From sequence record NC_103192.1: 64,000 bases of DNA; one strand, given 5' to 3'. Source of the stretch: a phage. The translations under genes were made by a program, and so were the position numbers. The notes under the pieces are model-generated. The model was not told the DNA's origin, did no database searches, and saw only the letters and a list, made by a program, of their open reading frames with translations. This document shows positions 1 through 64,000 of the stretch, in pieces. How positions within the stretch are numbered: the stretch's first letter is position 1; each line of letters starts with the position of its first letter.

Positions 1-786
1 TTGAGAGACAACCCAGAATACCTTGCTTTCCTTGAAGGTCTGCCAGAACTGGAAAAAGCTCAGCTTCTTCATGGCAACTGGTTTGCCAAACCTGAGGGTG
101 CGAACTATTTCCAAAGATCTTTCCTTCGTGATGCCGATAGAGTGCCCCTTGGATCAGTATCTTGCAGGGCATGGGATAAGGCAGGAACAGAGAGAACTTC
201 CGGTAATAAATTTCCTGACTTTACCGCCAGTGTTAAGGTAAGTAAAGATAGCGACGGTTTTTATTACCTGTCCGGGGATTATTGTCCTGAGAACGTGGAT
301 GACGGTAGGTATTCCACAGGTCTGGAAGGCAAGTTCTGTAAAAAGGCTGGGGAACGAGATGTGATCATCAGGAAACAGGCGCAGTTTGATGGAGATGATT
401 GCATAATCGTATTCTCTGTGGACCCTGGTCAGGCAGGTAAGAGTGAGTTCTTAACCTCCTCCAGATCCTTACTCGCCGAAGGGTTCAGGGTTGAAGAAGA
501 CCCAATGCCTTCCAACAAATCTAAACTGACAAGGTTCTCACCTTTTGCCAATCTTGCACAACAAGGAATGGTGAGGATTGTAAAATCCAGTTTCCATCCT
601 GATACTCTGGAAGCATTTCTGACTGAACTTGAAAAATTCAACGGGGAAAGATCAACATTTAGCAGAAAAGACGACTGGGCAGACTGTGTAGCTTCTGCGA
701 TTAATTTTCTGGAGAAAGAGGAGGTAGCACTTCCTTGTGTGATTCCATCAATCTCATCACCTTCTATGTTCAAGCGTTTTATCTAA
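1..786 (+). CDS. terminase large subunit, C-terminal nuclease part (5' end outside window)
   Basis: ORF open from base 1; acidic Asp motifs (WDKAG..., SVDPGQAG, KDDWADCVASAI) resemble the RNaseH-like terminase nuclease domain; sits immediately upstream of the portal-sized gene. Confidence 0.6.
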   Translation: MRDNPEYLAFLEGLPELEKAQLLHGNWFAKPEGANYFQRSFLRDADRVPLGSVSCRAWDKAGTERTSGNKFPDFTASVKVSKDSDGFYYLSGDYCPENVDDGRYSTGLEGKFCKKAGERDVIIRKQAQFDGDDCIIVFSVDPGQAGKSEFLTSSRSLLAEGFRVEEDPMPSNKSKLTRFSPFANLAQQGMVRIVKSSFHPDTLEAFLTELEKFNGERSTFSRKDDWADCVASAINFLEKEEVALPCVIPSISSPSMFKRFI

Positions 787-789
787 GTG

Positions 790-818
790 TTGCCAATCTT
801 AATTAGATGTGGTAGAAT
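790..818 (+). promoter_or_regulatory. sigma70-like promoter TTGCCA-17-TGgTAGAAT
   Basis: -35 at 790-795, extended -10 at 810-818, 17-nt spacer, read directly from sequence. Confidence 0.45.
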
Positions 819-837
819 AGAGTAATCGGAGATACTA

Positions 838-866
838 GCCCTCTAACACGAGGGCTATTTTGTTAT
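838..866 (+). terminator. stem-loop AGCCCTC/GAGGGCT followed by AUUUUGUU in the portal 5' leader
   Basis: 7-bp inverted repeat 838-857 with U-rich tail; lies downstream of the predicted promoter and upstream of the portal RBS. Confidence 0.35.
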
Positions 867-888
867 ACTGTTTTGAGGGGTAAAGCTT

Positions 889-2445
889 GTGTCCAAAAAG
901 AACCGCAGGAAACACAACGCCACAGCCAAAACTGTGAATAAATCTGGGAACGCAGGCGCACCAACTCATAATGTTCGTATGAGTGAGATCGGTTCTGGCG
1001 CACTTTCCCAAATTATGGCAGAATCGCAATCTATGATGGTTGAGGAATTGCGTTGGCCTCAGCTGATTGCTACAGTGGAGACTATGAAATGTGATTCCAC
1101 AGTTGCTACTGCCTTAGATACAAAATATGTTTTCATCACGAAAGCATTCAATGATTTTAAGATCCTTTATAATGTTAAAAGTGAAGACTCTAAGAAAGCT
1201 GCAGAGCTTATAGAGTATTCTTTGCGTAATTTGGCAAACCAACAAACTCTTCGAGATATTGCAAGAAGCGCAGCTACCTTTAACGAGTATGGTTTTTCAC
1301 TGTTTGAGAAAGTATACCGCAGAGAGAAAGAAGGTAAATACGCCGGGATGCTTCTTATTGATAAAATTGCATTCCGACCTCAGGCCAGTTTGTCCAGATC
1401 AGAGCCGTTTGTCTTTGACAAGAACAGTAGAACACTGACAGGTATTTATCAGTCACCTAATGCATTTCTAAACACTCAGAATGCACGCTGGGCTGGACCT
1501 CTTGCCGCAATGCCTTCAAAAGGCTTTAATGAGCCTGAAATTTTCATCCCTGCTAAAAAGCTTATGCTCATGACCCTGTCAGGAACAGAATCTAACCCTG
1601 CAGGTGTGTCACCTATGATAGGTTGCTACAGATCTTTCCGTGAGAAAGTTCTGATTGAAAACCTTGAGGTTGTTGGCTGTTCCAAAGACCTTGGTGGTGT
1701 GCTTGAGCTGAAAATTCCTTCCAATATTTTGAACAAGGCCAGCATTGACCCGAATTCAATGGAAGGGAGAATGGTTGCAGACCTTATGCTTGACGCAGCA
1801 AACGCCCATAGTGGTGAGCAAAGTTTCTTTATACTTCCGTCTGATAGAGATAAGTCTGGTAAAGAGCTTTACTCCATGACCCTGAAGGGGGTTGACGGTA
1901 TGGGTAAGCAGTATTCCACTAAAGATTTGATTGATGCCCGTAAGAAGGCGATTCTTGACCGTTTCGGTGCTGGCTTTATTAACCTTGGTAACGATAACGT
2001 TGGATCCTTCTCTCTGTCTGAGTCAAAACAATCTATCCATGGTCATTTTGTTCAGCGTGATATAGATATTATCACTGAGGCCTTCAATAAAGATCTTATT
2101 CCACAGCTTCTGGCATTGAATGGTATCATCCTTGAAGATGATGATATGCCTAAACTGAAACCTGGTCTGATTGAAGAAGTGGACATGGAGAGCTTCTCCA
2201 AGTTTGTCCAGAGGATCGGTGCTGTAGGTTACTTGCCAAAAACTCCTGCAGTAATTAATAAGATTCTTGAAGTAGGCGGGTTTGATGAAAGATTTGACGA
2301 AGACATGGATCAGGAAGATCTGATGAAGCTCTTGGGCCAGGACATCAGTAGGGCTGGTGATGGAATGGCTGCAGGATCCACTGGTAACGGCACTTCTAAG
2401 ATGTCATCAACCAGAGATAATTCCATATCCAACATGGAAAATTAA
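889..2445 (+). CDS. portal protein
   Basis: 518 aa, GTG start with GAGGGG RBS; size and position between terminase and scaffold/capsid genes; acidic C-terminus. Confidence 0.6.
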   Translation: MSKKNRRKHNATAKTVNKSGNAGAPTHNVRMSEIGSGALSQIMAESQSMMVEELRWPQLIATVETMKCDSTVATALDTKYVFITKAFNDFKILYNVKSEDSKKAAELIEYSLRNLANQQTLRDIARSAATFNEYGFSLFEKVYRREKEGKYAGMLLIDKIAFRPQASLSRSEPFVFDKNSRTLTGIYQSPNAFLNTQNARWAGPLAAMPSKGFNEPEIFIPAKKLMLMTLSGTESNPAGVSPMIGCYRSFREKVLIENLEVVGCSKDLGGVLELKIPSNILNKASIDPNSMEGRMVADLMLDAANAHSGEQSFFILPSDRDKSGKELYSMTLKGVDGMGKQYSTKDLIDARKKAILDRFGAGFINLGNDNVGSFSLSESKQSIHGHFVQRDIDIITEAFNKDLIPQLLALNGIILEDDDMPKLKPGLIEEVDMESFSKFVQRIGAVGYLPKTPAVINKILEVGGFDERFDEDMDQEDLMKLLGQDISRAGDGMAAGSTGNGTSKMSSTRDNSISNMEN

Positions 2446-2512
2446 AAATTATCAACACAGGGGGTTGCAAAACCTCCTTTGGCGTGATAAAATAATCCAC
2501 ATGGGGAATAAG

Positions 2513-2932
2513 ATGCCACAGGAAGAAATGATTTCCTACGAAATCATCTACGAGCCTGACACTAAAGATGCTCACGGTGAGTGGATGAGTAAAGACACCA
2601 TCAAAAAGGCTAAAGATAACTGGGACGCAGCATACGCCGCAGGCCTAGTTTCTGAAAACCTTTTCCACTTGACCTCTACAGATGCTTTCACCATTGAAAA
2701 GACGTGGATTCAAGAAGAGTTTGATGTTGTAGTAATTGGTACTGAGCAGGTCATCAAGGCTGGCTCTTGGGTTGCTAAAGTTAAATATAACAATCCTGAA
2801 TTATGGGAAGCTAAGAAGGCTGGCATTGTTGGTGGACTAAGCATTCAGGCAACTGGTAATGTTGATGAAGAAACTGGAGAGATCACCAACGTAAACTTCG
2901 GGATCAGTGTTGTAGAAGAGGGCAATGAGTAA
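2513..2932 (+). CDS. XkdF-like protein (putative prohead protease or scaffold-associated)
   Basis: motif YEIIYEPDTKDAHGEWMSKDTIKKA resembles the XkdF/DUF2213 phage family; start uncertain (ATG at 2501, 2513 or 2528); stop overlaps next ATG (TAATG). Confidence 0.35.
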   Translation: MPQEEMISYEIIYEPDTKDAHGEWMSKDTIKKAKDNWDAAYAAGLVSENLFHLTSTDAFTIEKTWIQEEFDVVVIGTEQVIKAGSWVAKVKYNNPELWEAKKAGIVGGLSIQATGNVDEETGEITNVNFGISVVEEGNE

Positions 2933-3912
2933 TGTCTGAAAAAACAATCACTATTAAAGAGAAAGGGATTGCCCTGTGCCATAAGGCGCAAGGCTATAGC
3001 GCTAACAATCGGCCTGTATCTCTTTTAATGAAGAGCGATCTTAAGCCTGAGCAGTTAACAGACGATATTGTTAAGGCACTTCGCCAAGTTACTGTGGAGC
3101 TCAGTTTTGAAGAATACCTGCGTCGTTTTTTCGATATGTGGTATGACGATGCTAAGGCACTGGCTCACCTGCTTGGGTTCGAGATTGAGGAAGAAGCTTG
3201 GGCAAAAGAACACCCAGATTGGGAGTGGGCACAGGCTGATGCAGAGGCTTGTGTGCAGTGGTTAGAAGAACGTTGTGATAACGTAACCATTCACAAAGCT
3301 GCTAAAGAAGGTAAAGATTTAAGTATTGTTGACCAATACACTCTGCTGAAAACCCAACAAGTTTTTGAGCAGATGACCGCTGATCTCTTCGATGAAGAAG
3401 GGAAACTTATTAAAGCGGCACAGGAAACCACAGAAGAAGTTGTTACAGACGCTGTGGACAATGTTGATAAATCCGCAAATACCGAGGAGAATCCGGTGGA
3501 AGACGTAACCAAGTCTCAAGAGTACCTGGACCTGCTGAAACAGTTCGAAGAACTGAAGGCTACCAATGAAAAAGCTGAAGAAATCATCAAGGCTCAGGTA
3601 GAAGTTGAAAAAGCTAAAATGCTGGAAAAAGCTCAAGCGTTAAGCTTCGCTACTGAAGAAGATCACACAACTCTGGTCGAATTCATGCTGGACAAAGCTA
3701 ATGCTTCTGTTGTTGCATTGCTGGAAAAAGCCCAAGCTCGTATTGCTGAACTGGAAGCTGAAGTTGAAAAAGCTAAAGATGAGTTCGCAACTACCGAGCA
3801 AGGCAAAGATGGTGATGTCGTAGTAGATGACATTGCTAAATCTGCTGAAGATATTATTGCTGAAAACGTCGCTAAAGCTCTGGCTCGTGCACGTAAAGAA
3901 TCTAATAAATAA
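2932..3912 (+). CDS. scaffolding protein
   Basis: 326 aa, highly acidic, long Glu/Lys/Ala coiled-coil stretches (AEEIIKAQVEVEKAKMLEKAQ...), located between portal and capsid genes. Confidence 0.55.
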   Translation: MSEKTITIKEKGIALCHKAQGYSANNRPVSLLMKSDLKPEQLTDDIVKALRQVTVELSFEEYLRRFFDMWYDDAKALAHLLGFEIEEEAWAKEHPDWEWAQADAEACVQWLEERCDNVTIHKAAKEGKDLSIVDQYTLLKTQQVFEQMTADLFDEEGKLIKAAQETTEEVVTDAVDNVDKSANTEENPVEDVTKSQEYLDLLKQFEELKATNEKAEEIIKAQVEVEKAKMLEKAQALSFATEEDHTTLVEFMLDKANASVVALLEKAQARIAELEAEVEKAKDEFATTEQGKDGDVVVDDIAKSAEDIIAENVAKALARARKESNK

Positions 3913-3933
3913 TCTGCTTAATAGGGGAAAATA

Positions 3934-4308
3934 ATGATCACCACTCAATATTCTGATATCGTGCTCGGCAAAGTAGATGCAAGCGATGCAGGTTTCAACT
4001 TTAAAGAGATTGAAATTACCCTTACTGCTGATCACGTTGCTGGCGCAGTAGTTACCAAAACTGGCACTCTGGCTAATCAAGATGGCACAGATACCTTTGG
4101 TGTACTGGTTGACCGCGCTCTTCTGCCTGACGATTCTGGTAAAGTTAATCTGGCAGAGCCTCTGAAAGTTGGCGAGAAGTATAAACTGGTTGTTGCTGTT
4201 CGTGGCGTTACTTTCGCTAAAAAACATCTTAAAGTGGCTGGCGGCACGGCTGCACCTGCTGCAGTTCTGGAAGCTCTCGAAGCCAAAGGCAACAAAGTTC
4301 AGGAATAA
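3934..4308 (+). CDS. head decoration-like protein
   Basis: 124 aa, Gly/Ala/Val-rich small protein immediately upstream of the major capsid gene, lambda gpD-like position. Confidence 0.4.
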   Translation: MITTQYSDIVLGKVDASDAGFNFKEIEITLTADHVAGAVVTKTGTLANQDGTDTFGVLVDRALLPDDSGKVNLAEPLKVGEKYKLVVAVRGVTFAKKHLKVAGGTAAPAAVLEALEAKGNKVQE

Positions 4309-4354
4309 TCCTAGATCTTTGGGAAACAAATTTTAAAGTTATTTGGAGAAAATA

Positions 4355-5356
4355 ATGCGTAAAGATGATTTTGGTATTGTTGATTTAGGTGCTACTCTTG
4401 AACTGGTTCCGCGCCAATATCGCCTGATCACTGGTATGGATCTGTTTGAAACCCATCTCGGCACCTCAACAATCGCACAGATCGAACGTGTTGATGAAGT
4501 GGTTGGTGATATCGCCGCTCGCCGTCGTGGTGGTGAACGTAACTACGTTGATAGTGAACGTGCACAGATCAAAAACCTGAACATCCCGTTCTTCCCGCTG
4601 GATAAGGGCATTACTGCTGCGGACGTTCAGAACTTTCGTCGCTACTTCACCCCAGATGCACCGAAAACTGTGCAAGACGTGGTTACTCGTGTAGTTCGTC
4701 GTATTCGTCTGAGCCACGAAACCCTGCGTGAAAAAGCTCTTTTTTCTGCAATTCTGGGTAAATCCTATGCACCTGGTGACAAAACTTGCCAGTATGACTA
4801 TTACAAACTGTGGGGCGTTTCCCAGAAATCTATCGAAATCGATCCTAAAAATGCAGCACAGGACCCGATGGAAGTAATCGAAGATGCACGTCTGCACATT
4901 GCTCTGCAGGCTGGCGACAACGCTGGTGCTTACAACATCATCGCGCTGTGCTCTCCGAAATTCTTCTCTGCACTGGTTCATCATCCGCTGGTAGAGCTGG
5001 CTTACACCTACTACAGCTCTTCTCAGGAACCGCTGCGTCGTCGTCTGGGTGCAGGTGGCGAACAGAGCATTTACCGTGTGTTCGAACACAAAGGCATGAC
5101 CTTCATCGAAGACATCTCTGGTAACATTCCGGACGGTGAGGCTCGCCTGATGCCTATGGGTATCGATCAGATGTTCCAGCTGCACTTTGCTCCAGCTGAC
5201 ACTGTGGAAGATGCAAATACCCCAGCACAAGAACTGTATATGTGGTATAAACACTCTGCCTACCTGAGAGAACAGAAAATCGAATCTGAAACCTCTATGC
5301 TGGCAGTTAACACCCGTCCAGAGCTGGTTGTTAAAGCAACTCTGAAAAGTGAATAA
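4355..5356 (+). CDS. major capsid protein
   Basis: about 333 aa, ATG 4355 with GGAGA RBS (ORF track start 4343 is TTG); strongly biased codon usage; followed by the strongest intrinsic terminator in the window. Confidence 0.7.
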   Translation: MRKDDFGIVDLGATLELVPRQYRLITGMDLFETHLGTSTIAQIERVDEVVGDIAARRRGGERNYVDSERAQIKNLNIPFFPLDKGITAADVQNFRRYFTPDAPKTVQDVVTRVVRRIRLSHETLREKALFSAILGKSYAPGDKTCQYDYYKLWGVSQKSIEIDPKNAAQDPMEVIEDARLHIALQAGDNAGAYNIIALCSPKFFSALVHHPLVELAYTYYSSSQEPLRRRLGAGGEQSIYRVFEHKGMTFIEDISGNIPDGEARLMPMGIDQMFQLHFAPADTVEDANTPAQELYMWYKHSAYLREQKIESETSMLAVNTRPELVVKATLKSE

Positions 5357-5380
5357 TCACTACGGTGATTCATCCCATAT

Positions 5381-5413
5381 GGGGAGGGGGTTCTCCCCCT
5401 CCCCTTTTTATTT
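5381..5413 (+). terminator. rho-independent terminator
   Basis: perfect 10-bp stem GGGGAGGGGG/CCCCCTCCCC, loop TTCT, then TTTTTATTTATT. Confidence 0.8.
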
Positions 5414-5437
5414 ATTAGGGTTTAACAGGAGTGTCCC

Positions 5438-6286
5438 GTGAAGCGAACCGTCTACCCAGTTGAGTATGATCCTCTATTAAGAGTTTTCAACAATCAGTTA
5501 AGTTTTTATCAATTTTTAGCACAATATAACCCAGAAATCAATGTTGGCTTATCAGCCCTGCTGCCACCAACAGAATTCGTTATCGGCAGTGTTCACTATC
5601 CGTGCAGAACGATTGTAGACTTCTTCGAGAAGATTGCAAAACATACAGGCCTGCCAATTGATACTGGTATTTCAACTATCCGTATGGGTGTTATTCTTCT
5701 GTTCTTCACAGAGAACCTTGATGAAAGCACTTTAACACTGCAAAGCGGGGATGTCAATATTACACTCACCCCGTCAGTGTTTAAAGAGGTAGACGCTGCT
5801 TTCCAAGTTTCCGTGGCAGAGGGCCATCTATGGGACCCTGTAGGGATGCCTAAAAAAGTGACCATAAACGATGAGCAATGCAACATTGTTTATGAAGAAG
5901 ATACCCAAACTTTCACCATTGAGTGGCCTAAGAAACGTTCTCAGGTTGTGAATCTTGGGCTGACCTCTACGGTAGCTCCACCGCCTGAACCAGAGCCGGA
6001 GCCGCCTGTAGGTCCTACTGAACCTGGTGGTGGCGGTGAGGAATCCCAAGGCCCGACTGTACCTGAGGAAGGCACTGAGCAGGATCCTGAACAGGCACAA
6101 GAATCAAGATCTTCTCACGGCGATGTTGATGCCATACTGCAGCAAGCCGCAGCTCTTAACAACGAAGATGACAAGAGTGGTTCGAAAGATGCACTCCAAA
6201 CCTTCGCTAAAGAGCACGGTGTTACCTTAAGTAAGGCAAAAACTTTCCAAAATATGATGAAAGATTTTGAGGCTGCACTGGCATAA
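5438..6286 (+). CDS. hypothetical virion protein with Pro/Glu-rich linker
   Basis: 282 aa, GTG start with AGGAG RBS; low-complexity PPPEPEPEPPVGPTEPGGGGEE segment. Confidence 0.45.
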   Translation: MKRTVYPVEYDPLLRVFNNQLSFYQFLAQYNPEINVGLSALLPPTEFVIGSVHYPCRTIVDFFEKIAKHTGLPIDTGISTIRMGVILLFFTENLDESTLTLQSGDVNITLTPSVFKEVDAAFQVSVAEGHLWDPVGMPKKVTINDEQCNIVYEEDTQTFTIEWPKKRSQVVNLGLTSTVAPPPEPEPEPPVGPTEPGGGGEESQGPTVPEEGTEQDPEQAQESRSSHGDVDAILQQAAALNNEDDKSGSKDALQTFAKEHGVTLSKAKTFQNMMKDFEAALA

Positions 6287-6345
6287 TTTTGTTAAGGCCC
6301 CTTCCAAATCAGGAATGGGGCTTTATTTTTACGAGGTATTTTCAA

Positions 6346-6966
6346 ATGGCATGGTATGAAGATGAAGAGATTATCCCGTCACCGCCTAACCATGATGGTG
6401 TAGTCGATACCCCAGAAGAACCCCCAAAAGAAGATCCTGTGCCTCCGGAACCTGATCCAGACCAACCTCTTATTGACATTATGAGGTTATTGCTTGGCAA
6501 TGTTGATGAGGAAACACTCCCTGATGAGGTAATTAAAACATTCCTTGACATGGAGAAGCTGAAACTGAACTATCCGGCGGACCCTGATAAGCTACCCCTG
6601 CTTAAGTACAATGTGCTTGTGCAGCTTGTGCGGTGGCTGATGATGCAGGAAGTGTCCAGTGGTAATGCAAGTATAACTTCCCGTCTGGAAAAAATAGGTG
6701 ATGAGACCATAGAGATTCGTGGTGGATCTACCTACTCCCAATGGAAGGATTTCCTTGATTGGCTGCTGGCACACCCAGACTATGTAGATTCTGAGCTAGA
6801 TGCTTACAGCAGAATGATTATCATTGGTGGTGTTCGTGTAGACGAAGGGATTCGGGTTAAATTTAATAAAAACAGCAACGGACCGTTCGATGTCCAGGGG
6901 ATTACACCTATCAGTGGTCTAAATAACCAACCTCCTCGACACCCAAGACGCAAACGCAGTTTTTAA
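6346..6966 (+). CDS. putative head-tail connector / head completion protein
   Basis: ATG 6346 with GAGG RBS (track start 6289 is TTG inside a hairpin); position after capsid genes; acidic Pro-rich N-terminus. Confidence 0.4.
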   Translation: MAWYEDEEIIPSPPNHDGVVDTPEEPPKEDPVPPEPDPDQPLIDIMRLLLGNVDEETLPDEVIKTFLDMEKLKLNYPADPDKLPLLKYNVLVQLVRWLMMQEVSSGNASITSRLEKIGDETIEIRGGSTYSQWKDFLDWLLAHPDYVDSELDAYSRMIIIGGVRVDEGIRVKFNKNSNGPFDVQGITPISGLNNQPPRHPRRKRSF

Positions 6967-6972
6967 AAATTG

Positions 6973-7001
6973 TTGCTTTTGATGTATCTTTGTGGTAAAA
7001 T
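6973..7001 (+). promoter_or_regulatory. promoter TTGCTT-17-TGgTAAAAT
   Basis: -35 at 6973-6978, extended -10 at 6993-7001. Confidence 0.5.
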
Positions 7002-7019
7002 ACATTAGTGAGGGATATA

Positions 7020-7478
7020 ATGCTAAAGGTTAAATGTCAAACAAGGTTCAACCTAAAGCGTTTAGATCGCTTCTACAAAGAACTTGTGAGACTTGAAAGT
7101 AAAATAATAACCTACGGCTTTTATGATGAACCTCACCCGTCAGGCTTAAATATGGCAACATTGGCAGCTATTCACAACTTCGGTTGGAACGGGCTGCCTG
7201 TTCGCAATTTCATGGAGACGGCCTTTGCATTTCACAGCACGCAACTACAGACCTTGACAGAAAAATTGTTGAGAGCTATGGCTAGAGGATCAAGTGCAGA
7301 GGCTGTTCTTAGGCAGATGGGGGACACAGGGGCCAAAGCTATCCAGTTTGTTATTGAGGCTGGTCAGTTTAGTAACCCTACTGTTAGTGAGCAGTGGGCA
7401 CAAGAGAAGGGCTTCAACGAGGCTATGCGGCATTACGATGTGCTGCTTGAATCTGCAACCTTTAAAATTGGACAGTAA
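7020..7478 (+). CDS. putative neck / head-closure protein
   Basis: ATG 7020 with GAGGG RBS; synteny only. Confidence 0.35.
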   Translation: MLKVKCQTRFNLKRLDRFYKELVRLESKIITYGFYDEPHPSGLNMATLAAIHNFGWNGLPVRNFMETAFAFHSTQLQTLTEKLLRAMARGSSAEAVLRQMGDTGAKAIQFVIEAGQFSNPTVSEQWAQEKGFNEAMRHYDVLLESATFKIGQ

Positions 7479-7497
7479 AAAATAAGGGGGTGGTTGA

Positions 7498-7923
7498 GTG
7501 GCAGCAGGTTATAAGCTGATAGGAAAGAACAGGCTAATACCTCGTAAAACATTCAAAGGTCGCCACAGAGTGTATAACAAAACAGTTGGCAGTCCTTTTG
7601 CTAACGAGGGGTTAGAACTTGAGTATGAAGAGTTTGATGTCTTAGAGTGTGTTGTGCAGCCGTTGACAGGAAGAGCAGCTAAAGATTACTCCTCCCAGAT
7701 AAATCCTGAGGGTGACAGACAGTACGAGGCTTTTACAGTTTACTCCTCAACCAAGTTGTATAGTCCGGACGAAGGAACATATGCAATGGCTGACCAAATT
7801 CAGCTGCCTGACATCCGTGGTGACTTGAAATGGTTTACCGTTTTAAAATGCGATGCATATGTTACCTCTGGTGGTGGGAGATATAGATTTTTTGTGGTAG
7901 AAGAGCCTGAAGGAGAAAACTGA
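7498..7923 (+). CDS. putative tail completion / neck protein
   Basis: 141 aa, GTG start with AAGGGGG RBS; synteny only. Confidence 0.35.
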   Translation: MAAGYKLIGKNRLIPRKTFKGRHRVYNKTVGSPFANEGLELEYEEFDVLECVVQPLTGRAAKDYSSQINPEGDRQYEAFTVYSSTKLYSPDEGTYAMADQIQLPDIRGDLKWFTVLKCDAYVTSGGGRYRFFVVEEPEGEN

Positions 7924-8474
7924 TGGAAGCTTTCGAAAAAGTTTTTTCTGATCTTGAAACAACCATTGCTAAGCTCGTCAAGGTTGCCACAGGAAGAACT
8001 GTAGTTCTGGCAGAAAGCTCTACCATACCGAAGCCGGAAGGTGAGTTTGTACTTTTACAAACCTTGGCGATCAATCCCACCACTTGGGAAGATAATGAGT
8101 TTCAAGATGCGGAGGGTAATGCTTACGTCACCCACAGCTACACTGTTACCTATCTGCTAACAGCCTATCGTGGCAGGGCATATGCTGCACTTAGCAGAGT
8201 ATTGCAAGCAATAAACCTTCCAATGTTTTATGATAAGTATTTCCCTCTGGGATCGTGCTTTGCCTACTCTAACAATTCAACAATCTCACCTCAAAGAGTG
8301 CCGTTGAATAAGCAGACGTATGAAAATAGAGCCACTGTGATGCTGACATTTAACGTAAGGTTTGTTGAAACAGACATTGGGGCTTTTGAGGATCTTGAGG
8401 GAATTAAGGCTGAAATAACCACACACTTCCCTTCACCCAATTCTGGTAAAGCGGTTACAGACAGTGGTCAGTAA
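7923..8474 (+). CDS. putative tail completion / sheath-stabilising protein
   Basis: 183 aa, ATG overlaps previous stop (TGATG), AAGGAG RBS; synteny only. Confidence 0.35.
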   Translation: MEAFEKVFSDLETTIAKLVKVATGRTVVLAESSTIPKPEGEFVLLQTLAINPTTWEDNEFQDAEGNAYVTHSYTVTYLLTAYRGRAYAALSRVLQAINLPMFYDKYFPLGSCFAYSNNSTISPQRVPLNKQTYENRATVMLTFNVRFVETDIGAFEDLEGIKAEITTHFPSPNSGKAVTDSGQ

Positions 8475-8484
8475 TCGTTATAAT
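8455..8484 (+). promoter_or_regulatory. candidate promoter TTACAG-18-TATAAT
   Basis: consensus -10 TATAAT at 8479-8484; weak -35. Confidence 0.35.
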
Positions 8485-8489
8485 TGTGT

Positions 8490-8506
8490 AGTGTAATGAT
8501 TACACT
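8490..8506 (+). promoter_or_regulatory. 17-bp palindrome AGTGTAAT-G-ATTACACT (candidate operator)
   Basis: perfect 8-bp inverted arms around one central base, starting 6 nt after the TATAAT. Confidence 0.3.
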
Positions 8507-8546
8507 GCGTGTTTGATATCCGTGCACAGATATTAAGAGGAAACAA

Positions 8547-9923
8547 ATGCCATATTTAGATAAAGTGGTAGATGTTACAGTTAACCTCGGAACCCAACCT
8601 ATTGACACTGTAGGTTTCGAAACTCCCCTGTTCATCGCTATCCACAACAACTTTACTGAGCGAGCTCGTGTATATGCGGAGCTGGATCAGATGGTGGAGG
8701 ATGGTTTCGCACAAGGCTCTGCGGCGTATGAGTTTGCAGCAAAAGCTTTTGGTGGTGTATTCCCTCCACAATACGTTATGATCGGCAGACAGGCTAAAGA
8801 AAAAACCACCGTAGATTTTAAAGGTATTGCTGCTGCAGCCGATACCGATGTCGTAATGACTATTGCAAAAGGTGGCTACAATACTTCTTTGATAGTTCCT
8901 ATCTCTGGTGGGACAGGTGCAACTCAGATTGCAGAATCAATGAAGACTAAAATCGAAGCAGATGATAACTTGAACGATATCACTGTAGAGGCTGCTGATG
9001 GTGTTATCACCATCACTGGTGACTGTACTGTTGGTTATCATACTGGTAACTATACAATCAAAAATATCGCCAGTTCTGAAAAACCTTCTACAGTAGTTGA
9101 TAAGATCAATGCTGAGCGTGATAATTGGTACTTCCTGTGCCATGAAGACCACACCGACATTGAAGCATGTGCTAAGTGGGCTCAGGCCAATTATAAGCTG
9201 CACGTCTACTCTACTGCAGAAGATGTGACTGGCAAAGATAGTAACATCGCTACCAAACTGAAAGCTGCACAATATGACAGTGTTGGCATGTACGATCCTC
9301 GTGCAGATAAGGACTTCCCGGAGGGTGGTATCATAGGTGCTATGGCATCCAACGATCCGTCCTACGGTGACAGCTTGCACCTAAAACAGATGCCAGGTGT
9401 GATTGCACCATCTCTGACTTTAACTCAGCGTATGGCGATTTGGGAAAACCACGTTAACTTCTACAGAATGATTAACGGTGTTGGCGCTTTCTGGGAAGGT
9501 AAGTGTGCTTCAGGTCAGTATGCAGACGCTATTCGTTTTGCACACTGGATCAAGTTCAGATCTGAAGAATCCATGTTTGGGTACATGCATCGCCGCTCCA
9601 ATATGGGTTTAAGTATGAAGATGTCTGATGATGATCTTCCGGTTATCAAGTCTGTTCTGATGAACAACCCGATCAATACTGGCATTAAGAATGGCGCGAT
9701 CCTGACAGGTTTTGACGAAGACAACAATGTGTTCTACGACCCGATCATCACAGTTCCTAAACGTGCAGAGATCCCAACCAATCAGTTGGCTGCTCGTGTT
9801 CTGGAAGGTGTGAAAGTAGAACTGGTGTATAATAACGCCCTGCACTTCGTTCGTATCCGGATCAACGTCCTTCTGGACAAAGTTGGTTCTAAATCCACCA
9901 ATGCTGTTGCAATGACTGAATAA
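8547..9923 (+). CDS. putative tail sheath protein
   Basis: 458 aa, strong RBS; immediately followed by a 157-aa tube-sized gene, then chaperones and tape measure (myovirus order); no diagnostic motif verified. Confidence 0.5.
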   Translation: MPYLDKVVDVTVNLGTQPIDTVGFETPLFIAIHNNFTERARVYAELDQMVEDGFAQGSAAYEFAAKAFGGVFPPQYVMIGRQAKEKTTVDFKGIAAAADTDVVMTIAKGGYNTSLIVPISGGTGATQIAESMKTKIEADDNLNDITVEAADGVITITGDCTVGYHTGNYTIKNIASSEKPSTVVDKINAERDNWYFLCHEDHTDIEACAKWAQANYKLHVYSTAEDVTGKDSNIATKLKAAQYDSVGMYDPRADKDFPEGGIIGAMASNDPSYGDSLHLKQMPGVIAPSLTLTQRMAIWENHVNFYRMINGVGAFWEGKCASGQYADAIRFAHWIKFRSEESMFGYMHRRSNMGLSMKMSDDDLPVIKSVLMNNPINTGIKNGAILTGFDEDNNVFYDPIITVPKRAEIPTNQLAARVLEGVKVELVYNNALHFVRIRINVLLDKVGSKSTNAVAMTE

Positions 9924-9933
9924 GGAAGCCTAG

Positions 9934-10407
9934 ATGGAAACTCAAATTTTAACTCCTTATGCGTATGACCCTAAAAAGGTCAAACTGTATCTGATGCAGC
10001 AGCGTGTCACTGGCTTCGCTGCTGACACCAAGATTGTTGTTTCAAGAAACGAAGACAACATCTACCCTCATGTTGGTGTGGATGGCGAAATGTCTGCAGC
10101 CCTGTCTCGTAACCAATCTGGTGTTATGACTGTGTCTTTGCAGAACACTTCTGTATGGAACGCTTACCTTTCTGACTGGCAGAAACAGGCATCTATTACT
10201 GGTCTGGTATTCTTCCCGGTTCTACTGGAAGGTAGCCAGGGTCCTGGTATTGCTACAATCGGTTGGATCCAGAAACAGCCTGACCTGACTTACGGAACTG
10301 AAGTAGGTCAACTGGACTGGGATATCGGTATTCTGGATGCATGGCTCAACCGTGACAACATCACTGGTGCTCTCACTGGCCTCGCAGGTCTTGCAGGTAT
10401 TATCTAA
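9934..10407 (+). CDS. putative tail tube protein
   Basis: 157 aa, position between sheath-like gene and chaperones; followed by strong terminator. Confidence 0.5.
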   Translation: METQILTPYAYDPKKVKLYLMQQRVTGFAADTKIVVSRNEDNIYPHVGVDGEMSAALSRNQSGVMTVSLQNTSVWNAYLSDWQKQASITGLVFFPVLLEGSQGPGIATIGWIQKQPDLTYGTEVGQLDWDIGILDAWLNRDNITGALTGLAGLAGII

Positions 10408-10423
10408 GAGCACACCATAGCAT

Positions 10424-10456
10424 AGGCCTCACCTTCGGGTGGGGCTTTTTGCTTTT
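10424..10456 (+). terminator. rho-independent terminator with UUCG tetraloop
   Basis: stem GCCTCACC/GGTGGGGC (one G-U pair), loop TTCG, then TTTTTGCTTTT. Confidence 0.75.
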
Positions 10457-10462
10457 AGGGTT

Positions 10463-10496
10463 TTGACATATTTGTTTGTTTTTAGTATCCTATAAT
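10463..10496 (+). promoter_or_regulatory. promoter region with consensus -35 TTGACA
   Basis: TTGACA 10463-10468; -10 ambiguous (TAGTAT at 15-nt or TATAAT at 22-nt spacing). Confidence 0.4.
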
Positions 10497-10512
10497 AAAG
10501 GAGGAGACAGTC

Positions 10513-12135
10513 ATGGCTAAATTGAGTGCAGAAAGGTTTATCGAAAAAGCTCGTAGGGTTCACGGAGATAAGTACGACTATTCTCTTATAGAATACAAAA
10601 CATGCAAAGATAAGATAGAAATAGTCTGCAATACCTGTGGTAACCACTTCAACCAGACACCGGATAACCATATAAATCTAAAAAGAGGGTGCCCTGTTTG
10701 TGGAGCTGAGAGATCTGCAAAATCAAGAAAGGGTAAGAAATTCCCCCATGAGCGTGGTAACAGGTGCACTACAGAAGAGTGGATCAAGAAGGTACTAAAA
10801 AGATACCCTGAAAATGCTGAAAAGTATGATTATAGTCATGTAGTGTACAAGACCTCTGGAGATAAGGTTGAGATTCATTGCAAAATGTGCGGAAGAATAA
10901 TGCACCAGAAACCTAGCAAGCATTTATCAGGGCAAGGATGCAAGACTTGCGCAGCAAGATCTGTTTCTGCGAAAAAAGTTCCTAGCTTCCAAGAAATAGT
11001 TGAGAGATGTGTAGAAGTGCATGGTAGTGATTATGAGTATTTTGAAGACTCTTATGTGAACACCTCAACACCTATGATGATGCGCCACAAAGAGTGTGGG
11101 AATATCTTCATGCAGCGTCCTGAATTCCATTACGGGAAAGGACAAGGATGCCCTCGTTGCTGTCGAAATCAGTCTAATGGTGAGAAAGAGCTCCTGACGT
11201 TCATTAAAAGTGTGTATAGCGGCGATATTGAAGAGAACGTGCGTATTCTGGACAACTTTAAGGATCCTTCCAAGAAAAAGATGGAGCTGGACATTTATGT
11301 TCCGGAGCTTAAGCTTGCTGTGGAATATAATGGTGCCTACTGGCACTCTGTAGACAGTAAGGGGAAATGGTACCACATCCTGAAAAGGAAGGCCTGTGAA
11401 AAACAAGGTATTCGCATGTTGTCTATCTGGGATTGTGATTGGCAGGATGCTCGGAAAAGACCTATCATTGAGAGATATCTCAAGAATGCTTTAGGAGTCA
11501 AAGACGAGAAGACCGTCTATGCCAGAAAGTGCACAGTTAAAGATGTGGACAATAAAACTTACCGTGACTTTATGGAGAAAAACCACATTCAAGGGTATGC
11601 CCCCGCCAAGGAAGTGAAGAAGGGTCTGTTTACATCTGACGGCGAACTGGTAGCTTGTATGAGTTTTAAAATACTGAAAAACAGAGATCAAAAGGTAACC
11701 CCTTTCGTTATGTGGGATATGGTAAGGTATGCAACAAGCTGTAACGTTCCCGGTGGGCGTAGTAAGCTGTTTAAGCATATCCGAGAAGAGTTTAAGATGG
11801 ATCATGTTCAATCCTTCCTTGACAGAGATTACTTCACAGGCGTGTCCTATAAGGAGGATGGCTGGATTTTGGCAGAGGACGATCAGGTGTCTACTAGCTT
11901 CTGGAGCTACCGTGGTGGCAGAATGCCGAGGCAGGCGTGGTGGAAGTCAAACATCCCAGAGACACTGAAGCATCTCGGGTTGGACGAGTCCTTATACGAT
12001 CCTGAGAAAACACAAGAGTGGAATGCCAAAAATGCAGGCTGCTATATCCTTGAAAACAGTGGCAACTCCCGCTTTGAATGGCACAGCGATGAAGGTAAAA
12101 ATGATCCTGCATACTTGGATTGGTTGAAAGGTTAA
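10513..12135 (+). CDS. free-standing homing-endonuclease-like protein
   Basis: 540 aa; three N-terminal repeats each with paired CxxC motifs (CNTCGN...GCPVCG; CKMCGR...GCKTC; HKECGN...GCPRCC); central ELDIYVPELKLAVEYNGAYWHS resembles a PD-(D/E)xK (Vsr-like) nuclease core; own promoter and terminator. Confidence 0.5.
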   Translation: MAKLSAERFIEKARRVHGDKYDYSLIEYKTCKDKIEIVCNTCGNHFNQTPDNHINLKRGCPVCGAERSAKSRKGKKFPHERGNRCTTEEWIKKVLKRYPENAEKYDYSHVVYKTSGDKVEIHCKMCGRIMHQKPSKHLSGQGCKTCAARSVSAKKVPSFQEIVERCVEVHGSDYEYFEDSYVNTSTPMMMRHKECGNIFMQRPEFHYGKGQGCPRCCRNQSNGEKELLTFIKSVYSGDIEENVRILDNFKDPSKKKMELDIYVPELKLAVEYNGAYWHSVDSKGKWYHILKRKACEKQGIRMLSIWDCDWQDARKRPIIERYLKNALGVKDEKTVYARKCTVKDVDNKTYRDFMEKNHIQGYAPAKEVKKGLFTSDGELVACMSFKILKNRDQKVTPFVMWDMVRYATSCNVPGGRSKLFKHIREEFKMDHVQSFLDRDYFTGVSYKEDGWILAEDDQVSTSFWSYRGGRMPRQAWWKSNIPETLKHLGLDESLYDPEKTQEWNAKNAGCYILENSGNSRFEWHSDEGKNDPAYLDWLKG

Positions 12136-12136
12136 A

Positions 12137-12165
12137 TTGACAATGCACTATAATCATGGTAAAAT
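12137..12165 (+). promoter_or_regulatory. promoter TTGACA-17-TGgTAAAAT
   Basis: consensus -35 at 12137-12142, extended -10 at 12157-12165. Confidence 0.6.
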
Positions 12166-12208
12166 ACACAAATATGGTGCACAACATGACTAATAAGGAT
12201 GCTATAAA

Positions 12209-12682
12209 ATGGCTATAAACTTTAGACCTACAACAGAGATTGATTTAGCAGGGCACAACTTTGTGATCACCCACTGGGGACCGATGAAGGCAATGAAAAA
12301 CATGCCTAAAATCGGTAAGATTGTAGCTGTCCCGCTAGGTGCTATCGGTGGATCTATTCTCTCAGGCGGTCAGAATATGGCAGAGGTACTTCCTACAGCC
12401 CTGGCTTACCTGTTTCAAGAACTTGATGATAACTCTATTGAAGAGTTATTTAAAATCTTGTTCGAAGATATTACCGTGGATGGTGTGGATAAGCTTAACC
12501 CTGATGTTGTGTTTGCAGGGCATCTGCTGGAGATGATTAAGCTGGCAGGTAAGGTTCTGGAGGTTAACTACGGCTGTTTTTTCACACAAGACGGTTTAGG
12601 AAGCCTTCTGGAGATGTTACAGCAGATGGGTATGATTCAGCAGGTGAACAGTCTGGATCAGACTCCGGAAGAGCAGGAATAA
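12209..12682 (+). CDS. tail assembly chaperone (G-like)
   Basis: 157 aa directly upstream of the tape measure gene; contains slippery heptamer; acidic C-terminus. Confidence 0.6.
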   Translation: MAINFRPTTEIDLAGHNFVITHWGPMKAMKNMPKIGKIVAVPLGAIGGSILSGGQNMAEVLPTALAYLFQELDDNSIEELFKILFEDITVDGVDKLNPDVVFAGHLLEMIKLAGKVLEVNYGCFFTQDGLGSLLEMLQQMGMIQQVNSLDQTPEEQE

Positions 12683-12942
12683 GCAAGGTTGTTGTGAGGG
12701 CCAGTGAGTGGGCAGCCAAGAACAGTTCACTTAACTGGTTCGACTTTCTTTGGTGCAGGGTGCTCAAGAATTTCAAAGGGGAAAATTTTGAATCGCTAAA
12801 TCTTGCAGATATGGCGTATTTCCTGAAGCTCTGTGAGTATCTTGATATCGAAGAATTCCTAGATACCGTCCAAAACAGGGAAATGGAGCGGGAGCAGAAG
12901 GCTGCCGCAGCTGCTGCGAAAGCTAAGCGCAGGAGAGGATAA
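12209..12942 (+). CDS. tail assembly chaperone GT-like frameshift fusion (join 12209..12583, 12583..12942)
   Basis: predicted 244-aa product by -1 slip at 12577-12583; downstream part ends in Ala/Lys-rich tail (QKAAAAAAKAKRRRG). Confidence 0.5.
12577..12583 (+). other. -1 programmed ribosomal frameshift slippery site T_TTT_TTC
   Basis: X_XXY_YYZ heptamer in the zero frame of the chaperone ORF; the -1 frame opens at 12568 (TAA at 12565-12567) and stays open to 12942. Confidence 0.6.
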
Positions 12943-12947
12943 TCTAA

Positions 12948-12985
12948 GGGCCGGATTCCTTTTCTGGGATCTGGCCCTTTTTATT
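12948..12985 (+). terminator. stem-loop with U-tract between chaperone and tape measure genes (possible attenuator)
   Basis: GGGCCGGAU/AUCUGGCCC 9-bp stem (one G-U), 12-nt loop, then TTTTTATT. Confidence 0.4.
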
Positions 12986-12996
12986 ATGAGGAAACC

Positions 12997-15333
12997 ATGG
13001 CTACAAACAAAATAGTTGCCACAACAGTCAACAAGATTGGCTTTGAGATAGAGAACTCCTCCTACAAAAAAGCTGTAGAGAAAATTCGCAGTATTGGGAG
13101 GGAGTTCAGGAAACTAGGTGAGGATTTTAACTCAGCCAACCCCATGAGTAGATGGCAGGCGGTAGCTGTTAAAACCCAGCAGACAATGCAGCGGGTTGCC
13201 AGACAGCAATCTCAGGCAAATGCTAAACTGCACAGGGAGAGCGTAGCACAGGCCAAGAAAGAGGCTGCAGTAAGGGCTGCAATAGAACGTAGGGAGAATG
13301 CGAGACGTAAACAAGCTGTAGGTAATCTTACCGCTAAAAATCCAGAAATGGCTAGGATGCGTAAGTTCTACCAGCAGCAAGCTAAAGAGGCCAAAAAGGC
13401 TGCCAAATCTGCACCAGTGTCTTACGGCGGTTATAAGGCACCCAAGGCAAGAGTTTTGGCTAATGCCAAATCTTTCAAGTATATCCCAGGTAACCCTAAT
13501 ATGGGTGGTGTGGCTTCCGACCCTAACCTTGTGAAAGCTCAGACAGCCGCTATGAATCGTTATCATAGACAGCTAAGAAGAGACAGTAAAGCTGGTATGG
13601 ATAATAAGCTTATGTCGGATCGTGAGGCAAGGAGAACCCACCTCTACAACTCTGCGATAAGACTTTCTGCCAAGTACGGAGCCGGATTCCGTGGAAGCTT
13701 GCCAGGATACTCAGAGTTAGAGTCCAGGTTTGCTCGCGGGGAGATGAAAAAGTCAACCTTTAACGCCCACCTGTCAGCTCTGCAGTCCGGATTTAAAAGC
13801 GCCACCAGCCAAACGCTTACACTGGGTGATGCCATGAGAGACTTACGTAGGTCTGTTATTAATGCAACAGCTGCGTACACGGCTTTCTCTGGATTTACTG
13901 CTGTGAACAGATCTGGTCACATGATGGAGGGGGCAAGTGCTGCTCTTACTGCTGTTACTGGAGATCCAAACAAAGCCAACAGTGAGGTTGCGTTTGTCCA
14001 GCAAGAGGCTATGCGTCTTGGCTTTGATCTCAAATCTGGTCTTCAAGGTTACGCCCAAATGTCGGTAAACGCCAAAAACCAGATGACAAATCAGGAAGTG
14101 CATGAGCTGTTTTCTGCATATTCCCAGTATGCTGCTGCTTATGGTGCCGATGAGGTAAAATACCAGCGCGGTATTATGGCAATCCAACAGATGCTTGGCA
14201 AGGGACAAGTAATGTCCGAAGAACTGAAGCAACAACTTGCTGAAGCATTGCCCGGTGCATACGAACCTTTTATCAAGGCCACCAAAGAGGCTTTTGGTCT
14301 TTCTGAACTATCCATGGATCAGTTCATGGATATGATGAAGAAAGGTGAGGTTAAGACAGCCAAGATCATGAAGTATGTGGCTAAGTACATGAACGAGGCA
14401 TCTGCAGCTGGTTATGAAAGAATGCAGAAGTCTAACGTGCTGGCAGAAAACAGACTGAAAACCTTCATCGAACTGACTCGTCAGAAACTGTTCACTCGTT
14501 GGTCTGACGAACTAACAGAGTTCTATTATACACTAATCCGCACTGGTGAGACTCTGCAATTTGTGTGGGATGCCTCTGGTGATTTTGTTAGCGGGTTTGT
14601 GAGAGGCCTTAACTGGGTAGTTGGTGAACTAAACAACACTATAGTCAAGATCCGCATGTTTTTCCTTGAATGGGGGATTAAATGGGGATTCATAACAGCT
14701 AAGACGAAGGAATATTCTGAAGAGCTTCATGACACCTTTAGCTATGCTAAATGGGCAGGGTTTGCTGCTGCCATCATGCTGGTAGTCAACGCCCTAACAA
14801 AAGGTTTTGTCATGGCATCCATGCTTGTAAAAACCTTTAAATTCCTTAACTCTCTAAGGGGTGCAGCTGGAGCAGCAGGTGCCGCTACTACAGAAGGATC
14901 TGGTGGTGGAGCTCCGGCAGGAAAAGGTGGAGGTGGCCTCAAGACACCTGGTGGCAAAGTTGGTCTGCTCGGTAAGCTGGGCATTATCGGTACAATACTA
15001 AGCGCCGGGGAATTATTTAATGACCGTTACAACCCACTAAGTGAAAGAAATCAGCAGCTGGATACTATCAGCGATATGATTCGCAAAGATATCATATCGG
15101 GAGGTAACGGGTTTGTTAATCCTTTGGACACCTTACCGGGAGGGACTCTTCCGTTGCCAGGTGGCCCTGGTTTTGCCTCTCAATTAAGAACTATGGAAAT
15201 GCTACCTTTAGAGATCAGTGATGGGAAAATCACGCTTTCCATAGATGAGGGCGAGTTTAGCAAAATACTTGATGCAAAACTTGAGTGGGAGAACAGTAAA
15301 GATATCAACTTCATGTCTACCGACCTTTGGTAA
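12997..15333 (+). CDS. tail tape measure protein
   Basis: 778 aa, helical Ala/Gln/Lys-rich N-half, Gly-rich segment (GAAGAAGAATTEGSGGGAPAGKGGGG), directly downstream of frameshifted chaperones. Confidence 0.75.
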   Translation: MATNKIVATTVNKIGFEIENSSYKKAVEKIRSIGREFRKLGEDFNSANPMSRWQAVAVKTQQTMQRVARQQSQANAKLHRESVAQAKKEAAVRAAIERRENARRKQAVGNLTAKNPEMARMRKFYQQQAKEAKKAAKSAPVSYGGYKAPKARVLANAKSFKYIPGNPNMGGVASDPNLVKAQTAAMNRYHRQLRRDSKAGMDNKLMSDREARRTHLYNSAIRLSAKYGAGFRGSLPGYSELESRFARGEMKKSTFNAHLSALQSGFKSATSQTLTLGDAMRDLRRSVINATAAYTAFSGFTAVNRSGHMMEGASAALTAVTGDPNKANSEVAFVQQEAMRLGFDLKSGLQGYAQMSVNAKNQMTNQEVHELFSAYSQYAAAYGADEVKYQRGIMAIQQMLGKGQVMSEELKQQLAEALPGAYEPFIKATKEAFGLSELSMDQFMDMMKKGEVKTAKIMKYVAKYMNEASAAGYERMQKSNVLAENRLKTFIELTRQKLFTRWSDELTEFYYTLIRTGETLQFVWDASGDFVSGFVRGLNWVVGELNNTIVKIRMFFLEWGIKWGFITAKTKEYSEELHDTFSYAKWAGFAAAIMLVVNALTKGFVMASMLVKTFKFLNSLRGAAGAAGAATTEGSGGGAPAGKGGGGLKTPGGKVGLLGKLGIIGTILSAGELFNDRYNPLSERNQQLDTISDMIRKDIISGGNGFVNPLDTLPGGTLPLPGGPGFASQLRTMEMLPLEISDGKITLSIDEGEFSKILDAKLEWENSKDINFMSTDLW

Positions 15334-15344
15334 TAAACTGTGTA

Positions 15345-15368
15345 GGGGGCTCTGGCCCCCCTTTACTT
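15345..15368 (+). terminator. hairpin GGGGGC-TCTG-GCCCCC with weak U-tract
   Basis: 6-bp GC stem read from sequence. Confidence 0.45.
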
Positions 15369-15376
15369 CATCAGTG

Positions 15377-15405
15377 TTGTAAAAACGGCTATTTTATGAT
15401 ACAAT
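15377..15405 (+). promoter_or_regulatory. promoter TTGTAA-17-TGaTACAAT
   Basis: -35 at 15377-15382, extended -10 at 15397-15405. Confidence 0.5.
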
Positions 15406-15411
15406 ATTTAG

Positions 15412-16323
15412 ATGGTATCGGAGTGTCCTGGAGAGGTTATGCAAAGTAATATAGTTGATGAAAAAGACCTGTACAAGCCTCGAGAGGTTAAATCTCCAAA
15501 GGCTGAAAAGGCAGAGCAGCAAACCGAAAGCGATGTAAAGTACACCATGTTTGTCAGCGGTCTTAACTATGGCGGTCGCAACATAGAGATGAAGGGTAAA
15601 AACTTTACTAACGATCTTGCCATTATCTTCGATCAGGTTGAGAATTACTCTTTCAAACATTCTGTTGATAAGACGGGGTTTGCGGTGGAAGATAAATCTA
15701 CCCTGTCAGACCACGCTGTAATTAAAGATGGTGTATTTTCTTTTACTGGTAGGGTAAATACATCTCCACATATAATCTATGAGCAAAACTACATCGATAG
15801 GAATACTGACTCTAAAAACCCTGCAGCATCTATGCGACCAGGCGCTGCACTGGAGGCTTTGACTGAGATCATTAATAAGCGCCAGTTGGTTTCTTTGGTT
15901 ACCGAGGAGAGACTCCTTGAGAACTATATCATAACCAGCCTTTCTGCCAGTAAGTCCGTTGGTGAAGGTGCTGCGATGGTGTTTGATGTAGAACTTACAG
16001 AGTTCCGCACATTCTACTTGAACAAGGTTGTTAATGCAACTGTATACAGCAACCCTAAGAAAGTAGGCAAGACCCAGCAAAAAGGTGCTGTCAACGATTG
16101 TAAGAATGGCAGTAACGTAGGTAACAAGAGGGACACAGGGGCATTTGCAGACACTGCATCCACAAATGCTGCAGAAGAGTGGCAGCCATACAAATCTATG
16201 ATGTGGACGGATGAAAACGGTGTTACCCAATCTGCTGCGGATTGGTATTATCAGGAATATGGAAGACCTTCTACCATAGTCCCATCTGAGCAGGGAAACT
16301 ACAACAAAGTTAACGGAAAATAA
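15412..16323 (+). CDS. hypothetical tail/baseplate protein
   Basis: 303 aa; start ambiguous (ATG 15412 leaderless-like, or ATG 15439 with GAGAGG RBS); synteny after tape measure. Confidence 0.4.
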   Translation: MVSECPGEVMQSNIVDEKDLYKPREVKSPKAEKAEQQTESDVKYTMFVSGLNYGGRNIEMKGKNFTNDLAIIFDQVENYSFKHSVDKTGFAVEDKSTLSDHAVIKDGVFSFTGRVNTSPHIIYEQNYIDRNTDSKNPAASMRPGAALEALTEIINKRQLVSLVTEERLLENYIITSLSASKSVGEGAAMVFDVELTEFRTFYLNKVVNATVYSNPKKVGKTQQKGAVNDCKNGSNVGNKRDTGAFADTASTNAAEEWQPYKSMMWTDENGVTQSAADWYYQEYGRPSTIVPSEQGNYNKVNGK

Positions 16324-16335
16324 GGGGAGCGTGTA

Positions 16336-16716
16336 ATGGAGCTTAAAGATTGGTGCATAATCACCTTTGTGTGGGACATTGACGGCTTTCCTGATCAAAC
16401 CATGCGTGTTGTTTTAGACAATGAGACGTATGAAATGCGTATGCAATGGAATGAGAGGGACGAGTCCTGGTGGTTATCTCTTGGTCCGGTAGGTGACAGC
16501 CCTTTAGTAACCAGAAAAGTAACAGCTTGTCAAGATATTTTAGACGGACTGCATTACAGAGATGATTTACCGAAAGGAAGACTGATGGTGCTGTCGTTTA
16601 AAGACGATCAATATTGGGGTAGAGTTGGAAGATATAACCTTGGGGCGAGATCTGAGCTACAACTTGTATACGGCACCCCGGTTGATCTTTACAAGGAACA
16701 GCAAGGGTTAGAATAA
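16336..16716 (+). CDS. hypothetical tail protein
   Basis: 126 aa, AGGGGAG RBS. Confidence 0.4.
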   Translation: MELKDWCIITFVWDIDGFPDQTMRVVLDNETYEMRMQWNERDESWWLSLGPVGDSPLVTRKVTACQDILDGLHYRDDLPKGRLMVLSFKDDQYWGRVGRYNLGARSELQLVYGTPVDLYKEQQGLE

Positions 16717-17714
16717 TGGCAGAGTACAGACGTAGAACATGGCGATTATTGTTTGGTCGTCCGGTAGAGCATGGTGGTAAATCAAAAACCAATATCCCAA
16801 AATCTGTTGAAAAGAAAGGGGAGAGTGATTCCGGAGTTTATGAAGTTAGCTCAGACACTGGTGCTGCCAATATAGAGTTTGACATACAAAAGGACAATAC
16901 CAAAGAGCCAAACAAAGGTTATGTGACAGTTTACAACCTGTCTGACGATACAGTTAACTATCTGGATATGCATCAGGCTGATGCCCTTGCAGTTATGTTT
17001 GAAGCTGGCTATGATAATGAGAACCAGTTGATATTCTCCGGAACTGTGGAGTTTGTTGAAGACAGATGGGAAGGTCCGACCAGAAAAACTAAGTTCATCT
17101 TTGGAGATGGCACTGAGAACATCATTAAGTGCCAAAGCACAAGATCTTATCAGAAAGGCACACCTCTGAACTCTGTGCTTAATGACCTGCTGAAGGATAT
17201 GAACTTGCCAAAAGGTAGGGTTGTTGGTTTTGGAAACCAGACTTTGCAATACTCTATGGCTTTCTCTGGAAACACTGCAGAGAACCTCCGCAGGTTTGCA
17301 AGGCTGACAAACTCAACATTTAGCGTTCAGGATGGGGCTTTATATTGGACCAAGGTTGGAAAAAGGTTCAAGGACTCTGTATTTGAAATAAGTGCAGAAT
17401 CTGGGATGCACGGATCACCTACTCCTAAAAACCCAGAACCTGCTAAAAAACGAAAAGCTAAAGCTGCTGCGAAAGGTGGCACAAGTAAGAAAAAGAAAAA
17501 CCCGAGAGAGGATGTTGGTCTTACTGTAACAACATGCCTTAACGGAGCTATCCTCCCAGAGTCCACCATTTATCTTAAAAGTAGGCAATACACAGGTTTC
17601 TATAAGGTGATCACGGTGCACCATAAGGGCACCATAGAAGGCGGTGATTACACTACAGAGCTTGGCCTTGGGGAAACAATAGGTGGAGTTGTTGACAAAA
17701 CTGAGGAGGTATAA
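16716..17714 (+). CDS. putative baseplate hub protein
   Basis: 332 aa with Lys-rich segment (PAKKRKAKAAAKGGTSKKKKNP); position directly upstream of the gpV-like spike. Confidence 0.4.
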   Translation: MAEYRRRTWRLLFGRPVEHGGKSKTNIPKSVEKKGESDSGVYEVSSDTGAANIEFDIQKDNTKEPNKGYVTVYNLSDDTVNYLDMHQADALAVMFEAGYDNENQLIFSGTVEFVEDRWEGPTRKTKFIFGDGTENIIKCQSTRSYQKGTPLNSVLNDLLKDMNLPKGRVVGFGNQTLQYSMAFSGNTAENLRRFARLTNSTFSVQDGALYWTKVGKRFKDSVFEISAESGMHGSPTPKNPEPAKKRKAKAAAKGGTSKKKKNPREDVGLTVTTCLNGAILPESTIYLKSRQYTGFYKVITVHHKGTIEGGDYTTELGLGETIGGVVDKTEEV

Positions 17715-18391
17715 TGGCAATAAATAGGAAAGATGCTGCCGTAAGATCCTTTATAGAAAAAATAATGAGGGACTACCACACCAGTATCAGGGCTAGAGTT
17801 GTCAGCGTAGATTACAGTATCCCTTCCGCAGCCGTGCAGCCAATAGCTGAAACCACGTTTGATGACGGAGATGTTGAGAGATACCCTCTTATCTATGATG
17901 TGCCAATCCAGGTGATGTCTGCAAACAGTGGGAAGGCAAGGTTAACACTCCCTATTAAGGCTGGAGATGTTGTAGGATTGCAGTTTTCAGAGAGAAATGA
18001 AAACAATAATGATGATCAACAAACTCACGGCCTGTTTCCGGGGTGGGCAATCACCTCTGTTCATTCAGACTCAAACGCCTTACAGATCGATCCTGATAAC
18101 GTAGAGTTATGGAATGATAGGGTTTATTTTAAACTGACACCTTCTGGCGATTTTGAGCTTCAAACACCTGGTGGGACATTACGGTGCGACAGCAGCGGGG
18201 AGTTTTCTTTCACTAACGGGGCTGCCAATTTGCGAGCTGCTGTGGATGGGAATATCAGAATGAATGGTGCTACAATAGACCCATCTGGTAGAATTATAAC
18301 TGCTGCTGGCGTGGATTTGGATTCATTCTATGCAGAATATAAAGGTCATACCCACTCTTGCCCTGATGGCGAGACAAGTGGACCGCACTAA
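17714..18391 (+). CDS. baseplate spike protein (gpV-like)
   Basis: 225 aa; C-terminus GHTHSCPDGETSGPH matches, from memory, the HxH...G..TGSP apex motif of P2 gpV-type spikes. Confidence 0.55.
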   Translation: MAINRKDAAVRSFIEKIMRDYHTSIRARVVSVDYSIPSAAVQPIAETTFDDGDVERYPLIYDVPIQVMSANSGKARLTLPIKAGDVVGLQFSERNENNNDDQQTHGLFPGWAITSVHSDSNALQIDPDNVELWNDRVYFKLTPSGDFELQTPGGTLRCDSSGEFSFTNGAANLRAAVDGNIRMNGATIDPSGRIITAAGVDLDSFYAEYKGHTHSCPDGETSGPH

Positions 18392-18403
18392 TAGAGGGCT
18401 TTC

Positions 18404-19120
18404 ATGGCTACGCTTTATAGTGATATATTGATGGACCCACAGACAGGCGATTTGGCGATAGACAAAGGTCTTGAGTTGATAGATTCAAACCAAGTAAGTC
18501 TGCGCCAGCGCTTGTGGATGAGGTTTAATACGTGGAAGGGGAGCTGGTACTTTGACGAGTTGTTTGGCTTCCCTTATATGGACTTTCTCAGTAAGAAGGT
18601 CATGAAGACTGTTCTTGATAACAAGATTATGGAAGTGGCAAGACAAGAGCCGGATGTGCTAAACATCGTAAACTTCCAGTCTACCATGGATCGAAGATCG
18701 AGAACATACCAAGCGTTCTTTGAGGTTGTTACCAAAGAGAACGAGATTGTAAGGCTGGCTTTTGTAGGTCTTGATCAGTTTACCTACCCACAGCCCGATT
18801 CTGGGACAACCTCTCTCTGTGATGATGAAGGTTGGATTAAGTGGGCTAATAAACTGTACTACCTGATCAACTTCAGATTGCCTAGAACCGGAGATGCCAC
18901 ATGGTGGAACCAGTATGCTGGTCCTGAGATGGAAAACCCGATCCCTGTAGGCTCTCTGTTGACTCAGGATAAAGATCTGCTGATGACTGAGGCAGAACAA
19001 ACCATTAACCGCAATACCTGGACGCTTGCTCCAGATGAGCGCGAATACTCTGGTGTTATTGCTACCTCTAATGATGAGGCTATTGCCAACCAGTCTGGTC
19101 GTGCTATTGATGTTAACTAA
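18404..19120 (+). CDS. baseplate wedge protein (gpW/gp25-like N-terminal domain)
   Basis: N-terminal pattern DILMDPQTGDLAID...LRQRLWMRFNTWKGSWYFDELFGFPY resembles gpW/gp25; 238 aa, so carries an extra C-terminal extension. Confidence 0.45.
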   Translation: MATLYSDILMDPQTGDLAIDKGLELIDSNQVSLRQRLWMRFNTWKGSWYFDELFGFPYMDFLSKKVMKTVLDNKIMEVARQEPDVLNIVNFQSTMDRRSRTYQAFFEVVTKENEIVRLAFVGLDQFTYPQPDSGTTSLCDDEGWIKWANKLYYLINFRLPRTGDATWWNQYAGPEMENPIPVGSLLTQDKDLLMTEAEQTINRNTWTLAPDEREYSGVIATSNDEAIANQSGRAIDVN

Positions 19121-19129
19121 GGAGAAATC

Positions 19130-19798
19130 ATGGCTGTAGCTTATCCTACAATACCAATCCCAGATCTTGAAGATGCAGAAACAGTCTTGAGTGATGACTT
19201 CTTGGTTGTCAACCAGACTGACGGGACAAGAAAGGCTAAGATTGATGATGTTGTCAATGATCTTAGCATTACTAAAATAGTTTATTTCACAGAGGGCGGT
19301 TATCTTAAGAGCAAGAAGGATTTTGCTTATGATCCGGAAACTAAGCGCTACTACACATGGAATGGAGATTATCCTAAAATAATTCTCCCAGATTCCACTG
19401 TAGAGGGTGCCGGAGGTGTGTCTGCAAAAGCATGGTCTGTTTTTGGAGAGCTTGCTGCAACTTCTTCAGGTAGGATAGTTGATTACGGCTCTATTGGTGG
19501 TCAACTTGACATGGATCTTGACGTTGCAGACACGTTTAAAGTTCGGCTCACTTCAAACACCACAATCTCTTTTGAAAATCAAACAGAAGGGCTCGACGGA
19601 GTGGCAAGAACTATAACTGTATGCATAACGCAGACCTCTGGTGGTAACAAAGTTTATTGGCCTGACAATGTTAAATGGGCCTACGGAAGAGATCCTATCC
19701 TAACATTTACAGCTGGCGCAACAGATATTTTCAAGTTGGAAACCTATGATAATGGGCTAACTTGGTACGGGGCATTGATCATCGCAGGAGCTATCTAA
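19130..19798 (+). CDS. short fibre/adaptor protein with conserved N-terminal anchor domain
   Basis: first ~100 aa (DDFLVVNQTDGTRKAKIDDVV...FTEGGYLKSKKDFAYDPE...AKAW) are clearly paralogous to the N-terminus of the 22434 gene product. Confidence 0.45.
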   Translation: MAVAYPTIPIPDLEDAETVLSDDFLVVNQTDGTRKAKIDDVVNDLSITKIVYFTEGGYLKSKKDFAYDPETKRYYTWNGDYPKIILPDSTVEGAGGVSAKAWSVFGELAATSSGRIVDYGSIGGQLDMDLDVADTFKVRLTSNTTISFENQTEGLDGVARTITVCITQTSGGNKVYWPDNVKWAYGRDPILTFTAGATDIFKLETYDNGLTWYGALIIAGAI

Positions 19799-19799
19799 G

Positions 19800-22397
19800 A
19801 TGCGTATTCAACACAACATTGATAACGTATTTCAGATGATCGAGGGGCACAGGAAGTGCCTCGATAACAACACAGGTATTACCAATCTCCCTACACAGAA
19901 CAAACTGGTAAACCAGGATGGACTTATAGCGTCAGGTTGGTCAGGGAGTAAGATAAACAATGATTGGGCAATGCATGAGTCCCAAGCTGTGTTGATTCTG
20001 GGATACATTGAGGCATACAGGGCATCAAAAAGCGATTTTTATCTAGACAGGGCCAAAGAGGCTTGGGAAGCCTACAACAGTCATCTTCTGGGCGTATATG
20101 CAGTAGAAAGTAAAATGCAAAGATTGTCCCACTACCCGTTATCCACAGATGGTGTTCCATCACATGGTGGGTTTAAAGATGTGGTTGTGTCTTTTAACAA
20201 AGGTAGAGGAAAAATCCCAGCAGGATCCCCGACATGGGGAGAATACTTGGACAAGGCTTTTCAGGCGTATAACGGTGTTTTAGGAAGAAACACTGTAGAC
20301 TCTGATGTTTACGGCGGCACAGATGCTAATCCTAATTGGACAACTTCCGGATTAAGTTGGTGGGTTGAGTGGTATATAGCATGGGATGGTAACCGCTATT
20401 GGGCCAACGGTAGCATAGCCGACAGTGGTCATACGTCTGCAGAGTTCGGCACAATCCAACTGCAAGATAAGGGTGTTACAGGCAACCACAAGGTTACCTA
20501 TTGTGTGAGATTGCCTCAAGAGCAAGGCGGATCGGTGATACCTGCTGGATCCCCTGTAATTGTAAATCCTATAAACGTGGTTGCAGACAATCAAGCCCCA
20601 GAGTTAGACGGGGAAGAGATGTGGTGTGACGCTTGTTATCAACTCTATACCTTAACAGGCGAGGAAAAGTATTACACCGCGTTTAAACAGTCTTACAATA
20701 AGTTGCTTAATTTCAGCGATATAAACGCCTACGACAAGCTGTTCAGAAAGACTACGTTGATTAAGGCACCGTTCACAGATGGCACTTGTCTAGTTGCAGG
20801 AACAGTACCTGTCATGAGTAGGGACAGTGACGGATATATCAATTTTAGAATGAACGCACGTCAGCCTTGCGAAATAATCCAAAAAGGGACTACATACAAA
20901 ATAGGCAGAGATGCTGAAATTGTTATGAATTTCGGAGGGGAAGGGGTTCTGTTCCAGCCACATTTCATCCTTAATGATGGCAACAATAACAAAAAACAGT
21001 ACAGAATAGGTGTCCCTTTTGGAGGAGCAGAGGTAACAGAAACAGTTGCCAAGGTTACTGATTTTGTAGAGGTGGTTGGTAAAGACGGTAACCCATATCT
21101 CTTGCCAAAAGAGGAAAACATTGCCGTAAGCGGTGGCGCTAGTGTCAGTATGCAGTATGATACCGACATTTACAACCACTCTGACAACTTCACCCGTTGT
21201 AATATAGCAAGAGGTAAAGTAACTTTCAATTTTGGGAGAGAGATTTCTTTAAACTCAGTAACTTATCGATCAGATGATGAGATGGTAAGGGTCAAATTTC
21301 TTGACAAAGACAGGTGGTTATGGTATGCTGATCTATATGCCACTAATGGACAATGGATAACAGAAACTCTTACTCTAGGAGATTTCAAATTAGATCCGAC
21401 ACAACCTCATCACACCGAAGAAGAGATTAAACCTTTCTTTGCTAATCCTAAGGGGCTCACCTCTGTAGATTTCAGCCTAAGCGACAGGCAGATAGGTAAT
21501 GGCTTGTTTGATCTGTATTGCGTCAACACACTGCCGCAATTTTATATTGCAGATAGAGATGCTTATCTAATCTGGTTTAGCGTATGGATGGCAAGCAAGA
21601 CAGAATCAACCGCTAAGGTTGGCGATTGCTATGTCAGAAACTACAAGCAAGGTGCATACAGGCACACACCAGGTGTGTTCCCTGCCGGAAAGGTGATAGA
21701 TAAGGAAAACTATCTCTTAGAGGAAAGGCCAAATTGGCCCTACCCTGGCATGCAATACCCAGCAGTCTACTGCATGGGTGCAGAAAACATAGATCGCCAT
21801 AGATTGTCAAATACAATAGGCTTTCTGTATGACGCTCAAGTCTGGTATAATAATACATTTAAGACAGAGGGTCCAGTTGCCTCACGTTATGTATGGCAGA
21901 GAGGTAATGAAGGATTAACTGGTTGGTGGGAGATGGTAGATAACTCTAAGCTCCAGTCAAGATCTTTTGTTGCTGCGTGCCGCACAATATATGAGCTCAA
22001 GAAACATAAAGAACCTGTTGATGAAAGACTATTCCTGTTCTGCCAGAAATGGGCATGGTTCCTCAACAGATTCCAGTCATCTCATTCAGGAAATTTGCCT
22101 ACAGACTTTAACACCTCTGGTGGATACTCTTATCAAGATAGAGGAGATAGGATGTGGGTGGTAGGTGAATGGCTTGCAGGTTGCTGCTGGCTAGGTCTGT
22201 GCGGGTATTCAGAAACAATACCTCAAATAGATATTGTTGTAGAAGCCTGTATGAAGCTACTGCAAAAGCACCACTTTATTAATGGGGATAATGTTTTAAA
22301 TGGCTGCTGGGCAGTTTCTGATCCGGTAGGCTATCACTCTGGCGAAATCCTTCGCGGTCTGGGCCTTTATGCTCAATACCGTGGATTGTACCTTTAA
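19800..22397 (+). CDS. tail-associated protein, possible glycan-degrading enzyme
   Basis: 865 aa; aromatic/Trp-rich segments that could fit an (alpha/alpha)6-barrel hydrolase, unverified. Confidence 0.4.
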   Translation: MRIQHNIDNVFQMIEGHRKCLDNNTGITNLPTQNKLVNQDGLIASGWSGSKINNDWAMHESQAVLILGYIEAYRASKSDFYLDRAKEAWEAYNSHLLGVYAVESKMQRLSHYPLSTDGVPSHGGFKDVVVSFNKGRGKIPAGSPTWGEYLDKAFQAYNGVLGRNTVDSDVYGGTDANPNWTTSGLSWWVEWYIAWDGNRYWANGSIADSGHTSAEFGTIQLQDKGVTGNHKVTYCVRLPQEQGGSVIPAGSPVIVNPINVVADNQAPELDGEEMWCDACYQLYTLTGEEKYYTAFKQSYNKLLNFSDINAYDKLFRKTTLIKAPFTDGTCLVAGTVPVMSRDSDGYINFRMNARQPCEIIQKGTTYKIGRDAEIVMNFGGEGVLFQPHFILNDGNNNKKQYRIGVPFGGAEVTETVAKVTDFVEVVGKDGNPYLLPKEENIAVSGGASVSMQYDTDIYNHSDNFTRCNIARGKVTFNFGREISLNSVTYRSDDEMVRVKFLDKDRWLWYADLYATNGQWITETLTLGDFKLDPTQPHHTEEEIKPFFANPKGLTSVDFSLSDRQIGNGLFDLYCVNTLPQFYIADRDAYLIWFSVWMASKTESTAKVGDCYVRNYKQGAYRHTPGVFPAGKVIDKENYLLEERPNWPYPGMQYPAVYCMGAENIDRHRLSNTIGFLYDAQVWYNNTFKTEGPVASRYVWQRGNEGLTGWWEMVDNSKLQSRSFVAACRTIYELKKHKEPVDERLFLFCQKWAWFLNRFQSSHSGNLPTDFNTSGGYSYQDRGDRMWVVGEWLAGCCWLGLCGYSETIPQIDIVVEACMKLLQKHHFINGDNVLNGCWAVSDPVGYHSGEILRGLGLYAQYRGLYL

Positions 22398-22400
22398 CAT

Positions 22401-22424
22401 AGGGGGCTGTTTGCCCCCTTTTCA
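22401..22424 (+). terminator. hairpin AGGGGGC-TGTTT-GCCCCCT + TTTT
   Basis: 7-bp stem read from sequence. Confidence 0.55.
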
Positions 22425-22433
22425 GGAGAAAGA

Positions 22434-25400
22434 ATGGCTGATATTAAAGTTGTCAGAATTGAATCTCTTCCTGCCACTACTGCAGTGACAGAGGATGATT
22501 ACCTGGTTGTTCAACAACCAGACCTGACCCGTCGTGTAAAAATTGGCGATGTTGTCCATGTGGATGGGACTGTTTCTCATGTAATCTCCTTTAAGGAAGG
22601 TGGTAAGTTAAACGGCCCAATGGATTTTGCCTACTTCGAAGAGGAAGACCTCTACCTGCGTTGGAAAGGCGAATTTCCGCACACCGTTCCTGCACTGTCT
22701 TCACCTTACGCTGATGGTGGGATTACCGATGCTGCATGGATGGTATATACAGATCCGTCCTTAAGGGAGGAGCTGGAGTCTACCATTGGCGCATCTATGA
22801 TCATGACAGCCGAAGGGCAGTCTGTCCAGGATGTAATGGATGTTACGGTTCAGACAGCCAACGATGCTAAAGCACTTGCACAGCGGGTAGATTTTGGTAC
22901 AGTGCATACTGTAGGCGATGTTATTCACCTTGTCAACTTTGTTGGTCCTGCAGTTATTGAAGAGGGAAGAACTACTAACTACCCTTCTGTAGCAGCTGGT
23001 GAAAAATTTCTGAACGGTGTGGTATCTCGTCGTGATACTACAACTGTTGATGGTATTTTCCGTGGTGCTACCTCTGGAGCCATGTATACCATTGCAGTAA
23101 CCAATGGTGTGGCAACAACAAAAAGAATAGCCCTTCGTGATGAATTTAAACGCCTGGAGGCAAACAACCCAACAAGAACAATTATCCGTGCCGGAGATGA
23201 TTTAAACACGGCAGGGTACTTGCAGCTTGATGCAACAGGTCGTTGGGGTATGTGGAACCAACAAACAGCCTCGTGGCAACCTCTTGCTATAGAGCAAGGC
23301 GGCACAGGGGCCAGAGATGCCGCAGGTGCACGCATTAATTTAGGGGCTTTCTATAAGCAACGTGCAGCCCTTGAGTCAAATTTTAATATCAATAACTTGA
23401 CTGGTAATCAGGATGGTATATACTACCAGCCGATGACTGCTTATGCAACTGAGGCAAATGGTTACCCTGCAGGTTCTGGTGCTGGTCACTTGATTGTCTG
23501 GCAGAACAATGCTAACGGCGGTACAGGTTGTCGTCAGGAATACTATCCATTCTCTAACGTAGATGTTTGGTATTTGAGAACCTATCAGGCCAACACAAAT
23601 CAGTGGACCGCATGGCAGCCGATGGTCAGACCTCGTAACGATGAGACCTTTAGATCGCACATCGGTCTTGGGTCTAGGAATTCTCCTACCTTCGGGAACC
23701 TTTACTTATCTCAAAGTTCTGCTAATGTTAAGTCGGCATCTGGCATTGTTAACGGGGACAAATACAGTGCTGACGGTGTCCTTGAGCATGGGTATAGGAT
23801 CTATTCCGAGGTAAGAGACGACAATAAGGCGTGGTTAACAATCCACCTGCACAAAGGGGCAAAAGGGTCTGAAACTCATAAATATTTAGGTTTCCGCGAA
23901 GACGGTGTATTAGACTGTCCTAAATACATGCAGGTTGGGGATCTTACTGGTCAGTTGACAAACTGGGGACTTGGAGAGTGGATTCGTAGCTCAGGAGCAG
24001 AAAGAGGCTTCTGGGGGTCCAAGAAAGCCGCCAAGATGGTCATCTGGGATGGTGGGATGGATGAGTCTGGTAACGGCACTCTGGAATGGGGTGTTTATAA
24101 CAACCGGAAGGCCAAGTGGGAACCTTTACCTCACGCCGCAGGTGGTACTGGGGCTACAACTTTAGCAGAAGCTCAAAACCTGTTTAGAATACCTATGGCA
24201 GGTGGGGTTAAGGATTTCTTAACTCTACCAAGAACAGCAGCCATGGTAGATGGTAAATATTACCCTATTATTGTAAGAACAGATCCGTACTATGCATCAG
24301 CTGTTGGGACAGATATTACAATAGTTACAAGATCCTCTGCTGGCGACGACCCTATGAACTGCGCAACACTCCAGTGTCATTACAGAACTGGTGGTTGGAC
24401 AGATCGTGGAGACTCTTTTACTGGTGTTGTAAACTTCTACCAGAACGAAAGAGCAATACTTGGCTGTGTTTCTCCTACTCGCGGAAAACAAGAGTATGTT
24501 GCTTTTTATGTAGAGGCTAGAGCTTTCCCGGTAAGCGTATATACAAGCCGAAACGTGCTTGAGGTATTTACCAGAGAAAATGACTGGCAGGTAGGGAATG
24601 TAACTGATAATCAGGACGGTGTTAAGTTTTGTGCTCCGTTAGAGTCGGCAGACTTAAATCTTGCGATCAAGGGTGGTGGTGTAACAAACACCAGACCTCT
24701 GGTTGAGTTCAAGGGAACACCTGGGTTCTATACAGGCGGTAGTACAGATCGGCACTATGTAGGCACACCTGACAGAATGGTTCTAATGAGTAAGACAGAA
24801 ATGCCTCCTGTAGAGATGTGGTACAACGGTCTTAACTACATTTGCCCAGGCAGCCAAACCACCAGGAAAGCACTGTTCTCTAACGCAGGGTTCCAAGCTG
24901 CATCGGAAGGAACAGAGGATCTGATCAACAATACCTTTACCTCTAAATGCGGTAATGGCGCTGGTCTCAAAGGTCAGGCAGAGTTCAGATCTACTCCAGA
25001 GGCTGGTCAAGTTATTGTTCGTGATGTTGTAGGTTCTGCTCACAGATTCTACAATTTCAATAAAGATGGTACTTTCTCAGCTCCTGGTGGTTTTGTATGT
25101 CATACTGGTGCAGACTGGAACAACCAGTTCGGGCCTAACAACCCGTCAAAAATAATGGCTGGCAACGTCAACGGGCCAGAAGGTTCGATGGTTGTTGGTG
25201 GACTGTCTGTGGCGTTTTCTGGGAATTATGCTTTCCAGATAGCTGGTCGCCTTGATCAGTTGTATACCAGATCTATCGAAGGTGGTACTCATAGACCGTG
25301 GAACAAAATCTTCTCACACAAAGGTGCAGGTCTTGACTCTACAGACCTAAACACTTACGATGGTACTCGTGAGGGCATTTACCACCAACCATTCGATGCC

Positions 25401-26249
25401 AACTCAACATCTGAAAGACATTACCCGGCACCATATGCTGGTCACCTAATTGTTTACCAGAACAATACAAACAATCCGAGAGGCTGCGTACAGGAGTACA
25501 TTACACGTTTTGGTGACAGATACACGCGTGTTGGTAACATGGATAGAACTGGTTCCACTTATATGTGGGAAGTTTGGCGGCATGATTCTGGTAAAGCTAT
25601 CCAGTTACGCCCGAACCGCAATGTTGATGAAACAGATAAAGAGCTGTGCATTCATGTTGGTGGTTCTGAAAATCCCAGCAACAACGGTAACTTACCTAAG
25701 GATAATGCTGTGCTCCATTATTGGGGCAACGGCAGCACAGGAAATCGTCCAAACGTGTTAGAGTTTAAGGTTCTTGACGATTCTCAAGCAAATTGGGTAT
25801 GGCATTGTGGTACCTTGCCGGATAAATCAAGATATCTTTCTGTAAACGGTGCAGTAAACTGTGTATCCGTGAACCAAAACTCTGACCGCGACCTGAAGGA
25901 TAACATAGAAGTTATTCCTAACGCGTTAGAAGCTATCCGGAAGATGAATGGCTATACCTACACTTTAAAAGAGAATGGTATGCCTTACGCAGGGGTAATT
26001 GCTCAAGAGGTTATGGAAGCATTACCTGAAGCGGTTGGATCTTTCGTGCAAAGGAAAGAGGCTCCTGATCCCACTCAAGATGGAACTCCTTTGATAACAG
26101 AGGAAAGATTCTACAGCGTGGATTACGCAGCTGTGACAGGCTTGCTTGTCCAAGTTTGTAGGGAACAGGATGATAAAATAACCGCCCTTGAGGAACAGGT
26201 TAAAAAATTGACAGAGGTTGTTACTGGGTTGCAAGAGAAACTGAAGTAA
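22434..26249 (+). CDS. long tail fibre with C-terminal intramolecular chaperone (peptidase S74-like) domain
   Basis: 1271 aa; N-terminal anchor shared with the 19130 gene product; C-terminal ~140 aa (...NQNSDRDLKDNIEVIPNALEAIRKMNGYTYTLKENG...) matches the self-cleaving chaperone domain of endosialidase/T5 L-shaped fibre type proteins. Confidence 0.7.
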   Translation: MADIKVVRIESLPATTAVTEDDYLVVQQPDLTRRVKIGDVVHVDGTVSHVISFKEGGKLNGPMDFAYFEEEDLYLRWKGEFPHTVPALSSPYADGGITDAAWMVYTDPSLREELESTIGASMIMTAEGQSVQDVMDVTVQTANDAKALAQRVDFGTVHTVGDVIHLVNFVGPAVIEEGRTTNYPSVAAGEKFLNGVVSRRDTTTVDGIFRGATSGAMYTIAVTNGVATTKRIALRDEFKRLEANNPTRTIIRAGDDLNTAGYLQLDATGRWGMWNQQTASWQPLAIEQGGTGARDAAGARINLGAFYKQRAALESNFNINNLTGNQDGIYYQPMTAYATEANGYPAGSGAGHLIVWQNNANGGTGCRQEYYPFSNVDVWYLRTYQANTNQWTAWQPMVRPRNDETFRSHIGLGSRNSPTFGNLYLSQSSANVKSASGIVNGDKYSADGVLEHGYRIYSEVRDDNKAWLTIHLHKGAKGSETHKYLGFREDGVLDCPKYMQVGDLTGQLTNWGLGEWIRSSGAERGFWGSKKAAKMVIWDGGMDESGNGTLEWGVYNNRKAKWEPLPHAAGGTGATTLAEAQNLFRIPMAGGVKDFLTLPRTAAMVDGKYYPIIVRTDPYYASAVGTDITIVTRSSAGDDPMNCATLQCHYRTGGWTDRGDSFTGVVNFYQNERAILGCVSPTRGKQEYVAFYVEARAFPVSVYTSRNVLEVFTRENDWQVGNVTDNQDGVKFCAPLESADLNLAIKGGGVTNTRPLVEFKGTPGFYTGGSTDRHYVGTPDRMVLMSKTEMPPVEMWYNGLNYICPGSQTTRKALFSNAGFQAASEGTEDLINNTFTSKCGNGAGLKGQAEFRSTPEAGQVIVRDVVGSAHRFYNFNKDGTFSAPGGFVCHTGADWNNQFGPNNPSKIMAGNVNGPEGSMVVGGLSVAFSGNYAFQIAGRLDQLYTRSIEGGTHRPWNKIFSHKGAGLDSTDLNTYDGTREGIYHQPFDANSTSERHYPAPYAGHLIVYQNNTNNPRGCVQEYITRFGDRYTRVGNMDRTGSTYMWEVWRHDSGKAIQLRPNRNVDETDKELCIHVGGSENPSNNGNLPKDNAVLHYWGNGSTGNRPNVLEFKVLDDSQANWVWHCGTLPDKSRYLSVNGAVNCVSVNQNSDRDLKDNIEVIPNALEAIRKMNGYTYTLKENGMPYAGVIAQEVMEALPEAVGSFVQRKEAPDPTQDGTPLITEERFYSVDYAAVTGLLVQVCREQDDKITALEEQVKKLTEVVTGLQEKLK

Positions 26250-26256
26250 CTGTTTT

Positions 26257-26286
26257 GCCCTCGCTTCGGCGGGGGCTTTTTGTTTG
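26257..26286 (+). terminator. rho-independent terminator with UUCG tetraloop
   Basis: GCCCTCGC-TTCG-GCGGGGGC then TTTTTGTTTG; shares 13-mer CGCTTCGGCGGGG with the terminators at 31768 and 58128. Confidence 0.75.
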
Positions 26287-26288
26287 TA

Positions 26289-26317
26289 TTGCGTATTAAC
26301 TTAAAATCTGGTAAAAT
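26289..26317 (+). promoter_or_regulatory. promoter TTGCGT-17-TGgTAAAAT
   Basis: -35 at 26289-26294, extended -10 at 26309-26317. Confidence 0.55.
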
Positions 26318-26348
26318 AACTATCATGATTGTTTAACCTGGAGGCACA

Positions 26349-26939
26349 ATGTTTTTATGGGAAAGGCCTAGATACCTTCCGGATATTAGATTGGAGCTGC
26401 TGGCAGATATTGTTACGTTTAAAAGTCCGTTTACAGGTAAAACGCAAAAAGTAACCTATGCCACACCTAATTGGAAAGGCACTTTGACGGTCTCTAATAT
26501 TAGCGAGTCACAGTTACTAGAGCTTAAGAGCTTTGTTGATCAGGTGTATAAAGATGGAAACATCTTTCTTATTAAAACTTACGGTCACTCAGTAACAGCT
26601 AATGAGCCAATCGCCCTTGGGCCTACTGGTAACGACGATTTTTTGAAGACGGTTGGGTGGGAGCCGAACAGAGACATAGCCAGAGCTGGGGATAAAATAT
26701 CTGTCAATGATGAGTTGAAAGTGGTAACAGCTCCAGTACGCAGCGATGGTGTGGGGGCTGCTGTTATAAGCATATCTCCAAGACTTAGAAAACCTATTGC
26801 CGCAGGGGATACTATGAAGATAATAACTCAATCTCCGAAGGGCAGGTTTCATATCAGGGATATTTATAAAATTAAGCAAAAAGTCGATGCTATGCAAAAA
26901 GGTGATAATATAGTTATCAACTTCTTTGAGGATTTCTAA
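26349..26939 (+). CDS. hypothetical tail tip protein
   Basis: 196 aa, GGAGG RBS; first gene of a four-gene block ending with the J-like protein. Confidence 0.4.
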   Translation: MFLWERPRYLPDIRLELLADIVTFKSPFTGKTQKVTYATPNWKGTLTVSNISESQLLELKSFVDQVYKDGNIFLIKTYGHSVTANEPIALGPTGNDDFLKTVGWEPNRDIARAGDKISVNDELKVVTAPVRSDGVGAAVISISPRLRKPIAAGDTMKIITQSPKGRFHIRDIYKIKQKVDAMQKGDNIVINFFEDF

Positions 26940-26940
26940 G

Positions 26941-27492
26941 ATGATTAGAGCGCCATTAGATAATTTATTTCTTGAAAAGCTGGAGCTTGATGGTGTTGAG
27001 ATCTTAATTGCTGCAAAGTTGGAGCTACCGACAGGAACTGTCAGGGTGTGTTCAGGAACCGGTGTTGTAGTAATTGAGGGGCAACATTTTATAGGGATAG
27101 GTGGATCAGCAACATTAACTGCTGTGTCTGAGAAAGATGCCACCAACTTCGGATCTGTGGTAGCGACATTGAACGGGTTTGATCCTAAGTATGTGGGTGA
27201 TCTACTGAAGACGGAGTATTCTGGTTGTCGTGCCACGTTGTACATTACCGCTATGGAGAATGGTCTGCCTGTTACAACCAATGGCTTGTTTGACGGCCTT
27301 ATAACAGATATGGCTATTCAGACAGGTGAGAATAGTGCTTTGTCCATATCCATCTCTTCCATCTTCAACAGTTGGTTAAGAGGTTTTCCTTATCGGTACA
27401 CGGAGGAAAGCCACAGCTCAAGAAACGATAATGACAGATTTTTTAAATATGTGGATCAGGTGGCGAGCCGCCCGATCATTTGGGAGGTTTAA
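26941..27492 (+). CDS. hypothetical tail tip protein
   Basis: ATG 26941 with GAGGA RBS (track start 26926 is TTG). Confidence 0.4.
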   Translation: MIRAPLDNLFLEKLELDGVEILIAAKLELPTGTVRVCSGTGVVVIEGQHFIGIGGSATLTAVSEKDATNFGSVVATLNGFDPKYVGDLLKTEYSGCRATLYITAMENGLPVTTNGLFDGLITDMAIQTGENSALSISISSIFNSWLRGFPYRYTEESHSSRNDNDRFFKYVDQVASRPIIWEV

Positions 27493-27917
27493 TGAGCACA
27501 CGCCCTCGTTTAGTGGATTGGCAAGAAAGATTGTGGAAAGTGTTTGACGAAGAGGCCACCATACCTTTTGAATGGGGATTCCACGATTGCTGCACCTTTG
27601 CAGCTAAGTGTGTTGATGCCCAATACGGAACAGATTTTCTTTCTAACTTCGAAGGAACGTATAAAACAGAGTTGGAAAGCAAAAGATGGTGCATGCTCCG
27701 TTTCAAAACCACACACCTGCCTACTATTTTTGATCTCTTTATGACTCGACTAGATACTCCTAAACAGGTTCAGCGTGGCGATATTGTTATCTTCGAGGGT
27801 CTGAACGGGCTCACCGCTGGTGTGTTCTGGAACAACCAGATTTGGGCGAAAGGTGATAAAGGGGTCTTTATGTTCGATATGAAAGATTCTATCGTTGTTG
27901 ATGTCTGGAGGTATTAA
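27492..27917 (+). CDS. NlpC/P60-like tail protein (gpK-like)
   Basis: 141 aa; Cys motif WGFHDCCTFAAKC and later GDIVIF...G resemble the papain-like NlpC/P60 catalytic core; ATG 27492 with GGGAGG RBS. Confidence 0.45.
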   Translation: MSTRPRLVDWQERLWKVFDEEATIPFEWGFHDCCTFAAKCVDAQYGTDFLSNFEGTYKTELESKRWCMLRFKTTHLPTIFDLFMTRLDTPKQVQRGDIVIFEGLNGLTAGVFWNNQIWAKGDKGVFMFDMKDSIVVDVWRY

Positions 27918-30900
27918 TGCCAATTGCAATGATTGATAACATCGTTGCTTCTGCAAGATCTTCAAGTTATGACTGGAACGCATCCAAGGCAGCTCTGGCT
28001 GACAGCCTGAACACTGTTACCACCAGAACTCTGGATAAGATTTTCGAAGGAAACAAATCTTACAGGAGTCAGCAAGATAGACAAAAACTTCTCAGATCTT
28101 CTGCTGCACCTTGCTCTGTAGTGTATGGGAAGACACGCACATCTGGGTTGCTTGCGTTTTTGGAGCAGGACAGGGACAGAACCCTTCATTGTGCTATTGT
28201 TCTTGCCAATCATCCCTTGGAAGGTATAGAAGATATACTTATCGACGGTAATCCTATTTCTTCGTATGGCGATTTGGTATCGTGGGAGTTACATACCGAC
28301 AGGAAAACCTCTGATCCTTTCATGGGCACACACTGCCCTTCATGGTCACCAGACATGATAGGCAGAGGGATCAGTTGGCTACGTGCCAGCTTCAAGTTTG
28401 ACCCTAACAAGTTTCCTTTTGGGTTGCCAAACGTTACACTTGTCAAGGTTGGTAAAAAATGCTATGATCCTCGTATCAGTAAAGAGGTGTATACCAATAA
28501 CGCGGCCTTGGTGATCCTAGACTATTTAAGAACGTACCTCAAATGTCCTGACGAAACCATTAACTGGGAGTCCTTCAAGGAGGCTGCCAACATATGCGAC
28601 GAGGCGGTAAAAAACGCTGACGGAACCAGTGAGCGACGTTACACCATTAACGGTGAGTTTGACATGGATGAGGCCCCAGCAAGCATTATGGCAGAAATGC
28701 TGAAAGCTTGTGGTGCAGATCTCAGCTATGTAGCTGGTAAGTATGGTTTGCTGGTTGGTGCATACTATGGCCCGGCAACAATGACACTGAGTGAGGATTG
28801 TGTCTGTGGTGAGGTCAAGATCTATCCGGAAGCCTCATTTGACAAAAGATCCAACACAATAACTGGCAGATTCACCAGTCCTACCAAAGGGTATTCTGAA
28901 ACAGATTTTCCATCAGTGTTTGTCCCAGAGTGGATAGAGAAGGATGGAGAAAGAAAGATAATCGATATAGACTATCGCTTTGTTACCAGCCCTTATCAAG
29001 CTCAGCGTGTTTCTGCAATCTTCTTAAGACGTGCCAGAGCTGGCAGGATTATTGAAGTCACCTGCAATATGCGAGGTTTTAAATTTAAGCCTGGCCGTTA
29101 TGTTACAATGGACCTCCCAAGTATTGGTATAGTGGGCCAAGAAATGAGGGTTCTTGAATGGGAGTTTACCAAAAAGGGTGGTGTCAAGGTAAAACTCCGT
29201 CAAGATGCTAAAGAGTGGAATGATGCCACAGGGCAACTTCCGGATTCTGGCGATGTAGATATTCCGATATCTCCATCTGGTGTAGCTCAACCGCAAAACT
29301 TCAGATATTCCGTTCTCCAAGCTGGAGAAGTAACTCACGGTGTTTTGGCTTGGGACAACGTTGGGACCTACGCTCAAAATATTGTGCAGGTAAGAAAGAA
29401 CGGAGAGATTGTTTGGACAGCACAAACAGTTGAGCAGTTTGTCCGAGTAGAAGGCTTGACCAAAGGGTCATACACAGCAACCGTGGTTGCAACATCTTAT
29501 AAAGGTGGCGTATCTCCGGAAGCATATTGTGAGTTCAACATTCAGGCACCTGAAGCTCCTGTTTCTGTAGAGGTTAAGCAAGGATACTTTGCTATCACCT
29601 TGATTCCGCATAGTAGGGATTTAGCAAGTGTTAGCACTCAGTACGACTTTTGGACATCTGGGATGACAAGATTGCCAGATACCAGTGATGCAACCGTTAC
29701 TTCAAAAGCCACCCGCATGGGTGTTGGTTCAACTTGGACATCTGAAGGTCTGCAGAACGATAAGATTTATTATTGGTATATTCGAACCACAAATGCTTTT
29801 GGTAGTTCTCAGTTTGTAGAGTGTGCTGCACGCTGCTATACCTCCATTGAAGATTTGATGCCTCAGATAGATGCTGAATTTAAAAAGACAGAAACTTATA
29901 AAGAGTTGATGAGCACTTTAGATTCCTCTATTGAAGAGGTTGAAAATCGTGTCACAGAACTTAACAAGTACATGGACGGAAGGGTAGATGAGGCATTCCA
30001 ACAACTTGGGGATAGGATAGGTGCTGTAGTTACAGAGACAACTCAGAAGTTTGAGGATGTCAATGGCAATATTACAGCGCTGGATAAGAAACTTGTTGCT
30101 GCACAGAACAAGTTCACCAACGATCTGAACACTGAAAGTGGAAGACTGGCATCCCTGATTGAGACAACCAATAAAGCAACCACTGATCTTCTGAACAAAA
30201 AGACAGAGGCTTTAGACGAGAAATTGGTTGCAGCCAAAGGGGAGTTGGTAGAACAAATAGGTGGAGTGGAGAGCGGATACCTTGCCGGAGATAAAACTCT
30301 GGATGGCAAGATCAATACCCAGAGAACAGAACTTGACGCAAGCATCTTGAGCACCAATAAGGCGACAGTGGATCTTCTTAACAGGACCTCTGAAACTCTG
30401 GATCAAAAGATCAGTCAGACAAACGCGACGGTATCTAAGAACTATACCACCCTTGACGGTAAGATAACTACCGCAAAAACTGATCTCAATACCTTGATTG
30501 CCAATACCAACAAGGCTACCACAGATTTGTTGAATCAGAAAACCTCTGCACTGTCAGAGCAGATAACTTCTGCACGTGGGGAGATTTCTACCAACAAACA
30601 GGCGATTAAGGATTTGGATGGGAAGCTGACCTCCACAAAAACAGCACTGGACGCTACAATCTCCGATACCAACAAAGCAACTGTGGATCTTATTAACGGC
30701 ACAGCGTCAGCTATTCGTCAAGAACTTGCTGTTGCTAAGCAGGAGATCATTAATGATGTTGGGGATGTATCAGAGCTAAGAGCTGCAGTGGCTACAACAT
30801 CTAAGGCTGTGACCGACTTAGAGGGCAAAGTAAATGCTCAATGGGGCACAAAAATACAGGTAGACTCCGCAGGGAATAAGTATGTGGCAGGTATCCAATT

Positions 30901-31756
30901 GGGCATGGAAGGCTCTGGAGGCCAAGTTCAATCATACTTCATGGTTAGTGCAAACAACTTTGCGGTATACAACCCCGGAAATGGAACAGCAACCCTTGCT
31001 TTCGCAATCAAGAACAACCAAGCGTTCTTGAAAGATGCTTTTATAGAGAACGGGACGATCTCTTCTGCCAAGATTGCACAAGAAATTTCGTCAAACAACT
31101 ACGATGGCAACGGGTACCATAAATACGGTCGGTATATTAACAAGAACGGGCACGCCCAGTTTATGGATGTGTGGGTGAAAGGTAATATCAACGCTAGTGC
31201 AGGTAACTTCACAGGGGCAGTTAACGCCACCAGTGGTACCTTCCGTGGAGATGTTTATGCCAATAATGGTAGCTTTAGAGGCACCATAGATGCAACAGGA
31301 GGTACATTCCGTGGACGTGTAGAAGCTTCCGTTATCCGTGCTAACCAGTTCGAAGGTGCAATCGTTGCACATAGGACCTATGGTGACTGCCCTCCGGTAT
31401 ATAACTCGCAGCAGAGGGTTTGCCGTTGGAGGTGGAGATATGTGGACAACGTGCAAGGCCAAGGTAAAAACGTAACATTCTTCTTTAAACTGAACGGTAC
31501 TCGTGCCAACTCTCAACTAAATGCGTGGATAGCTGGTCACCAATTACTTGCTGGCAAGAAGTACGGAAACGATAACGATGGCATGTGTGCAGTTGGGATA
31601 ACAGGTCTAGGTGAACAAACTATAGACATTATTATCGAGATTTACACACCATGGTCAACAGGGAACGTGACAGGCATTACAATATCTTGTCCTACAGTCG
31701 TTGTAAGTCGTTCTAACTCAAGTTTCCAAGGTCCTTGGAATGAGTCTCACGACTAA
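27917..31756 (+). CDS. lambda-J-like central tail fibre / host specificity protein (Phage-tail_3 domain)
   Basis: 1279 aa; N-terminal region (SVVYGKTRTSGLLAFLE...LHCAIVLANHPLEGIEDILIDGNPI...GRYVTMDLPSIGIVGQEMRVLEWEF) matches the gpJ-type domain pattern; central tandem coiled-coil repeats; Gly-rich C-terminus. Confidence 0.65.
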   Translation: MPIAMIDNIVASARSSSYDWNASKAALADSLNTVTTRTLDKIFEGNKSYRSQQDRQKLLRSSAAPCSVVYGKTRTSGLLAFLEQDRDRTLHCAIVLANHPLEGIEDILIDGNPISSYGDLVSWELHTDRKTSDPFMGTHCPSWSPDMIGRGISWLRASFKFDPNKFPFGLPNVTLVKVGKKCYDPRISKEVYTNNAALVILDYLRTYLKCPDETINWESFKEAANICDEAVKNADGTSERRYTINGEFDMDEAPASIMAEMLKACGADLSYVAGKYGLLVGAYYGPATMTLSEDCVCGEVKIYPEASFDKRSNTITGRFTSPTKGYSETDFPSVFVPEWIEKDGERKIIDIDYRFVTSPYQAQRVSAIFLRRARAGRIIEVTCNMRGFKFKPGRYVTMDLPSIGIVGQEMRVLEWEFTKKGGVKVKLRQDAKEWNDATGQLPDSGDVDIPISPSGVAQPQNFRYSVLQAGEVTHGVLAWDNVGTYAQNIVQVRKNGEIVWTAQTVEQFVRVEGLTKGSYTATVVATSYKGGVSPEAYCEFNIQAPEAPVSVEVKQGYFAITLIPHSRDLASVSTQYDFWTSGMTRLPDTSDATVTSKATRMGVGSTWTSEGLQNDKIYYWYIRTTNAFGSSQFVECAARCYTSIEDLMPQIDAEFKKTETYKELMSTLDSSIEEVENRVTELNKYMDGRVDEAFQQLGDRIGAVVTETTQKFEDVNGNITALDKKLVAAQNKFTNDLNTESGRLASLIETTNKATTDLLNKKTEALDEKLVAAKGELVEQIGGVESGYLAGDKTLDGKINTQRTELDASILSTNKATVDLLNRTSETLDQKISQTNATVSKNYTTLDGKITTAKTDLNTLIANTNKATTDLLNQKTSALSEQITSARGEISTNKQAIKDLDGKLTSTKTALDATISDTNKATVDLINGTASAIRQELAVAKQEIINDVGDVSELRAAVATTSKAVTDLEGKVNAQWGTKIQVDSAGNKYVAGIQLGMEGSGGQVQSYFMVSANNFAVYNPGNGTATLAFAIKNNQAFLKDAFIENGTISSAKIAQEISSNNYDGNGYHKYGRYINKNGHAQFMDVWVKGNINASAGNFTGAVNATSGTFRGDVYANNGSFRGTIDATGGTFRGRVEASVIRANQFEGAIVAHRTYGDCPPVYNSQQRVCRWRWRYVDNVQGQGKNVTFFFKLNGTRANSQLNAWIAGHQLLAGKKYGNDNDGMCAVGITGLGEQTIDIIIEIYTPWSTGNVTGITISCPTVVVSRSNSSFQGPWNESHD
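30064..30790 (+). repeat. tandem ~50-aa coiled-coil repeats inside the J-like gene
   Basis: repeated unit ...LDGKI.T.KT.L...I..TNKAT.DLLN... at least four times at protein level, with correspondingly similar DNA units. Confidence 0.5.
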
Positions 31757-31763
31757 CAGTAAA

Positions 31764-31790
31764 GCCCCGCTTCGGCGGGGTTTATTTTTA
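31764..31790 (+). terminator. rho-independent terminator with UUCG tetraloop
   Basis: GCCCCGC-TTCG-GCGGGG then TTTATTTTTA. Confidence 0.75.
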
Positions 31791-31798
31791 TGCTCAGA

Positions 31799-31827
31799 TT
31801 GACTATTGTTACAAAATTTGGTAAAAT
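31799..31827 (+). promoter_or_regulatory. promoter TTGACT-17-TGgTAAAAT
   Basis: -35 at 31799-31804, extended -10 at 31819-31827. Confidence 0.6.
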
Positions 31828-31860
31828 ACCTTGTAGAGATTTTCATACCGGAGGAGTGAC

Positions 31861-33351
31861 GTGGCTAAGTATGGATTGACAGAGGCTGGTTTCGTTATAC
31901 CAACCCTAAATGACCTAATCGTTGAAACTAAGCAAAGCCTGATCCGTGCTTTTGGCGAAAACTTCAACGTACAGAGTAACTCCGTTGCAGATAAGCTGAC
32001 CACTATCTTCAACGAGCGAGAGTATCAACTTATTCTTATGGCAGCATCTGTATACGCATCGCAGACGCTGTATGGGGCAGAAGGTATTTACCTGGATGAG
32101 CTTCTTGGAAGACAGGGTATTTACCGAAGAGGCCGTTCTAAATCATCAGGTACCTGCCAGTTGACAATCAACACAACTGTGCCGTACAATATGATTTATG
32201 ATTCCAAAACTTATACGCTGGACAGTGGCAACTTTGTTCTTAGCAACGATGTGCAAGTAGCAGGGAATCTTATTGCTCACAGAATAAATGCTCCAGACCT
32301 AAGGATTGGGAAATACAACTTTCAAATTACCAACCAGACAGATGGAAGCATCAAAACAAAAAGTCTGGTTTTAACCGATAAGTCTCTGGACTCTTCTGAT
32401 TTACCAAGCTTTTACGGCGAGATTAAGCAATTCATTGTAGATAATACAACCCTGTTGAACGACGATTTGATTCAGATCGATATGTTGACAGGAACGTTGT
32501 GGATAGGATACAATTCGAATCTTGATCAAGTTGGGCTTAATAGCAGAGTAGATTTCAGAGTATCCCCGATTGTAGGTGAAAGAACTATCACCCTAGATGT
32601 TATCGCTAACGAGGCTGGTGAGCTGTCAAGAGAGGCAGAAACCGTGACAACAATGTCGCCTACTCCCAGCGGATTTATCAAGCTTACCAACCGAGAAAGA
32701 TTCAATGAGGGCAGGGATGTTGAGAAGGACTCAGAGTATCGCTTAAGAGCTTCCAGCACTAAACAGTTGACATCTAAAGCTACCCGTCCTGCAATCCTTA
32801 GCGCTGTAAGCGAGGTGAAAGGTGTTGAGAAAGTAAGAGTGTTCTCTAACAACACCGATAAAACGGATGCGAAAGGTATACCACCTTATAAGTTTCAAGT
32901 GGTGGTGTTTGGTGGTGCAACAGAGGATATCTGTCAGGCGCTGTATCAAACCATAGCTTGCACAAACAGAACTTATGGGAATATCTTCTACGATATTACC
33001 ACATCAGACGGTCAAACTGAAAGGATTTATTACTCCAAGGCAAATACCTACCGCCTAGATGTAAGAATTACCTACTCAGGTGCTGCGCTTTCCACAACCG
33101 AAAAAGATGCCATTACAGAGGCTCTTTTGCAGGTTGTTAACGGCTTGGATGTTGCCGATACGTTGTACAATATCCAATTGGTCGGTGCTGCATCAGCTGC
33201 TGTGTCAATAGGCAGATTTAACAGACTGGTAATTCAAGTTAAACCTGTTGGAGCCTCTGATGAAGCTTACACTACAAACGATATTGTTGCGAACATGACC
33301 GAGGTGTTTGACCTCGATGAAAGTAATATAACTTTCCAACAAACTATTTAA
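31861..33351 (+). CDS. baseplate J-like protein (gp6/gpJ family)
   Basis: 496 aa, GTG start with GGAGGAG RBS; N-terminal pattern (...GFVIPTLNDLIVETK...GAEGIYLDELLGRQGIYRRG...) recalled as baseplate-J-like. Confidence 0.5.
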   Translation: MAKYGLTEAGFVIPTLNDLIVETKQSLIRAFGENFNVQSNSVADKLTTIFNEREYQLILMAASVYASQTLYGAEGIYLDELLGRQGIYRRGRSKSSGTCQLTINTTVPYNMIYDSKTYTLDSGNFVLSNDVQVAGNLIAHRINAPDLRIGKYNFQITNQTDGSIKTKSLVLTDKSLDSSDLPSFYGEIKQFIVDNTTLLNDDLIQIDMLTGTLWIGYNSNLDQVGLNSRVDFRVSPIVGERTITLDVIANEAGELSREAETVTTMSPTPSGFIKLTNRERFNEGRDVEKDSEYRLRASSTKQLTSKATRPAILSAVSEVKGVEKVRVFSNNTDKTDAKGIPPYKFQVVVFGGATEDICQALYQTIACTNRTYGNIFYDITTSDGQTERIYYSKANTYRLDVRITYSGAALSTTEKDAITEALLQVVNGLDVADTLYNIQLVGAASAAVSIGRFNRLVIQVKPVGASDEAYTTNDIVANMTEVFDLDESNITFQQTI

Positions 33352-33362
33352 GGCGGCGGGAT

Positions 33363-34049
33363 ATGGCAGAGATTAAGTCGGATGTTAACCACATCCACAC
33401 TCTGCCAGATTTTGTTCAGGGGGGTCTTGATTACCTCCCTGGGGATTTTCTGGCTGAGAAGGTTAATTTAGTCACATTCTTAACCGTATACCTTAAAAGG
33501 TTGGAGAATGTTGATAAAATGCTGGTAGGCTTGGCTGAAGGAAGATTGCTTAACAATGCCAGCGGGAGATACCTTGACGAAGTTGGTAATCAACTTGGTA
33601 TTCTTAGGAATGGTCTTTCAGACGCGGATTTTCGTGCTACGCTGATTATTCAGCAGGCAGCATCATCAAGAGGTGGTACTCGCGAAGATGTCATCTCCAC
33701 CTTGCGACAATTGTTCGGAAGAGACAATTTCGATACGTGGAAAGGTGACAACTTTAGATTTGACATAAATATTAGAAAAACTTGCTTCGACATATTACAG
33801 TCCATCGATCAGATCTTAGATATGCTGCCATTGCCTTGTCATTTGCGTCTTACAGAATCGCAAGGGCAAGCTTTTGGTTTTGAAGGAGACTCTACAGCTC
33901 TTGGCTTCGGATCAGTGTGGGAAGAAAACCAGTTCGGAGTTGGTGGGCTGGCTACTTTGCTGTATGTTCCTGACGTAAGACCTGATTGGGACACCACAAC
34001 TATTTATTGTGAAAGTATTACAGTAAACGCAACTAGACAGGAGGGTTAA
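33363..34049 (+). CDS. putative baseplate wedge protein (gpI-like)
   Basis: 228 aa, immediately downstream of the J-like baseplate gene; synteny only. Confidence 0.4.
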   Translation: MAEIKSDVNHIHTLPDFVQGGLDYLPGDFLAEKVNLVTFLTVYLKRLENVDKMLVGLAEGRLLNNASGRYLDEVGNQLGILRNGLSDADFRATLIIQQAASSRGGTREDVISTLRQLFGRDNFDTWKGDNFRFDINIRKTCFDILQSIDQILDMLPLPCHLRLTESQGQAFGFEGDSTALGFGSVWEENQFGVGGLATLLYVPDVRPDWDTTTIYCESITVNATRQEG

Positions 34050-36121
34050 TGGCAACAGCTGTTTTTAAACCTTACCGTGATTACTCTACGATGGCTGCAC
34101 GGTTTCATTACCGCACAGTTCAGGATACTGCAGTTCCAGGTAGGGATTATGATCATGTTGAGGGAGATGTAACTATCCCGGTTGGAGCAACCAGTATTGA
34201 GATCCCTGTAGAAATTGTTGACAAATTGCCAAACAGGTTGCCAAGAAGCTTCTTTATGGAGTTTTCATCAAACTCCCAAGGGGTTATGATTGGAACACAA
34301 AGAGCGAAATGTACAATAGTTTCAGATGAGAATCTTGACAGAATATCTTGGGATACCGTTGAGGAGAGAATGTTTCACCCAAGATATTGGGTTACAACCA
34401 CACAGCAGACTGAAAGCACCTGCATTGTTGCGGATAATAACTGCTGTATTAACCGTTTAGTGTCAAGAACATATGGAGGCATGGCTGGGTGCATTTGGGA
34501 AACAGTTGACAAGTATGACCATTTCGGCATTGGATTTGATGATCACTACGAGATGAGAAACACCAAGCTTTGGTTCAGAATGTCAATAACCAATGCCAGC
34601 AACTTCTCCACCCCTGAAAAGATGATTATGACTGTAGACCTTGTTGACGGCACAATCATCTATGTTCCTTTAGCTCAATATGCTGTCAGCATCTCAGAGG
34701 ATAAGAATGTTGCAGAAATTCATATTGATTTCGAGGACTGCGTCGGGATGGACCAGAACAACAATATGATGGGTGTTGATCCTCGGCAGGTGAGAAAGAT
34801 TTTAATACCGCTTATGCCTAAAGATTGGGTAAGTAATAGCACAGACCCAAGAACGGAAAATGTAGAGTGCGAGTTGCGTCTAGATCTGCTTCAGCCGGAC
34901 ACAGGCTGGAAAATGATGCAACTTAACAATATCCAGGTGAAAGAGCACGACGTCGGGATCTGCACAGCATATGACGATATGTGGAACGTATCCCCTTTAA
35001 GGGTGTTGAGCAATATCAAGCGTCTGGGCTATACCGGAACCATAAATCATTATGTTGGTATGAGTCATTATTATGACTACACATGGTCAGGAACCCAATG
35101 GTCTATAAACAAAACAGGGGCTCTAAACGCTGCAGCTTATAAATGGCATGATGATTTTATGTACAATGCCAAACGACATGACTTCGACGTTATGCAGTCT
35201 GTAAGCTTCGAGCTTTATAGCGATGCCTGTCCGTTGGAATGGACCCAGAGAGACTGGAACGATAACTACGCTAAAACAGGATATACACCTTGTAGCTACC
35301 TCCTGTCTCCAACCATTGAAGAGGGTATGAATTTCCTTACTGCAGTATTTAAGAATTTTGCATCAGCCGCTATGAGAAACAACCTGCCAGTGATTATGCA
35401 GGTTGGTGAACCGTGGTGGTGGTACAATACCGATACTCGTAGACCTTGTATTTATGATTACCCTACAAAGCAGGCGTTTTATGATGAGACAGGTGAGTAT
35501 GCATTAGATATTGGGACTATTGACGATCCTAAAACTGGTGGTGTTTACGACAAGTATGTAGCATTTTGTCGTGGTAAGCTTGGCGCTCGTATTGCGGCTA
35601 TTTCAAAGGCAATAAAAGCACACGCTGCATCGGCTCAGATGACAGCTTTACTGTTTTTCCCCACTATTATGGAAACCGAGCTTACGCAAAAACTGAACCT
35701 TGCTGACCAATATAAAAAGGAAGCAGGCGCTCTTGATTTCTTCTGCACTGAGTGCTACGATTGGGTGATGCAGGGAGGTATTGAAAAGGCAAAAGAGTCT
35801 GTAAACATACCTATCGTTAAGTTAGGTTGGAAACCGTCTGAAATACAATACCTTGCAGGGTTCGTTCCTAGCAAAGAGCTTGCTCCGGTATATGGCTACG
35901 ACCCAACCAGGAATTACCAAGAATTTTTATGGAGATGTATTTGCGGAAACATGGCAACCATAGAGTATAGATACCCTGAGGTAAAACAGTATGTGTGGGC
36001 ATACCCGCAAGTAATGTCTGACAGCATCACTGTTACCGCCAGAGATTCTACCGTGCTTCATATGGGACAGGTTGCTCTGAAAGGGTATGTAGAAGATGTT
36101 GTCCCGCCAGACTTCTCATAA
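34049..36121 (+). CDS. tail fibre/spike protein with N-terminal Calx-beta-like domain
   Basis: 690 aa; residues ~15-95 (FHYRTVQDTAVPGRDYDHVEGDVTIPVGATSIEIPVEIVDK) fit the Calx-beta pattern; Trp/Tyr-rich C-terminal body. Confidence 0.5.
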   Translation: MATAVFKPYRDYSTMAARFHYRTVQDTAVPGRDYDHVEGDVTIPVGATSIEIPVEIVDKLPNRLPRSFFMEFSSNSQGVMIGTQRAKCTIVSDENLDRISWDTVEERMFHPRYWVTTTQQTESTCIVADNNCCINRLVSRTYGGMAGCIWETVDKYDHFGIGFDDHYEMRNTKLWFRMSITNASNFSTPEKMIMTVDLVDGTIIYVPLAQYAVSISEDKNVAEIHIDFEDCVGMDQNNNMMGVDPRQVRKILIPLMPKDWVSNSTDPRTENVECELRLDLLQPDTGWKMMQLNNIQVKEHDVGICTAYDDMWNVSPLRVLSNIKRLGYTGTINHYVGMSHYYDYTWSGTQWSINKTGALNAAAYKWHDDFMYNAKRHDFDVMQSVSFELYSDACPLEWTQRDWNDNYAKTGYTPCSYLLSPTIEEGMNFLTAVFKNFASAAMRNNLPVIMQVGEPWWWYNTDTRRPCIYDYPTKQAFYDETGEYALDIGTIDDPKTGGVYDKYVAFCRGKLGARIAAISKAIKAHAASAQMTALLFFPTIMETELTQKLNLADQYKKEAGALDFFCTECYDWVMQGGIEKAKESVNIPIVKLGWKPSEIQYLAGFVPSKELAPVYGYDPTRNYQEFLWRCICGNMATIEYRYPEVKQYVWAYPQVMSDSITVTARDSTVLHMGQVALKGYVEDVVPPDFS

Positions 36122-36133
36122 TCAGGAGATAAA

Positions 36134-37174
36134 ATGTCAAAACCTAGTTTTCCATTAGAGATTTGGGCAGAGGAGGATCAGGTTCTGCCTAACACCCACA
36201 GACAGAACAGGCTACGCCCGATTGATGATTTGTGGAGAAAAGGTTGGGATCTTGGTCAAAAGCCATCCTGTGAAGAACTTAACTATATTTTCAATATGCT
36301 CGGGACTTGGGCAAAATACATTGCTGACGAGCAGATCCCCGCTCAAGAAGGCCGTTATCTGGTACGTGATAATAACTTGAGTGATCTTTTGAACATCCCT
36401 GTTGCCCGTAGAAACCTTGGTATTATTACTAAGGAAGAGGCAGACGCCAGGTATGTGAAAGTTGCAGGTGATACAATGACAGGCCCATTGGGTTTGCAAC
36501 GTATCAACTTTAAAGCTGCCGATACAGATAAGGCTTGGATAGAGACAACTATTGGCCCAGATAAGACAACCCTTGACTTTGGGTTAAGTGATAATATTGG
36601 GGCGTTCGATGATGGTGGCACATCTACAGTAGATGCGTTCCGTTGGAGATTCCAGCCAACTCAGCCGGACATTAACCCAGAGTTCACTCTGATGTACCTG
36701 AACGCAATCACGGCTAATCGTGCGTTGTTGAAAGTGGTGGGCAATGTTGAAGTTGTTGATAACATGCGATGTAATAACCTCACCATTAGCAGCACAGCAA
36801 CATTCACCAACTGCAATGTAGCTAGTCAGTTGACGGCTGGGTCAGTATATGTCAATGGTGGTGCAAGTTGTGACAGTATGGTTGTAAGAAGCCAGCATTG
36901 TGTTGTCGGTAACAGAAATGTGGTGCGCTCTGTGAATGGAGTGACGGCTAACGGCAACGGAGATGTAACGATCACCATCCCGCAGACAGGTGTACAGGAT
37001 ATCAGAATCGGTGCAAGACTTGTTGACGGTGTTTCTGAATCTCCGGTTCGCAACGGTTATGTTGTCACAGGTTGGCATTTTGGTGATAAAAAAGAGATGC
37101 GTGGTTCAACCTACTGGGCAGGACCTTTACAAAAACTTGTAAATGGTCAATGGATCACTGTTAATTATGCGTAG
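36134..37174 (+). CDS. tail fibre protein, paralogue A
   Basis: 346 aa; contains GDTMTGPL fibre motif; ends ...YWAGPLQKLVNGQWITVNYA; paralogous along its whole length to the 38189 gene product. Confidence 0.6.
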   Translation: MSKPSFPLEIWAEEDQVLPNTHRQNRLRPIDDLWRKGWDLGQKPSCEELNYIFNMLGTWAKYIADEQIPAQEGRYLVRDNNLSDLLNIPVARRNLGIITKEEADARYVKVAGDTMTGPLGLQRINFKAADTDKAWIETTIGPDKTTLDFGLSDNIGAFDDGGTSTVDAFRWRFQPTQPDINPEFTLMYLNAITANRALLKVVGNVEVVDNMRCNNLTISSTATFTNCNVASQLTAGSVYVNGGASCDSMVVRSQHCVVGNRNVVRSVNGVTANGNGDVTITIPQTGVQDIRIGARLVDGVSESPVRNGYVVTGWHFGDKKEMRGSTYWAGPLQKLVNGQWITVNYA

Positions 37175-37188
37175 ATCGGAGGACTAGC

Positions 37189-37773
37189 ATGAAAATACTT
37201 CAAGAGTTTAAACTTTACCAGCCGGGATCTGGCGAATACTACACCAACAAGGAGACCAAGGAGCTGACTCCTCAGGAGGTTGAGGATTACACAGCATACA
37301 CTGGATATTTTTTACGTAATGATGATGGCGATTGGTATGTGCAATCACGAACACTGCGACAAGAAAATCCAGGCTGTATCTTCCTACTTGTTGACGAGAA
37401 GGGTATTCTTAAGACATCTACAGAAGAACCTGATGCCTTGTGGCCTGCTCCAGGTCTTCGTGTGGTTATCGCCAAAAAAGAAGAGGTACCAGAAAACATT
37501 ATGCTCCACCACGACGCTTTGCGTTTAGTTGGTGATGAATTTGTCACAGACAATGAATTCTTTGTTCAACAGGCAGAGGGTGTCATAGAGACAGAACTTG
37601 CTTGGGCTACTGCTAGAATTGGTGCCTATCAAGACATGATTGACCTTGAATACGATCTTACTGATGACCAAAAACGCAACATCAGAGATTTGAAAATGTA
37701 CAGGGTAAAACTTCTTGAAATAGATACATCTAAAGCCCCTGACATTTTCTTCCCGGAACGACCTACCCTCTAA
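37189..37773 (+). CDS. tail fibre assembly chaperone (Tfa-like)
   Basis: 194 aa; C-terminal ...AWATARIGAYQDMIDLEYDLTDDQKRNIRDLKMYRVKLLEIDTSKAPDIFFPERP fits the conserved Tfa C-terminal pattern. Confidence 0.55.
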   Translation: MKILQEFKLYQPGSGEYYTNKETKELTPQEVEDYTAYTGYFLRNDDGDWYVQSRTLRQENPGCIFLLVDEKGILKTSTEEPDALWPAPGLRVVIAKKEEVPENIMLHHDALRLVGDEFVTDNEFFVQQAEGVIETELAWATARIGAYQDMIDLEYDLTDDQKRNIRDLKMYRVKLLEIDTSKAPDIFFPERPTL

Positions 37774-37784
37774 GAGGAGGTGTT

Positions 37785-38099
37785 GTGGAGTTGGATTTGG
37801 CGGCATTGTACGGTATCTGCATGGGTACCGTTGTCCCGATCTGTGTATGGGCTTTCAACCAGTGGCACACCAAATGGAAAGGCATTTCCAAGAGGTTGGA
37901 TGAACTGGAGAAAGACCTCATCTTAGTGAAAAACAGTATGGTTACAAAAGATAAACTTGATTCCGTTATAGAGACCCGGTTAAGCAAGCTAGAGGCCGAT
38001 ATTAACGACCTTAAGCAGGATGTCAGGACAGATGTCTCCGGTATCCGAGCCGATGTACAAAAGATTTTGCACATGCTCGTAGAGCATAGTAAAAGGTAA
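37785..38099 (+). CDS. small membrane-anchored coiled-coil protein (spanin-like?)
   Basis: 104 aa; N-terminal hydrophobic helix then heptad-like region; GTG start 4 nt after GAGGAGG. Confidence 0.4.
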   Translation: MELDLAALYGICMGTVVPICVWAFNQWHTKWKGISKRLDELEKDLILVKNSMVTKDKLDSVIETRLSKLEADINDLKQDVRTDVSGIRADVQKILHMLVEHSKR

Positions 38100-38108
38100 A
38101 CAAAGGTC

Positions 38109-38141
38109 AGAACGGAAAGGACTCCGTTCTTGCATTTTGTT
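38109..38141 (+). terminator. hairpin AGAACGGA-AAGGAC-TCCGTTCT + TGCATTTTGTT
   Basis: 8-bp stem; U-tract overlaps the next promoter's -35. Confidence 0.5.
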
Positions 38142-38158
38142 CCCTAAAGTGTTAAAAT
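38130..38158 (+). promoter_or_regulatory. promoter TTGCAT-17-TGtTAAAAT
   Basis: -35 at 38130-38135, extended -10 at 38150-38158. Confidence 0.55.
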
Positions 38159-38188
38159 AGTCCTAAGGAATTTTCTCAGGAGAACGTG

Positions 38189-39232
38189 ATGACTAAACCA
38201 GTTATCCCTCTTGATATTTGGGCCAATCAGGATGTTGTGCTTGAAAATACGGGAGAGTTGAATAAGTCTCAACCAAAAAAAGAAGAGAGATTGAAAGGTT
38301 GGGATATGACACAAAGAGTGGCATGTGAAGTTGTTAACTTTGAACTTCACATGCTTTCTGCGTGGTTAAAGCATTTAACAGAAGATGTTGTCCCAGGATG
38401 GGATAATAGATTCTTAAGGGTCACTAATAATCTAGCAGACGTTCCAGACAAAGCTGCTGCACGTCAAGTTCTCAATGTATACTCGCCTGAAGAAATGGAT
38501 GACCTTTATGTTGACAAGACTGGAGACACAATGATCCAGACTCAAACTTTAGGTCTTCAAAGAATTGAGTTTGCATCTGCGTCAACAGACAATGCGGCGA
38601 TATACACCACCATAACTCCAGACAAGACGATGATGGATTTCTGGATTATGGACAACATTGGTGGCGCTGACGGCACAGACCTTGATGATCCTTCTCACCA
38701 AATAGACGGTTTCCGTTGGAGATTTCAACCTTCTGGTGGGCAGCCTGTGTTTTCGGCTATGAAGCTCAATGCTATAACTGCCAACCGTGCAAGACTGGCT
38801 ATCCAAGGAAATCTTGAATGCAATGATGCAAAAAGCTCCTCTGCAAATGCCAATGCGGTAACGATACCAAGAGCCACTGTTAATGGACAACAATCCTGCG
38901 GCAGCGCTCAAATAGGTGGAAGAGTAGATTGTAACGATAAAACCGCCAGGGGTCAATATGCAACAGTTGGTGGAAGAAACGTGGTCCGCAGGGTAAATGG
39001 TAGTAGCGCAGATAGCAGTGGTAACCTTACCATCCCTATGCCTAGTAGAGGTGTTGAGGATGTAAGGATAGCAAACCGTTTCAGAACCACCTACAGAGAA
39101 TCGAGAGTATACCCTGGGCATGTAATGTGCTCCGGCAATTACGCCTATAAACACCCGTATCAGGGCGACTATTGGACTGGTGCTATTCAAAAATTTGTAA
39201 ACGGTCAATGGATCACTATATCTTATGCTTAA
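38189..39232 (+). CDS. tail fibre protein, paralogue B
   Basis: ATG 38189 (MTKPVIPLDIW, parallel to MSKPSFPLEIW of paralogue A); GDTMIQTQTLGLQRIEF motif; ends ...YWTGAIQKFVNGQWITISYA. Confidence 0.6.
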   Translation: MTKPVIPLDIWANQDVVLENTGELNKSQPKKEERLKGWDMTQRVACEVVNFELHMLSAWLKHLTEDVVPGWDNRFLRVTNNLADVPDKAAARQVLNVYSPEEMDDLYVDKTGDTMIQTQTLGLQRIEFASASTDNAAIYTTITPDKTMMDFWIMDNIGGADGTDLDDPSHQIDGFRWRFQPSGGQPVFSAMKLNAITANRARLAIQGNLECNDAKSSSANANAVTIPRATVNGQQSCGSAQIGGRVDCNDKTARGQYATVGGRNVVRRVNGSSADSSGNLTIPMPSRGVEDVRIANRFRTTYRESRVYPGHVMCSGNYAYKHPYQGDYWTGAIQKFVNGQWITISYA

Positions 39233-39241
39233 AGAGGGTAA

Positions 39242-39508
39242 ATGAAATTAACTCAGTTTTTATGGGGACTGGTTGCAGCATCTGATGACCCTACAAAAGT
39301 GTCCCAATCTAAGCTATGGTCAAACATAGGCATGGCAGTGATGACTGGGGTGTTTATTCATATGGGGTATAATGATACGCTTCCTGAATGGTATGCGTGG
39401 ATATACGCACCTTCGGTAGCTTGCCCCCAGCTTATTAGCAAATTCATCTCGCTCCGGTGGGGTTGCCAACACCCTGACCACGTTAAAAACGAAGAGCAAA
39501 AAGCTTAA
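39242..39508 (+). CDS. small membrane protein (holin-like or exclusion-like)
   Basis: 88 aa with two predicted hydrophobic helices; strong RBS. Confidence 0.4.
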   Translation: MKLTQFLWGLVAASDDPTKVSQSKLWSNIGMAVMTGVFIHMGYNDTLPEWYAWIYAPSVACPQLISKFISLRWGCQHPDHVKNEEQKA

Positions 39509-39517
39509 GGAGAAATC

Positions 39518-41263
39518 ATGGCGCAAGACATGACAAGCTTCGAGCAGGCGGTAGATCAAGTAATTGTTGATTCTGAACGTTTGCACTTGATTGTCAACGG
39601 TAACGCTGTGGATGAAGTTGTCGTAGAGGATGGGACCACTATCCCTACGGTACGAAAAGCCATGCTTGACACCCTTTATTTTAAAACGCCGCCGATCCCT
39701 TGGGCGTATGGTGCATCCACAACAGTTTTTAACCAGTTGTATGAGTTTAAAGGAGATACGGGCACTCAGTGGTGGTACGCCCCAGCAGCATCAAAATCTA
39801 ACCCAGTTAGGATGCCAGCAGATCCTTCAGAATCTCCGAACTGGAGATTATATACCGATTCTGCAGTAATGGCAAAATACTACGCAAAACTTAACAGTCC
39901 AAGGTTCGAAGGTGACCCGAGAGTACCTACACCTCCAATGGACGATAAGTCCGAGTCTATAGCAAACACAGAGTTTGTTGTTGACTATGTGGATAGTATA
40001 TTCAAAGCCATGGAGGGGATGAAAGTAACTGTAGGGTCTTTGGTGGTAAAAGGTCTTACAGAACTTGCTAACACCATAGTTGGTGGCACCCTTACCTTGC
40101 ACGGGCCTGTTAATGGAGCGGATTCTACTGCACGCTTCAGGAACCTAATCCTTACTGCAAATACTTCTACATTGACTTTTGCGTGGAGCGATCCTAAGCA
40201 TGCAGACTGGAGAAGCACAGAGCTGCAACCTCATGAAGTATCCACCCACAGAGTTATAGCTGACACTATAACTTCTGGGAAACCAGTGGCTAATAACAAC
40301 GATGTGCATTTTGATGGTCTAGGTAATAACTTTTTTGACTACGTGTACATTCGTGGTAATGCCATGAAGGCAGCCACCGAACCGACATTGCAGGTTGATG
40401 GGACCACTAGGGTTAAGAACCTTGAGGTGACAGGCACCGTTACAGGGATAACCTACTCTGTAGATGGCACCATGATCTACCCTAGCTATATTGAAAGCAC
40501 GGGAGATGCACTGATCAATGGAGATTTAGAGGTTGGCGGGTCTGTAGTCATTCGTGGCACAGCATCTGTCCAGAACATATCTTTAAATACTCTGAGGGTG
40601 AATGAGCGTGCCACTTTTGAAGGAGAGGGGCTTACAGCCAACAAAGGTGTAATTACCGAGCTGACAACCACCACTCTAACTGCAACAACTGCAAACTCTG
40701 AAAACTGCAACGTTACCAGAAACTTGCAGGTAAATGGAGATGTTAGTTTAAACACAGCAGGGACGGGCACTACCCACCTTCACAACCTTGAAATATCAGG
40801 TACAGTGACTGGGTGGCTGCCAGACTTCTCTAATGTCAACTTTGTCTGTAATGGCATTAACTCCAGTGGCAAGATAACCACCTCTCAAGAAATTGAAGCT
40901 GGTAAAACTATTACTGCCCCTGCTTTCCATGCAGGGAAGGTGGAGTTTGACTTAGAGGAGGCTGACGCATCTAGTGGGACATGGACACCTAACGGGCAGG
41001 CCAATATGTATGTTGTCCACGCGAAAGGGGATTTTACAATAGGGCAATGGCCTGGAACATCGGCTGAAGATAAACCTTACCCGTTCACTGCAATCATCTA
41101 TGTCATTCAGGATGCTGTAGGCCACAACGTGACCTTACACGATAAATATGCCATACTGTCGGCTACTCCTGTTATTAACAACAAAGCCAACAGTGTCACC
41201 TTGCTACAATTGACATATTGTGGTGTTGGTGATATTGTGGATGTGGTTATTGCACAACGTTAA
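39518..41263 (+). CDS. tail fibre protein with beta-helical repeats
   Basis: 581 aa; repeated NLEVTGTVTG / NLEISGTVTG type motifs typical of fibre shafts. Confidence 0.5.
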   Translation: MAQDMTSFEQAVDQVIVDSERLHLIVNGNAVDEVVVEDGTTIPTVRKAMLDTLYFKTPPIPWAYGASTTVFNQLYEFKGDTGTQWWYAPAASKSNPVRMPADPSESPNWRLYTDSAVMAKYYAKLNSPRFEGDPRVPTPPMDDKSESIANTEFVVDYVDSIFKAMEGMKVTVGSLVVKGLTELANTIVGGTLTLHGPVNGADSTARFRNLILTANTSTLTFAWSDPKHADWRSTELQPHEVSTHRVIADTITSGKPVANNNDVHFDGLGNNFFDYVYIRGNAMKAATEPTLQVDGTTRVKNLEVTGTVTGITYSVDGTMIYPSYIESTGDALINGDLEVGGSVVIRGTASVQNISLNTLRVNERATFEGEGLTANKGVITELTTTTLTATTANSENCNVTRNLQVNGDVSLNTAGTGTTHLHNLEISGTVTGWLPDFSNVNFVCNGINSSGKITTSQEIEAGKTITAPAFHAGKVEFDLEEADASSGTWTPNGQANMYVVHAKGDFTIGQWPGTSAEDKPYPFTAIIYVIQDAVGHNVTLHDKYAILSATPVINNKANSVTLLQLTYCGVGDIVDVVIAQR

Positions 41264-41272
41264 TATATCTGA

Positions 41273-41297
41273 CCGCTCCTGACGGGGCGGTTTTCTT
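41273..41297 (+). terminator. hairpin CCGCTCC-TGAC-GGGGCGG + TTTTCTT
   Basis: 7-bp stem (one G-U) read from sequence. Confidence 0.55.
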
Positions 41298-41311
41298 ATC
41301 TGGAGAACACA

Positions 41312-44300
41312 ATGCTTCCAATCCCTTTGCTAAAACTTGGTCGTCATTTCCTCGATAAGAGGGGTGGAGTTAAGGAACTTGCTGTTCTGTCATACCCAAT
41401 AGACAACAGTGACGGTACAAGCACTACAGTAGCTTATGTAAATAGCTTAGCTATACTTTTTGACGACGGTCAGCTTAATATTACTGGCTATAACAAGTTC
41501 GGGGAGTGTCGCACTGGGGATCGTAACCCTATAAACTACCCGAGCGAGACGGCCTGGAATGTTGATCATGTGTGGAGAGCAGACCGTGCGTTTGTGATCC
41601 GGACTTTTGATAACCAGTTTTTCTACATCGGTTGCACTGCAGGTCTTATCGGATCCACTGCGGCAGGTGGTAACGATGTTTGCGTAAACGAGTGGACACC
41701 TCTTCCGGAACAGATTGTTCAAGGATTGCACCTTGACACCCACCCAGAGCGCCTTATCGAGGTAATGGGTGGTATTAACAACACTGTTTGGGTTATGGCA
41801 GAGGCTGAGGGTGACGGCATTTTACACCTGTACGGGTCTGGTAACAACACCTACGGATCTTTACATGTAGATAAGAACCAGCATGCAACTCCTGTAAAGA
41901 TTGGTGAAACATCAGAAAATCCTGAAACAGGCCCTTGGAAAAACCCAAGTATCAACTGCGAGGTGCATGACAACTCTGTTATTTTCGGTGGGCCTAGAGG
42001 TTTTTGGATTGCTGGATACGACTTTCTGAGAAACAACAGTAGAAACGACCTTGTTTGGCCCCCTGCTCAGATTACTCGCAACGATTTGAAAGGCATTCCT
42101 GCAGATGAGGAGTGGAAAGGATTCATGTGTGGTCCGAACGGGGCAGTGGTTGCAACACAAAGAATGCACAGACCTGATGACCAACAACTTGTTAACGTAT
42201 TTTATGGTCAAAACGTTTGGGGGGATGATACCTGGCGTGCTTTGAATATAACCTACACCCATGAGGTGATAATGGCTCGTGGGTACGGCACAAGTGGCAT
42301 TTTCTTCAACAATGGTACTAAGCAGTATCGTGGCTTCTCTCGAAACCTGTGCAACGATATTGGCGCACAATCTGCAAACAATAACCCCCGTGCCGATTTT
42401 GTTCATTACCAGGCCCTTGCTACGGCTAAATACGTTGAGCAACGCCTCCCAGTTAGCTGGACAGAGAGTGTTTATTTCCAAGGCATTCACAGAGAAGGTT
42501 TCTTAGGGACCTTTACTGTTGTTAATGGTAAACTTTGGTGGTCAGGCATCCCAAGGGGAAGTTTTGCAGGTTCTAATAACCTGTTTGGTGGCAGACTTAA
42601 TAGTCAAGGGTTCACAGAGGTTCCTGAGAATTGGTATAAAAATGTCCCAGTAGATAGTTGGGGTGTTGATGATATTTTTGACGTTAACGGTGTTAGCAGC
42701 GTTAGCAATATCTACATTGGTGACACGGTAAAGATGAAATTGAAGCCTCAGCCAGAGGGAGCTACGTTCATTATTGACAAGATTGAACTGGTAAATGCTG
42801 CAGGTACGGTTGTTACAGATGCAAATTACCAATTCTCCACCAACTGGAACCACGGCGGGGCCAACGAAGTTGTTGTTACTCAGTATAACAGGAATGTGAA
42901 CAGACGTGGCCTGTACTCTGTAAAAATAACCTATCATGACAAGCATGGCACAGGCAGAACGCACACGACAAGGAACTTGAACTGGAACACCATAGTTCCT
43001 GCGTATCCTTCTGACGGTAAGTGGCATACTGTCGGTAGAAACAAACAGTTCCATGTTAATGACACTGTATACTTCGGGCTGAATGGGACTCAGCCTGCGG
43101 TAGAAGGAGATACATCGTATATGGTCCGACTCCACAGAATGGATGGTGGATCAGTCACTTATGATGTTACCCAAGAGATTTATGATCAGAGACGAAATAC
43201 CTACAACAACTTAGTGCAGACACAGGCCGTATGGGAGTTCAACCCTAACGGCAGAGGTGGTAAAATGTTGCAGGTTAACGAGCAAAACGGAACGTCGTTG
43301 ACTGTCCACGAACACCCAGACCCTTGGCCTGATCCTGGAAAACCTCACCCAGGTGCTCGTACACTGAAAATTGTCAGCCATGATGCAGGATATTTCGGAA
43401 TACGCTGGGAAGCCACAGTAAGATATGCCGACGGGACAACAAACAACATAGGGATTACACTTGGGGGCACCAGTGAGGATAACTCACTGAAAATTGCCTA
43501 CACCCCTAGAGGCATCTCTATTGACAATATGGATGTTGTTCGCAACGGTTACGGAGATGTGAACATCAAAGTTACTCTTGGTGAACATCTTGGCGGGGAA
43601 AGGATCATCATGTACGCCTTTGATCACGACCCACGCACTGACGGAACCTATGCAGACCAAGCGTGGAGCTACCTGATAAGCGCACCTGAGCCAAATACCA
43701 AAGAATTCTACTACGGTATGAAACGGGATGTGTGCAAGAAAACAGGGACACATGACTGGATTGCAATCTGCGTTAAAGATGAACGTACCGCTTGGGACGA
43801 GCCTGTTAACAGATGGTTCATAGGAATTCCCACTCGAAGTGATAAATACGTTGAAGAATATATTGTATGCATGGGCGGCACCAACCTCAACATGTGTTGG
43901 AACGAGGATGCAAACAAATACTCTGATTACGATTATATGAGGGATTACTCTTGCAATCAATGGTTTAACCAAACCGGGTATGCTAATCGACAGTCAAGAG
44001 TAAACCCTGCAATCTTTACAGATACGCAGGTTTTCTTGACAAAACAGGCCAACGAGGTTCAGACCTTCAAGAACAAATACGACCCTAACAAGTGGTTTTA
44101 TAACTGTTATGGCGCATTTTTCTGGGGGCCAGGGGAACTGCCTAACGGGGGATCTTGCTTCGAGGCTGCAACTTACGCCAGTGACAGGTTCATGGGGCAG
44201 GTTAAGAAGTACAAGATAATCCCCGGGCCTGAAACTTTAGGCAACGCTGTTGACCCATATATCATCATGACAGCACTAAGATCGAACATGGACGGAACAT

Positions 44301-46945
44301 CCCTATCTATGCAAGTTCCAGTAACAAACGGGTACAAACGTGTTGTGATGATCATTAAGTGCGACTTAATAGGTAAGCAAGTTCTTGCAGAAAACGGAAC
44401 CTCAACACATCTATTCGAGACTGCTCTGCATTATCAGTTTGCTGATTCACCTTTTGCAGGGGATAAGAGAATATCTGATACAGACAATACTCGATGCAAG
44501 AAATTTATGCTTGGTGGTGGATGGTGGTGGTATGAATTTGATTTAACAGACAAATTCACTGACACGTCTAAAGTGGTGACAGGGCTTCGTCTAGATCTTG
44601 GCGAAAACATGCACAAAAGTGTTTGTGATGGCACCTACGGTGACCCAACAATCTACTTAAAGTATGTCTCTTTTGAGCATCCGGAAGATGTTGTTTACGG
44701 TCCAAAACTGAGATTGTTTGGCAGTTGGATTGCAAAAGACAGGGTAGGCATGGGTAAAAAGGTAAGAGGGTTCTTGGTTGATGCAGGAACAGAAGACATG
44801 CTGGTTAATGCAGTGTGGCCTGAATTACCTGGGACTCAGTGGGATAACTCAGCCAAGTCCATAAACTGGTTCAACATTCACAGAGCTATGTGGACAACTA
44901 ACTGCTACCTGTGGAAAGAGTTGAATGACGGCGCTTTCGGGTTTACAGGTGGCAGAAGAATGGCAATCATTTGCTGGACAACGCTGCAAAGATGTTATGA
45001 CCATGACTACGAGATTGGGGGTAGGGCATGGAAAAATATTAGGGATAGAATCATAACTAACTTCGCAGACCCTAATGGTGGTGGAGCGTATGGCTTCGAC
45101 TGCAGCAGGCTCATCCATTTGAACGGGTCCTCTGCATATAAGAAAGAGGGTTACTCTGGATCTATGATTGAGTGGGGCCTGGTGAAAGATGCTCGCGTAT
45201 TGATGGGTCAACAACTTGCTGCTGCAATAGGACCTAACGCAGTGCAGTCTGTTAAACCAGCGTGGTTCGATATCCCAATATGGTCATCTGGAACACCAGG
45301 AACTGCGGCAATCAACCCTACCACTGGGGATCTGGAAATCTCTTGGGAGGACTTGAAGCAGGTTGGTGGCTGGGATAAGACAGGCTACCAGGTACAATGG
45401 TGGAGATCTGACGGATCGTTAGCGGCTGATGAGTTTGTTAAGGACAATTTCTACACTATGTCCTCTGCAAAAGCACAGCAATTGTTTGGTCAGGCAACTC
45501 CGTCAACGATCACCATGTCCATGTGCTGTAAAGACAACAGGACTGGAGCCTTGGGACCGAGGGTTGCTAAAGTTTTCTCAGGTATTAAATGGAATCTCCC
45601 TGTTCAAAGTGTTTCATGGAAGCAAATAGGTGATAACAAGCTGCTGGTTACTCCTGCCTGTCAGTTCAACGCAACTCTTAACGTTGATCCTGCTGTTGCG
45701 GCAAACTCAGCTAAAGCTTCTGACTTCTCTGTGTCTAACACTGCTATGGCAGATGTGAGGAAGATTGACACACTGAACGCCAGAATTACCTGTAAAAACA
45801 CTTATGGCACATTCCAGATCATCAACAACTTCACAGATGCTGATTCTAAGGTAGTGAGGACAGCAAGCCAGACTATGCAGTTGGGCACTCTGGCATACTC
45901 TGCCCGGATCACTGAACAATCTCCTACTCTTCAGGGTGGGGGTGTTGGTAAGTTGATCACAACACCTGTGTGGAAGCCAAATGAGTGGGTTGTGTTTGAT
46001 TTGACTGTAGACTTCTCCAGTGACAATAACTGGACATGGGTAAGGAATTGCTTGTCACAGTTGATGGGTGGTCCAAGCTCTGTTAGTGATAGCCACGACT
46101 CTACTGACCCCAGCGTGTTCCAGGTTGGTAAAACTCACCCAGAGACGGGAGCAACGTTGCCTGACAGGAAGTATGCTTTGGTTTGCATCTCTTACGGAAA
46201 AGCAGATGTCACCTTCTCAGGGACGCACACTTATAACGGAACTTACAACTTCTCAAGGAAGTATAGTCTCAAGGCAGGTAACATTATAGATGAAGTTGGT
46301 GCGTTGTATAACCCAGGTAACGGCATAGGGATTGTGGGTGGTAAACTGCAGATGCAGGAACCTTCTATTACCCCTTCCAATGTGTCTGGGATTAGAAAGA
46401 CTTGGGAAAGCAGTAATACCAACATTGCAACAGTGGATGCCACCACAGGACTGGTAACATTTAAAGCTACTGGGAATGTCACCATAAAGTTTGTAGTTAC
46501 TGATGATGCAGGGCGCAAAACGTCTTCAACATCTTTTACTGTCAAACAGATGGCACCACAGTGGAGAATGTGGATAGGTACAGCAACAAACGGGGCATAC
46601 CCTAATCCGGCAGGTACTTCTGGTATGAAGACTTTCTCTACAAGCAAACCGATGGAGTACGGCAGCGGTCCTAAGGTAGGGCAGATGGTGTACTTTGGTG
46701 CGTATATTCCTGAAATTATAGGGCTTCCGAGAAGTCAGCTTCAGTTGCTGTTTGGGGCTGGTGTTGACGATCTTGCCACTTTCGGGTATAGCGACAACAT
46801 CGAGGCTGCAAGGAGTTCAGGATGGGTAGGGTTCAGAATGGAGTCTGGAAAGGAAGGCAGGATTCTAGGGACAGCCTCTATAGGTGTTATGTTCCCTGGT
46901 GACCAGCAGTATCGTCTGGGAGCCTACGCGACTTTCTCTCTTTAA
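41312..46945 (+). CDS. giant virion-associated protein (1877 aa) with possible N-terminal beta-propeller and C-terminal Big_2-like Ig domain
   Basis: single uninterrupted ORF with TGGAGAA RBS; N-terminal repeats resembling RCC1-type blades (LFDDGQLNITGYNKFGECRTGD; HLYGSGNNTYGSLHVD); Ig-like segment near residue 1700 (SNVSGIRKTWESSNTNIATVDATTGLVTFKATGNVTIKFVV). Confidence 0.6.
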   Translation: MLPIPLLKLGRHFLDKRGGVKELAVLSYPIDNSDGTSTTVAYVNSLAILFDDGQLNITGYNKFGECRTGDRNPINYPSETAWNVDHVWRADRAFVIRTFDNQFFYIGCTAGLIGSTAAGGNDVCVNEWTPLPEQIVQGLHLDTHPERLIEVMGGINNTVWVMAEAEGDGILHLYGSGNNTYGSLHVDKNQHATPVKIGETSENPETGPWKNPSINCEVHDNSVIFGGPRGFWIAGYDFLRNNSRNDLVWPPAQITRNDLKGIPADEEWKGFMCGPNGAVVATQRMHRPDDQQLVNVFYGQNVWGDDTWRALNITYTHEVIMARGYGTSGIFFNNGTKQYRGFSRNLCNDIGAQSANNNPRADFVHYQALATAKYVEQRLPVSWTESVYFQGIHREGFLGTFTVVNGKLWWSGIPRGSFAGSNNLFGGRLNSQGFTEVPENWYKNVPVDSWGVDDIFDVNGVSSVSNIYIGDTVKMKLKPQPEGATFIIDKIELVNAAGTVVTDANYQFSTNWNHGGANEVVVTQYNRNVNRRGLYSVKITYHDKHGTGRTHTTRNLNWNTIVPAYPSDGKWHTVGRNKQFHVNDTVYFGLNGTQPAVEGDTSYMVRLHRMDGGSVTYDVTQEIYDQRRNTYNNLVQTQAVWEFNPNGRGGKMLQVNEQNGTSLTVHEHPDPWPDPGKPHPGARTLKIVSHDAGYFGIRWEATVRYADGTTNNIGITLGGTSEDNSLKIAYTPRGISIDNMDVVRNGYGDVNIKVTLGEHLGGERIIMYAFDHDPRTDGTYADQAWSYLISAPEPNTKEFYYGMKRDVCKKTGTHDWIAICVKDERTAWDEPVNRWFIGIPTRSDKYVEEYIVCMGGTNLNMCWNEDANKYSDYDYMRDYSCNQWFNQTGYANRQSRVNPAIFTDTQVFLTKQANEVQTFKNKYDPNKWFYNCYGAFFWGPGELPNGGSCFEAATYASDRFMGQVKKYKIIPGPETLGNAVDPYIIMTALRSNMDGTSLSMQVPVTNGYKRVVMIIKCDLIGKQVLAENGTSTHLFETALHYQFADSPFAGDKRISDTDNTRCKKFMLGGGWWWYEFDLTDKFTDTSKVVTGLRLDLGENMHKSVCDGTYGDPTIYLKYVSFEHPEDVVYGPKLRLFGSWIAKDRVGMGKKVRGFLVDAGTEDMLVNAVWPELPGTQWDNSAKSINWFNIHRAMWTTNCYLWKELNDGAFGFTGGRRMAIICWTTLQRCYDHDYEIGGRAWKNIRDRIITNFADPNGGGAYGFDCSRLIHLNGSSAYKKEGYSGSMIEWGLVKDARVLMGQQLAAAIGPNAVQSVKPAWFDIPIWSSGTPGTAAINPTTGDLEISWEDLKQVGGWDKTGYQVQWWRSDGSLAADEFVKDNFYTMSSAKAQQLFGQATPSTITMSMCCKDNRTGALGPRVAKVFSGIKWNLPVQSVSWKQIGDNKLLVTPACQFNATLNVDPAVAANSAKASDFSVSNTAMADVRKIDTLNARITCKNTYGTFQIINNFTDADSKVVRTASQTMQLGTLAYSARITEQSPTLQGGGVGKLITTPVWKPNEWVVFDLTVDFSSDNNWTWVRNCLSQLMGGPSSVSDSHDSTDPSVFQVGKTHPETGATLPDRKYALVCISYGKADVTFSGTHTYNGTYNFSRKYSLKAGNIIDEVGALYNPGNGIGIVGGKLQMQEPSITPSNVSGIRKTWESSNTNIATVDATTGLVTFKATGNVTIKFVVTDDAGRKTSSTSFTVKQMAPQWRMWIGTATNGAYPNPAGTSGMKTFSTSKPMEYGSGPKVGQMVYFGAYIPEIIGLPRSQLQLLFGAGVDDLATFGYSDNIEAARSSGWVGFRMESGKEGRILGTASIGVMFPGDQQYRLGAYATFSL

Positions 46946-46952
46946 CAAGGGG

Positions 46953-46988
46953 TAAATAAAAAGGGGCCAAACGGCCCCTTTCTTTTTA
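46953..46988. terminator. bidirectional intrinsic terminator between convergent operons
   Basis: stem AGGGGCC-AAAC-GGCCCCT flanked by an A-run upstream and T-run downstream. Confidence 0.7.
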
Positions 46989-46991
46989 TAA

Positions 46992-47192
46992 TTAGTAGTA
47001 TTCCCAACACGACCCATCTTCAGACGGCTGGACACGCTTACCTTCATGATCGACATAGGTGTAACCACAGCCTTCACAAATAACAGGTGCTGCATAGCCT
47101 TCCTTCCACTGATCCTCAGTGATCAATCCTTTCAGATCTCCGCAGTCACTACCAAACAACTCTTCAGAACAGTCTTTACAAAAATCAGCCAT
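46992..47192 (-). CDS. small Cys-rich protein (zinc-ribbon-like)
   Basis: 66 aa with CxxC...C and CEGCGY motifs; GGAGA RBS. Confidence 0.45.
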   Translation of the reverse strand: MADFCKDCSEELFGSDCGDLKGLITEDQWKEGYAAPVICEGCGYTYVDHEGKRVQPSEDGSCWEYY

Positions 47193-47261
47193 CTCTATCA
47201 GTCTCCATATTTAACCAATCTATATTACATATTGCCGAAGAAACAGTATTTCATTTCATCA

Positions 47262-47480
47262 TCACAGATCTCCAACAACTTCCCAAATACCCCAGTGAGC
47301 ATCTATATCCTTGATAAAGTATCTTTCTCCACGGTTTGTCCACACACCTATCCCAACTTTACCATCTATCCCATTGTATACATCTGCCTCATACTCTTTG
47401 CCCGGTGTAAAGTGTACACCCATCATAAGGGCTGTTATTCCATTAGGATTTTTAAATTTAACAAATTTTACTTTGCTCAT
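47262..47480 (-). CDS. hypothetical protein
   Basis: 72 aa, AAGGA RBS, tightly packed with neighbours. Confidence 0.4.
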   Translation of the reverse strand: MSKVKFVKFKNPNGITALMMGVHFTPGKEYEADVYNGIDGKVGIGVWTNRGERYFIKDIDAHWGIWEVVGDL

Positions 47481-47481
47481 A

Positions 47482-47811
47482 TTACTTAATCCTTGCAGTT
47501 ACAGTAGCGCTATACCCTATGTAGTTATGAGACATAAAGAATGTAAGCCCTTTAAGTTCAGGATTCTTTCTAAGAAATCGTTTCAATTTTCGAATGCAAT
47601 TAACACCATGATCATAATTTGAGAAATTAAATTTAATACCCTGCTCCATCATAGTACACACTTCTTCATGGGTATGCCATTGTCTATCGTGGTCACAAAA
47701 CCAGTAACCAATACCTTCTTTTTCTTGGATATGCAATCCCCAAAATACTTTATGCATTGGATATTTTGGTTTTCTACCATGATAATGTAGTTTAATATTC
47801 ACATGTGCCAT
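47482..47811 (-). CDS. hypothetical His-rich protein
   Basis: 109 aa, GGAG RBS. Confidence 0.4.
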   Translation of the reverse strand: MAHVNIKLHYHGRKPKYPMHKVFWGLHIQEKEGIGYWFCDHDRQWHTHEEVCTMMEQGIKFNFSNYDHGVNCIRKLKRFLRKNPELKGLTFFMSHNYIGYSATVTARIK

Positions 47812-47844
47812 TTTTTGTTACTCCGTTCTGTATCTGTGATAATG

Positions 47845-47874
47845 AGAATAGCAAACTGGGGTGTGTGCTGTCAA
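47845..47874 (-). promoter_or_regulatory. internal promoter on minus strand TTGACA-18-TATTCT
   Basis: reverse complement of 47869-47874 is TTGACA; -10 is reverse complement of 47845-47850. Confidence 0.4.
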
Positions 47875-47979
47875 CAACATTTTTAAGCGTTTTGGGGAAG
47901 TTTTTTGAAAGGTGGGTGTAATCACAAGAGAGGGTGGAGTTGTTGAAGGCACAGGCCTCTTTTGAGGCCTTAAAATCGA

Positions 47980-48360
47980 TTATGACACTTTGACGTAGCG
48001 CTCTGACAGAGCTGGAAAGCCAAAAGCAGTACCTATACTACCGTATGCTACCCACCATTGAAGTTCATCGTGACACCATTTTCCGATCAGGAAGGTGCTG
48101 GGGTAGCGGGTCAGTATTTTGGCATAAGCTTTAGGATCTGCATCCTCTGGGATAATGATACTTGGAACATCTTTGTTATGACCACAGCAGCAGTTTAGAG
48201 TTTTCAATCCTGCCGCCCATAGACTCATGATAGGCTTAGCCATGCACTTATCAAGGCACACACGTTTTTTGCCGTCACGGAGCTTTTTAGGCACATCAAC
48301 GATAACATTTTGATGCTTGGCACCTTTCACTTTCCAATTATAGGATTTACACTTGCACAT
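47980..48360 (-). CDS. Cys-rich hypothetical protein
   Basis: 126 aa with CKCK...C.DKC...CCCGH motifs suggesting metal binding; GGAGA RBS. Confidence 0.45.
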   Translation of the reverse strand: MCKCKSYNWKVKGAKHQNVIVDVPKKLRDGKKRVCLDKCMAKPIMSLWAAGLKTLNCCCGHNKDVPSIIIPEDADPKAYAKILTRYPSTFLIGKWCHDELQWWVAYGSIGTAFGFPALSERYVKVS

Positions 48361-48518
48361 TTAATCAGTCTCCATCTAGAAAGCAATACTTTACTTAAAG
48401 TCTTTATCACCTGCCACGATTGCATGAATCCACTCATTGTGATGCTCAATAGCGGTGAGATGTAACATGATGTAGTGATCGTCATTGCCAAACATGATAT
48501 GATAGGCTTTGGCAGCAT
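48327..48518 (-). CDS. possible small ORF overlapping the previous gene's 5' end
   Basis: ATG with GGAAG RBS but 34-nt overlap and no recognisable features. Confidence 0.2.
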   Translation of the reverse strand: MLPKPIISCLAMTITTSCYISPLLSITMSGFMQSWQVIKTLSKVLLSRWRLIKCASVNPIIGK

Positions 48519-48566
48519 TTTGATATAACTTCCACATCAGGTAATGATATCTTCGCCTCATGGCTC

Positions 48567-49031
48567 TTACTCCGGTTCAGGATCTGGGTAATCTTCGATA
48601 ATAAAGGGCCATCCGTTCCGCTTAGCCGCAGACTTATACTCGATCTCCTTCATTGCAAACTCTAACTGATTCTTAGCCGGAATACATGCCGGAGAATCAT
48701 CAATCCAGATATCTGGGTAGATATCAAACTGCGCCAGATAGGCTGCCTTCTGGACACCACCAGTATAAAACACACCAACATCGAGATCCTTACGCCAATA
48801 CTCAATGTCTACATTATCTTGAGTAATGAATCGGAAAGTCACAAGGTATACTGTCCACCCTTCCTTTTTCAAGTCCCTAATCAGGCGGGAGAAGATGAAA
48901 GGACTCGCATTAAATGTTCCATCAAAGTCAATGGCAATGATGTGTGTGCCGTGGCGTGTCTCATATGGATTGCTTGTGGTAAGATTGCTGTAGTTAAAAG
49001 GAACTTCTTCCCCGCAGTAGCTGTAGTCCAT
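48567..49031 (-). CDS. HAD-superfamily phosphatase (nucleotidase-like)
   Basis: motif I IAIDFDGTF (DxDGT) and later WIDDS; ATG 49031 with GAAGGTG RBS (track start 49037 is GTG). Confidence 0.5.
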   Translation of the reverse strand: MDYSYCGEEVPFNYSNLTTSNPYETRHGTHIIAIDFDGTFNASPFIFSRLIRDLKKEGWTVYLVTFRFITQDNVDIEYWRKDLDVGVFYTGGVQKAAYLAQFDIYPDIWIDDSPACIPAKNQLEFAMKEIEYKSAAKRNGWPFIIEDYPDPEPE

Positions 49032-49033
49032 AT

Positions 49034-49309
49034 TCACACCTTCTCGTTGATAAATTTACGGGCGGTTTGGTGAGTTGTTTCTGCTGTCTTCAGAATGATA
49101 TTAATCTTATTGTCAAGATCATTCATCTCTGCAGTTAATTCAGGAATCTCTCCGGCATGCATAGTGAAATCATACATAGACATGCCCAGAATCTCATTGA
49201 TTCGGCGGTTGCATTCTGCAGCACGCTGGTTCATTTTCCAAGCTAACACCAGAGCCTCTTGCGTAGCCTCCAGTGCAAAGTCTAATACGTCAGCTTCTTC
49301 TTTCGTCAT
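49034..49309 (-). CDS. hypothetical small helical protein
   Basis: 91 aa. Confidence 0.4.
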   Translation of the reverse strand: MTKEEADVLDFALEATQEALVLAWKMNQRAAECNRRINEILGMSMYDFTMHAGEIPELTAEMNDLDNKINIILKTAETTHQTARKFINEKV

Positions 49310-49364
49310 CTCAGTCTCTCTTGTTGTATTGTTGGTAGGTGCATGAACACCTTATATCTCACTT

Positions 49365-49931
49365 TTATTCAAACTGCAATAGCAAGTCCACCACCGCACT
49401 AGGCCTGTCAACAAATTCCCCAGGCCCACATGCCCATAGAGGGTATCCATCAACATACCGCCATATCCAACCTGCAGTGTGAAGCTCAAGCAGGGCAGTG
49501 CCGTCCTTACTGTCAACCACCCTTTCCCACAGTGTTGGGCAGCGAAGCTTGAGAATCGGGTCCCCGCCCTTATACCCGTCCATGTAGATACCCATTGCAA
49601 AGTTCAGCATCATCTTTTTGTGCACTGATCTTTTACTGAGGGTGCTCATCACTTCCTCTTTGTGAATGTTTGTAAGCTTCTCTTTGGCTACCCGCAGATC
49701 ATTGCAACCATTGTTCAGCAGATCTTCCAGACACTTGATCCGAAGGTCGTGAATGTCTTTGTCGTGTACCGTTGGCACAGGGTCGTAGCGGTATAGCACT
49801 GTTGATACAAGGTTGCTCGGGTGTGGGTCTGACAGCAACCCATAACCCCAATACTCCTCTGTATCTGAAAGGACAAGACACCCAATGTCTCTGTCAAGCT
49901 TTCCTGTGTTGTAAGCCACATTGACCGCCAT
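49365..49931 (-). CDS. hypothetical protein
   Basis: 188 aa, GGAG RBS; no motif recognised. Confidence 0.45.
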   Translation of the reverse strand: MAVNVAYNTGKLDRDIGCLVLSDTEEYWGYGLLSDPHPSNLVSTVLYRYDPVPTVHDKDIHDLRIKCLEDLLNNGCNDLRVAKEKLTNIHKEEVMSTLSKRSVHKKMMLNFAMGIYMDGYKGGDPILKLRCPTLWERVVDSKDGTALLELHTAGWIWRYVDGYPLWACGPGEFVDRPSAVVDLLLQFE

Positions 49932-49933
49932 GA

Positions 49934-50179
49934 CTATAGCTCCACTAGCAAAGTGCTTTCAAAGTGCCGTTCATGCAAACCATTGTAAGGGACCACTTCT
50001 ACAACGCCATCACGGACATATGGGGCCATCATAGTGGTATAATCTCCAAACGGGTTGGTATTGTCACTAACCACAACCACCTTCTGCCCTTCCTTGGCAG
50101 AGTGCCAAATAGATCTGCACTTCATCAGGTGTTCGAGAGCTCCAGGTAAAATTTTGTTACGTTCTTTACGAGTCTTCAT
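49934..50179 (-). CDS. hypothetical protein
   Basis: 81 aa, AAGGAG RBS; start overlaps upstream stop (ATGA). Confidence 0.4.
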   Translation of the reverse strand: MKTRKERNKILPGALEHLMKCRSIWHSAKEGQKVVVVSDNTNPFGDYTTMMAPYVRDGVVEVVPYNGLHERHFESTLLVEL

Positions 50180-50625
50180 AACAGGTATAGCTCCTTATGA
50201 AAGTGATCTTTTAATTTCTCACTGAGAAACTTCTTGATACCTTCCTCTAAAGTGTTTTCGATGTAGTCCAGCTTAACTGCTTCGATGGACATATCATAGA
50301 TCGCCAGCTCTAAGCTGTCAAGTCCCATCATAGCATGAACCATAAGATTTTCATCTTCAGATACATTCAGGGGGCTTCCTATAACATCTGGAGGCAGAAT
50401 AGTTTCCCAATTATTCTGGGTGGTAGTTCTCCCTCCCTCTACTTTACGGCGCAGTTCGAATGTGTTCTTAGTGTAGAACACTTCATAAGAAACGATACGA
50501 CTGTCGCTCTCATAATAAACGAAGTTCAGGTAGGAGCCTAGCCGCAGTCGGCAAACTTCCACCCCAAACCATTGTTTCTTATAAGAATTCAGGCTAATGC
50601 TGTCGCATTCACGTTTGCTCAACAC
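50176..50625 (-). CDS. hypothetical protein
   Basis: 149 aa, GTG start with AAGGAGAG RBS. Confidence 0.4.
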   Translation of the reverse strand: MLSKRECDSISLNSYKKQWFGVEVCRLRLGSYLNFVYYESDSRIVSYEVFYTKNTFELRRKVEGGRTTTQNNWETILPPDVIGSPLNVSEDENLMVHAMMGLDSLELAIYDMSIEAVKLDYIENTLEEGIKKFLSEKLKDHFHKELYLL

Positions 50626-50641
50626 GGCTCTCTCCTTCTTG

Positions 50642-50875
50642 TTAATCTTCGTAAATAATGATTTCTGCTTTAGGTTTTCGTGCTTTCAGGTCCAGCTCTA
50701 TCCAGTGCACCATCGCTGTTTCAAGAAAAACAGCCTGGATGCATCCGTCTTCAGCGTGCCCTACCAGCATAACAAGATCTTCACATTCATCATCTGCATC
50801 ACGGACATACAAGATCTCTCCAGATTCAAAGTCTTTCACAACCTGATTGCTGGATAATTTACGAATTTTTGCCAT
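50642..50875 (-). CDS. hypothetical acidic protein
   Basis: 77 aa, GAGGG RBS. Confidence 0.4.
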   Translation of the reverse strand: MAKIRKLSSNQVVKDFESGEILYVRDADDECEDLVMLVGHAEDGCIQAVFLETAMVHWIELDLKARKPKAEIIIYED

Positions 50876-50876
50876 A

Positions 50877-51140
50877 TCAGAAACCCTCTAAAAAGCTCTT
50901 GTAGAAAATAATCTCAGTATCCACACCAGTCACGATCTTGTCGTTCCAGATTTCATCTGTAAGATAGGTGTCAAAACGCAGCACCTGTGTGGTATTGTCA
51001 CACATCCACTCGGCTGTGACCATGGCAAAAATCTTGGCATCTTCATTATCTGGTGTGAATGTTACCACCTCGCCGCACTTAAACTTTTCGATAGGTTGAG
51101 TGTTAGCTTTCGGTTCTGCGATAGTGATTTTCGTGGTCAT
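50877..51140 (-). CDS. hypothetical protein
   Basis: 87 aa; TAATG overlap with upstream gene. Confidence 0.4.
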   Translation of the reverse strand: MTTKITIAEPKANTQPIEKFKCGEVVTFTPDNEDAKIFAMVTAEWMCDNTTQVLRFDTYLTDEIWNDKIVTGVDTEIIFYKSFLEGF

Positions 51141-51397
51141 TACTCTTCCTCCATAGTTTCACCAAATACTTCGATACGAGCATCGAGCTCGGTTGCTTTC
51201 AGCTCACCAACAAAATCTTTTAGTTCTTTCTCGTCCAGATCGTAAGCCCACACACAAGAAGAACATGCAGATTTCACAATCAGCAGCGTAGATACACGAC
51301 CTGACTCCGTGATCATGCTCACAATGGTTCCTACAGGGAACGTGTTGATAGCTTTTTTAACTGGGCGTTCAGCTTTGATTACTACCTCTGTTGCCAT
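51140..51397 (-). CDS. hypothetical protein
   Basis: ATG at 51397 with GAGAGGA RBS preferred over track start 51406. Confidence 0.4.
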   Translation of the reverse strand: MATEVVIKAERPVKKAINTFPVGTIVSMITESGRVSTLLIVKSACSSCVWAYDLDEKELKDFVGELKATELDARIEVFGETMEEE

Positions 51398-51412
51398 AAA
51401 TAACATCCTCTC

Positions 51413-52873
51413 TTATTTAGCGTACCCGATCAATTCTACAGTTTTCCCAAAGCTTGGGATATAATTTTTATTATACCCTTCGGTGAGAACCCATAAAGTA
51501 TCGTACTTTTTCCACTTGTTGTCAACAACCTTTTGTTCAAAGTTGTGCTCAAAGTAGAGGTCGGTCAGGACGATGACATCTTTTGCATTTGGTATGTTAG
51601 CGTCCAGATACTCGAACACGCAAGCGGCTGTTGTGCCCCATGTTGAGTGGACCTCGTAGTTGATCATCTCGTCGATGTTCCCGCGAGTGTATACTTTAAC
51701 CTCTCCAACCTCAGTTGACCAACAGAACATCGTAACCTTGAACTCTTTATACAGATTGCACAACCCAGTGATCTCATTGAACATTTTCTTTAAAGTTCTT
51801 TGTGAGATCGATCCAGAAACGTCTAAAGCCACCACAATATCTATAGTGTTTTCCGGATTACGACCAGGAACAACAACGTGCTGATTCTTGTTTATAGCTC
51901 CAACTTTTCGCATTGTGCTGGTCAAAGACCCAGATCGGCGACCAGGTTTTCTGTAGGTTAGTTCAGCCTTTCGTTTAGACAGCATACGTTGCTTAATGAT
52001 GTCTATATAATTGATTACAGGCTTGCCTCTGTTTTTGACAAACTCGCGCACAGCCTCAGGGCAACGACCTCCGGAAGCTTGCATTGCTGCTTCCAACATG
52101 TCACCAGAGTCCTGCATGGCCTGATCTTTATCAGATTGACTGATCACGGGTTGTGGCTGATCATACCCCATAGCCTTTCCAAGATCGTCACTTGTGCCAC
52201 CGTTCCCACTCATGTGATCATCGGTTTGTCGTTTATCTCCTTGAGAGTTCTCGCCTTTACCGTTCTTACTTTTACCACTATTCTGATCTCTTTGCTTATC
52301 AAGAACTGCATAGACGTTCTCAGCAATCCATCCATGGAACCTCATGTCACAGTAGCAACTAGCTAAGAAGCCAAAAGGCTTACCTTTTACGAACGTAGTG
52401 CTTTTCCCCTTCGGAAAGAAAACACAAGGGGGCTTGCTAAAGTCAACCACAAGACCTGTGTTGATAACATGATCACAGGCAATATTGAACAGTTCCGGCT
52501 CAAAGCTTTTACCACGGACCAGATGATCGCAGATAATATGCCCCACTTCATGCGATAGAAGAAAGGCCACCTCTTTCACAGATTTGGGGGAATAGAAAAC
52601 CTCAGCCATCTCAAACTGCTCGTCAGTCAGAGATGCTTTAAGAATGGTTTTGCGCTCATCAGCCAGTCCCATAATGAACTCGGGACTGTAATAAATGCGT
52701 TTATGGTCTGTTGCCATGGTGGAGCACCATGTGTGGTTTTCTACGAACTGCAGCCCTGACAATAGTGTGCCATAAAACGGCAGTTTTTCAAGAAGATACA
52801 TGCGTGCTGCCTGCAGCATTCGCAAGGCGTCATCTTTTTGTGCGGCAATGATTTCTGAACTTCTGCTATCCAT
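51413..52873 (-). CDS. VWA-domain protein with N-terminal HExxH metallopeptidase-like domain
   Basis: zinc motif SHEVGHIICDH; C-terminal MIDAS-like VVALDVSGSIS; ATG 52873 with GGAG RBS (track start 52894 is TTG inside a hairpin). Confidence 0.6.
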   Translation of the reverse strand: MDSRSSEIIAAQKDDALRMLQAARMYLLEKLPFYGTLLSGLQFVENHTWCSTMATDHKRIYYSPEFIMGLADERKTILKASLTDEQFEMAEVFYSPKSVKEVAFLLSHEVGHIICDHLVRGKSFEPELFNIACDHVINTGLVVDFSKPPCVFFPKGKSTTFVKGKPFGFLASCYCDMRFHGWIAENVYAVLDKQRDQNSGKSKNGKGENSQGDKRQTDDHMSGNGGTSDDLGKAMGYDQPQPVISQSDKDQAMQDSGDMLEAAMQASGGRCPEAVREFVKNRGKPVINYIDIIKQRMLSKRKAELTYRKPGRRSGSLTSTMRKVGAINKNQHVVVPGRNPENTIDIVVALDVSGSISQRTLKKMFNEITGLCNLYKEFKVTMFCWSTEVGEVKVYTRGNIDEMINYEVHSTWGTTAACVFEYLDANIPNAKDVIVLTDLYFEHNFEQKVVDNKWKKYDTLWVLTEGYNKNYIPSFGKTVELIGYAK

Positions 52874-52885
52874 TAAAACTCCAGA

Positions 52886-52902
52886 AGGGGCCAACGGCCC
52901 CT
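52886..52902 (-). terminator. hairpin between minus-strand genes (partial terminator/processing site)
   Basis: AGGGGCC-AAC-GGCCCCT inverted repeat with U-run downstream on the minus strand. Confidence 0.35.
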
Positions 52903-52906
52903 GTCA

Positions 52907-53896
52907 TTATTTAACGTGCTTGAAAATACCAGCCAACTCGGTCATTGTCATGCGAGTGGTCTTCATAAGGTCTGTCATAGCCTTCTCCATAATTGGAGAT
53001 ACTACCATAAAGTTACCTTTGGTGAAACCTTTATTCCAGTCGGTCACTAATAACGGTTTAAGTCCTGCCCCGAAACGCTCACCAGTTAAAGCACAGCATT
53101 TTCGAATGTACGTGCTCTTAAATTGGCTGAATGACAGATCAACTTTCATACCTGCATCGTAGAACGTCTGGCAATAGAAAGTGTAGGCTTTAGCAATCTC
53201 AACATCGTCAGGCAGTGCAGGAACCTCTTCTGTAAGCCCTTCTTCGACCTTTTGAGGCTCTTTTTCCTCTTCGTGAGCCTGTTGCGTCATTTCTTCAATC
53301 TCTTCTGTTACAGGCTCATTTACGATGTCAGAAATGTGCTTGTTGGCTTCACGATTAGCCATGAAGTTTTTAAAATCCTGCATTGGTGACATATCTTCCT
53401 CCCATTCTTCGTCAAAGAGTGCCAGTTTATCCTCTTCCGTTCCATATTGCAAGATGAAATCTTCAAAAGTGTAATCACCTTTCAATTTCTCCATGCGCTC
53501 TTCGCTCAGGTGAAGCATCATCTGCTGGACAATTTTTCGATCAGTTTTGTCTTTAATCAAGACTGCGGTCTTTTTATCTACCAGACAGTCCTTCAGGGAG
53601 TTGCACCTTAACCCAACCACACAACAGTTATCAATTGCGTAAGGACCTTCATCATCTATCCGCTCTAAGGATGGATAGAAAGGATTGCCCAACCCGTTTT
53701 CATCTGTGTGCATGTCAAAAGGTATAAGGGTATAGTCGCACACCCCCTCTCCTAAAAGTTTTTTACCAAATAGGAGGTATTCTTCCCATGACAGGTTGAA
53801 CTCTATATCTCGTTTCCGTGCATTATTTTGTTTGCGTCTGTATTTTTTGAGCAGGCGCTCTAACTCTTCTGGTGTATAATATTTTTCAAGATTCAT
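52907..53896 (-). CDS. HNH-like nuclease-domain protein (two Cys-rich modules, acidic linker)
   Basis: segment GVCDYT...HTDENG...SLERIDDEGPYAIDNCCVVGLRCNSLK fits an HNH-like C...N...CxxCN..K pattern; second Cys module near C-terminus; ATG 53896 preferred (53962 is TTG without RBS). Confidence 0.4.
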   Translation of the reverse strand: MNLEKYYTPEELERLLKKYRRKQNNARKRDIEFNLSWEEYLLFGKKLLGEGVCDYTLIPFDMHTDENGLGNPFYPSLERIDDEGPYAIDNCCVVGLRCNSLKDCLVDKKTAVLIKDKTDRKIVQQMMLHLSEERMEKLKGDYTFEDFILQYGTEEDKLALFDEEWEEDMSPMQDFKNFMANREANKHISDIVNEPVTEEIEEMTQQAHEEEKEPQKVEEGLTEEVPALPDDVEIAKAYTFYCQTFYDAGMKVDLSFSQFKSTYIRKCCALTGERFGAGLKPLLVTDWNKGFTKGNFMVVSPIMEKAMTDLMKTTRMTMTELAGIFKHVK

Positions 53897-53927
53897 AAGT
53901 CGTCTCTTGTGCTTTGTAGGTGAAGAA

Positions 53928-53956
53928 ATCTTATCAAGTGCCTCAACAGATGTCAA
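53928..53956 (-). promoter_or_regulatory. leftward promoter TTGACA-17-TAAGAT
   Basis: -35 is reverse complement of 53951-53956, -10 is reverse complement of 53928-53933. Confidence 0.5.
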
Positions 53957-53969
53957 CCTCAAAAACGTG

Positions 53970-53998
53970 TTGACTTTACTCTAAATCCACGATATAGT
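53970..53998 (+). promoter_or_regulatory. rightward promoter TTGACT-17-TATAGT
   Basis: -35 at 53970-53975, -10 at 53993-53998. Confidence 0.5.
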
Positions 53999-54038
53999 GC
54001 ACCCATTCTAAAGAAAACGAACACAGGATCACTTAATC

Positions 54039-54938
54039 ATGTCAAATCTTAACAGCTTTAGCACTCGGTGGAAACAAGATATCACAACCAATCTCTCAGC
54101 AGGGGATATCCTTTCTGCAATTTACGAGGCCTTGGATGATAAAGCTACTTCAAAATCGGTCTGTACCAACCCGCTAATTCCTATAGTAATGAAGGTGATT
54201 GAACGTAGGTTGGTATCCGGATCTGATAAGTGGACATATCTGGATAATGGAGGCCACACTTACTCCAACGGATATGTTGATATAAAAGTGGAATACGCAG
54301 TATCATATCGCCGGAGCGGCTCTGTAACTTTCAACTTCTCTGGTGGTTTCCGATCTCTGGCAACTTCACCTTTTGTTTCCTCAGAGGAGAAGTTTGAACT
54401 TCCGTTCCTTTGGATGATGGCTAACGCGACAGGCAAAACCCCTGTAAGCATTCGCGTAAAATACAACTACAACGGATCTAGTAAGATCTATGCCGAGAGT
54501 GTCTCAGCAAGTTTTTATTTTGTGATGGGAGATGGAATCCTCAAACATATAAAGATGTGTGATATGCATGATGTTATAAATGAAGTAACTGATAAGAATG
54601 TTCTAGTAAAAGACCTCAACAATTTTTATACACCTGGAGACTATTACGTCAACCGTCCACTGTGCATCTTTAATGCCGCACACCCTTTAGGTGAGTATTT
54701 GATCGCCAATAGCGATATTGCCAATAACCGCTTCGAGGTAGCAAGAGTACAGAATGAGGTGTTGACATCTTGCAAGAGTGGTGATAAGTTTACCGAAGAA
54801 GAGATGAGTGTTTTAGAAATGATGGGATATAAGTGTAGCCTTTGGGTAGATGAGGTGTTTAATGACGGCATCTATGGACAGGATATTTACCCGTTAAAGA
54901 AGTATACTGATTCCAGTTTAATTTACGCGGAGATTTGA
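54039..54938 (+). CDS. hypothetical protein
   Basis: 299 aa, first gene of the rightward operon. Confidence 0.45.
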   Translation: MSNLNSFSTRWKQDITTNLSAGDILSAIYEALDDKATSKSVCTNPLIPIVMKVIERRLVSGSDKWTYLDNGGHTYSNGYVDIKVEYAVSYRRSGSVTFNFSGGFRSLATSPFVSSEEKFELPFLWMMANATGKTPVSIRVKYNYNGSSKIYAESVSASFYFVMGDGILKHIKMCDMHDVINEVTDKNVLVKDLNNFYTPGDYYVNRPLCIFNAAHPLGEYLIANSDIANNRFEVARVQNEVLTSCKSGDKFTEEEMSVLEMMGYKCSLWVDEVFNDGIYGQDIYPLKKYTDSSLIYAEI

Positions 54939-54940
54939 CT

Positions 54941-55213
54941 ATGATGAAGTCATGTGGTAGTGTATATTATGTTGGTGAGGATGTTCAGGCAGATAGTGTG
55001 TGGAAATCCATTAAGTCCACCACCGACGATGCCTTCTTGAGCGGGTTATGTTTCCCCAATCCAGGAGACATTCTCCCTCACCCTGGAGATTTTGTTGTCA
55101 ACAAGACGGACGGTTATACCGTGTGCCTGATGGTTGAAAAAATCTTTTTAGACACTAGACACAATCACCGTCTTGTGCTAAAATTTCAAGAATGTAAAAT
55201 GACAGTTGCCTAA
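54941..55213 (+). CDS. hypothetical protein
   Basis: ATG 54941 with GGAGA RBS (track start 54935 is TTG). Confidence 0.35.
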   Translation: MMKSCGSVYYVGEDVQADSVWKSIKSTTDDAFLSGLCFPNPGDILPHPGDFVVNKTDGYTVCLMVEKIFLDTRHNHRLVLKFQECKMTVA

Positions 55214-55226
55214 GGAGGCCTTACCG

Positions 55227-55583
55227 ATGTCCAAAGTTACTTATCGTGCAGCTATTTACTGCAATGAACAACCAATCAATAATGACGGTCACTGCCTTTT
55301 TAAAGAAAATCAGTTGGGCTGTATTGTCCTCCCTGATGAAGGGGAAGGTTATCTGATTGCATTGACAGGGTTTGAGCCTGAAGCCTTGGAAGCCAATCTG
55401 GACTACCTGGTAGAGAAGGGTGCTGCAGACCTGGTTGCCAATGGCCTCTCCATAAGCCTTGAAGAAGTGGAGCGCTTCATGGGCAATTACCGTGTAGTGC
55501 GTGAGTTTACTGTCGAGGTGGAAACTCCAGAGTGGGGTAGCACTGAAACTAATGCTGAAGAAAAAGAAGAGGAGGTAGAATAA
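55227..55583 (+). CDS. hypothetical acidic protein
   Basis: ATG 55227, 8 nt after TAAGGAGG. Confidence 0.4.
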   Translation: MSKVTYRAAIYCNEQPINNDGHCLFKENQLGCIVLPDEGEGYLIALTGFEPEALEANLDYLVEKGAADLVANGLSISLEEVERFMGNYRVVREFTVEVETPEWGSTETNAEEKEEEVE

Positions 55584-55840
55584 TGAAAGTGCAAATCTTG
55601 ACTAATGCCGAGAAGATGTTTATCGAAGATACGCCTTTTGAAACTGGTGAGCTACAGTTTGTATATTTTGTTGACTTAGATAAGGTTTTTCCTGCGCTGA
55701 ATCTGGGTTTGGAGAAAGTACCTTATAAAACTCTATGCCAGGTTGTCCGTGCCTTAGCGGCAGATGGGGAGTTCCGCACCCTTGAAGATATCCAGACCTG
55801 TGGGTATCTTGAACTGCAACGAGAAGAAGAGGTGGACTGA
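55583..55840 (+). CDS. hypothetical protein
   Basis: 85 aa, GGAGG RBS, TAATG coupling. Confidence 0.4.
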   Translation: MKVQILTNAEKMFIEDTPFETGELQFVYFVDLDKVFPALNLGLEKVPYKTLCQVVRALAADGEFRTLEDIQTCGYLELQREEEVD

Positions 55841-55842
55841 TA

Positions 55843-56223
55843 ATGGCCCAGTGGAAGACAACAGTTGACCTTCATGATCAGTGGTTAGGACGCATCACCG
55901 AAGACGGGAAACTAGTGGAGTGGGACAACAAGCATGTTAGCGAGTTGGCAAGCATTGTGGCTGGTAAATTACGCTCCAAGTTCCCTGAACAACTGGATCC
56001 TGATAGTTCAAAGTTCGATCCTGAGTTGGAGGATGTTGTATACTACTTCGACACCGTTGATGACTACGACGCGTGGTTTGCAGCACGGGAGCTTTACCCA
56101 CAAGGCTCTGCTATGCGCCAGATGGAAGAAGATTATCCTCCGTGTGAGCAATTCAATAGTGCAATGACTTGCCTCTATGATTGGGCAGATAAGAACCTTG
56201 TCTGGATTCGGACTGCATTTTAG
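55843..56223 (+). CDS. hypothetical acidic protein
   Basis: 126 aa, GAGGTGG RBS. Confidence 0.4.
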   Translation: MAQWKTTVDLHDQWLGRITEDGKLVEWDNKHVSELASIVAGKLRSKFPEQLDPDSSKFDPELEDVVYYFDTVDDYDAWFAARELYPQGSAMRQMEEDYPPCEQFNSAMTCLYDWADKNLVWIRTAF

Positions 56224-56267
56224 TGGGCAGGAATGGCGGCAAGGATGCTGCTTAAGGAGTAGTAGAG

Positions 56268-56537
56268 ATGTTATACCAGCAATATGAACTTCGTGCAGAA
56301 AAAGAGTTAAATTTTGACAAAGATATTCACAGATATTATTATGGGAAAGTTAGAGGGCAAGCAAGAAAGTGTACTCCAACACTCTTTTATGCCAGCAGAC
56401 GACTAGCGCCAGAAGAGGCAACAGCAGAAAGGGTTGCATATGGCTGGAGAGTTGCGTATGATATTGACAGATCCGATGTGATGTCTGTTTTGGAAAACTT
56501 TGAAAACACTTACACACAAGTAGAGGACTTTTACTAA
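56268..56537 (+). CDS. hypothetical protein
   Basis: 89 aa, AAGGAG RBS. Confidence 0.4.
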   Translation: MLYQQYELRAEKELNFDKDIHRYYYGKVRGQARKCTPTLFYASRRLAPEEATAERVAYGWRVAYDIDRSDVMSVLENFENTYTQVEDFY

Positions 56538-57721
56538 TGTCAAGAAACGTATTCGAAAGTGGTCAAATCACTGTCCGCGAGTTGCCAGCTATTATTCAAT
56601 TTGCCCAGCGTCATAACCGATCTGTCCTGATTTTAGGACCGATGGGTGTGGGGAAGAGCCAGGTGATGAAGCAGATTGCTGATAATATGTTCGGTGAGCG
56701 AGATGACAACCTGGTTGACGTGCGGCTGTCAGATAAAGATCCTGCTGACTTGTCTGGACTACCTATCCCTGTAGAGGCAGATGGAACTACACGCACAGTG
56801 TTTGCAATTCCAGAATTTTGGCCTGCAGACTCGGACTGGAGCGGAATTATCTTTCTGGATGAGCTTACTCATGCAGATAACTACCTGCAGAAGGTTGCAA
56901 TGCAAATTATGCTCGACCACAAGTGCGGCACCTATGCATTTCCTAAGGGCTCTGTTTTTGTAGCTGCAGGTAACCGTTCTACAGATGGTACGGTTCTTTC
57001 GGCGCTCGAAGCTCCTCTGGCTAACCGCTTTATCATTGTAGAAGTTACAAGCAATGCAGAGGTGTTTATTGAGGACTATGCATTCCTTAATGGGGTGCAC
57101 TCCTCTGTAATTGGATATTTGAAAAGAGTTCCATCAGCTATTGATAATTATGAGGCTATGGCTGAGATTAATTGTCCATCTTTTGCCACACCGCGATCTT
57201 GGGTTGCTGCATCTGATATCTTGCACGATTTTGACAGCGGTATTATTTCTGACGCTATGGCCCGTGTTCTTCTGCAAGGTGCTATTGGTCACACTGCAGC
57301 GGTAGAGATCTGGACTTACCACACCAAGAAACGCAATTTACCGGAAATCGGTCGGATTATGGCAGGTGGCTGCAAAGAATACGTAGGTCCTAAGCAGCCA
57401 GACATTTTGTGGATTCTTGGATCTGAAGGTTGTATCGCTATTCGTAATATGATGGAAAATGCAAGTATCTCAGACGAAGATCTTGTCAGCTGCGTGGCAA
57501 ACTTCCTCGATTTCCTTTGGGAAAACTTCAAGGACGAGAACCGAGATTTTGTATTCTCAGTCTTTATGGCGATGATGAAACCTAATGCCTTAGGAAATGC
57601 CTTGCTTATCGGTAAAGGGCGTGACAAGATTGTTGCTCAGCTGATCAAAGCATACCCAAACCTGATGAAGATTGTAAAAGAGTTTGGTGAAGAGTTTAGC
57701 GCCATTTTGGCTAAAGCTTAA
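56537..57721 (+). CDS. MoxR-like AAA+ ATPase (AAA_5 type)
   Basis: Walker A LILGPMGVGKSQ, Walker B IIFLDELTHA, sensor-1 FVAAGNRS, Arg-finger region LEAPLANRF. Confidence 0.65.
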   Translation: MSRNVFESGQITVRELPAIIQFAQRHNRSVLILGPMGVGKSQVMKQIADNMFGERDDNLVDVRLSDKDPADLSGLPIPVEADGTTRTVFAIPEFWPADSDWSGIIFLDELTHADNYLQKVAMQIMLDHKCGTYAFPKGSVFVAAGNRSTDGTVLSALEAPLANRFIIVEVTSNAEVFIEDYAFLNGVHSSVIGYLKRVPSAIDNYEAMAEINCPSFATPRSWVAASDILHDFDSGIISDAMARVLLQGAIGHTAAVEIWTYHTKKRNLPEIGRIMAGGCKEYVGPKQPDILWILGSEGCIAIRNMMENASISDEDLVSCVANFLDFLWENFKDENRDFVFSVFMAMMKPNALGNALLIGKGRDKIVAQLIKAYPNLMKIVKEFGEEFSAILAKA

Positions 57722-57730
57722 GGGGGTTGT

Positions 57731-58111
57731 ATGGCTAAAGTAGGTAAGCGGGGAAACTACCTGGTGGTATTGACCGAGGAGCCGGAGAAGGAGTACGAAT
57801 GCAGCTCCACTTGCGTGATCGATATCCGAGAAAAAGATGTAGATGAAATCTGGTTTAAAATATTGGACGCTTGCGATAGCAGTGATTATTTCTTCATCTA
57901 TGTCAACGATAAGGCTGGGTTCTTCCATGACGACGGAGAGTTGCCGTATGAAATCTATGAACTTGTAGAGGCTTGCCATCGTGGAGATGCGGAGTTATTT
58001 GGCTTACGGCTGAAAAGCGGTAAATTCTTCTACCAAGACGAGTGCATGAATCTTCACAACTTCGTAGAGGGAACTTGCAACGATGGAGAGATTTTGGCAC
58101 ACTACGACTAA
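57731..58111 (+). CDS. hypothetical Cys-containing acidic protein
   Basis: 126 aa, AGGGGG RBS. Confidence 0.4.
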   Translation: MAKVGKRGNYLVVLTEEPEKEYECSSTCVIDIREKDVDEIWFKILDACDSSDYFFIYVNDKAGFFHDDGELPYEIYELVEACHRGDAELFGLRLKSGKFFYQDECMNLHNFVEGTCNDGEILAHYD

Positions 58112-58123
58112 TTTCTAAGACCA

Positions 58124-58151
58124 CCCCCGCTTCGGCGGGGATTTTCTATTT
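58124..58151 (+). terminator. rho-independent terminator with UUCG tetraloop
   Basis: CCCCCGC-TTCG-GCGGGG then ATTTTCTATTT. Confidence 0.7.
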
Positions 58152-58160
58152 GGAGCTATT

Positions 58161-58661
58161 GTGAAAATTAAAATCTTTGCTATTATTTTGAGCGCATTTT
58201 TATCGCTGCCTGTTGTTGCAGCACCCAAACAAAAAGTATATCACACCTGCAAGCCATCGGATACTAAGGAGAACATTCTGGCATGCAATATCTACAGGGA
58301 AGCCAGAGGAGATGGCACGATGGGTATGCTGGCATCAGGGTTTGCCACACTAAACAGGAAATCTCACCCCAAATACCCGGACACCATAAGAAAGATTGTC
58401 TACCAACCTAACCAGTTTTCGTGGACAAACCACGGCAAAACTTTTAAGGTGACAGAAAAAGATTCATGGGATCACGCTAAAAGTCTTGCAAAGATGCTTC
58501 TAAAGGTCTATAATAACAACCATGTTGCATACATGGCTATGGATATAACAGGTGGAGCAACGCACTATCATACAACAAAAGTACGACCGAAATGGGCAAA
58601 AAAGATGCAGAGGACAGCTCAATTCGGGAGTCATATCTACTACAAGGAGCGCAATAAATGA
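58161..58661 (+). CDS. secreted SleB-like cell wall hydrolase (endolysin candidate)
   Basis: N-terminal signal-peptide-like MKIKIFAIILSAFLSLPVVAAP; core NIYREARGDG...ATLNR...PDTIRKIVYQPNQFSW fits the Hydrolase_2 (SleB) pattern. Confidence 0.6.
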   Translation: MKIKIFAIILSAFLSLPVVAAPKQKVYHTCKPSDTKENILACNIYREARGDGTMGMLASGFATLNRKSHPKYPDTIRKIVYQPNQFSWTNHGKTFKVTEKDSWDHAKSLAKMLLKVYNNNHVAYMAMDITGGATHYHTTKVRPKWAKKMQRTAQFGSHIYYKERNK

Positions 58662-60640
58662 TTGTAAACAGTAATGAAACTAAAGCAGTACTAACCGGAA
58701 ATATGGAGGTCACCAGGGGCTCAATTTCTCTGAACAAAGAGACTTTTGGGCTAATCATTAAAGGGATTTACGAAGATAAGGTGCTGGCAAGCTGCCGTGA
58801 ACCAATCTTCAATGCCGTGGACTCCCATGTTGAGTCTGGACGAGGTGATGTACCGATCATTATTCACTCTCCTACAGACCTTGAACCATACTTCTTTGTG
58901 CAGGACGTTGGATTGGGCATGTCAGAAGAGATGGTCCGCAACACTTTCATGAACCTCGGGGAGTCAACCAAGCGCAACAGCAACGCTCTGGTAGGTAATA
59001 AAGGTGTAGGTTCAAAGGCCCCGTTCAGCATGGTGGACACTTTCGATGTGATCAGTGTGCACAACGGTGTTGAAAGCACATATCTGTTGTTCTTGGATCA
59101 GGGTATCCCAAACGTTACCAAGATCCGCGAGCGGAAGACTGAAGAGCACAACGGGGTAAAAGTTCAGTTCCATGTTAAGAAAGAGCATGTCCTGAAATAT
59201 CGCACTGCTATTGCATCGTGCTTACGCTATGCGAAGTTTCCGTTCACCGTCACCGACCCTATGACCAGTAAAATGCTGGAAGGTGACAAGGTTGAGGCGC
59301 AGTATCACTACGAGAAAGATGGTTGGAAAATGACTATCCTAAAGGGCTATACCAGCTCTGACGAGAGTCGTGTGGTAATGGGGCACCAACCTTACCGATC
59401 TAAATTTCTGGAAACATTGACAGACTACCCTGCAATCTGTGTAGAGATCCCTATCGGGGATTGCAATATTAACCCAGGGCGTGAATGGACTATAGAGGGT
59501 CACGACGATGGTGGATTCCAAGAGCGTCTGGAGGCTTTTGTCAAAGAGGGTATCCGCCTACGTGGGGCAGAAGTTGTTGCGGAATTAGAGACAGCAAAAA
59601 CATCCTCAGAAGCACGCGAGATGATGAAGAACAGTGGAGTGTTCGGGCACATCTTCGGTAAAAATTTTATGTGGGAACGATGGGAAGAGACAGGACTAGG
59701 AAGCTTGGGAGATTGCGAGATCTTCGCTGGCGGCTTAAATAAAGGCCGTATAGGTTACGCCTGCTACGGAAAGGTAGAATTCTTACGGGGAGTCTATTTA
59801 GTATTTAACGACGGAGACGGCAAATATAACCGAAATAAGTGTAACTACTTAAGCGAGATCACCGGACGCAACGTTTTCTATTGCCGAAACACGGATCTGG
59901 TGAAAGAGTTTAAAGAGGCGGCACACCATCCTTTCTTTGCAGATACGGTCAAATTGTTATCAGAGCTCCCTCGCCGACCTGCGAAGAAAGGTGAAACAAA
60001 AACTCATTATGAGCCAGGCTATTGGGTTAAAAAACTTGAGAAGGATGGTTACTTCCGTCGTGAGCGTATTACTAAGGCAGAGTTCAAGAAGATTAAGCAC
60101 TGCATTCCTTATGAGGGTGATATCCAACGTGGAAGTTGTTGGCTGGGACAGCTAAGTAACATCTACCAGCAAAATTATGACCGTGTGCGTGCGGCACTCC
60201 AGATTCCTGAAGGGGAAGATCTGTACCTGGTATCAGAATCTCGTCTGCTTTGGACTGATCCTGATTGCCAGTATGTTACAGAGAAAAATGTGGAACATTT
60301 GTTGAAAGAGGACGCCTGGAAATTCTTACTGACTCGCGCAGCAAATGAAACTTCATATGACAGCCTGTATAGACAATTAGGGAAAATTATCCCCATGCAA
60401 GATTTTGGAAATTATCGGCCACATTTTCACAAGTGGGAAGGTAACACCGCGTGGAAGCACAGTGAGCTAAATCATCGTGCCAAAATCTTAATCGCCAACC
60501 GAGTCAAGTGCGGGAAGGCCTATATTGCAAGATTGGAAAAGAAATATCCACTTTTGAAGCATGTGGGCTTGAAATATTGGGACACTCCTGCTATGATTGA
60601 ATACCGTGAACTGATCGACGCAAAGAATAACACCAAATAA
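58658..60640 (+). CDS. rIIA: rIIA-like protein with N-terminal GHKL-type ATPase fold
   Basis: 660 aa; N-box-like EPIFNAVDS, G1-like FVQDVGLGM, G2-like GNKGVGSKAPF; ATGA overlap with upstream gene. Confidence 0.55.
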   Translation: MIVNSNETKAVLTGNMEVTRGSISLNKETFGLIIKGIYEDKVLASCREPIFNAVDSHVESGRGDVPIIIHSPTDLEPYFFVQDVGLGMSEEMVRNTFMNLGESTKRNSNALVGNKGVGSKAPFSMVDTFDVISVHNGVESTYLLFLDQGIPNVTKIRERKTEEHNGVKVQFHVKKEHVLKYRTAIASCLRYAKFPFTVTDPMTSKMLEGDKVEAQYHYEKDGWKMTILKGYTSSDESRVVMGHQPYRSKFLETLTDYPAICVEIPIGDCNINPGREWTIEGHDDGGFQERLEAFVKEGIRLRGAEVVAELETAKTSSEAREMMKNSGVFGHIFGKNFMWERWEETGLGSLGDCEIFAGGLNKGRIGYACYGKVEFLRGVYLVFNDGDGKYNRNKCNYLSEITGRNVFYCRNTDLVKEFKEAAHHPFFADTVKLLSELPRRPAKKGETKTHYEPGYWVKKLEKDGYFRRERITKAEFKKIKHCIPYEGDIQRGSCWLGQLSNIYQQNYDRVRAALQIPEGEDLYLVSESRLLWTDPDCQYVTEKNVEHLLKEDAWKFLLTRAANETSYDSLYRQLGKIIPMQDFGNYRPHFHKWEGNTAWKHSELNHRAKILIANRVKCGKAYIARLEKKYPLLKHVGLKYWDTPAMIEYRELIDAKNNTK

Positions 60641-60650
60641 GGAGACAGCT

Positions 60651-61856
60651 ATGATTTTCATCTACGAACATTTCAAAACTCGTAAAGAAGCACGTGACCG
60701 CCGTGCAGAGCTTGAGAAGAAGGGTTTCACATGCGCTATTGAGAAAGGTAACACAACCTGGACACTGGCAGTGGGTGCCCCAGAGTTGTTCGATCCTGAC
60801 CGTGACAGCGTCTGCTACACCCGTGAGGATTTTGAAACCCGTGAAGAGGCCCGTTTATTTCGATATGGGCTGGAAGATAACGGTAAGTACGCCATGATCT
60901 TAGACTTAGGAGAAGGTTCCGTTAAACGTTGGGGCGTGGTATATCCGCTGTGTGTTGTTCACGGTGTAGGGTTCACTGGGGTAGCAATCAAGTCAGAAGA
61001 ACCTTTAGTAGAAGTAAAAGACCCGGTGCTGGAGGTGGTGAGCAGTGTGTCTCAGCAACAGACCCGAAGCATCGAGCCTTTGGTGGTTATTTGCGGAGAA
61101 CTCCTCCAGATCACCTGTAACGAAGGCATTTTTGAAATTCGCCGCAGTGAAAGTGAGGAAGTTTACCAGAAAGTTTTCGACCATATCTCTGTTCAGGAAT
61201 ATGATGAGGCAATTGGTGAAATCCTTGTCTGGCTGGAACGCAAGAATGAGTTCACCACACTTGCAGACAACCTGATCATGAAAGATGGCAAGCTCTACTA
61301 CTACGGTGTAGAGATGCGATCCACCATTGCAAAGAAAATTGAGAAAGATTATGCAGATGGAACACTGGATGACCGCTATGTGAAATTCCTCGTTCGCCTG
61401 CTACGCAATCCTTCTGCAAAATCTGTAAACATGCTCTACGATTTTATGCAGGCCAACGATATCCAGATTGCAGAAGATGGTCGAATCATTTGCTACAAAG
61501 GGGTTCAGTTTAACGGCAGCAAATGGGTGGATTGGCACAGTGGTAAAGTTCCACAATACCAGGGTGCTTTTGTATCCATGCCTCGTAACTTTGTAGAGGA
61601 TGATCCGGAAGCTGCGTGCTCCTATGGCTTACACTGCGCCAGCAAAGAGTATGCAAAGAGCTACGGCACTGTAATGATGGTTATGGTTGATCCTGCAGAT
61701 GTGGTTAGTGTGCCATACCAACACAATAGCGCTAAGTGCCGTGCATGCCGCTATGAGATTGTGGTAGCTCCGGAAGCACGCAAAGATGGAGACCCTATCG
61801 AATATGTAGTTGATCGTGACGGTAACACTATCGACATTCTTTACGAGGAGGCGTAA
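60651..61856 (+). CDS. rIIB: rIIB-like protein
   Basis: 401 aa; C-terminal region (LYDFMQANDIQIAEDG...GLHCASKEYAKSYG...VMVDPADVVSVPYQHNSAKCRACRYEIVV) resembles the conserved rIIB core as recalled from T4; adjacent to rIIA-like gene. Confidence 0.55.
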   Translation: MIFIYEHFKTRKEARDRRAELEKKGFTCAIEKGNTTWTLAVGAPELFDPDRDSVCYTREDFETREEARLFRYGLEDNGKYAMILDLGEGSVKRWGVVYPLCVVHGVGFTGVAIKSEEPLVEVKDPVLEVVSSVSQQQTRSIEPLVVICGELLQITCNEGIFEIRRSESEEVYQKVFDHISVQEYDEAIGEILVWLERKNEFTTLADNLIMKDGKLYYYGVEMRSTIAKKIEKDYADGTLDDRYVKFLVRLLRNPSAKSVNMLYDFMQANDIQIAEDGRIICYKGVQFNGSKWVDWHSGKVPQYQGAFVSMPRNFVEDDPEAACSYGLHCASKEYAKSYGTVMMVMVDPADVVSVPYQHNSAKCRACRYEIVVAPEARKDGDPIEYVVDRDGNTIDILYEEA

Positions 61857-63226
61857 TGGAAAAAGGGCAGTATGATGTAGGCACAGATGCTGCCCTCGTT
61901 GCAATCATGAGTGGTGAGAATGTCTTCGTTTCAGGACCTGCAGGTTGTGGGAAGACGTATCTCATCAACATGATCCAGTCAATGTATGGAGACTCTTGCA
62001 TAACGGTTGCCCCGACAGGGGTAGCCGCTTTAAACGTTAATGGAGCAACAGCACACCGAACATTCGATCTTGCAGCAGGTGTGAGCATGGAGTCGGACTG
62101 GACCGCAATAAGGGCAAAAACAGCAAAGCCTTTGAAAAGCAAGGCATTTACCATCCTAATTATCGATGAAATCTCTATGATCCGTGCTGATAAGTTTATA
62201 GAGATGGATAGGAAACTCCGCTTCCTTCGAAAAAATGACAAACCTTTCGGAGGCATACAGGTCATATTGTTTGGCGATTTTTACCAGGCACCTCCTGTTG
62301 TCTCTTCTATGGAGAAGGAAGCCTACTTCAACTTCTACCATACGGACCTGTGTTGCTATACCGAATCTTGGAAAGAGCTTGACCTCCACAACATAGCCCT
62401 AGTAGATCAGTTCCGACAGGAGTCTATTCGATTTGCCACAATGCTCAACTGTGTTCGTGAGGGTCGTCGCATAAAAGAGGTTGTAGCAGAACTTAATGCT
62501 CGCTGTTACAAAGGCGGTGTACCAACAGACGCTCTCACAATTTGCGCTACCAACAAACAAGCGGAGGAAGTGAACAGAAGGTTCTATGATGCCATCAACG
62601 CCCCAGAGAAGGTATACACTGGTGAAATGAAAGGTAAGTTTCCCTCCACCCTGCCAGTTGAGCAGGAGATGAAGTTGAAAATTGGCATGAAGGTCATGAT
62701 AACCGCTAACGATGTTGACCCGACTCACAAAGTACCTTATTATGTTAACGGAACACGTGCCACAATTGTTAAATTTAAGAACAAGGCGGTGGTGGTAGAG
62801 CTTGAAGATGGAACACAGGTTGACATAGAGCAGAGGTTGTGGGAGAATAACGAGTATAAGCCATCTCAGAGATACAACATTGCAGAAAGGAAGATGGAGA
62901 AGTTTATAGAGAGGGTAGTGATTGGGTCATACAAGCAACTTCCTCTGAAATCTGGGTACGCCGTAACATCTCATAAAAGTCAAGGACTTACGCTAGATTG
63001 TTACAACCTAGACCTTGGAAAGAACGGGGCTTTCTCTCCTGGGATGACGTATGTTGCTTTGAGTCGAGTTAAGACAATACAAGGAATAAACTTGTTGCGT
63101 CCACTAAGAGAAGTTGACATTATTGTTGACCCGCGAGTCGTAGAGTTTTACAATACAACATTCCCTGACTTAGACAAAATTGTCAGGAAAGATTTTGAAA
63201 CCAGAACTGAAGAGGGGGACGTATGA
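61856..63226 (+). CDS. SF1B DNA helicase (Dda/PIF1/RecD-like)
   Basis: Walker A GPAGCGKT, Walker B IIDEISM, motif ILFGDFYQAPPV. Confidence 0.65.
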   Translation: MEKGQYDVGTDAALVAIMSGENVFVSGPAGCGKTYLINMIQSMYGDSCITVAPTGVAALNVNGATAHRTFDLAAGVSMESDWTAIRAKTAKPLKSKAFTILIIDEISMIRADKFIEMDRKLRFLRKNDKPFGGIQVILFGDFYQAPPVVSSMEKEAYFNFYHTDLCCYTESWKELDLHNIALVDQFRQESIRFATMLNCVREGRRIKEVVAELNARCYKGGVPTDALTICATNKQAEEVNRRFYDAINAPEKVYTGEMKGKFPSTLPVEQEMKLKIGMKVMITANDVDPTHKVPYYVNGTRATIVKFKNKAVVVELEDGTQVDIEQRLWENNEYKPSQRYNIAERKMEKFIERVVIGSYKQLPLKSGYAVTSHKSQGLTLDCYNLDLGKNGAFSPGMTYVALSRVKTIQGINLLRPLREVDIIVDPRVVEFYNTTFPDLDKIVRKDFETRTEEGDV

Positions 63227-63564
63227 GTTTGTGGAGAAATATAGTTAACTACGTGTGCGGCAATCCAACTCCTGAAGAGAAGGATGTTGTGATTCACGAT
63301 TTTACTAAAAGATCTCGTGAAAAAGATCTACTGCTAACAAAGGTGACTGATAAAGATCCTGCAGTAGGGGACTGGGCAGGTTTTGCGTTCACATCGGACA
63401 AATACACCTTTAACAAAGGTGACTATCTTGTTGTGGATTTTAACGAGGACATCGAGGGTGCTGAACCTTACTATCAGACCCTTATCGTTGCAGGGTGTGT
63501 TAATCTCTCTGCAGGTATGCACAGTTTGATTCTTTTTGAGCTTGACTCTGAAGACCTCCAGTAG
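63223..63564 (+). CDS. hypothetical protein
   Basis: 113 aa, GAGGGGGA RBS, ATGA overlap with helicase gene. Confidence 0.4.
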   Translation: MSLWRNIVNYVCGNPTPEEKDVVIHDFTKRSREKDLLLTKVTDKDPAVGDWAGFAFTSDKYTFNKGDYLVVDFNEDIEGAEPYYQTLIVAGCVNLSAGMHSLILFELDSEDLQ

Positions 63565-63625
63565 TAAGATGTGAGTATAAAGGGGAGGCACTCCTCCCCA
63601 CAAAAACTAAGGAGAGCACCAAACG

Positions 63626-64000
63626 ATGAGTAAAACCAAATTAGAACTTACCTGGATAGGTAAAAACGAGCGCAAAAAGTTAGAGCCGCACATTTTGTTA
63701 GAAGATTCTAGCAAGTCTTACCACAGCCAGAAAGTGACCGAAAACGATATTTTTGATAATAAACTGATTTTTGGAGATAACTTATTAGCATTGAAGGCGC
63801 TAGAGCAAGAGTATGCAGGCAAAGTGAAGTGTGTTTACATAGACCCACCATTCAATACTGGAAGGGCTTTTGAGCACTACGATGATAGCCTTGAGCATTC
63901 CATTTGGCTGGGCTTAATGAGGGATAGGTTAGAAATAATTCGTAATCTTCTAAGTGATGATGGGGTAATATTCGTTCACTTAGATGATTGCGAGATGGCG
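63626..64000 (+). CDS. N6-adenine DNA methyltransferase, Type III Mod-like (3' end outside window)
   Basis: N-terminus LTWIGKN...LIFGDNLLALK...KVKCVYIDPPFNTG...HYDD...HSIWLGLMRDRL matches the Mod-type layout with DPPF/Y motif IV. Confidence 0.65.
   Translation, partial: MSKTKLELTWIGKNERKKLEPHILLEDSSKSYHSQKVTENDIFDNKLIFGDNLLALKALEQEYAGKVKCVYIDPPFNTGRAFEHYDDSLEHSIWLGLMRDRLEIIRNLLSDDGVIFVHLDDCEMA

Follow-up and report, generated by a model that had tools for sequence, protein, structure and literature searches.

The closest described counterpart of the locus studied here is found in the E. coli phage rV5, for which Kropinski et al. [quoted passage not shown] T4 Srd, historically annotated as an 'anti-sigma decoy', is a host-takeover factor: it attaches to RNase E, in the N-terminal half of the enzyme, and promotes the decay of host RNA/mRNA. 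Phage N4 encodes an AAA+ ATPase, gp24, and a vWFA protein, gp25 (pfam13203), and for the MoxR and vWA-metallopeptidase pair of group 2.2 jumbo phages an assembly role was proposed by analogy with Acidianus two-tailed virus (Iyer et al. 2021). In cells, RavA-ViaA, CbbQ-CbbO and NorQ-NorD likewise combine an AAA+ ATPase with a VWA/MIDAS adaptor, and are thought to remodel a specific client.

The window analyzed in this study, 64,000 nucleotides of phage DNA (NC_103192.1), was assigned by sequence to a Vequintavirus (rV5-like E. coli phage) genome; 121 Vequintavirus records (GenBank, >100 phages) match it at ~95% nucleotide identity. Between positions 46992 and 53896 it contains exactly 15 minus-strand ORFs (g1 to g15), with the same gene set and order as rV5 'genes 11-26' and as bas54_0042-0056 of Bas54/MaxBurger, at ~94-95% nucleotide identity. 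The divergent promoter hub, bidirectional terminator and Srd-like first gene of the rV5 unit are all present, annotations of JohannBauhin, FFH2 and SophiaRose carry the same 15 CDS, and the whole block is co-conserved in 113 of the 121 Vequintavirus genomes. The window is nevertheless an isolate distinct from rV5 and Bas54, and it differs from FV3 and DrSchubert by a single-copy g13 allele, a short g2 and a g4-g3 gap without an extra gene. A sequence-only reading had judged this locus the likeliest place for an undescribed system. This is not supported: for rV5, the operon, the hub, the terminator and the homology to Srd were all in print by 2013.

The same reading described about 15 packed minus-strand genes between a terminator and a divergent promoter hub, with overlapping junctions and good ribosome-binding sites, and this layout was confirmed. 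Genes overlap by 4 nt at g10/g9 and g7/g6 and by 1 nt at g13/g12, gaps of 1-6 nt separate six more pairs, and wider gaps measure 16, 30, 33, 55 and 69 nt, the largest being 168 nt at g4/g3. Nearly all starts are preceded by GGAG/GAGG-type ribosome-binding sites, and the sign of GC skew is reversed only over 47-54 kb. The ORF sizes, given earlier as 66-188 aa, actually range from 56 to 486 aa, although 13 of 15 are small (56-188 aa). Starts were set at ATG 53896 for g15 and ATG 52873 for g14, because the longer TTG ORFs would start upstream of the promoter or within a hairpin. In three relatives all 15 genes are intact, with no frameshifts and dN/dS of 0-0.24. They are therefore real genes rather than chance ORFs, and all are under purifying selection in those relatives.

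A sigma70-type promoter in the hub (53928..53956, minus strand; TTGACA-17-TAAGAT with an extended -10, comparable to the rV5 gene 10/11 promoters) would drive the unit leftward, presumably via unmodified host RNA polymerase, and its sequence is suggestive of early timing; a search for a Vequintavirus transcriptome turned up none. A divergent promoter (53970..53998, plus strand; TTGACT-17-TATAGT) faces rightward. Three GC-rich hairpins lie along the unit, past g15, g4 and g1. The last of these (46960..46981), which separates g1 from the late tail-fibre gene, is by sequence a bidirectional intrinsic terminator, being flanked by A-runs and T-runs. The hairpin in the g15-g14 spacer (AGGGGCC-GUU-GGCCCCU, 52886..52902, minus strand) is followed by UCUGGAGUUUUA, which holds the g14 ribosome-binding site, and is possibly an attenuator or RNA 3′-end element. 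The third (AGGCCUC-AAAA-GAGGCCU, 47953..47970, minus strand) lies immediately past the g4 stop and has no U-tract; the g4-g3 spacer folds with z = -2.97, and no Rfam family matched its hairpin. Ahead of g3 lies a candidate internal sigma70-type promoter for g3-g2-g1 (47845..47874, minus strand; TTGACA-18-TATTCT with TG), matching 10 of 12 consensus positions in a consensus scan, and in FV3 an extra gene is inserted just downstream of this site. Since the 168-nt gap contains both a hairpin and a sigma70-like site, the single leftward block proposed earlier, correct as to its 15 genes, may be split into two transcription units, g15-g4 and g3-g1.

The three folds that had been recognized from sequence, an HNH-like protein (g15), a VWA/HExxH protein (g14) and a HAD phosphatase (g6), agreed with our results. 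g15 (329 aa, 52907..53896, minus strand) consists of a degenerate HNH-like N-terminal domain and an acidic linker, followed by what is probably that domain repeated. It matched the PHROG Srd families phrog_4592 (2.6e-14) and phrog_1400 (5.7e-12), and BLASTP aligned residues 8-143 (E 1e-7) and 253-299 (E 2e-4) with T4 Srd. Histidine is absent at the HNH positions, and by sequence g15 is classed as a homolog of Srd, HNH-like but catalytically dead. The N-terminal domains share 24% identity over 143 aa, with R29, F33, C53, Y55, E78-R79-x-D81, N90 and N99 invariant, and both proteins are non-essential and encoded among small non-structural genes. In contrast, Srd has 248 aa and lacks the acidic linker and probable second domain copy, and its C-terminal half is not conserved in g15. 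By analogy with Srd and RNase E, g15 would most likely bind a host nucleic-acid enzyme and redirect host RNA metabolism. That the similarity is limited to one domain at 24% identity counts against our overall explanation.

g14 (486 aa, 51413..52873, minus strand) is N4 gp25-like and is composed of an HExxH metallopeptidase-like domain, a low-complexity linker and a VWA domain. Pfam matches were to DUF2201_N (5.5e-28) and DUF2201 (6.5e-11), and the HEVGH (108-112) and MIDAS DVSGS (351-355) motifs are intact. Its likely partner, judged by sequence and gene neighborhood, is a MoxR-like AAA+ ATPase on the opposite arm (56537..57721, plus strand), the counterpart of N4 gp24, with intact Walker A (34-41) and Walker B (104-109) motifs. 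The MoxR label comes from annotation and from weak, sub-threshold Pfam matches (AAA_5 and bpMoxR); PDB matches were confined to the Clp P-loop region. Homologs of g14 occur in 727 phage records and those of the ATPase in 820, with near-identical genus counts, and the two genes adjoin in W70, PcCB7V, ECBP1 and others, being co-directional in W70, PcCB7V and the N4-like ECBP1. The N4 and jumbo-phage pairs share with g14 the HExxH-then-VWA architecture, and as here their partner is a P-loop AAA+ ATPase of ~350-400 aa, the pair co-occurring in the same phage genera. Unlike those adjacent pairs, the genes of Vequintavirus, Seunavirus and Mydovirus are split on divergent operons 3.7-5 kb apart (3.7 kb in the window), and g14 has a long low-complexity linker. 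The cellular VWA partners differ in lacking the N-terminal HExxH domain, and the phage ATPase falls below every MoxR Pfam threshold.

Transposon sequencing of Bas54 (HIDEN-SEQ, a 2025 preprint) provides functional data on these orthologs. All 15 operon genes were non-essential on E. coli K-12, as expected for accessory genes. The MoxR ortholog, bas54_0063, was shown experimentally to be needed against a cloned DS-28 defence system, and the authors name only bas54_0063 and bas54_0140 as anti-DS-28 genes. In the clinical host CFE311 (the CFE303 sheet repeats the same numbers), depletion of the MoxR ortholog was complete (log2FC -7.23), and the g14 ortholog, bas54_0055, was depleted 4.6-fold (log2FC -2.20, q 0.009), far more weakly than the ATPase. 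The g10 ortholog was also depleted (log2FC -2.28, p 0.028), with a q of 0.195 that fails multiple-test correction. As g12 and g13, located between g14 and g10, were unaffected, the depletion of g14 and g10 is not simple polarity, and their co-depletion with the MoxR ortholog is a link that the preprint authors did not discuss. Because CFE311 has further defences, what is seen for g14 may be unrelated to DS-28.

The position of g10 (149 aa, 50176..50625, minus strand) 3′ of g14 in Seunavirus and Mydovirus makes it a possible third member of the ATPase-g14 module. Its homologs (25-28% identity) lie directly downstream of g14 in SPLA5a and VIK251, and a profile-profile comparison pairing it with its W70/PcCB7V equivalent reached a probability of 40%. 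We propose that g14 would work with the MoxR-like ATPase, perhaps also with g10, the VWA domain capturing a target that the ATPase remodels and the HExxH domain cleaves. The module would neutralize host DS-28 as at least one of its roles, the part of g14 and g10 being suggested by co-depletion and conserved adjacency.

Alternatively, the pair could be a virion-assembly chaperone and processing protease in an operon unrelated to counter-defence, in line with the role Iyer et al. 2021 proposed for homologous pairs, with the 'tail protein' label of g10 (phrog_6790; PHROGs, RefSeq) and with the tail-fibre genes bordering the operon. We rejected that label as unsupported by traceable evidence. On K-12, g14 and the ATPase take insertions at 94% of TA sites, whereas most head-, tail- or baseplate-annotated genes are essential; the ATPase is essential only in the DS-28 host, a result reproduced with the cloned system; and N4-like phages place the pair with nucleotide-metabolism and rII genes, not structural genes. 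We thus regard an assembly role as improbable.

g6 (156 aa, 48567..49037, minus strand) is probably a HAD-superfamily phosphatase of the capless (C0) type. Its minimal Rossmann-like core, which has no cap insertion, carries all four HAD motifs in correct order, as in the phosphatase domain of T4 Pnkp and KDN-9-P/KdsC-type enzymes, and no HAD Pfam family or PDB chain matched significantly. The 'polynucleotide kinase' label of SophiaRose was rejected because g6, unlike Pnkp, has no kinase domain. The protein would dephosphorylate nucleotides or nucleic-acid ends, and in relatives its gene adjoins a MazG-like gene, suggesting nucleotide metabolism.

That neighborhood also fits another reading, in which the operon is a miscellaneous collection of small, dispensable genes whose effects on fitness depend on the host and have nothing to do with immunity (e.g. 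nucleotide-pool tuning or RNA turnover), and in which MoxR and DS-28 play no part in the depletion of g14 in CFE311. None of the operon ORFs matched a PADLOC defence family, g15 insertions gave no phenotype on K-12 or CFE311, the depletion of g14 is modest, and CFE311 is unlike K-12 in many respects, with tail-fibre genes and a helicase also conditionally essential there. However, g14 and the ATPase co-occur almost one-to-one, and as neighbors, in distantly related phage families, which points to a joint function, and both are depleted in one and the same host. We consider this reading unlikely, if a serious contender.

Each of the other 11 operon genes is either an ORFan or a small gene of wide distribution. 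Two of them are the Cys-rich proteins reported earlier. g1 (66 aa, 46992..47192, minus strand, as are all that follow; phrog_2210) has 6 Cys in a zinc-ribbon-like CxxC...CxxC arrangement and is widely shared among virulent enterobacterial phages, with tblastn matches in 835 phage records; Felixounavirus and T5-like phages are among these, at 60-75% identity, and there it sits amid tRNA genes and small ORFs. g4 (126 aa, 47980..48360) is an ORFan with 8 Cys, 100% identical at the amino-acid level in three relatives, with C2, C4, H16, C39 and CCCGH (57-61) invariant in the alignment; it had no Pfam or PDB match, and its AF2 model (pLDDT 51) was unusable. The ORFan g2 (72 aa, 47262..47480; phrog_30425), whose ortholog scored 'reduced fitness' in Bas54, corresponds to the 125-aa FV3_25, at 86% identity over 72 aa plus a C-terminal extension. 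His-rich g3 (109 aa, 47482..47811) is common to RB49-like T-even phages; tblastn found 29 records at >=95% identity and 59 below 80%, and every one of the latter among the matches listed was a RB49-like phage of ~164 kb, at 58-70%. g9 (81 aa, 49934..50179; phrog_4868) is conserved past the genus, with tblastn matches in Cronobacter, Pectobacterium and Klebsiella phages (29-41% identity). The ORFan g8 (188 aa, 49365..49931; phrog_12232) is ~100% conserved across the genus with dN close to 0, and had no match in Pfam, NCBIfam, PADLOC or PDB. g7 (91 aa, 49034..49309; phrog_12604), an ORFan that is probably mostly helical, matched spectrin-repeat and alanine-zipper models only below threshold. Two other ORFans are g11 (77 aa, 50642..50875; phrog_12046), whose Bas54 ortholog showed a non-significant log2FC of -1.32, and g12 (87 aa, 50877..51140; phrog_12861), without Tn-seq phenotype.

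The claim that such genes are fast-evolving does not fit the operon overall, which in comparison with a relative is as conserved in nucleotide sequence (identity 0.92-0.97) as structural genes are, with most proteins 97-100% identical; it holds for g5, g13 and the g3-g1 tail alone. His-rich g5 (56 aa, 48391..48561), the most divergent gene, is 83% identical to relatives at the amino-acid level, where its neighbors reach 97-100%, and its identity ranges over 60-100% genus-wide. g13 (88 aa, 51140..51406) is a dimorphic cassette, present as one copy of >=95% identity in 73 genomes and with only ~40%-identical matches in 44, each of those listed having two tandem copies. We read g1 and g3 as small genes shared horizontally, and g5 and g13 as diversifying.

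Tight packing, a common promoter, translational coupling and the preservation of the block within the genus could mean that the 15 genes act jointly as one integrated, so far undescribed host-takeover or counter-defence system. Phyletic ranges differ too sharply for this: g14 extends over several phage groups, g1 reaches other families, RB49-like phages also carry g3, remote homologs of g9 occur in the rest of the subfamily, and ~10 genes were found only in Vequintavirus in the neighborhoods examined. Seunavirus and Mydovirus retain only g15, g14, g10 and g6 at the locus, Tn-seq phenotypes vary by gene, and gene content varies inside the genus. A single system is, in our judgment, very improbable. 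The broader suggestion of a host-takeover or counter-defence locus holds in part, favored by the Srd homology of g15, dispensability on K-12 and depletion of g14 where MoxR is required against DS-28, and weakened by the empty PADLOC search, which covered defence families, and by the location of the key partner of g14 beyond the operon.

Overall, we consider it reasonably probable that the region is a leftward accessory unit in a phage of rV5 type and that it combines, as a mosaic, functions that are independent and dispensable, among them the Srd-like g15, a g14-ATPase module presumed to act against DS-28 and the putative g6 phosphatase. The operon itself is already described and its novelty is low, the g14-ATPase lead being the testable exception.

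The leftward block at 46992-53896 was confirmed as a tightly packed operon of 15 genes, named here g1 (terminator-proximal) to g15 (promoter-proximal), by the ORF list, GC skew, gene junctions and dN/dS. The ORF list gave 15 minus-strand ORFs filling 46992-53962, and GC skew was negative across 47-54 kb only. Three junctions overlap by 1-4 nt, six are gaps of 1-6 nt, five are gaps of 16-69 nt and one is a gap of 168 nt, and GGAG or GAGG lies upstream of most starts. Compared with three relatives, all 15 genes were free of stops and frameshifts, with dN/dS of 0-0.24. A hairpin flanked on both sides by A-runs and T-runs was found at 46960-46981, and the divergent promoter hub consists of a TTGACA-17-TAAGAT site on the minus strand (53956-53928) and a TTGACT-17-TATAGT site on the plus strand (53970-53998). 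The start of g15 was set at ATG 53896, the end coordinate of the sequence-only reading, because the promoter position fixes it, and that of g14 at ATG 52873 because relatives fix it. The gene adjoining the operon encodes a lateral tail fibre of 1877 aa with an intimin/Ig domain.

The same reading had expected an undescribed system here, but the operon is not undescribed: Kropinski et al. proposed 'genes 11-26' as an rV5 transcription unit in 2013 (PMC3606486). The 7.2 kb around the operon matched 121 phage records at 90-99% nucleotide identity, nearly all of them Vequintavirus (rV5-like E. coli myoviruses), and at least 80% of the 7.2 kb was covered in 113 of the 121. The same 15 minus-strand CDS are annotated in JohannBauhin (Bas53), FFH2 and SophiaRose, nearly all as 'hypothetical'. 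The operon is ordinary: an accessory unit, annotated and described earlier, in a phage genus that is well sampled. Its novelty is low. Within it, one GC-rich hairpin occupies 52886-52902 between g15 and g14, and the U-poor tail after this hairpin contains the g14 ribosome-binding site; another GC-rich hairpin lies immediately after the g4 stop (47953-47970). Downstream of the latter is a sigma70-like TTGACA-18-TATTCT site (47874-47845), exactly at the position of which phage FV3 carries an extra gene; from these features, the g3-g2-g1 tail may be a separate small unit. An Rfam search of the operon returned no RNA family, and no Vequintavirus transcriptome was found in the literature.

Fast evolution of the locus as a whole was ruled out by the identity profile and dN/dS, the exceptions being g5, g13, g2 and g3. 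Nucleotide identity of the operon to JohannBauhin was 0.92-0.97, the same as that of head and tail genes, and the g2, g4, g8 and g9 proteins were about 100% identical to those of relatives. As for the exceptions, g5 identity ranges from 60 to 100% across the genus, g2 occurs in long and short forms, and g3, found in only about 29 Vequintavirus records, also has 58-70% identical counterparts in RB49-like T-even phages. g13 is dimorphic, with one copy at an identity of at least 95% in 73 genomes and only about 40%-identical matches in 44 genomes, every listed one of which has two tandem copies. The parts of the window most divergent from JohannBauhin were the tail-fibre regions 24001-26000 (aligned fraction 0.74, 79% identity) and 40001-46000 (about 90% identity), both of which diverge more than the operon does.

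Phyletic depth was compared through the neighbourhoods of g14 homologs. Seunavirus and Mydovirus keep g15 (about 40% amino acid identity), g14 (44%), g10 (25-28%) and g6 (40-43%) in order, together with the ATPase discussed below on the divergent arm (50-53%). Only g14 (34-37%) and the ATPase (34-36%) are kept in W70 and Certrevirus, where both genes are on one strand with the ATPase directly upstream of g14; they are 80 nt apart in W70 and have one short ORF between them in PcCB7V. Homologs of g9 reach Certrevirus, and g1 was found in 835 records, Felixounavirus and T5-like phages among them. These differing phyletic ranges show the operon to be a mosaic whose genes have had separate histories. 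Paralogy among g9, g11, g12 and g13 was rejected, as all-against-all BLASTP was negative except between the g13 alleles.

The first gene, g15 (52907-53896), matched phrog_4592 (2.6e-14) and phrog_1400 (5.7e-12); its PHROG matches include families labelled 'decoy of host sigma70' and 'Srd anti-sigma factor' and, besides these, families of HNH/EndoVII type. A Pfam search gave no match. Residues 8-143 aligned to T4 Srd by BLASTP (E 1e-7), establishing homology to the Srd N-terminal domain, and residues 253-299 aligned to the same Srd segment (E 2e-4). Since both halves align to the Srd N-domain, the alignments suggest a tandem duplication around an acidic linker; BLASTP of the N-terminal against the C-terminal half showed no direct self-similarity. 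Of 27 invariant columns overall, 14 lie in the N-terminal domain that g15 shares with Srd, with no His at the HNH positions and a single conserved Cys, and the HNH-like scaffold is therefore catalytically dead. An active HNH or endonuclease VII nuclease was rejected, the catalytic His and the CxxC...CxxC zinc site being absent, and no alignment of g15 to T4 endonuclease VII was obtained. T4 Srd has been described as binding the N-terminal half of RNase E and stimulating host RNA decay (Qi et al. 2015, cited in PMC13232886). Both activities are known for T4 Srd only, and by analogy we infer that g15 would have an Srd-like role in host takeover.

The putative HAD phosphatase g6 (48567-49037) carries HAD motifs I-IV (DxDxT, S/T, K, DD) in order as D37-F-D39-x-T41, T67, K97 and D113-D114, and these residues do not vary even among sequences as distant as 43% identity. 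A MazG-like pyrophosphatase gene directly precedes the g6 homolog in Seunavirus and Mydovirus, its stop codon overlapping the g6 start codon (locus L008, 12600-13321; locus L009, 12530-13212), and the g6 homolog is left without annotation in the SPLA5a record; the operon in the window has no MazG-like gene. g4 has few homologs and an invariant CxC...H...C...CCCGH pattern, and its AF2 model, built from a 10-sequence alignment, was unusable (pLDDT 50.8). No match in any library was found for g3, g7, g8, g11 and g12, and the 13 small ORFs matched nothing in Pfam, NCBIfam or PADLOC. Sequence searches of the PDB with g3, g8, g14 and g15, with g6 both as a single sequence and as a profile, and with the g4 profile returned no significant match. 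Profile-HMM searches against a defence database matched no ORF to PADLOC-DB 2.0 beyond one chance-level SAVED match (E 0.016). Most operon genes are still without an assigned function. g1 (46992-47192; loci L016 and L017, 3001-3201 in each) encodes a 66-aa CxxC...CxxC protein that is 60-75% identical across unrelated virulent families (Vequintavirus, Felixounavirus and T5-like phages), lying inside a tRNA gene cluster in one T5-like phage. Such high conservation in so small a protein suggests that g1 has a conserved host target.

Product names conflict across GenBank and RefSeq records. The names in use for g14 are 'HNH endonuclease', 'anti-sigma factor', 'protease' and 'metallopeptidase'; g10 appears as 'tail protein' or 'putative holin', and g6 as 'polynucleotide kinase' or 'haloacid dehydrogenase'. 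Most of the names are errors that have spread from record to record. RefSeq and PHROG mislead in labelling g14 and g15 'HNH endonuclease', and this analysis corrects that label along with 'tail protein', 'polynucleotide kinase' and 'anti-sigma factor'. Elsewhere in the window, a 540-aa ORF (10513-12135, plus strand) separates the tail-tube gene from the structural gene that comes next. It contains several zinc-ribbon-like CxxC...CxxC modules and a Vsr-like 'ELDIYVPELKLAVEYNGAYWHS' segment, its stretch has an aligned fraction to JohannBauhin of only 0.23, and it probably represents the insertion of a homing endonuclease. The rightward arm from the promoter hub to the ATPase (54039-56537, plus strand) has six genes, one annotated as a 'putative alpha-1,3-fucosyltransferase' of 299 aa and the other five small ORFs, all non-essential in the related phage Bas54. 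None of the six matched Pfam, and the fucosyltransferase label is therefore without Pfam support.

The 486-aa product of g14 (51413-52873, minus strand) matched the Pfam models DUF2201_N (5.5e-28, 98.8 bits against a cutoff of 23.2) and DUF2201/VWA (6.5e-11, 42.9 bits against a cutoff of 26.4), with intact HEVGH (108-112) and MIDAS DVSGS (351-355) motifs. No function for DUF2201 was found in the literature. The rightward arm of JohannBauhin has an annotated 'MoxR ATPase', whose ortholog in the window (56537-57721, plus strand) has Walker A and B motifs; it reached the threshold of none of the MoxR-type Pfam models AAA_5 (16.8 bits against a cutoff of 22), bpMoxR (15.6 against 27) and AAA_3, the name 'MoxR' coming from GenBank annotators. 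Homologs of g14 and the ATPase occur in 727 and 820 phage records, respectively, and their counts per genus are nearly the same. In the window the ATPase is on the divergent arm, 3.7 kb from g14 and not adjacent to it, and the two are adjacent in W70, PcCB7V, N4-like ECBP1, EC.P1, Pantoea phage G19 and others. Comparative genomics points to g14 as the conserved and likely partner of the Vequintavirus MoxR ATPase. The pair corresponds to N4 gp24 and gp25, whose function is listed as 'unknown', and to the MoxR and vWA-metallopeptidase pair of jumbo phages, for which Iyer et al. proposed a role in virion assembly.

Transposon sequencing of Bas54 (MaxBurger) in the HIDEN-SEQ preprint (bioRxiv 10.1101/2025.11.20.689424) speaks against the assembly hypothesis and favours the ATPase acting in counter-defence. 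Bas54 is 94.4% identical to the window, and its genes bas54_0042-0056 correspond to g1-g15. On K-12 all 15 operon genes were non-essential (TA-site saturation 0.79-1.0), the g2 ortholog being graded 'reduced fitness'. According to the same preprint, bas54_0063 (MoxR) and bas54_0140 are needed against DS-28, which DefenseFinder lists as a system of two genes and which E. coli CFE311 carries; knockouts tested against cloned DS-28 verified this. A literature search found no account of what the DS-28 components are. In its supplementary table comparing K-12 with CFE311, log2FC was -7.23 for MoxR (q 0), -2.20 for g14 (q 0.009), -2.28 for g10 (p 0.028, q 0.195) and -1.32 for g11 (not significant), and +0.33 for g12 and +0.46 for g13, which lie between g14 and g10, and -0.08 for g15. 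The requirement for plaque formation on the DS-28 host was shown for the ATPase ortholog only, whereas the result for the g14 ortholog is Tn-seq depletion in CFE311. The authors made no comment on g14 or g10 and discussed no partner for the MoxR ATPase. In Extended Data Table 8, the sheet 'resampling_K-12_vs_CFE303' (Data S6) repeats the CFE311 sheet (S7), with the same 311 wig console line and numbers, so just one clinical host could be evaluated; the CFE303 results appear to be missing from the supplement. The DNA helicase at 61856-63226 (plus strand; ortholog bas54_0068) was dispensable on K-12 but strongly depleted in CFE311, with a log2FC of -6.32 (q 0) comparable to that of the MoxR ATPase, and no mention of it was found in the main text of the preprint as far as this was searched.

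A third component of the ATPase-g14 module is possibly g10 (149 aa, 50176-50625), which is directly downstream of g14 in Seunavirus and Mydovirus. A similarly placed and sized gene of W70 and PcCB7V aligned to g10 end to end in profile-profile comparison (hhalign) with a probability of only 40%, and BLASTP gave no alignment of g10 to the W70 downstream gene. Nearly all proteins returned by a word-indexed search with g10 were at least 96% identical, and exhaustive phmmer against 1.8 billion representatives found one true relative.

Tn-seq depletion together with the conserved pairing suggests, with moderate confidence, that g14 and perhaps g10 contribute to the counter-defence activity of the ATPase, the depletion of g14 being weaker than that of MoxR. 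The operon had been proposed as a host-takeover or counter-defence locus, and of this a takeover-type first gene, a likely counter-defence component and the dispensability of the genes stand, while a single, undescribed and overall fast-evolving system does not. A single lead merits pursuit, namely that the missing partner of the MoxR ATPase acting against DS-28 may be g14, alone or together with g10. The useful link is that g14, the likely conserved partner of an anti-defence ATPase, and nominally g10 are depleted in the same host in the study's own table. Quite tentatively, and with more doubt than belief, we propose that g14, the ATPase and possibly g10 could form an ATP-driven capture, remodelling and cleavage machine inactivating DS-28, and that the N4 gp24/gp25-type module could be a general protease-type counter-defence device, a generalisation resting on homology of the pair with N4 gp24/gp25 and with the MoxR-vWA pairs of jumbo phages. 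This type of pair is now experimentally addressable with Bas54, cloned DS-28 and point mutants. The ATPase-g14 pair spans N4-like, jumbo and rV5-like phages, and if the proposal is true, a module long left unexplained, with 700-800 occurrences among about 50,700 phage records, would serve in counter-defence and not as an assembly chaperone.

Follow-up and report, generated by a model that had tools for sequence, protein, structure and literature searches.

A MoxR-class ATPase and a predicted zincin-VWA partner encoded on opposite strands in an rV5-like phage

Genes for MoxR-type ATPases and for VWA-domain proteins are, as is well established, usually found next to each other. In the 64,000-nucleotide stretch of phage record NC_103192.1 analyzed here (the window), a MoxR-class ATPase gene and a zincin-VWA gene instead occupy opposite strands, with a divergent intergenic region (hereafter, the hub) between them. 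Does a pair divided in this way still encode one machine, how are its genes expressed, and what might it do during infection? The phage is an rV5-like Vequintavirus (rV5-type coliphage). The initial annotation had called open reading frames at 51413–52873 (minus strand) and 56537–57721 (plus strand), roughly 3.6 kb apart; both are present at these coordinates, and the measured distance is 3,664 bp. Downstream of the hub, seven ORFs and 2.5 kb precede the ATPase gene, and the pair adjoins Srd-like, rIIA, and rIIB genes and sigma-70-type promoters.

Domain content of the two proteins

The genes and motifs of the locus are as follows.

51413–52873, minus strand: zincin (DUF2201_N) and VWA (DUF2201) gene, 486 aa; homologue of rV5 gp12 and N4 gp25
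51809–51823, minus strand: MIDAS motif DVSGS, aa 351–355 of the VWA protein; site completed by T414 and D438
52538–52552, minus strand: HEVGH zinc-binding/catalytic motif, aa 108–112 of the VWA protein; H117 and D134 downstream are also invariant
52907–53896, minus strand: Srd-like 'anti-sigma' gene (rV5 gp11 homologue), opens the leftward unit and separates the VWA gene from the hub
56268–56537, plus strand: 89-aa ORF (rV5 gp5 homologue); its stop codon and the ATPase start codon overlap (ATGA)
56537–57721, plus strand: MoxR-class AAA+ ATPase gene, 394 aa; homologue of rV5 gp4 and N4 gp24
56636–56659, plus strand: Walker A motif GPMGVGKS, ATPase aa 34–41
56846–56863, plus strand: Walker B motif IIFLDE, ATPase aa 104–109
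57731–58111, plus strand: 126-aa gene (rV5 gp3, T5.083-like), last before the terminator

The ATPase carries GPMGVGKS, IIFLDE, AAGNR, ANRF, and TPRS, and every element by which we defined an AAA+ core is present: Walker A (GxxGxGK[ST]), Walker B (hhhhDE), a sensor 1 Asn, an arginine finger, and a sensor 2 Arg in (S/T)PR. Across 42 ATPase sequences, G39, K40, S41, D108, E109, N146, R147, R164, P219, and R220 are invariant; the role we assign to each is one we take to hold for AAA+ proteins in general. Pfam matches to AAA_5 (PF07728; E 0.0069, 16.8 bits, cut-off 22) and bpMoxR (0.0087, 15.6 bits, cut-off 27) fall below threshold, and AAA_3 (PF07726) gave no Pfam match in the window ATPase; homologues of the ATPase (~34% identity, E ~1e-43) do match AAA_3 and AAA_5. 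Its closest solved folds in the fold search are CbbQ and NorQ, and the fold, which includes the helix-2 insert hairpin and the pre-sensor-1 hairpin, lies nearest to solved MoxR proteins. The best PDB sequence-profile match of the family is Midasin (1.9e-10), and a direct PDB sequence search with the ATPase returned nothing beyond P-loop-level Clp matches. The protein is a divergent MoxR-class AAA+ ATPase, its originally proposed MoxR-like identity being borne out by the AAA+ motifs and the CbbQ/NorQ-like fold.

The start of the VWA gene is the ATG at 52873, which is preceded by GGAG, yields a 486-aa product, and agrees with the GenBank CDS of phage YP-6. The protein has the DUF2201 family architecture, with both Pfam domains above cut-off: DUF2201_N (PF13203; 5.5e-28, 98.8 bits against 23.2, aa 96–321) followed by the VWA-like DUF2201 (PF09967; 6.5e-11, 42.9 bits against 26.4, aa 353–488). 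Among 47 homologues of 20–81% identity, H108, E109, H112, H117, D134, D351, S353, S355, T414, and D438 are invariant, a set that takes in HEVGH and DVSGS, and the VWA fold has a complete MIDAS (DxSxS...T...D). The description of an N-terminal HExxH domain and a C-terminal MIDAS-containing VWA domain is thereby upheld. Of the profile matches anticipated by the initial annotation, those to DUF2201_N and DUF2201 (VWA) were obtained above cut-off, and that to AAA_5 stayed sub-threshold in the window ATPase.

All three fold searches with the VWA protein were dominated by its VWA half, not its zincin half, and included the VWA domains of NorD and BchD. Only weak sequence similarity connects the protein to M48 peptidases and minigluzincins (E 0.02–0.07, Pfam and PDB profile search), a direct PDB sequence search with it gave no match, and neither a solved structure nor an assay for the DUF2201 family was found in the sources searched. 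From its sequence, we infer a predicted zinc-peptidase, presumably active, fused to a VWA domain. An 819-aa homologue (P0026), considered as a possible VWA-ATPase gene fusion, was ruled out (hhalign probability 0.2% to the ATPase).

Co-occurrence, gene order, and known relatives

Gene order was surveyed in 93 sequences, made up of 92 loci and the window. In 61 of them, which cover N4-like, jumbo, AR9, cyanophage, and bacterial loci (L002 for the bacteria), the VWA gene shares the strand of the ATPase gene and comes immediately after it; in 16 (15 loci plus the window), it lies 3.4–5.1 kb upstream on the other strand. The bacterial locus L098 also has the two genes side by side. It is missing from another 15, in which the contig ends within 1 kb. 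In one further sequence, the metagenomic contig L016, the VWA partner was not resolved. Both genes are thus present in 77/78 sequences with enough flank and adjacent in almost every other lineage, including the two bacterial loci, in agreement with the partnership originally claimed. Among 50,697 deposited phage genomes, the VWA-peptidase occurs in 671 and the ATPase in 810, with nearly identical genus counts. Pairwise distances among the VWA proteins track those among the ATPases (matrix correlation r = 0.975), as expected for any vertically co-inherited pair. Between the window and Certrevirus or W70, regional conservation is limited to the ATPase gene, the VWA gene, and SleB; no third conserved partner gene is common to the window region and the Certrevirus, W70, N4-like, or environmental loci, and Pfam assigns no domain to the genes located just after the pair in bacteria, AR9, and the window. 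With strict co-occurrence and an ancestral adjacency, the ATPase and zincin-VWA genes are, on comparative grounds, a cognate pair, and the two proteins presumably interact physically.

The unusual split noted at the outset is real and is confined to one branch of the Vequintavirinae, comprising Vequintavirus, Seunavirus, and Mydovirus. Because the genes are still adjacent in Certrevirus and Septuagintavirus, we regard the split as one old relocation. The comparison of gene orders marks it as a historical accident: in the common ancestor of these three genera, the VWA gene moved to the other divergent arm along with its own upstream promoter/hairpin cassette.

The pair itself is not new: it represents a phage module that is widespread and has been annotated before. 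In rV5, gene 4 was annotated as 'MoxR-ATPase' in 2013, and gene 12 is annotated as DUF2201_N. N4 gp24 and gp25, homologous to the two window proteins, are 2 of the 14 core genes of N4-like phages (Schitoviridae). With tblastn, the window VWA protein finds 'N4 gp25-like protein' genes of LIT1 (6e-18) and DSS3phi2 (2e-13), and the ATPase finds the adjacent ATPases of many N4-like phages. The same domains occur in the N4-like loci L003, L004, L096, and L097, and in the first two the HMM scores are 141–146 for the ATPase and 408–422 for the VWA protein. Identity to the window proteins is only about 20–27%, however, and in N4-like phages the pair is adjacent and co-directional in the RNAP2-dCTP deaminase interval, unlike in the window. 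Both window proteins also match Rak2-like and other jumbo phages, where the two genes stand next to each other (TH47, pEa_SNUABM_47). Iyer et al. (2021; Viruses 13:63) described this two-protein module, in which the peptidase comes before the vWA domain in the chain, from jumbo phages of group 2.2; that account covered jumbo phages only and proposed an assembly role by analogy, whereas the window phage, at 135–140 kb, has a split pair in an early context.

More distant parallels are found among cellular and archaeal-virus systems. The bacterial MoxR/VWA pairs CbbQ/CbbO (Rubisco activase) and NorQ/NorD (nitric oxide reductase maturation) share 17–20% identity with the window pair; CbbO and NorD, unlike the window VWA protein, have no zincin domain, and the window has no Rubisco or NOR genes. 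Midasin (Rea1/Mdn1) likewise joins MoxR/dynein-type AAA modules to a substrate-gripping MIDAS domain, but it is a single, very large eukaryotic protein that contains six AAA modules, lacks a peptidase, and acts in ribosome assembly. The archaeal Acidianus two-tailed virus encodes a MoxR/VWA pair that is cited as needed for tail development; unlike the window pair, it has no peptidase domain. The literature searched gave nothing joining DUF2201 with MoxR, rV5 with MoxR, or N4-like phages with von Willebrand, nor anything on COG3864, and DUF2201 alone retrieved unrelated papers only. An NCBIfam scan of the two proteins gave nothing significant.

Promoters and likely timing

The candidate transcription signals around the two genes are as follows.

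52886–52902, minus strand: GC-rich hairpin AGGGGCC-GTT-GGCCCCT followed by TCTGGAGTTTTAATG; terminator-like, directly upstream of the VWA start
52923–52951, minus strand: weak promoter-like site ATGACA-17-TATTTT with TG (extended -10), within the 3' end of the Srd-like gene
53928–53956, minus strand: leftward hub promoter TTGACA-17-TAAGAT with TG (consensus match), corresponding to rV5 P011
53970–53998, plus strand: rightward hub promoter TTGACT-17-TATAGT (consensus match), corresponding to rV5 P010
56314–56342, plus strand: promoter-like site TTGACA-17-TATTAT (11/12), 197 nt upstream of the ATPase start
58125–58140, plus strand: intrinsic terminator CCCCGCTTCGGCGGGG plus ATTTTCTATT (rV5 t003), closing the transcription unit with the ATPase gene

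P010 and P011 of rV5 are promoters predicted by Kropinski et al. Sigma-70-like consensus matches are common by chance (20 observed against 13.8 +/- 4.1 in shuffles), so our promoter calls rest on position, not statistics. The site ahead of the ATPase gene recurs at equal distance in relatives of 59–72% identity (including L093 and L013), and a site similar to that of the VWA gene does so in relatives of 62–72% identity. The GC hairpin, which divides the VWA gene from the Srd-like gene upstream, keeps its position across the Vequintavirinae.

That both genes are driven from the hub, as had been supposed, is not established, each having its own conserved sigma-70-like promoter element. On the rightward arm, the seven ORFs and 2.5 kb intervene between the hub and the ATPase gene, which has its 11/12 site close by; on the leftward arm, the conserved hairpin intervenes, and the VWA gene has its own extended -10 element. 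Moreover, because each gene already has its own promoter-like element in lineages with an adjacent pair, separate transcription predates the split.

Several observations bear on timing. Enrichment of a late-type motif, TGGTAAAATA, is limited to the structural module, and neither the ATPase gene nor the VWA gene is preceded by it. In the AR9 record, an early promoter is annotated immediately ahead of the AAA/zincin-vWA pair (g028/g029). N4 gp24 and gp25 are middle transcripts by published account, and the pair stands amid dCTP deaminase, thymidylate synthase, and exonuclease genes in N4-like and environmental phages. No Vequintavirus transcriptome was found, as judged by titles and abstracts of the matching literature.

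Candidate functions of the pair

Our preferred reading, which we put at about 50%, is that the pair is an early- or middle-expressed, ATP-driven, MIDAS-targeted peptidase machine, whose halves would be encoded by the two genes despite the loss of adjacency. The ATPase would assemble as a MoxR-type AAA+ ring, on which the VWA/MIDAS domain of its partner may dock, grip an acidic residue of the target protein, or do both. ATP-driven remodelling would then present the target to the fused zincin peptidase, or unlock the peptidase, so that the target, a host or phage protein, is cut. Host sigma-70 RNA polymerase would transcribe both genes from the early region of the genome, largely from their own promoters rather than from the hub alone. 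The machine would therefore act in the cytoplasm, either ahead of virion assembly or without any tie to it.

A different role was proposed for the jumbo-phage pairs by Iyer et al. (2021), by analogy with the Acidianus two-tailed virus: a MoxR ring and its VWA co-chaperone would aid tail, fibre, or head assembly, and the peptidase would trim structural proteins. In cyanophage S-TIM5 the pair stands after an Hsp20 gene and before an annotated virion structural protein gene, roseophage RPP1 has some virion protein genes near its gp24/gp25 homologues, and the fibre module of the window phage is very large. Across the lineages examined, however, the pair always lies outside the structural module, amid early, middle, or nucleotide-metabolism genes, and the missing late-type motif and the AR9 early promoter likewise argue against morphogenesis, as does the sharing of the pair by bacteria and phages of unrelated virion architecture. 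The rV5 virion proteome gives no MS evidence for gp4 or gp12, a point of little weight because that proteome is shallow and chaperones may stay unpackaged. We see a morphogenetic role as possible, if unlikely. Early synthesis is possible for assembly chaperones too, and the genome position is compatible with such a role. The narrower proposal of the initial annotation, a chaperone for the large fibre set, fares worse: N4-like podoviruses (as core genes), AR9, Rak2-like jumbo phages, a cyanophage, and bacteria carry the pair without that fibre set, and because of this distribution a fibre-set-specific role is unlikely.

The nearest solved folds of the ATPase, CbbQ and NorQ, and the NorD and BchD matches of the VWA protein fit a factor for cofactor insertion or enzyme maturation, comparable with NorQ/NorD, CbbQ/CbbO, and AAA+/VWA chelatase subunits, that would remodel a phage or host metallo-enzyme and use HExxH as a metal-binding or regulatory site rather than for proteolysis. 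Its neighbours in several lineages (dCTP deaminase, ThyX or ThyA, thymidylate kinase, HD phosphohydrolase) and a ferrochelatase two genes from the pair in two gammaproteobacterial loci point the same way. Such associations are few, though, and a constant enzyme-gene neighbour was not seen among them; the full zincin signature, catalytic glutamate included, is invariant in 47/47 sequences and fits catalysis better. We hold this role to be improbable. More improbable by far is that the genes became functionally independent after the split, the ATPase and the zincin-VWA protein now acting alone or with other partners. The opposite strands, the separate promoter-like elements, and a whole branch of the subfamily without adjacency could be read so, yet all 16/16 split sequences retain both genes with every motif intact and diverge in parallel, separate promoters already exist in adjacent-pair lineages, and, the ambiguous metagenomic contig L016 aside, a lineage with one gene only was not clearly seen.

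The peptidase-machine reading can be taken a step further, to a version that we consider doubtful: the pair (rV5 gp4/gp12, N4 gp24/gp25, AR9 g028/g029, and its Rak2-like jumbo counterparts) would be a conserved early weapon of large virulent phages, a two-component, ATP-gated protease and no assembly chaperone, that recognises one specific host protein and cuts it soon after infection for takeover or counter-defence. The defence or counter-defence module suggested earlier found no backing: PADLOC models, which represent host systems only, gave no match to the VWA protein and P-loop-level matches to the ATPase (E 5.6e-4 or weaker).

The locus does not reveal a new kind of system, since the annotation of both genes dates from 2013 and the description of the pair type from 2021; the split arrangement is a small but useful addition. 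Each gene has its own promoter or promoter-like element, and therefore either could be removed or adjusted with no polar effect on its partner. The predicted module is common among phages, including the N4-like phages, where it belongs to the core, and the rV5-like phages. As rV5-like carriers infect E. coli K-12, with several BASEL phages among the matches, the question of what it does is open to genetics in a tractable host.

Domain composition and existing annotation

The region described here, 7.2 kb around both genes, shares 94-96.5% identity with over 100 rV5-like coliphages (FV3, YP-6, BASEL phages) of the genus Vequintavirus. Window positions 51000-58200 also match, at ~94-98% identity, 16 'Campylobacter phage' records (MG0656xx; host C. 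jejuni; e.g., A147 and C9), names that look like mislabelling or contamination.

51413-52873, minus strand: zincin-VWA gene
zincin-VWA residues 108-112: HEVGH
zincin-VWA residues 351-355: DVSGS
56537-57721, plus strand: ATPase gene

The initial annotation described the minus-strand product as an HExxH domain followed by a VWA domain, and this is borne out. The gene starts at ATG 52873, preceded by GGAG, and encodes 486 amino acids that match DUF2201_N (98.8 bits) and the VWA domain DUF2201 (42.9 bits) far above the Pfam cut-offs. In an alignment of 47 homologues (20-81% identity), H108, E109, H112, H117, D134, D351, S353, S355, T414, and D438 are invariant. In sequence, the N-terminal zincin half resembles M48 peptidases and minigluzincins weakly; the fold-search matches, which include solved NorQ/NorD VWA complexes, lie outside it.

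The AAA_5 domain expected in the ATPase scores below the Pfam cut-off, as does bpMoxR. Walker A and B, sensor 1, the ANRF arginine, and TPRS are invariant across 42 sequences, and among homologues numbering in the thousands, relatives at ~34% identity (E ~1e-43) carry AAA_3 and AAA_5. The best PDB matches of the family profile are midasin AAA modules, and the predicted model (pLDDT 85.8) comes nearest to CbbQ and NorQ, both MoxR proteins, followed by dynein, CHU_0153, and midasin. On these sequence and modelling grounds, we accept the protein as a 'divergent MoxR-class ATPase'.

GenBank records name the two products 'MoxR ATPase' and either 'VWA-like domain-containing protein' or 'metal-dependent peptidase'. 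In the original rV5 paper, the 394-aa product of gene 4 is called 'MoxR - ATPase', and that of gene 12 is given as conserved hypothetical, with PF13203 DUF2201_N. In PHROG 1314 the zincin-VWA family goes under the name 'HNH endonuclease', an error spreading through many GenBank records, and some records mistakenly call the gene an 'anti-sigma factor'. Labels of neighbouring genes also deserve comment:

52907-53896, minus strand: first gene of the leftward early unit; PHROG matches to Srd anti-sigma factor, 'decoy of host sigma70', and endonuclease VII-like; no Pfam domain; common to Seunavirus and Mydovirus, absent from Certrevirus
54039-54938, plus strand: 'putative alpha 1-3 fucosyltransferase' in GenBank; no Pfam or NCBIfam match, so the name appears unsupported
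56268-56537, plus strand: 89-aa ORF labelled 'ATPase' by PHROG 13164; no ATPase motif or Pfam match

A conserved pair across phage lineages

The two genes form a pair. We used the ATPase profile to scan IMG/VR and ran both HMMs on each locus, for a total of 93 sequences (92 loci plus the window). The zincin-VWA gene lies immediately downstream of the ATPase gene on the same strand in 61 of the 93, which upholds the earlier proposal that the two belong together, and 3.4-5.1 kb upstream on the opposite strand in 16; in another 15 its absence is due solely to a contig end within 1 kb. One rV5-like contig (L016; 3300045988_163358), with an ATPase of 59% identity, lacks a zincin-VWA gene over the 10 kb before it, which may reflect rearrangement, an assembly chimera, or real loss; large plus-strand ORFs occupy that region.

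N4 gp24/gp25 are homologues of the window pair. They belong to the set of 14 core genes in N4-like phages and are described as middle transcripts. In N4-like loci a gene of 377-424 aa directly precedes the zincin-VWA gene, and in three (L003, L004, and L097) it is the ATPase by HMM score or Pfam match. The ATPase-first order is likewise kept in environmental phage contigs of 150-370 kb, AR9, cyanophage S-TIM5, and Rak2-like jumbo phages. The S-TIM5 locus (L095, 3524-7623) encodes Hsp20, the MoxR-like ATPase, the zincin-VWA protein, a small ORF, and a 407-aa FG-GAP beta-propeller protein, an order reminiscent of MoxR-vWA-beta-propeller ternary systems.

The VWA protein occurs in 671 of 50,697 phage records and the ATPase in 810, and the genus counts of the two are almost the same. 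Their distance matrices correlate at r = 0.975, which shows joint inheritance and is not by itself proof of interaction. In bacteria, one homologue directly follows an AAA_5 gene, and this order recurs at a second locus. These two gammaproteobacterial loci (L002, 2289-9445; L098, 2931-8445) encode, in order, Hsp15, thioredoxin, AAA_5 MoxR, DUF2201, an uncharacterised 370-aa protein, and ferrochelatase, a hint that the bacterial version may have a conserved setting in the cell.

Split and transcription of the pair

The Vequintavirinae include genomes with the two genes side by side, a few genes rightward of the divergent junction: Certrevirus CR9 (gp126/gp127), Septuagintavirus W70, and a phiTE-like contig. 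The split across the divergent early region noted in the window is real, and recurs on opposite arms in Vequintavirus, Seunavirus 4MG, a Mydovirus-like Klebsiella phage, and a relative with a 62%-identity VWA protein. That relative (L093, 1-1557) also has, by rIIB, a PIF1-type helicase gene (1174 aa) bearing an intein (Hint, Intein_splicing, and LAGLIDADG matches). The simplest reading of these gene orders is that the VWA gene moved once to the other arm and stayed there. Comparison of the window region with adjacent-type genomes leaves just three conserved products, the ATPase, the VWA protein, and SleB; the pair is thus a stable core amid fast-changing early genes.

The initial annotation had both genes driven from divergent early promoters between them (53928-53956, minus; 53970-53998, plus). 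These consensus promoters exist (10/12 matches each, in a 142-nt divergent gap; rV5 P010/P011), but dependence of both genes on them is not secure, as each has promoter-like elements of its own. The VWA gene is preceded by a cassette comprising a sigma-70-like promoter, a GC hairpin 0-3 nt past the -10, a U-run, GGAG, and the start codon, found in adjacent-type (CR9, W70, L008, L027) and split-type genomes (L017, 4MG, K54_rec3, L023, L024).

VWA-gene cassette across the Vequintavirinae
Window 52886-52902 and 52923-52951: hairpin, kept in Vequintavirus proper, and promoter-like site (52951-52923), weaker there and with an extended -10
L010 5930-5985
L011 4905-4976
L008 11240-11269
L012 3625-3665
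L009 7940-8000

Judged from sequence, the transcript would begin within the 5' arm of the hairpin, and the cassette could therefore block upstream read-through yet pass its own transcripts. Certrevirus-type genomes have a 10-11/12 promoter 33-36 nt upstream of the ATPase gene; in Vequintavirus an 11/12 promoter-like site (56314-56342) lies 197 nt before it, a distance retained in relatives of 59-72% identity. A strong terminator (58125-58140; rV5 t003) closes the ATPase unit. With own promoters in both genome types, the genes were probably separate transcription units before the split, which would be why relocation was tolerated.

A T4-late-like motif, TGGTAAAATA, is enriched in the window (18 matches with at most one mismatch vs 5.6 expected). 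The matches lie on the plus strand of the structural module (1-45000), except three one-mismatch matches at 47-56 kb; all four exact copies are in that module. This distribution fits the late promoters proposed for rV5, and the scan of the window found no match in front of either gene. In the AR9 record, an annotated early promoter immediately precedes the pair. Both the place of the genes in the genome and the type of their promoters suggest early or middle expression; from this we infer a target that is not a late structural protein.

Possible function

CbbQO, NorQD, RavA/ViaA, chelatases, and midasin provide the analogy for a mechanism. By that analogy, the ATPase would assemble into a ring, the zincin-VWA protein would dock by means of its VWA domain, whose MIDAS would bind an acidic residue on either the ring or a substrate, and ATP-driven remodelling would be coupled to cutting by the fused zincin. 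Invariance of the catalytic glutamate speaks for proteolysis as part of the pair's job. An assembly chaperone, as proposed in print for the jumbo-phage version, is a possible but less favoured role; the specific tie to the large rV5 fibre set suggested initially is unlikely, given that the pair also occurs in phages and bacteria lacking that set. The resemblance of the ATPase to CbbQ/NorQ, neighbouring genes of nucleotide metabolism, and, in the bacterial loci, a ferrochelatase two genes from the pair would suit a cofactor-insertion factor, which we consider doubtful. That the two proteins became functionally decoupled following the split is very improbable.

The module itself, its rV5 annotation, and its occurrence in N4-like and jumbo phages were already known. 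Added here are an explicit link between the rV5-like, N4-like, and jumbo-phage lineages, a dating of the split, which falls within a single branch of the Vequintavirinae, and the conserved promoter/hairpin cassette.

Follow-up and report, generated by a model that had tools for sequence, protein, structure and literature searches.

According to published work on PacI, this restriction endonuclease is the type member of a rare His-Me finger group that has no catalytic histidine and uses a tyrosine of the omega-loop instead. It has a single metal, for which one Asp and one Asn act as ligands, and Arg93, Tyr100 and His42 are cited as catalytic residues. The His-Me finger of the yeast protein Tcd is zinc-less, inactive and binds tRNA. 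Coliphage T4 encodes the protein Srd, which is reported to bind RNase E at its N-terminal, catalytic half and to stimulate host mRNA decay. A function of Srd as a sigma decoy, linked with a 'similarity with rpoD', has only ever been postulated. The effect of Srd is said to disappear in RNase E-defective cells.

The rV5/FV3 Vequintaviruses are a large group of coliphages in wide use and are common in phage-therapy and biocontrol collections. The early leftward unit of phage rV5 comprises genes 11-26, and the product of the first of these, gp11, was described as a probable Srd homologue (Kropinski et al., 2013). The GenBank label of rV5 ORF 11 reads 'anti-sigma factor; Srd-like protein', and its Srd-like annotation dates from 2013. 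No relevant publication came up when the literature was searched for transcriptomics of Vequintavirus early genes or for functional data on gp11.

Here we analysed the counterpart of this gene in a 64,000-nucleotide stretch of phage DNA (sequence record NC_103192.1, hereafter the window). The open reading frame is intact on the minus strand at 52907-53896, from an ATG at 53896 to a TAA stop at 52909-52907, and encodes 329 amino acids. The surrounding region (52000-55000) shares 96-97% identity with Escherichia phages YP-6 and FV3 and 90-95% with about 110 further rV5-like phages (Vequintavirus). The gene is a homologue of rV5 gp11 (ORF 11) and represents the conserved gene at the head of the early genes in a Vequintavirus. 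Using tblastn, we found a homologue in at least 212 phage records, with a query coverage of at least 80% in 208 of the 212. These records name the product 'anti-sigma factor', 'HNH endonuclease', 'anti-termination' protein or 'hypothetical protein', and one metagenomic cluster of the family carries the name 'type II restriction endonuclease'; apart from 'hypothetical protein', these are four incompatible database names for a gene that opens the early programme of the rV5/FV3 Vequintaviruses.

As in rV5, the gene is the first of the leftward early unit. The next gene downstream (ATG at 52873, with GGAG ahead) encodes a DUF2201 metallopeptidase/VWA protein according to Pfam, and a GC-rich hairpin, AGGGGCC-AAC-GGCCCCT (52886-52902), stands between the two. 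Its core, GGGGCC...GGCCCC, recurs in a terminator-like hairpin at 46960-46981, which probably ends the early leftward operon. The position of the gene is preserved in distant relatives: Klebsiella phage KpS8 (Mydovirus) has a homologue of approximately 37% identity at the same divergent-promoter position, with a MoxR-type ATPase on the other arm, and the place at the head of the early operon is constant across Vequintavirinae genera at identities of 37-98%.

Directly upstream of the gene we located a sigma70-like early promoter on the minus strand (53928-53956), with TTGACA at 53956-53951, a 17-nt spacer and TAAGAT at 53933-53928 preceded by TG (TTGACA-17 nt-TG-n-TAAGAT). It matches the consensus at 10 of 12 positions in a consensus scan and was graded strong, in agreement with the original prediction that this is the first gene transcribed from a leftward promoter. 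It stands back-to-back with a rightward promoter at 53970-53998 and is also kept in rV5, where it is annotated as P11 and where the counterpart arrangement is a bidirectional promoter pair (Kropinski et al., 2013).

The start codon had also been predicted to be ambiguous, and the databases do use three different starts: an upstream TTG (346-aa entries), the ATG (325-aa entries) and an internal TTG at codon 15 (the rV5 GenBank record). In rV5 the same ATG exists 42 nt upstream of the annotated internal TTG. The upstream in-frame TTG of the window (53960-53962, minus strand), which opens a mechanical ORF of 351 aa, is located 4 nt upstream of the -35 hexamer and therefore off the transcript of the leftward promoter, so it was rejected as a start. 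Between the predicted transcription start, at about 53921, and the ATG at 53896 there is no in-frame ATG, GTG or TTG. The N-termini of homologues at 38-63% identity fall within 0-6 residues of the Met encoded at 53896, and in those of 57-63% identity residues 3-14 are kept at the protein level. Given a TTG outside the transcript, no start codon in between and the agreement of the homologue N-termini, we infer that the ATG at 53896 is the best call for the start.

The protein can be divided into two modules of the same fold that are separated by a helical connector and a highly acidic linker, the architecture that had been proposed from the DNA. Module 1 (aa 15-112; 53561-53854, minus strand) carries a basic alpha-1 helix and the residues C53, E78, R79, D81, Y86, N90, N99 and K102, and is followed by the connector (aa 113-148; 53453-53560, minus strand), with helices at 117-129, 132-138 and 144-151. 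The linker (aa 149-228; 53213-53452, minus strand) is mostly disordered and variable in length, being shortened or deleted in homologues of 265-306 aa; it contains 25 Asp and Glu against 6 Lys and Arg, giving a net charge of -19 and a pI of 4.05. Module 2 (aa 229-329; 52910-53212, minus strand) is a degenerate duplicate of module 1 that shows the same fold, without the catalytic-type residues and the basic helix; of the two alpha-1 helices only the one in module 1, with a net charge of +6 over aa 11-30, is strongly basic. Profile-profile comparison with hhalign identified the two modules as homologous (aa 15-112 against aa 228-329, probability 96.7%, E = 4.6e-10, 73 aligned columns). Compared directly by BLASTP, the two copies are too diverged to give a match, and the duplication is visible only by profile-profile comparison.

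The predicted structure consists of two folded parts, aa 1-160 (pLDDT above about 89) and aa 228-320 (approximately 89-96). AlphaFold models reach a pLDDT of 83 for the whole protein and 89 for module 2; within the predicted model the values are 86-97 in module 1, 89-93 in the connector and below 50 at linker residues 184-224. With a pTM of 0.52 for the whole protein, the relative placement of the two modules is unsupported by the model.

Both modules display the His-Me finger (beta-beta-alpha-metal, HNH-superfamily) fold, and for each of them the nearest solved structure is PacI. Foldseek against the PDB with the full model returned PacI as the best match (probability 1.00, E = 0.046), with Cas9 HNH domains next, and the PDB structural matches of the models comprise PacI, Cas9 HNH, DraIII, McrA, TagI, Hpy99I and EndoVII. 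The relationship to PacI is also detectable at the sequence level: a module 1 profile built from 168 relatives matched the PacI sequence with 24 bits and E = 2.8e-4, scaled to PDB size, whereas a 31-sequence family profile gave a weaker match (E = 0.22). PacI was the sole PDB sequence matched by the family profile.

The original prediction of HNH-like segments holds for the fold of both modules and fails for the curated HNH profiles, with the general-base His and the zinc site missing. The HMM search for HNH families that had been proposed as a check was negative, as no Pfam or NCBIfam HNH-type model matched the whole protein (E <= 10) or either module (E <= 1). The same models did not match T4 Srd or distant single-domain relatives either, and among HNH-labelled families only a PHROG named 'HNH endonuclease' matched the protein. 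Weak matches to DUF3276, DUF406 and LipDrop all fell on the acidic low-complexity linker and were discounted. None of the five His residues of the protein is conserved, so a literal H-N-H motif is absent. The position of the general-base His, at the end of strand beta-1, is taken by Arg79 in 168 of 168 relatives; the structural Asn and the Asn/His metal-ligand position of the helix are present in module 1, and module 2 keeps only the structural N295. An exhaustive profile search showed that this domain type matches 11,651 cluster representatives at E <= 1e-3, 493 at E <= 1e-10 and 75 at E <= 1e-30, and despite these more than 11,000 matching protein clusters there is no Pfam model for it. The protein combines two copies of a His-Me finger of the PacI type, now diverged, which belong to the histidine-less branch of the HNH superfamily.

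Conservation was evaluated on the 168 sequences with the module 1-module 2 architecture found among 188 proteins plus the window protein, with identities down to approximately 20%. The PacI stretch V-D92-R93-S-D...G-Y100...Q-N104...C-N113-R-I-K116 aligns with L-E78-R79-I-D81...P-Y86...D-N90...C-N99-S-L-K102 of module 1, which pairs Asp92 with E78, Arg93 with R79, Tyr100 with Y86 and Asn113 with N99. In PacI these four positions serve in holding the catalytic metal and in the attack on the phosphodiester; N90 and K102 count as structural. R79, Y86 and N90 are each invariant (168/168), and position 78 is Glu or Asp in every sequence (168/168). K102 is kept in 164 of the 168. N99 is present in 163, and the remaining five have His there; an Asn/His exchange at the metal-ligand position is the classic HNH/HNN swap. 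The equivalent positions of module 2 are hydrophobic or variable (283 F/L/Y/W, 284 V/I/L, 291 V/F/I/L, 304 Q/E/A/G/K/R and 307 L/M), and only the structural C268, D286 and N295 are retained there. This contrast within one protein separates fold-maintaining from site-specific residues, and it argues for a selected metal/phosphate site in module 1 where PacI has its active site, and for module 2 being a catalytically dead copy.

The cysteines deserve separate comment, since both segments had been described as Cys-rich. This is an overstatement: there are 8 Cys in 329 aa, of which only C53 (166 of 168 relatives) and its module 2 counterpart C268 (155 of 168) are conserved. Neither module contains a CxxC...CxxC zinc site. 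Residues C63, C66, C109 and C112 of PacI, which we take to be one of its two zinc sites from the usual CxxC...CxxC pattern, align with C53, T56, G95 and C98, and only C53 is conserved in the family; no further conserved Cys is present in the family to form a second PacI-type Cys4 site. The Cys residues of the protein do not act as zinc ligands. PacI H42 aligns with Ile31, in a stretch where the alignment is less certain, and R29, two residues before Ile31, is kept in 158 of the 168 relatives.

The relationship to T4 Srd was assessed by several methods. BLASTP with T4 Srd (NP_049634) gave E = 1e-7 for module 1 and a weaker 2e-4 for module 2, both onto Srd aa 4-90. HMM searches placed module 1 on Srd 11-88 (E = 1.6e-19) and module 2 on that same N-terminal stretch (2e-9), not on the Srd C-terminus. 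For a comparison of families, 15 Srd sequences with identities down to 31% were aligned, and hhalign matched the gp11 family to this alignment with a probability of 98.3% and E = 1.2e-14, aa 12-104 falling onto Srd 8-90. The helical connector is partly alignable as well, up to about aa 133. Srd aa 91-248 showed no alignment to the protein in either HMM search or hhalign. By eye, the Srd C-terminus could be read as a degenerate module 2 ('YDMCDKII...NLSFIDKLKLKRG' resembling 'YTFYCQTF...DLSFSQFKSTYIRK'); this idea had no HMM or hhalign support and was dropped.

Structural and family-level comparisons gave a similar extent. With BFVD models of T4-type Srd (phages 133 and Acj9) the match extends over no more than 93-96 columns, and the BFVD matches also include giant-virus 'HNH' proteins, which are known relatives of PacI. 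PHROG Srd families match the protein at E = 1e-12 to 1e-13. Invariant in the Srd family are E64, R65, Y72, N76 and N85, the same PacI-type positions. By these comparisons the protein is a superfamily relative of T4 Srd and not an orthologue, because only the N-terminal domain of Srd, some 85-95 residues, is shared. Because T4 Srd has this same type of domain as its conserved core, a common basic chemistry of the two proteins is probable.

As an explanation for these observations we tentatively favour an early host-takeover nuclease or nickase, metal-dependent and carrying a dead partner domain. Such a protein would be made immediately after infection from the host sigma70 promoter, and its copy 1 would act on nucleic acid. 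The dead copy 2 could take the place, within the same chain, of the second subunit in a PacI-like dimer, or act as a docking domain, and the acidic linker would provide a flexible spacer. Its role would lie in the takeover of the host, through damage to or turnover of host nucleic acid, and not in packaging, homing or sigma-factor sequestration. We counted in favour of nuclease activity the structural and sequence matches to PacI, the conserved constellation and its invariance in the T4 Srd family, module 2 as an internal control, the basic alpha-1 helix as a nucleic-acid binding surface, the early promoter and the fixed genomic position. Counted against it were the missing PacI-type Cys4 zinc sites and the presence of Ile31 at the His42 position, together with T4 Srd, the only characterised relative, which is reported to bind and stimulate RNase E and for which no intrinsic nuclease activity is reported. 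Phage DNA, moreover, would also be endangered by an unspecific early DNase. Against the pseudo-dimer idea in particular we counted the interdomain geometry, which the model (pTM 0.52) does not support.

The main rival is that the protein works like Srd itself, as a non-catalytic host factor that would bind RNase E at its catalytic N-terminal half, perhaps along with RNA, and speed up early host mRNA decay. The conserved site of module 1 would then bind RNA and have no part in cleavage, for which yeast Tcd is a precedent. The homology of module 1 to the Srd N-terminal core and the PHROG Srd matches agree with this, as do the activity reported for Srd, the early expression of both genes in large lytic E. 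coli myoviruses and the naming of rV5 gp11 as a probable Srd homologue by Kropinski et al. (2013). However, the homology is limited to some 85-95 residues of a very widespread domain, Srd residues 91-248 are without a counterpart in the protein, and PHROGs named 'endonuclease' match as well as the Srd PHROGs do. In addition, the strict Tyr/Arg/Asn invariance and the Asn-to-His swap look more catalytic than binding. We regard an RNase E activator of this kind as possible, albeit doubtful, and it can hold together with the nuclease that we favour. A more far-reaching proposal, which we judge unlikely, is that the entire Srd superfamily, T4 Srd included, consists of cryptic metal-dependent Tyr-type His-Me enzymes, and that the active and dead copies of the Vequintaviruses would form a pseudo-dimer that nicks host nucleic acid, and does not cut it, as the first act of host shut-off. 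If this were true, an enzymatic activity would underlie the phenotype for which T4 Srd is called an 'RNase E activator', and that phenotype would have to be reinterpreted accordingly.

The current GenBank label implies yet another function, that of an anti-sigma factor or of a decoy for sigma70/sigmaS by which transcription would be switched. Many records carry this label, which goes back to the T4 srd name; nevertheless, we found no match to a sigma-70 region or an anti-sigma Pfam model in the protein and no sigma-70 match in T4 Srd, the structural neighbours are nucleases, and the decoy was only ever postulated, while the one experimental study of Srd is reported to point to RNase E instead. 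We consider this function very improbable, and we are equally sceptical of a free-standing selfish homing endonuclease. The HNH-superfamily fold and the many single-domain phage relatives annotated as HNH endonucleases would be compatible with homing, but the constant divergent-promoter position argues against a mobile element: the gene opens the early operon in a fixed syntenic place from genus to genus of the Vequintavirinae (37-98% identity), and 208 of 212 matches cover at least 80% of the query, with no sporadic presence and absence and no insertion into a host gene. Nor did we see close relatives precisely missing the gene with a cleavable site at the empty locus. The original prediction had offered a packaging-associated HNH as an alternative to a nuclease acting on host DNA. 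Such an HNH, which would assist the terminase, has the fold alone in its favour and is refuted by the genomic context, as the terminase belongs to a distant, late and oppositely organised unit. Its C-terminus (Terminase_6C) is encoded at 1-786 of the window, 52 kb from the gene, and on the rV5 map the terminase (58-60.9 kb) and gp11 (6.7 kb) are 51 kb apart. The protein also lacks two features that are usual in such enzymes, the canonical His and the (CxxC)2 zinc site, and we assign packaging a negligible probability.

The gene itself and its 'Srd-like' and 'HNH' labels in databases are already known. The assignment to the histidine-less PacI type, the internal duplication with one dead copy and the observation that the T4 Srd core keeps the same catalytic-type constellation all appear not to have been described in the literature that we searched. 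The labels 'anti-sigma factor' and 'HNH endonuclease' are weakly founded, because the protein shares only a nuclease fold with T4 Srd. Placing it as a tandem PacI-type protein, with one active-like and one dead copy, replaces these labels with a testable biochemical hypothesis, and the location of the T4 Srd core in a histidine-less nuclease branch with an intact catalytic-type constellation bears on how Srd stimulates RNase E. Overall, the result is a modest refinement of an already catalogued family and no major surprise, the gene being otherwise ordinary.

Compared with known systems, the protein is clearly set apart from the canonical HNH and endonuclease VII enzymes (Pfam HNH, HNH_3, HNH_5 and Endonuclease_7; T4 gp49, Cas9 HNH, Hpy99I and the phage GVE2 HNH), as it has Arg79 in place of the general-base His and lacks the (CxxC)2 zinc site. 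[quoted passage not shown] With T4 Srd it has in common the N-terminal domain, the E-R/Y/N/N residues and an origin as an early gene of a lytic coliphage, while the last 160 residues of Srd, at its C-terminus, bear no relation to the connector, linker and module 2 described here. The best structural match to both modules remains PacI (PDB 3LDY/3M7K; group 20 of the His-Me finger classification), which shares with module 1 the histidine-less pattern D/E-R ... G/P-Y ... N ... N-x-x-K, whose Tyr lies in the omega-loop. PacI is a restriction enzyme that cuts double-stranded DNA sequence-specifically as a homodimer, whereas the protein studied here is the product of a phage early gene. The homodimer of PacI is built from single-domain subunits, with two Cys4 zinc sites and His42; in the phage protein the domain is duplicated within one chain and the second copy is inactivated. 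This tandem of an active-like and a dead copy suggests a stoichiometry different from that of the PacI homodimer.

The gene that follows the gp11 homologue in the leftward operon lies at 51413-52873 (-), and Pfam assigns to its product both a DUF2201_N putative metallopeptidase domain (E = 5.5e-28) and a DUF2201 VWA-like domain (E = 6.5e-11). The PHROG to which this gene belongs, phrog_1314, is named 'HNH endonuclease', and through it the same name is carried by RefSeq records such as those of the Klebsiella phage KpS8 and of FV3; on the DUF2201 gene it looks like a propagated mis-annotation. The usual partner of VWA proteins such as the DUF2201 product is a MoxR-type ATPase, and an ATPase of this type is found in the other arm both in rV5 (ORF 4) and in KpS8. 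Translation of the DUF2201 gene likely starts at the ATG at 52873 and not at the TTG at 52894 given in the ORF list; a GGAG motif is located upstream of this ATG, and the rV5 annotation agrees with it as the start.

The 33-nt gap between the stop codon of the gp11 homologue and the start of the DUF2201 gene harbors a GC-rich hairpin, AGGGGCC-AAC-GGCCCCT (52886-52902). A stronger terminator-like hairpin, AAAGGGGCC-AAAC-GGCCCCTTT, is located at 46960-46981 and probably ends the leftward operon. Both hairpins have the GGGGCC...GGCCCC core in common, and the one at 52886-52902 could be an attenuator, an element for mRNA stabilization or processing, or a repeated terminator module.

In rV5-like records, the first rightward gene (54039-54938, +), which is divergent from the gp11 homologue, is labelled 'putative alpha 1-3 fucosyltransferase', and the KpS8 gene in the equivalent position is labelled thymidylate kinase. 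A Pfam search with its product gave no match, the product belongs to phrog_12338, a family of unknown function, and the only named PHROG matched was a weak 'thymidylate kinase' (E = 0.015). The annotations of this gene and of its position equivalents are mutually inconsistent and poorly supported. With regard to the terminase locus, the annotation of rV5 assembles the large-subunit gene (58027-60872; 45028-47873 in L005) from three segments and places in it, as an interruption, ORF 65, labelled 'HNH homing endonuclease'. The left edge of the window falls inside the C-terminal part of the terminase (Terminase_6C), which occupies positions 1-786.

Sixteen unannotated GenBank records (MG0656xx) are titled 'Campylobacter phage', with C. 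jejuni given as the host. They are approximately 95% identical to the gp11 region of this E. coli Vequintavirus, and are probably mislabelled or contaminant genomes.

Two metagenomic proteins, P0138 (852 residues) and P0167 (827 residues), each contain four tandem, active-like domains of the module 1 type, and giant-virus proteins also match over approximately 300 columns; therefore, multimerization of this PacI-type domain within a single chain is recurrent. In the distant single-domain relatives P0045 and P0047, sub-threshold matches to sigma-70 region 4 / HTH (E = 7e-4 and 0.02) are positioned N-terminal to the PacI-type domain, and may be relevant to 'similarity with rpoD', the historical name of the T4 RNase E activator Srd. 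These sub-threshold matches are reminiscent of PacI itself, for which an HTH-like N-terminal domain has been described in the literature.

Follow-up and report, generated by a model that had tools for sequence, protein, structure and literature searches.

Back-to-back sigma-70-type promoters predicted between two divergent early gene units of an rV5-like Vequintavirus

The window analysed here, a stretch of 64,000 nucleotides of phage DNA (NC_103192.1), comes from a Vequintavirus, that is, an rV5/FV3-like E. coli myophage, as judged from the matches to positions 52900-55200. This segment matched 117 phage records at a coverage of at least 80%, all of them from genus Vequintavirus. The best matches were Escherichia phages YP-6 and FV3 (~97% identity), and the gene order around the promoter pair described below is the same in rV5, FV3 and YP-6 as in the window. 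Sixteen GenBank records named 'Campylobacter phage' (MG0656xx; host given as C. jejuni in 15 of them) share 90-96% identity with the same segment and are probably mislabelled or contaminant genomes.

Two gene units diverge from a 142-bp gap that extends between an ATG at 53896 on the minus strand and an ATG at 54039 on the plus strand. The leftward unit (minus strand) is composed of a gene for an Srd-like protein of 329 aa (52907..53896, homologue of rV5 gp11), a gene combining a DUF2201_N metallopeptidase and a VWA-like domain (51413-52894, start near 52873, roughly 486-493 aa, rV5 gp12) and small ORFs up to a bidirectional terminator at 46960-46981. This terminator, AAAGGGGCCAAACGGCCCCTTT, is flanked on either side by T runs and is the counterpart of rV5 t026/t027. 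It lies at a local maximum of the cumulative GC skew, at the point of convergence of the structural-gene block with the leftward early unit. The rightward unit (plus strand) starts with the homologue of rV5 gp10 (54039..54938, 299 aa), followed by five small ORFs, a MoxR-like AAA+ ATPase (56537-57721), one further ORF and an intrinsic terminator (58125..58151). The latter consists of CCCCGCTTCGGCGGGG (58125-58140) and a T-rich tail, is identical to rV5 t003 (-16 kcal/mol) and marks the boundary between the MoxR cluster and a second group of plus-strand genes, which encode a SleB-type hydrolase, rIIA, the product of the gene at the rIIB position and a PIF1-type helicase.

Several labels attached to the genes around this divergence point are weakly founded. 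The Srd-like protein matched PHROG 1400 'Srd anti-sigma factor' (E = 4.5e-12) and PHROG 4592 (E = 2.5e-13), a Pfam search gave no match for it, and related phage records call it 'anti-sigma factor'. This name is outdated, because T4 Srd is described as stimulating RNase E and speeding host mRNA decay (Qi et al. 2015, as cited in PMC7430671). A longer version of the Srd-like ORF, with a TTG start, would extend to 53962, and one GenBank record has a longer CDS; we rejected an upstream start because the region above the ATG at 53896 varies like non-coding DNA and holds a conserved promoter. The gp10 homologue belongs to PHROG 12338 (unknown function), gave no match in Pfam and NCBIfam searches and has a weak relative in both PVP-SE1 and Av-05, namely their divergent first gene. 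The label 'putative alpha 1-3 fucosyltransferase', widely copied among gp10 homologues, is based on a match to human FUT9 that is marginal (PDB 8d0o; E = 0.003, 20 bits), and the protein should best be treated as of unknown function. Finally, 'HNH endonuclease' is the RefSeq name (NC_011041, NC_019517) of both the Srd-like and the DUF2201/VWA proteins, and PHROGs use it likewise; Pfam detected no HNH domain in either protein, and the label looks like annotation propagation.

Proteins of the DUF2201/VWA kind are the partners with which MoxR ATPases usually work. Here, the two genes lie on opposite sides of the divergence point and not in one operon, and they are split likewise in Av-05 and Hena1. 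We also noted a GC-rich hairpin, AGGGGCC-GTT-GGCCCCT (52886-52902), located immediately after the stop of the Srd-like gene (52907) and shortly before the GGAG ribosome-binding site of the DUF2201/VWA gene. It is kept, with loop changes, in rV5 and in an IMG/VR relative, and a clade whose Srd is 62-65% identical has an equivalent hairpin with another stem, GGGGGC-TTTG-GCCCCC. This structure may be an attenuator or an RNA-stability/processing element.

The 142-bp gap wholly contains two promoter sites, each oriented toward its flanking gene. The leftward site, directed at the Srd-like gene and orthologous to rV5 P011, has a perfect TTGACA as its -35 (6/6; 53951..53956, minus strand), a 17-nt spacer and an extended -10 (53928..53936, minus strand) in which TG (53936-53935) and one base precede TAAGAT (53933-53928, 4/6); its discriminator is AT-rich. 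The rightward site, TTGACT-17-TATAGT (53970..53998, plus strand), has its -35 at 53970-53975 (5/6) and its -10 at 53993-53998 (5/6), and leads into a GC-rich discriminator, GCACCC (53999-54004). Both sites score 10/12 against the consensus. Direct reading and a consensus scan reproduced exactly the hexamers and spacers given in the initial annotation, as well as the 13 bp that it placed between the two -35 hexamers (53957-53969, CCTCAAAAACGTG). Between the -10 hexamers lie 59 bp (53933 to 53993), and the ends of the hexamers are separated from the ATG by 31 nt on the leftward side and 40 nt on the rightward side. A purine is found 7 nt past each -10, and the +1 positions predicted from this distance are A53921 (minus strand) and A54005 (plus strand), 84 bp apart. 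The predicted leader of the Srd-like mRNA would thus be 25 nt long (53897..53921, minus strand), with a weak GAGA-type ribosome-binding site; on the other side (53999..54038, plus strand), the predicted leader would have 34 nt and an AGGA ribosome-binding site at 54025-54028.

The 13-bp interval between the -35 hexamers (53957..53969) includes an A5 tract (53961-53965), at about -44 to -40 relative to the rightward promoter. Following the published UP-element consensus, this is presumably the place of a proximal UP subsite, and the tract may be a proximal UP-element-like sequence for the rightward promoter. Both sites present the features of a sigma-70 promoter, namely a -35, a -10 with A2 and T6, a spacer of 17 +/- 1 bp and a placement toward the gene, and the gap offers no alternative: each unit has in it a single well-placed promoter for its first gene. 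The reading of the pair as divergent promoters of sigma-70 type, placed where transcription changes direction, is supported; ORF orientation and the sign of the GC skew both change at the pair. Symmetric bidirectional promoters likewise give divergent transcription from a short AT-rich region; those of Warman et al. 2021 reportedly have overlapping -10 elements and start sites about 18 bp apart. In contrast to that type, the promoters of the window are fully separate, with back-to-back -35 hexamers and no shared -10.

This divergent pair is already known in rV5 as an in-silico prediction. Kropinski et al. 2013 (Virol J 10:76, PMC3606486) placed bidirectional promoters between rV5 genes 10 and 11 and proposed four transcription units, including '10-1-238-164' and '11-26'. 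Their Table S4 gives P010 as TTGACTTTACTCTAAATCTCCGATATAGT and P011 as TTGACATCTGTTGAGACAATTGATACGAT, the latter with TTGACA...TGATACGAT, and P11 is present as a regulatory feature in RefSeq NC_011041. Compared with P010, the rightward site has the same hexamers and the same 17-nt spacer length, with two spacer substitutions; compared with P011, the leftward site differs by one base of the -10 (TAAGAT versus TACGAT) and three spacer changes, the TG being kept. The 13-bp interval and the orthologous gp10/gp11 position are shared, at ~91% identity over the stretch. Alignment, the syntenic gp10/gp11 gap and the published table thus agree on orthology, and no substantive difference separates the sites of the window from those of rV5, which are computational predictions. 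We found no start-site mapping, transcriptome or expression data for Vequintavirinae phages in the searchable literature.

A 10/12 match taken alone is weak evidence because such matches are common: 43 sites scoring at least 10/12 were found in the 64-kb window, versus 15.9 +/- 3.9 expected from first-order Markov simulations. The pair is nevertheless more than chance would give. The probability of finding one site of at least 10/12 on each strand within 141 bp is ~2e-4, and 8 of the 43 sites are wholly non-coding, although non-coding DNA makes up only ~5.6% of the window; each of these eight lies 22-71 nt upstream of a start codon on the same strand (31 nt for the leftward site). Conservation within the genus, as read from the alignment of 14 Vequintavirus genomes (84-98% identity over the stretch), is a stronger argument than these chance statistics. 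Variation is limited to 2 of the 24 hexamer columns, whereas 53 of the 119 remaining intergenic columns vary (Fisher p = 9e-4); in the flanking coding sequence, 43 of 200 columns are variable. Both variable hexamer columns are position 3 of a -10, its least informative position. On the leftward side, the only change in the genus is TAAGAT/TACGAT, with an invariant TTGACA and TG; on the rightward side, it is TACAGT in one genome, with an invariant -35. The A5 tract and the rightward GCACCC are also invariant in the 14 genomes. The spacers vary at 8 of 17 (leftward) and 13 of 17 (rightward) columns, and their length is 17 nt in 14/14 genomes. Since hexamers and spacer length are fixed and spacer sequence is free, this pattern is the signature of promoters and not of a protein operator.

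Counterparts were also found outside the genus. In four IMG/VR contigs (clade L015-L018), Srd is 62-65% identical and the intergenic region is otherwise little similar. These contigs keep AGTCAA and TTGACA, 13/14 bp apart and with a T5-6 tract between them, and have new -10 hexamers at 17 nt on either side (TATTCT on one, TG-extended TAATGT or TAGTGT on the other), so that the hexamers and the A/T tract are all that this clade shares with the Vequintavirus gap. Seunavirus (PVP-SE1, GAP31), Mydovirus (KB57, Ro1), Avunavirus (Av-05), Henunavirus (Hena1) and further IMG/VR contigs likewise have an Srd-like gene at the head of a unit that is divergent from a gp10-like gene. In all 29 loci considered (the window and 28 others, from several genera), a promoter site made of a perfect TTGACA, a spacer of 16-18 nt and a good -10 lies 31-72 nt before the Srd-like ATG, and the PVP-SE1 record (GU070616) annotates the TTGACA site upstream of its Srd-like gene 218 as a promoter. 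PVP-SE1 and the Mydo-, Avuna- and Henunavirus loci resemble the window in their perfect TTGACA and divergent gp10-like gene; they have a 16-17-nt spacer, a -10 of nATAAT/GATACT type and 33-72 nt to the Srd-like start. Unlike in the window, however, the partner promoter of these loci is weaker (8-9/12), with just 3-4 bp between its -35 and that of Srd. Depending on G+C, about 12-25% of random sequences contain by chance a site of at least 8/12 within 25 bp, so the partner promoters of the distant genera rest on their recurrence across lineages rather than on individual examples. Acinetobacter phage ABPH49 is an exception, its Srd-like gene being away from a divergence point but keeping TTGACA-18-GATACT. 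The UP-like A tract is not consistent among the relatives with a 3-4-bp interval. A mini-hairpin, AACGGGA-N5-CCC, was observed just 5' of the ribosome-binding site in the Srd leader of Seuna-, Mydo- and Henunavirus, ~10-30 nt past the Srd -10 (loci L005, L006, L008, L009, L011 and L019-L031), with a fixed stem and a varying loop; it is absent from the window and from the Vequintavirus loci examined.

The initial annotation had the pair probably controlling both a small-ORF operon and a MoxR/rII/helicase operon. The part of this proposal that is supported is the presence of a well-placed predicted promoter for the first gene in each direction; control of the whole MoxR/rII/helicase block is not supported. 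An internal promoter, TTGACA-17-TATTAT (11/12; 56314..56342, plus strand), which corresponds to 'P4' of rV5, lies upstream of the MoxR gene, and the strong terminator at 58.1 kb follows; because these two elements intervene, the pair is not the sole control of the rII and helicase genes. On the leftward side, small ORFs are indeed present, but the unit opens with the 329-aa Srd-like gene and the DUF2201/VWA gene.

The idea of a regulatory switch point found no counterpart in the sequence, as we detected no operator repeats, no block other than the promoters that is conserved across clades and no recognisable DNA-binding regulator nearby. Such a switch point would be an operator switch resembling lambda PR/PRM, in which a phage DNA-binding protein placed between or over the promoters would set the direction of transcription. 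The lambda promoters are also back to back, with start sites about 82 bp apart, in a region with three operators and two flanking repressor genes. The pair of the window resembles them by its back-to-back sigma-70 promoters and a near-equal predicted separation (~84 bp), and in both cases the two polymerases could bind at once, with possible interference. Moreover, the opposed -35 hexamers form an inverted repeat, GTCAAC-N11-GTTGAC, and the rV5 authors speculated on an early/late-switch role for the Srd-like protein, the first leftward product (PMC3606486). However, operators and repressor genes such as those of lambda were undetected here, and these phages are virulent and need no immunity switch. 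A search for palindromes that a repressor could bind returned only the symmetry made by the -35 hexamers themselves, and a repeat search (seed 6) over 53850-54090 returned only trivial chance repeats of 9-11 nt. GTCAA-N(1-25)-TTGAC occurs at 6 sites in the window versus 2.4 expected, and since only the one at the promoter pair is intergenic, it does not constitute a repeated module; Rfam gave no match on 52700-54300 at E <= 1. The spacers, where operators are usually placed, vary within the genus, and outside it clade L015-L018 retains nothing beyond the promoter elements and the A/T tract. Among 24 neighbouring proteins searched with Pfam, NCBIfam and PHROGs, mostly orphans, none had a DNA-binding family above the Pfam curated cut-off. 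In the account of T4 Srd cited above, the target is RNase E and not DNA, and a direct feedback of Srd on the promoter pair is therefore not expected. Although a missing operator or regulator is negative evidence only, we consider such a switch quite unlikely. That the sites are chance matches, or that a single one works while the other unit is transcribed from elsewhere, would agree with the 43 matches at 10/12, most of which are intragenic and probably unused; but this is very unlikely given the low joint probability of the pair, the conservation of both sites in the genus and in a clade whose intergenic DNA is otherwise unalignable, and the need of each divergent unit for a promoter that the gap does not otherwise offer. 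The cumulative GC-skew minimum, located exactly at the pair, could suggest a replication origin. We regard this as extremely unlikely and rejected it, because the skew follows coding-strand orientation, flipping the opposite way at the convergent terminator (46960-46981), and origin-like repeats are absent (no iterons, DnaA-box clusters or AT-rich repeats in 53850-54090); the rV5 authors reached the same conclusion about the skew (PMC3606486).

The only new point of this analysis concerns the distance between the opposed -35 hexamers. It falls into two classes that differ by one turn of the helix: 13-14 bp in Vequintavirus and clade L015-L018, and 3-4 bp in Seuna-, Mydo-, Avuna- and Henunavirus and in two more IMG/VR lineages. 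A second divergent junction of rV5, between genes 81 and 82 and outside the window (NC_011041, 66730-66770), is also back to back, with a 3-bp interval (TTTCAA-GTG-TTGACA): the published P081, TTGAAA-17-TATACT, lies opposite an unlisted candidate, TTGACA-17-(TG)CAGGAT, facing gene 82. For this gene, the annotated ATG (position 480 of the extracted locus) would leave almost no leader, and the ATG at position 498, which has a GAGGA ribosome-binding site, seems a better candidate. The two spacing classes and the 81/82 junction would fit a coupled pair, in which selection acts on the helical phase of the two -35 hexamers. The polymerases would either help each other, through bent or underwound DNA that they share or through supercoil coupling, or exclude each other, through shared upstream (alpha-CTD) DNA, and the pair would act as a single unit instead of two independent promoters. 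The invariant A5 tract in the interval could point the same way, as could the invariant GC-rich GCACCC, of a type expected to need negative supercoiling (compare the 'unequal partners' of ilvY/ilvC). But the independent lineages number only about 6-8, the 3-4-bp class depends on partner promoters of 8-9/12, for which chance hits are expected at the rate given above, a single ancestral 10-bp indel could account for the two size classes, and conservation of the GC-rich discriminator stops at the genus. We therefore find a coupled pair unlikely as an explanation of this locus, and the broader proposal, that a -35 distance quantised by the helical turn reflects selection on phase and defines a conserved two-polymerase module across Vequintavirinae, is unlikely as well.

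In our preferred reading, which we consider likely, the pair is the start of two divergent early units, formed by host sigma-70-type promoters orthologous to rV5 P010/P011 and devoid of a dedicated switch. What the analysis shows directly is that the sequence elements are present, correctly placed, selectively conserved and orthologous to sites predicted earlier. From this, we infer that both promoters would fire early from the host polymerase and that no dedicated repressor acts on them. Briefly, once the genome enters the cell, unmodified E. coli sigma-70 RNA polymerase would soon be recruited to the two promoters. Transcription from the leftward one would then begin with the Srd-like gene, of host-takeover type, and continue into the DUF2201/VWA gene and the more distal small ORFs; from the rightward one, it would run from gp10 through the MoxR cluster, up to the 58.1-kb terminator. 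With ~84 bp between the predicted start sites, two bound polymerases need not overlap in their core contacts; the upstream (alpha-CTD) zone of each polymerase, at -40 to -60, would overlie the -35 of the other promoter. Any interplay would presumably be passive, through the negative supercoils left behind the polymerases or through competition for the shared upstream DNA.

Passive coupling by supercoils is plausible here by analogy with ilvY/ilvC of E. coli and Po/Pr of Pseudomonas, in which the negative supercoils of the stronger partner activate the weaker promoter. Like these systems, the pair of the window is made of non-overlapping divergent promoters within about 100 bp of each other (84 bp between the predicted start sites). 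An inequality of the ilvY/ilvC kind may also be present, the leftward promoter having an extended -10 and an AT-rich discriminator and the rightward one a GC-rich discriminator. However, ilvY/ilvC and Po/Pr have activators (IlvY and DmpR), for which the pair described here has no counterpart.

The significance of these results is mostly housekeeping. If the spacing classes do reflect selection on helical phase, the phage would have a protein-free means of balancing its two early units, with the bound polymerases helping or hindering each other via the upstream DNA they share and via local supercoiling. The conserved 3/13-bp spacing is an inexpensive system in which to test coupling between polymerases, or by supercoils, at back-to-back promoters. 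The pair could also serve as a compact bidirectional part in phage engineering. As far as sequence comparison can tell, the rV5 predictions transfer to this isolate and across the subfamily, and the predicted starts of two early units are confirmed for a widely used group of therapeutic and biocontrol E. coli phages.
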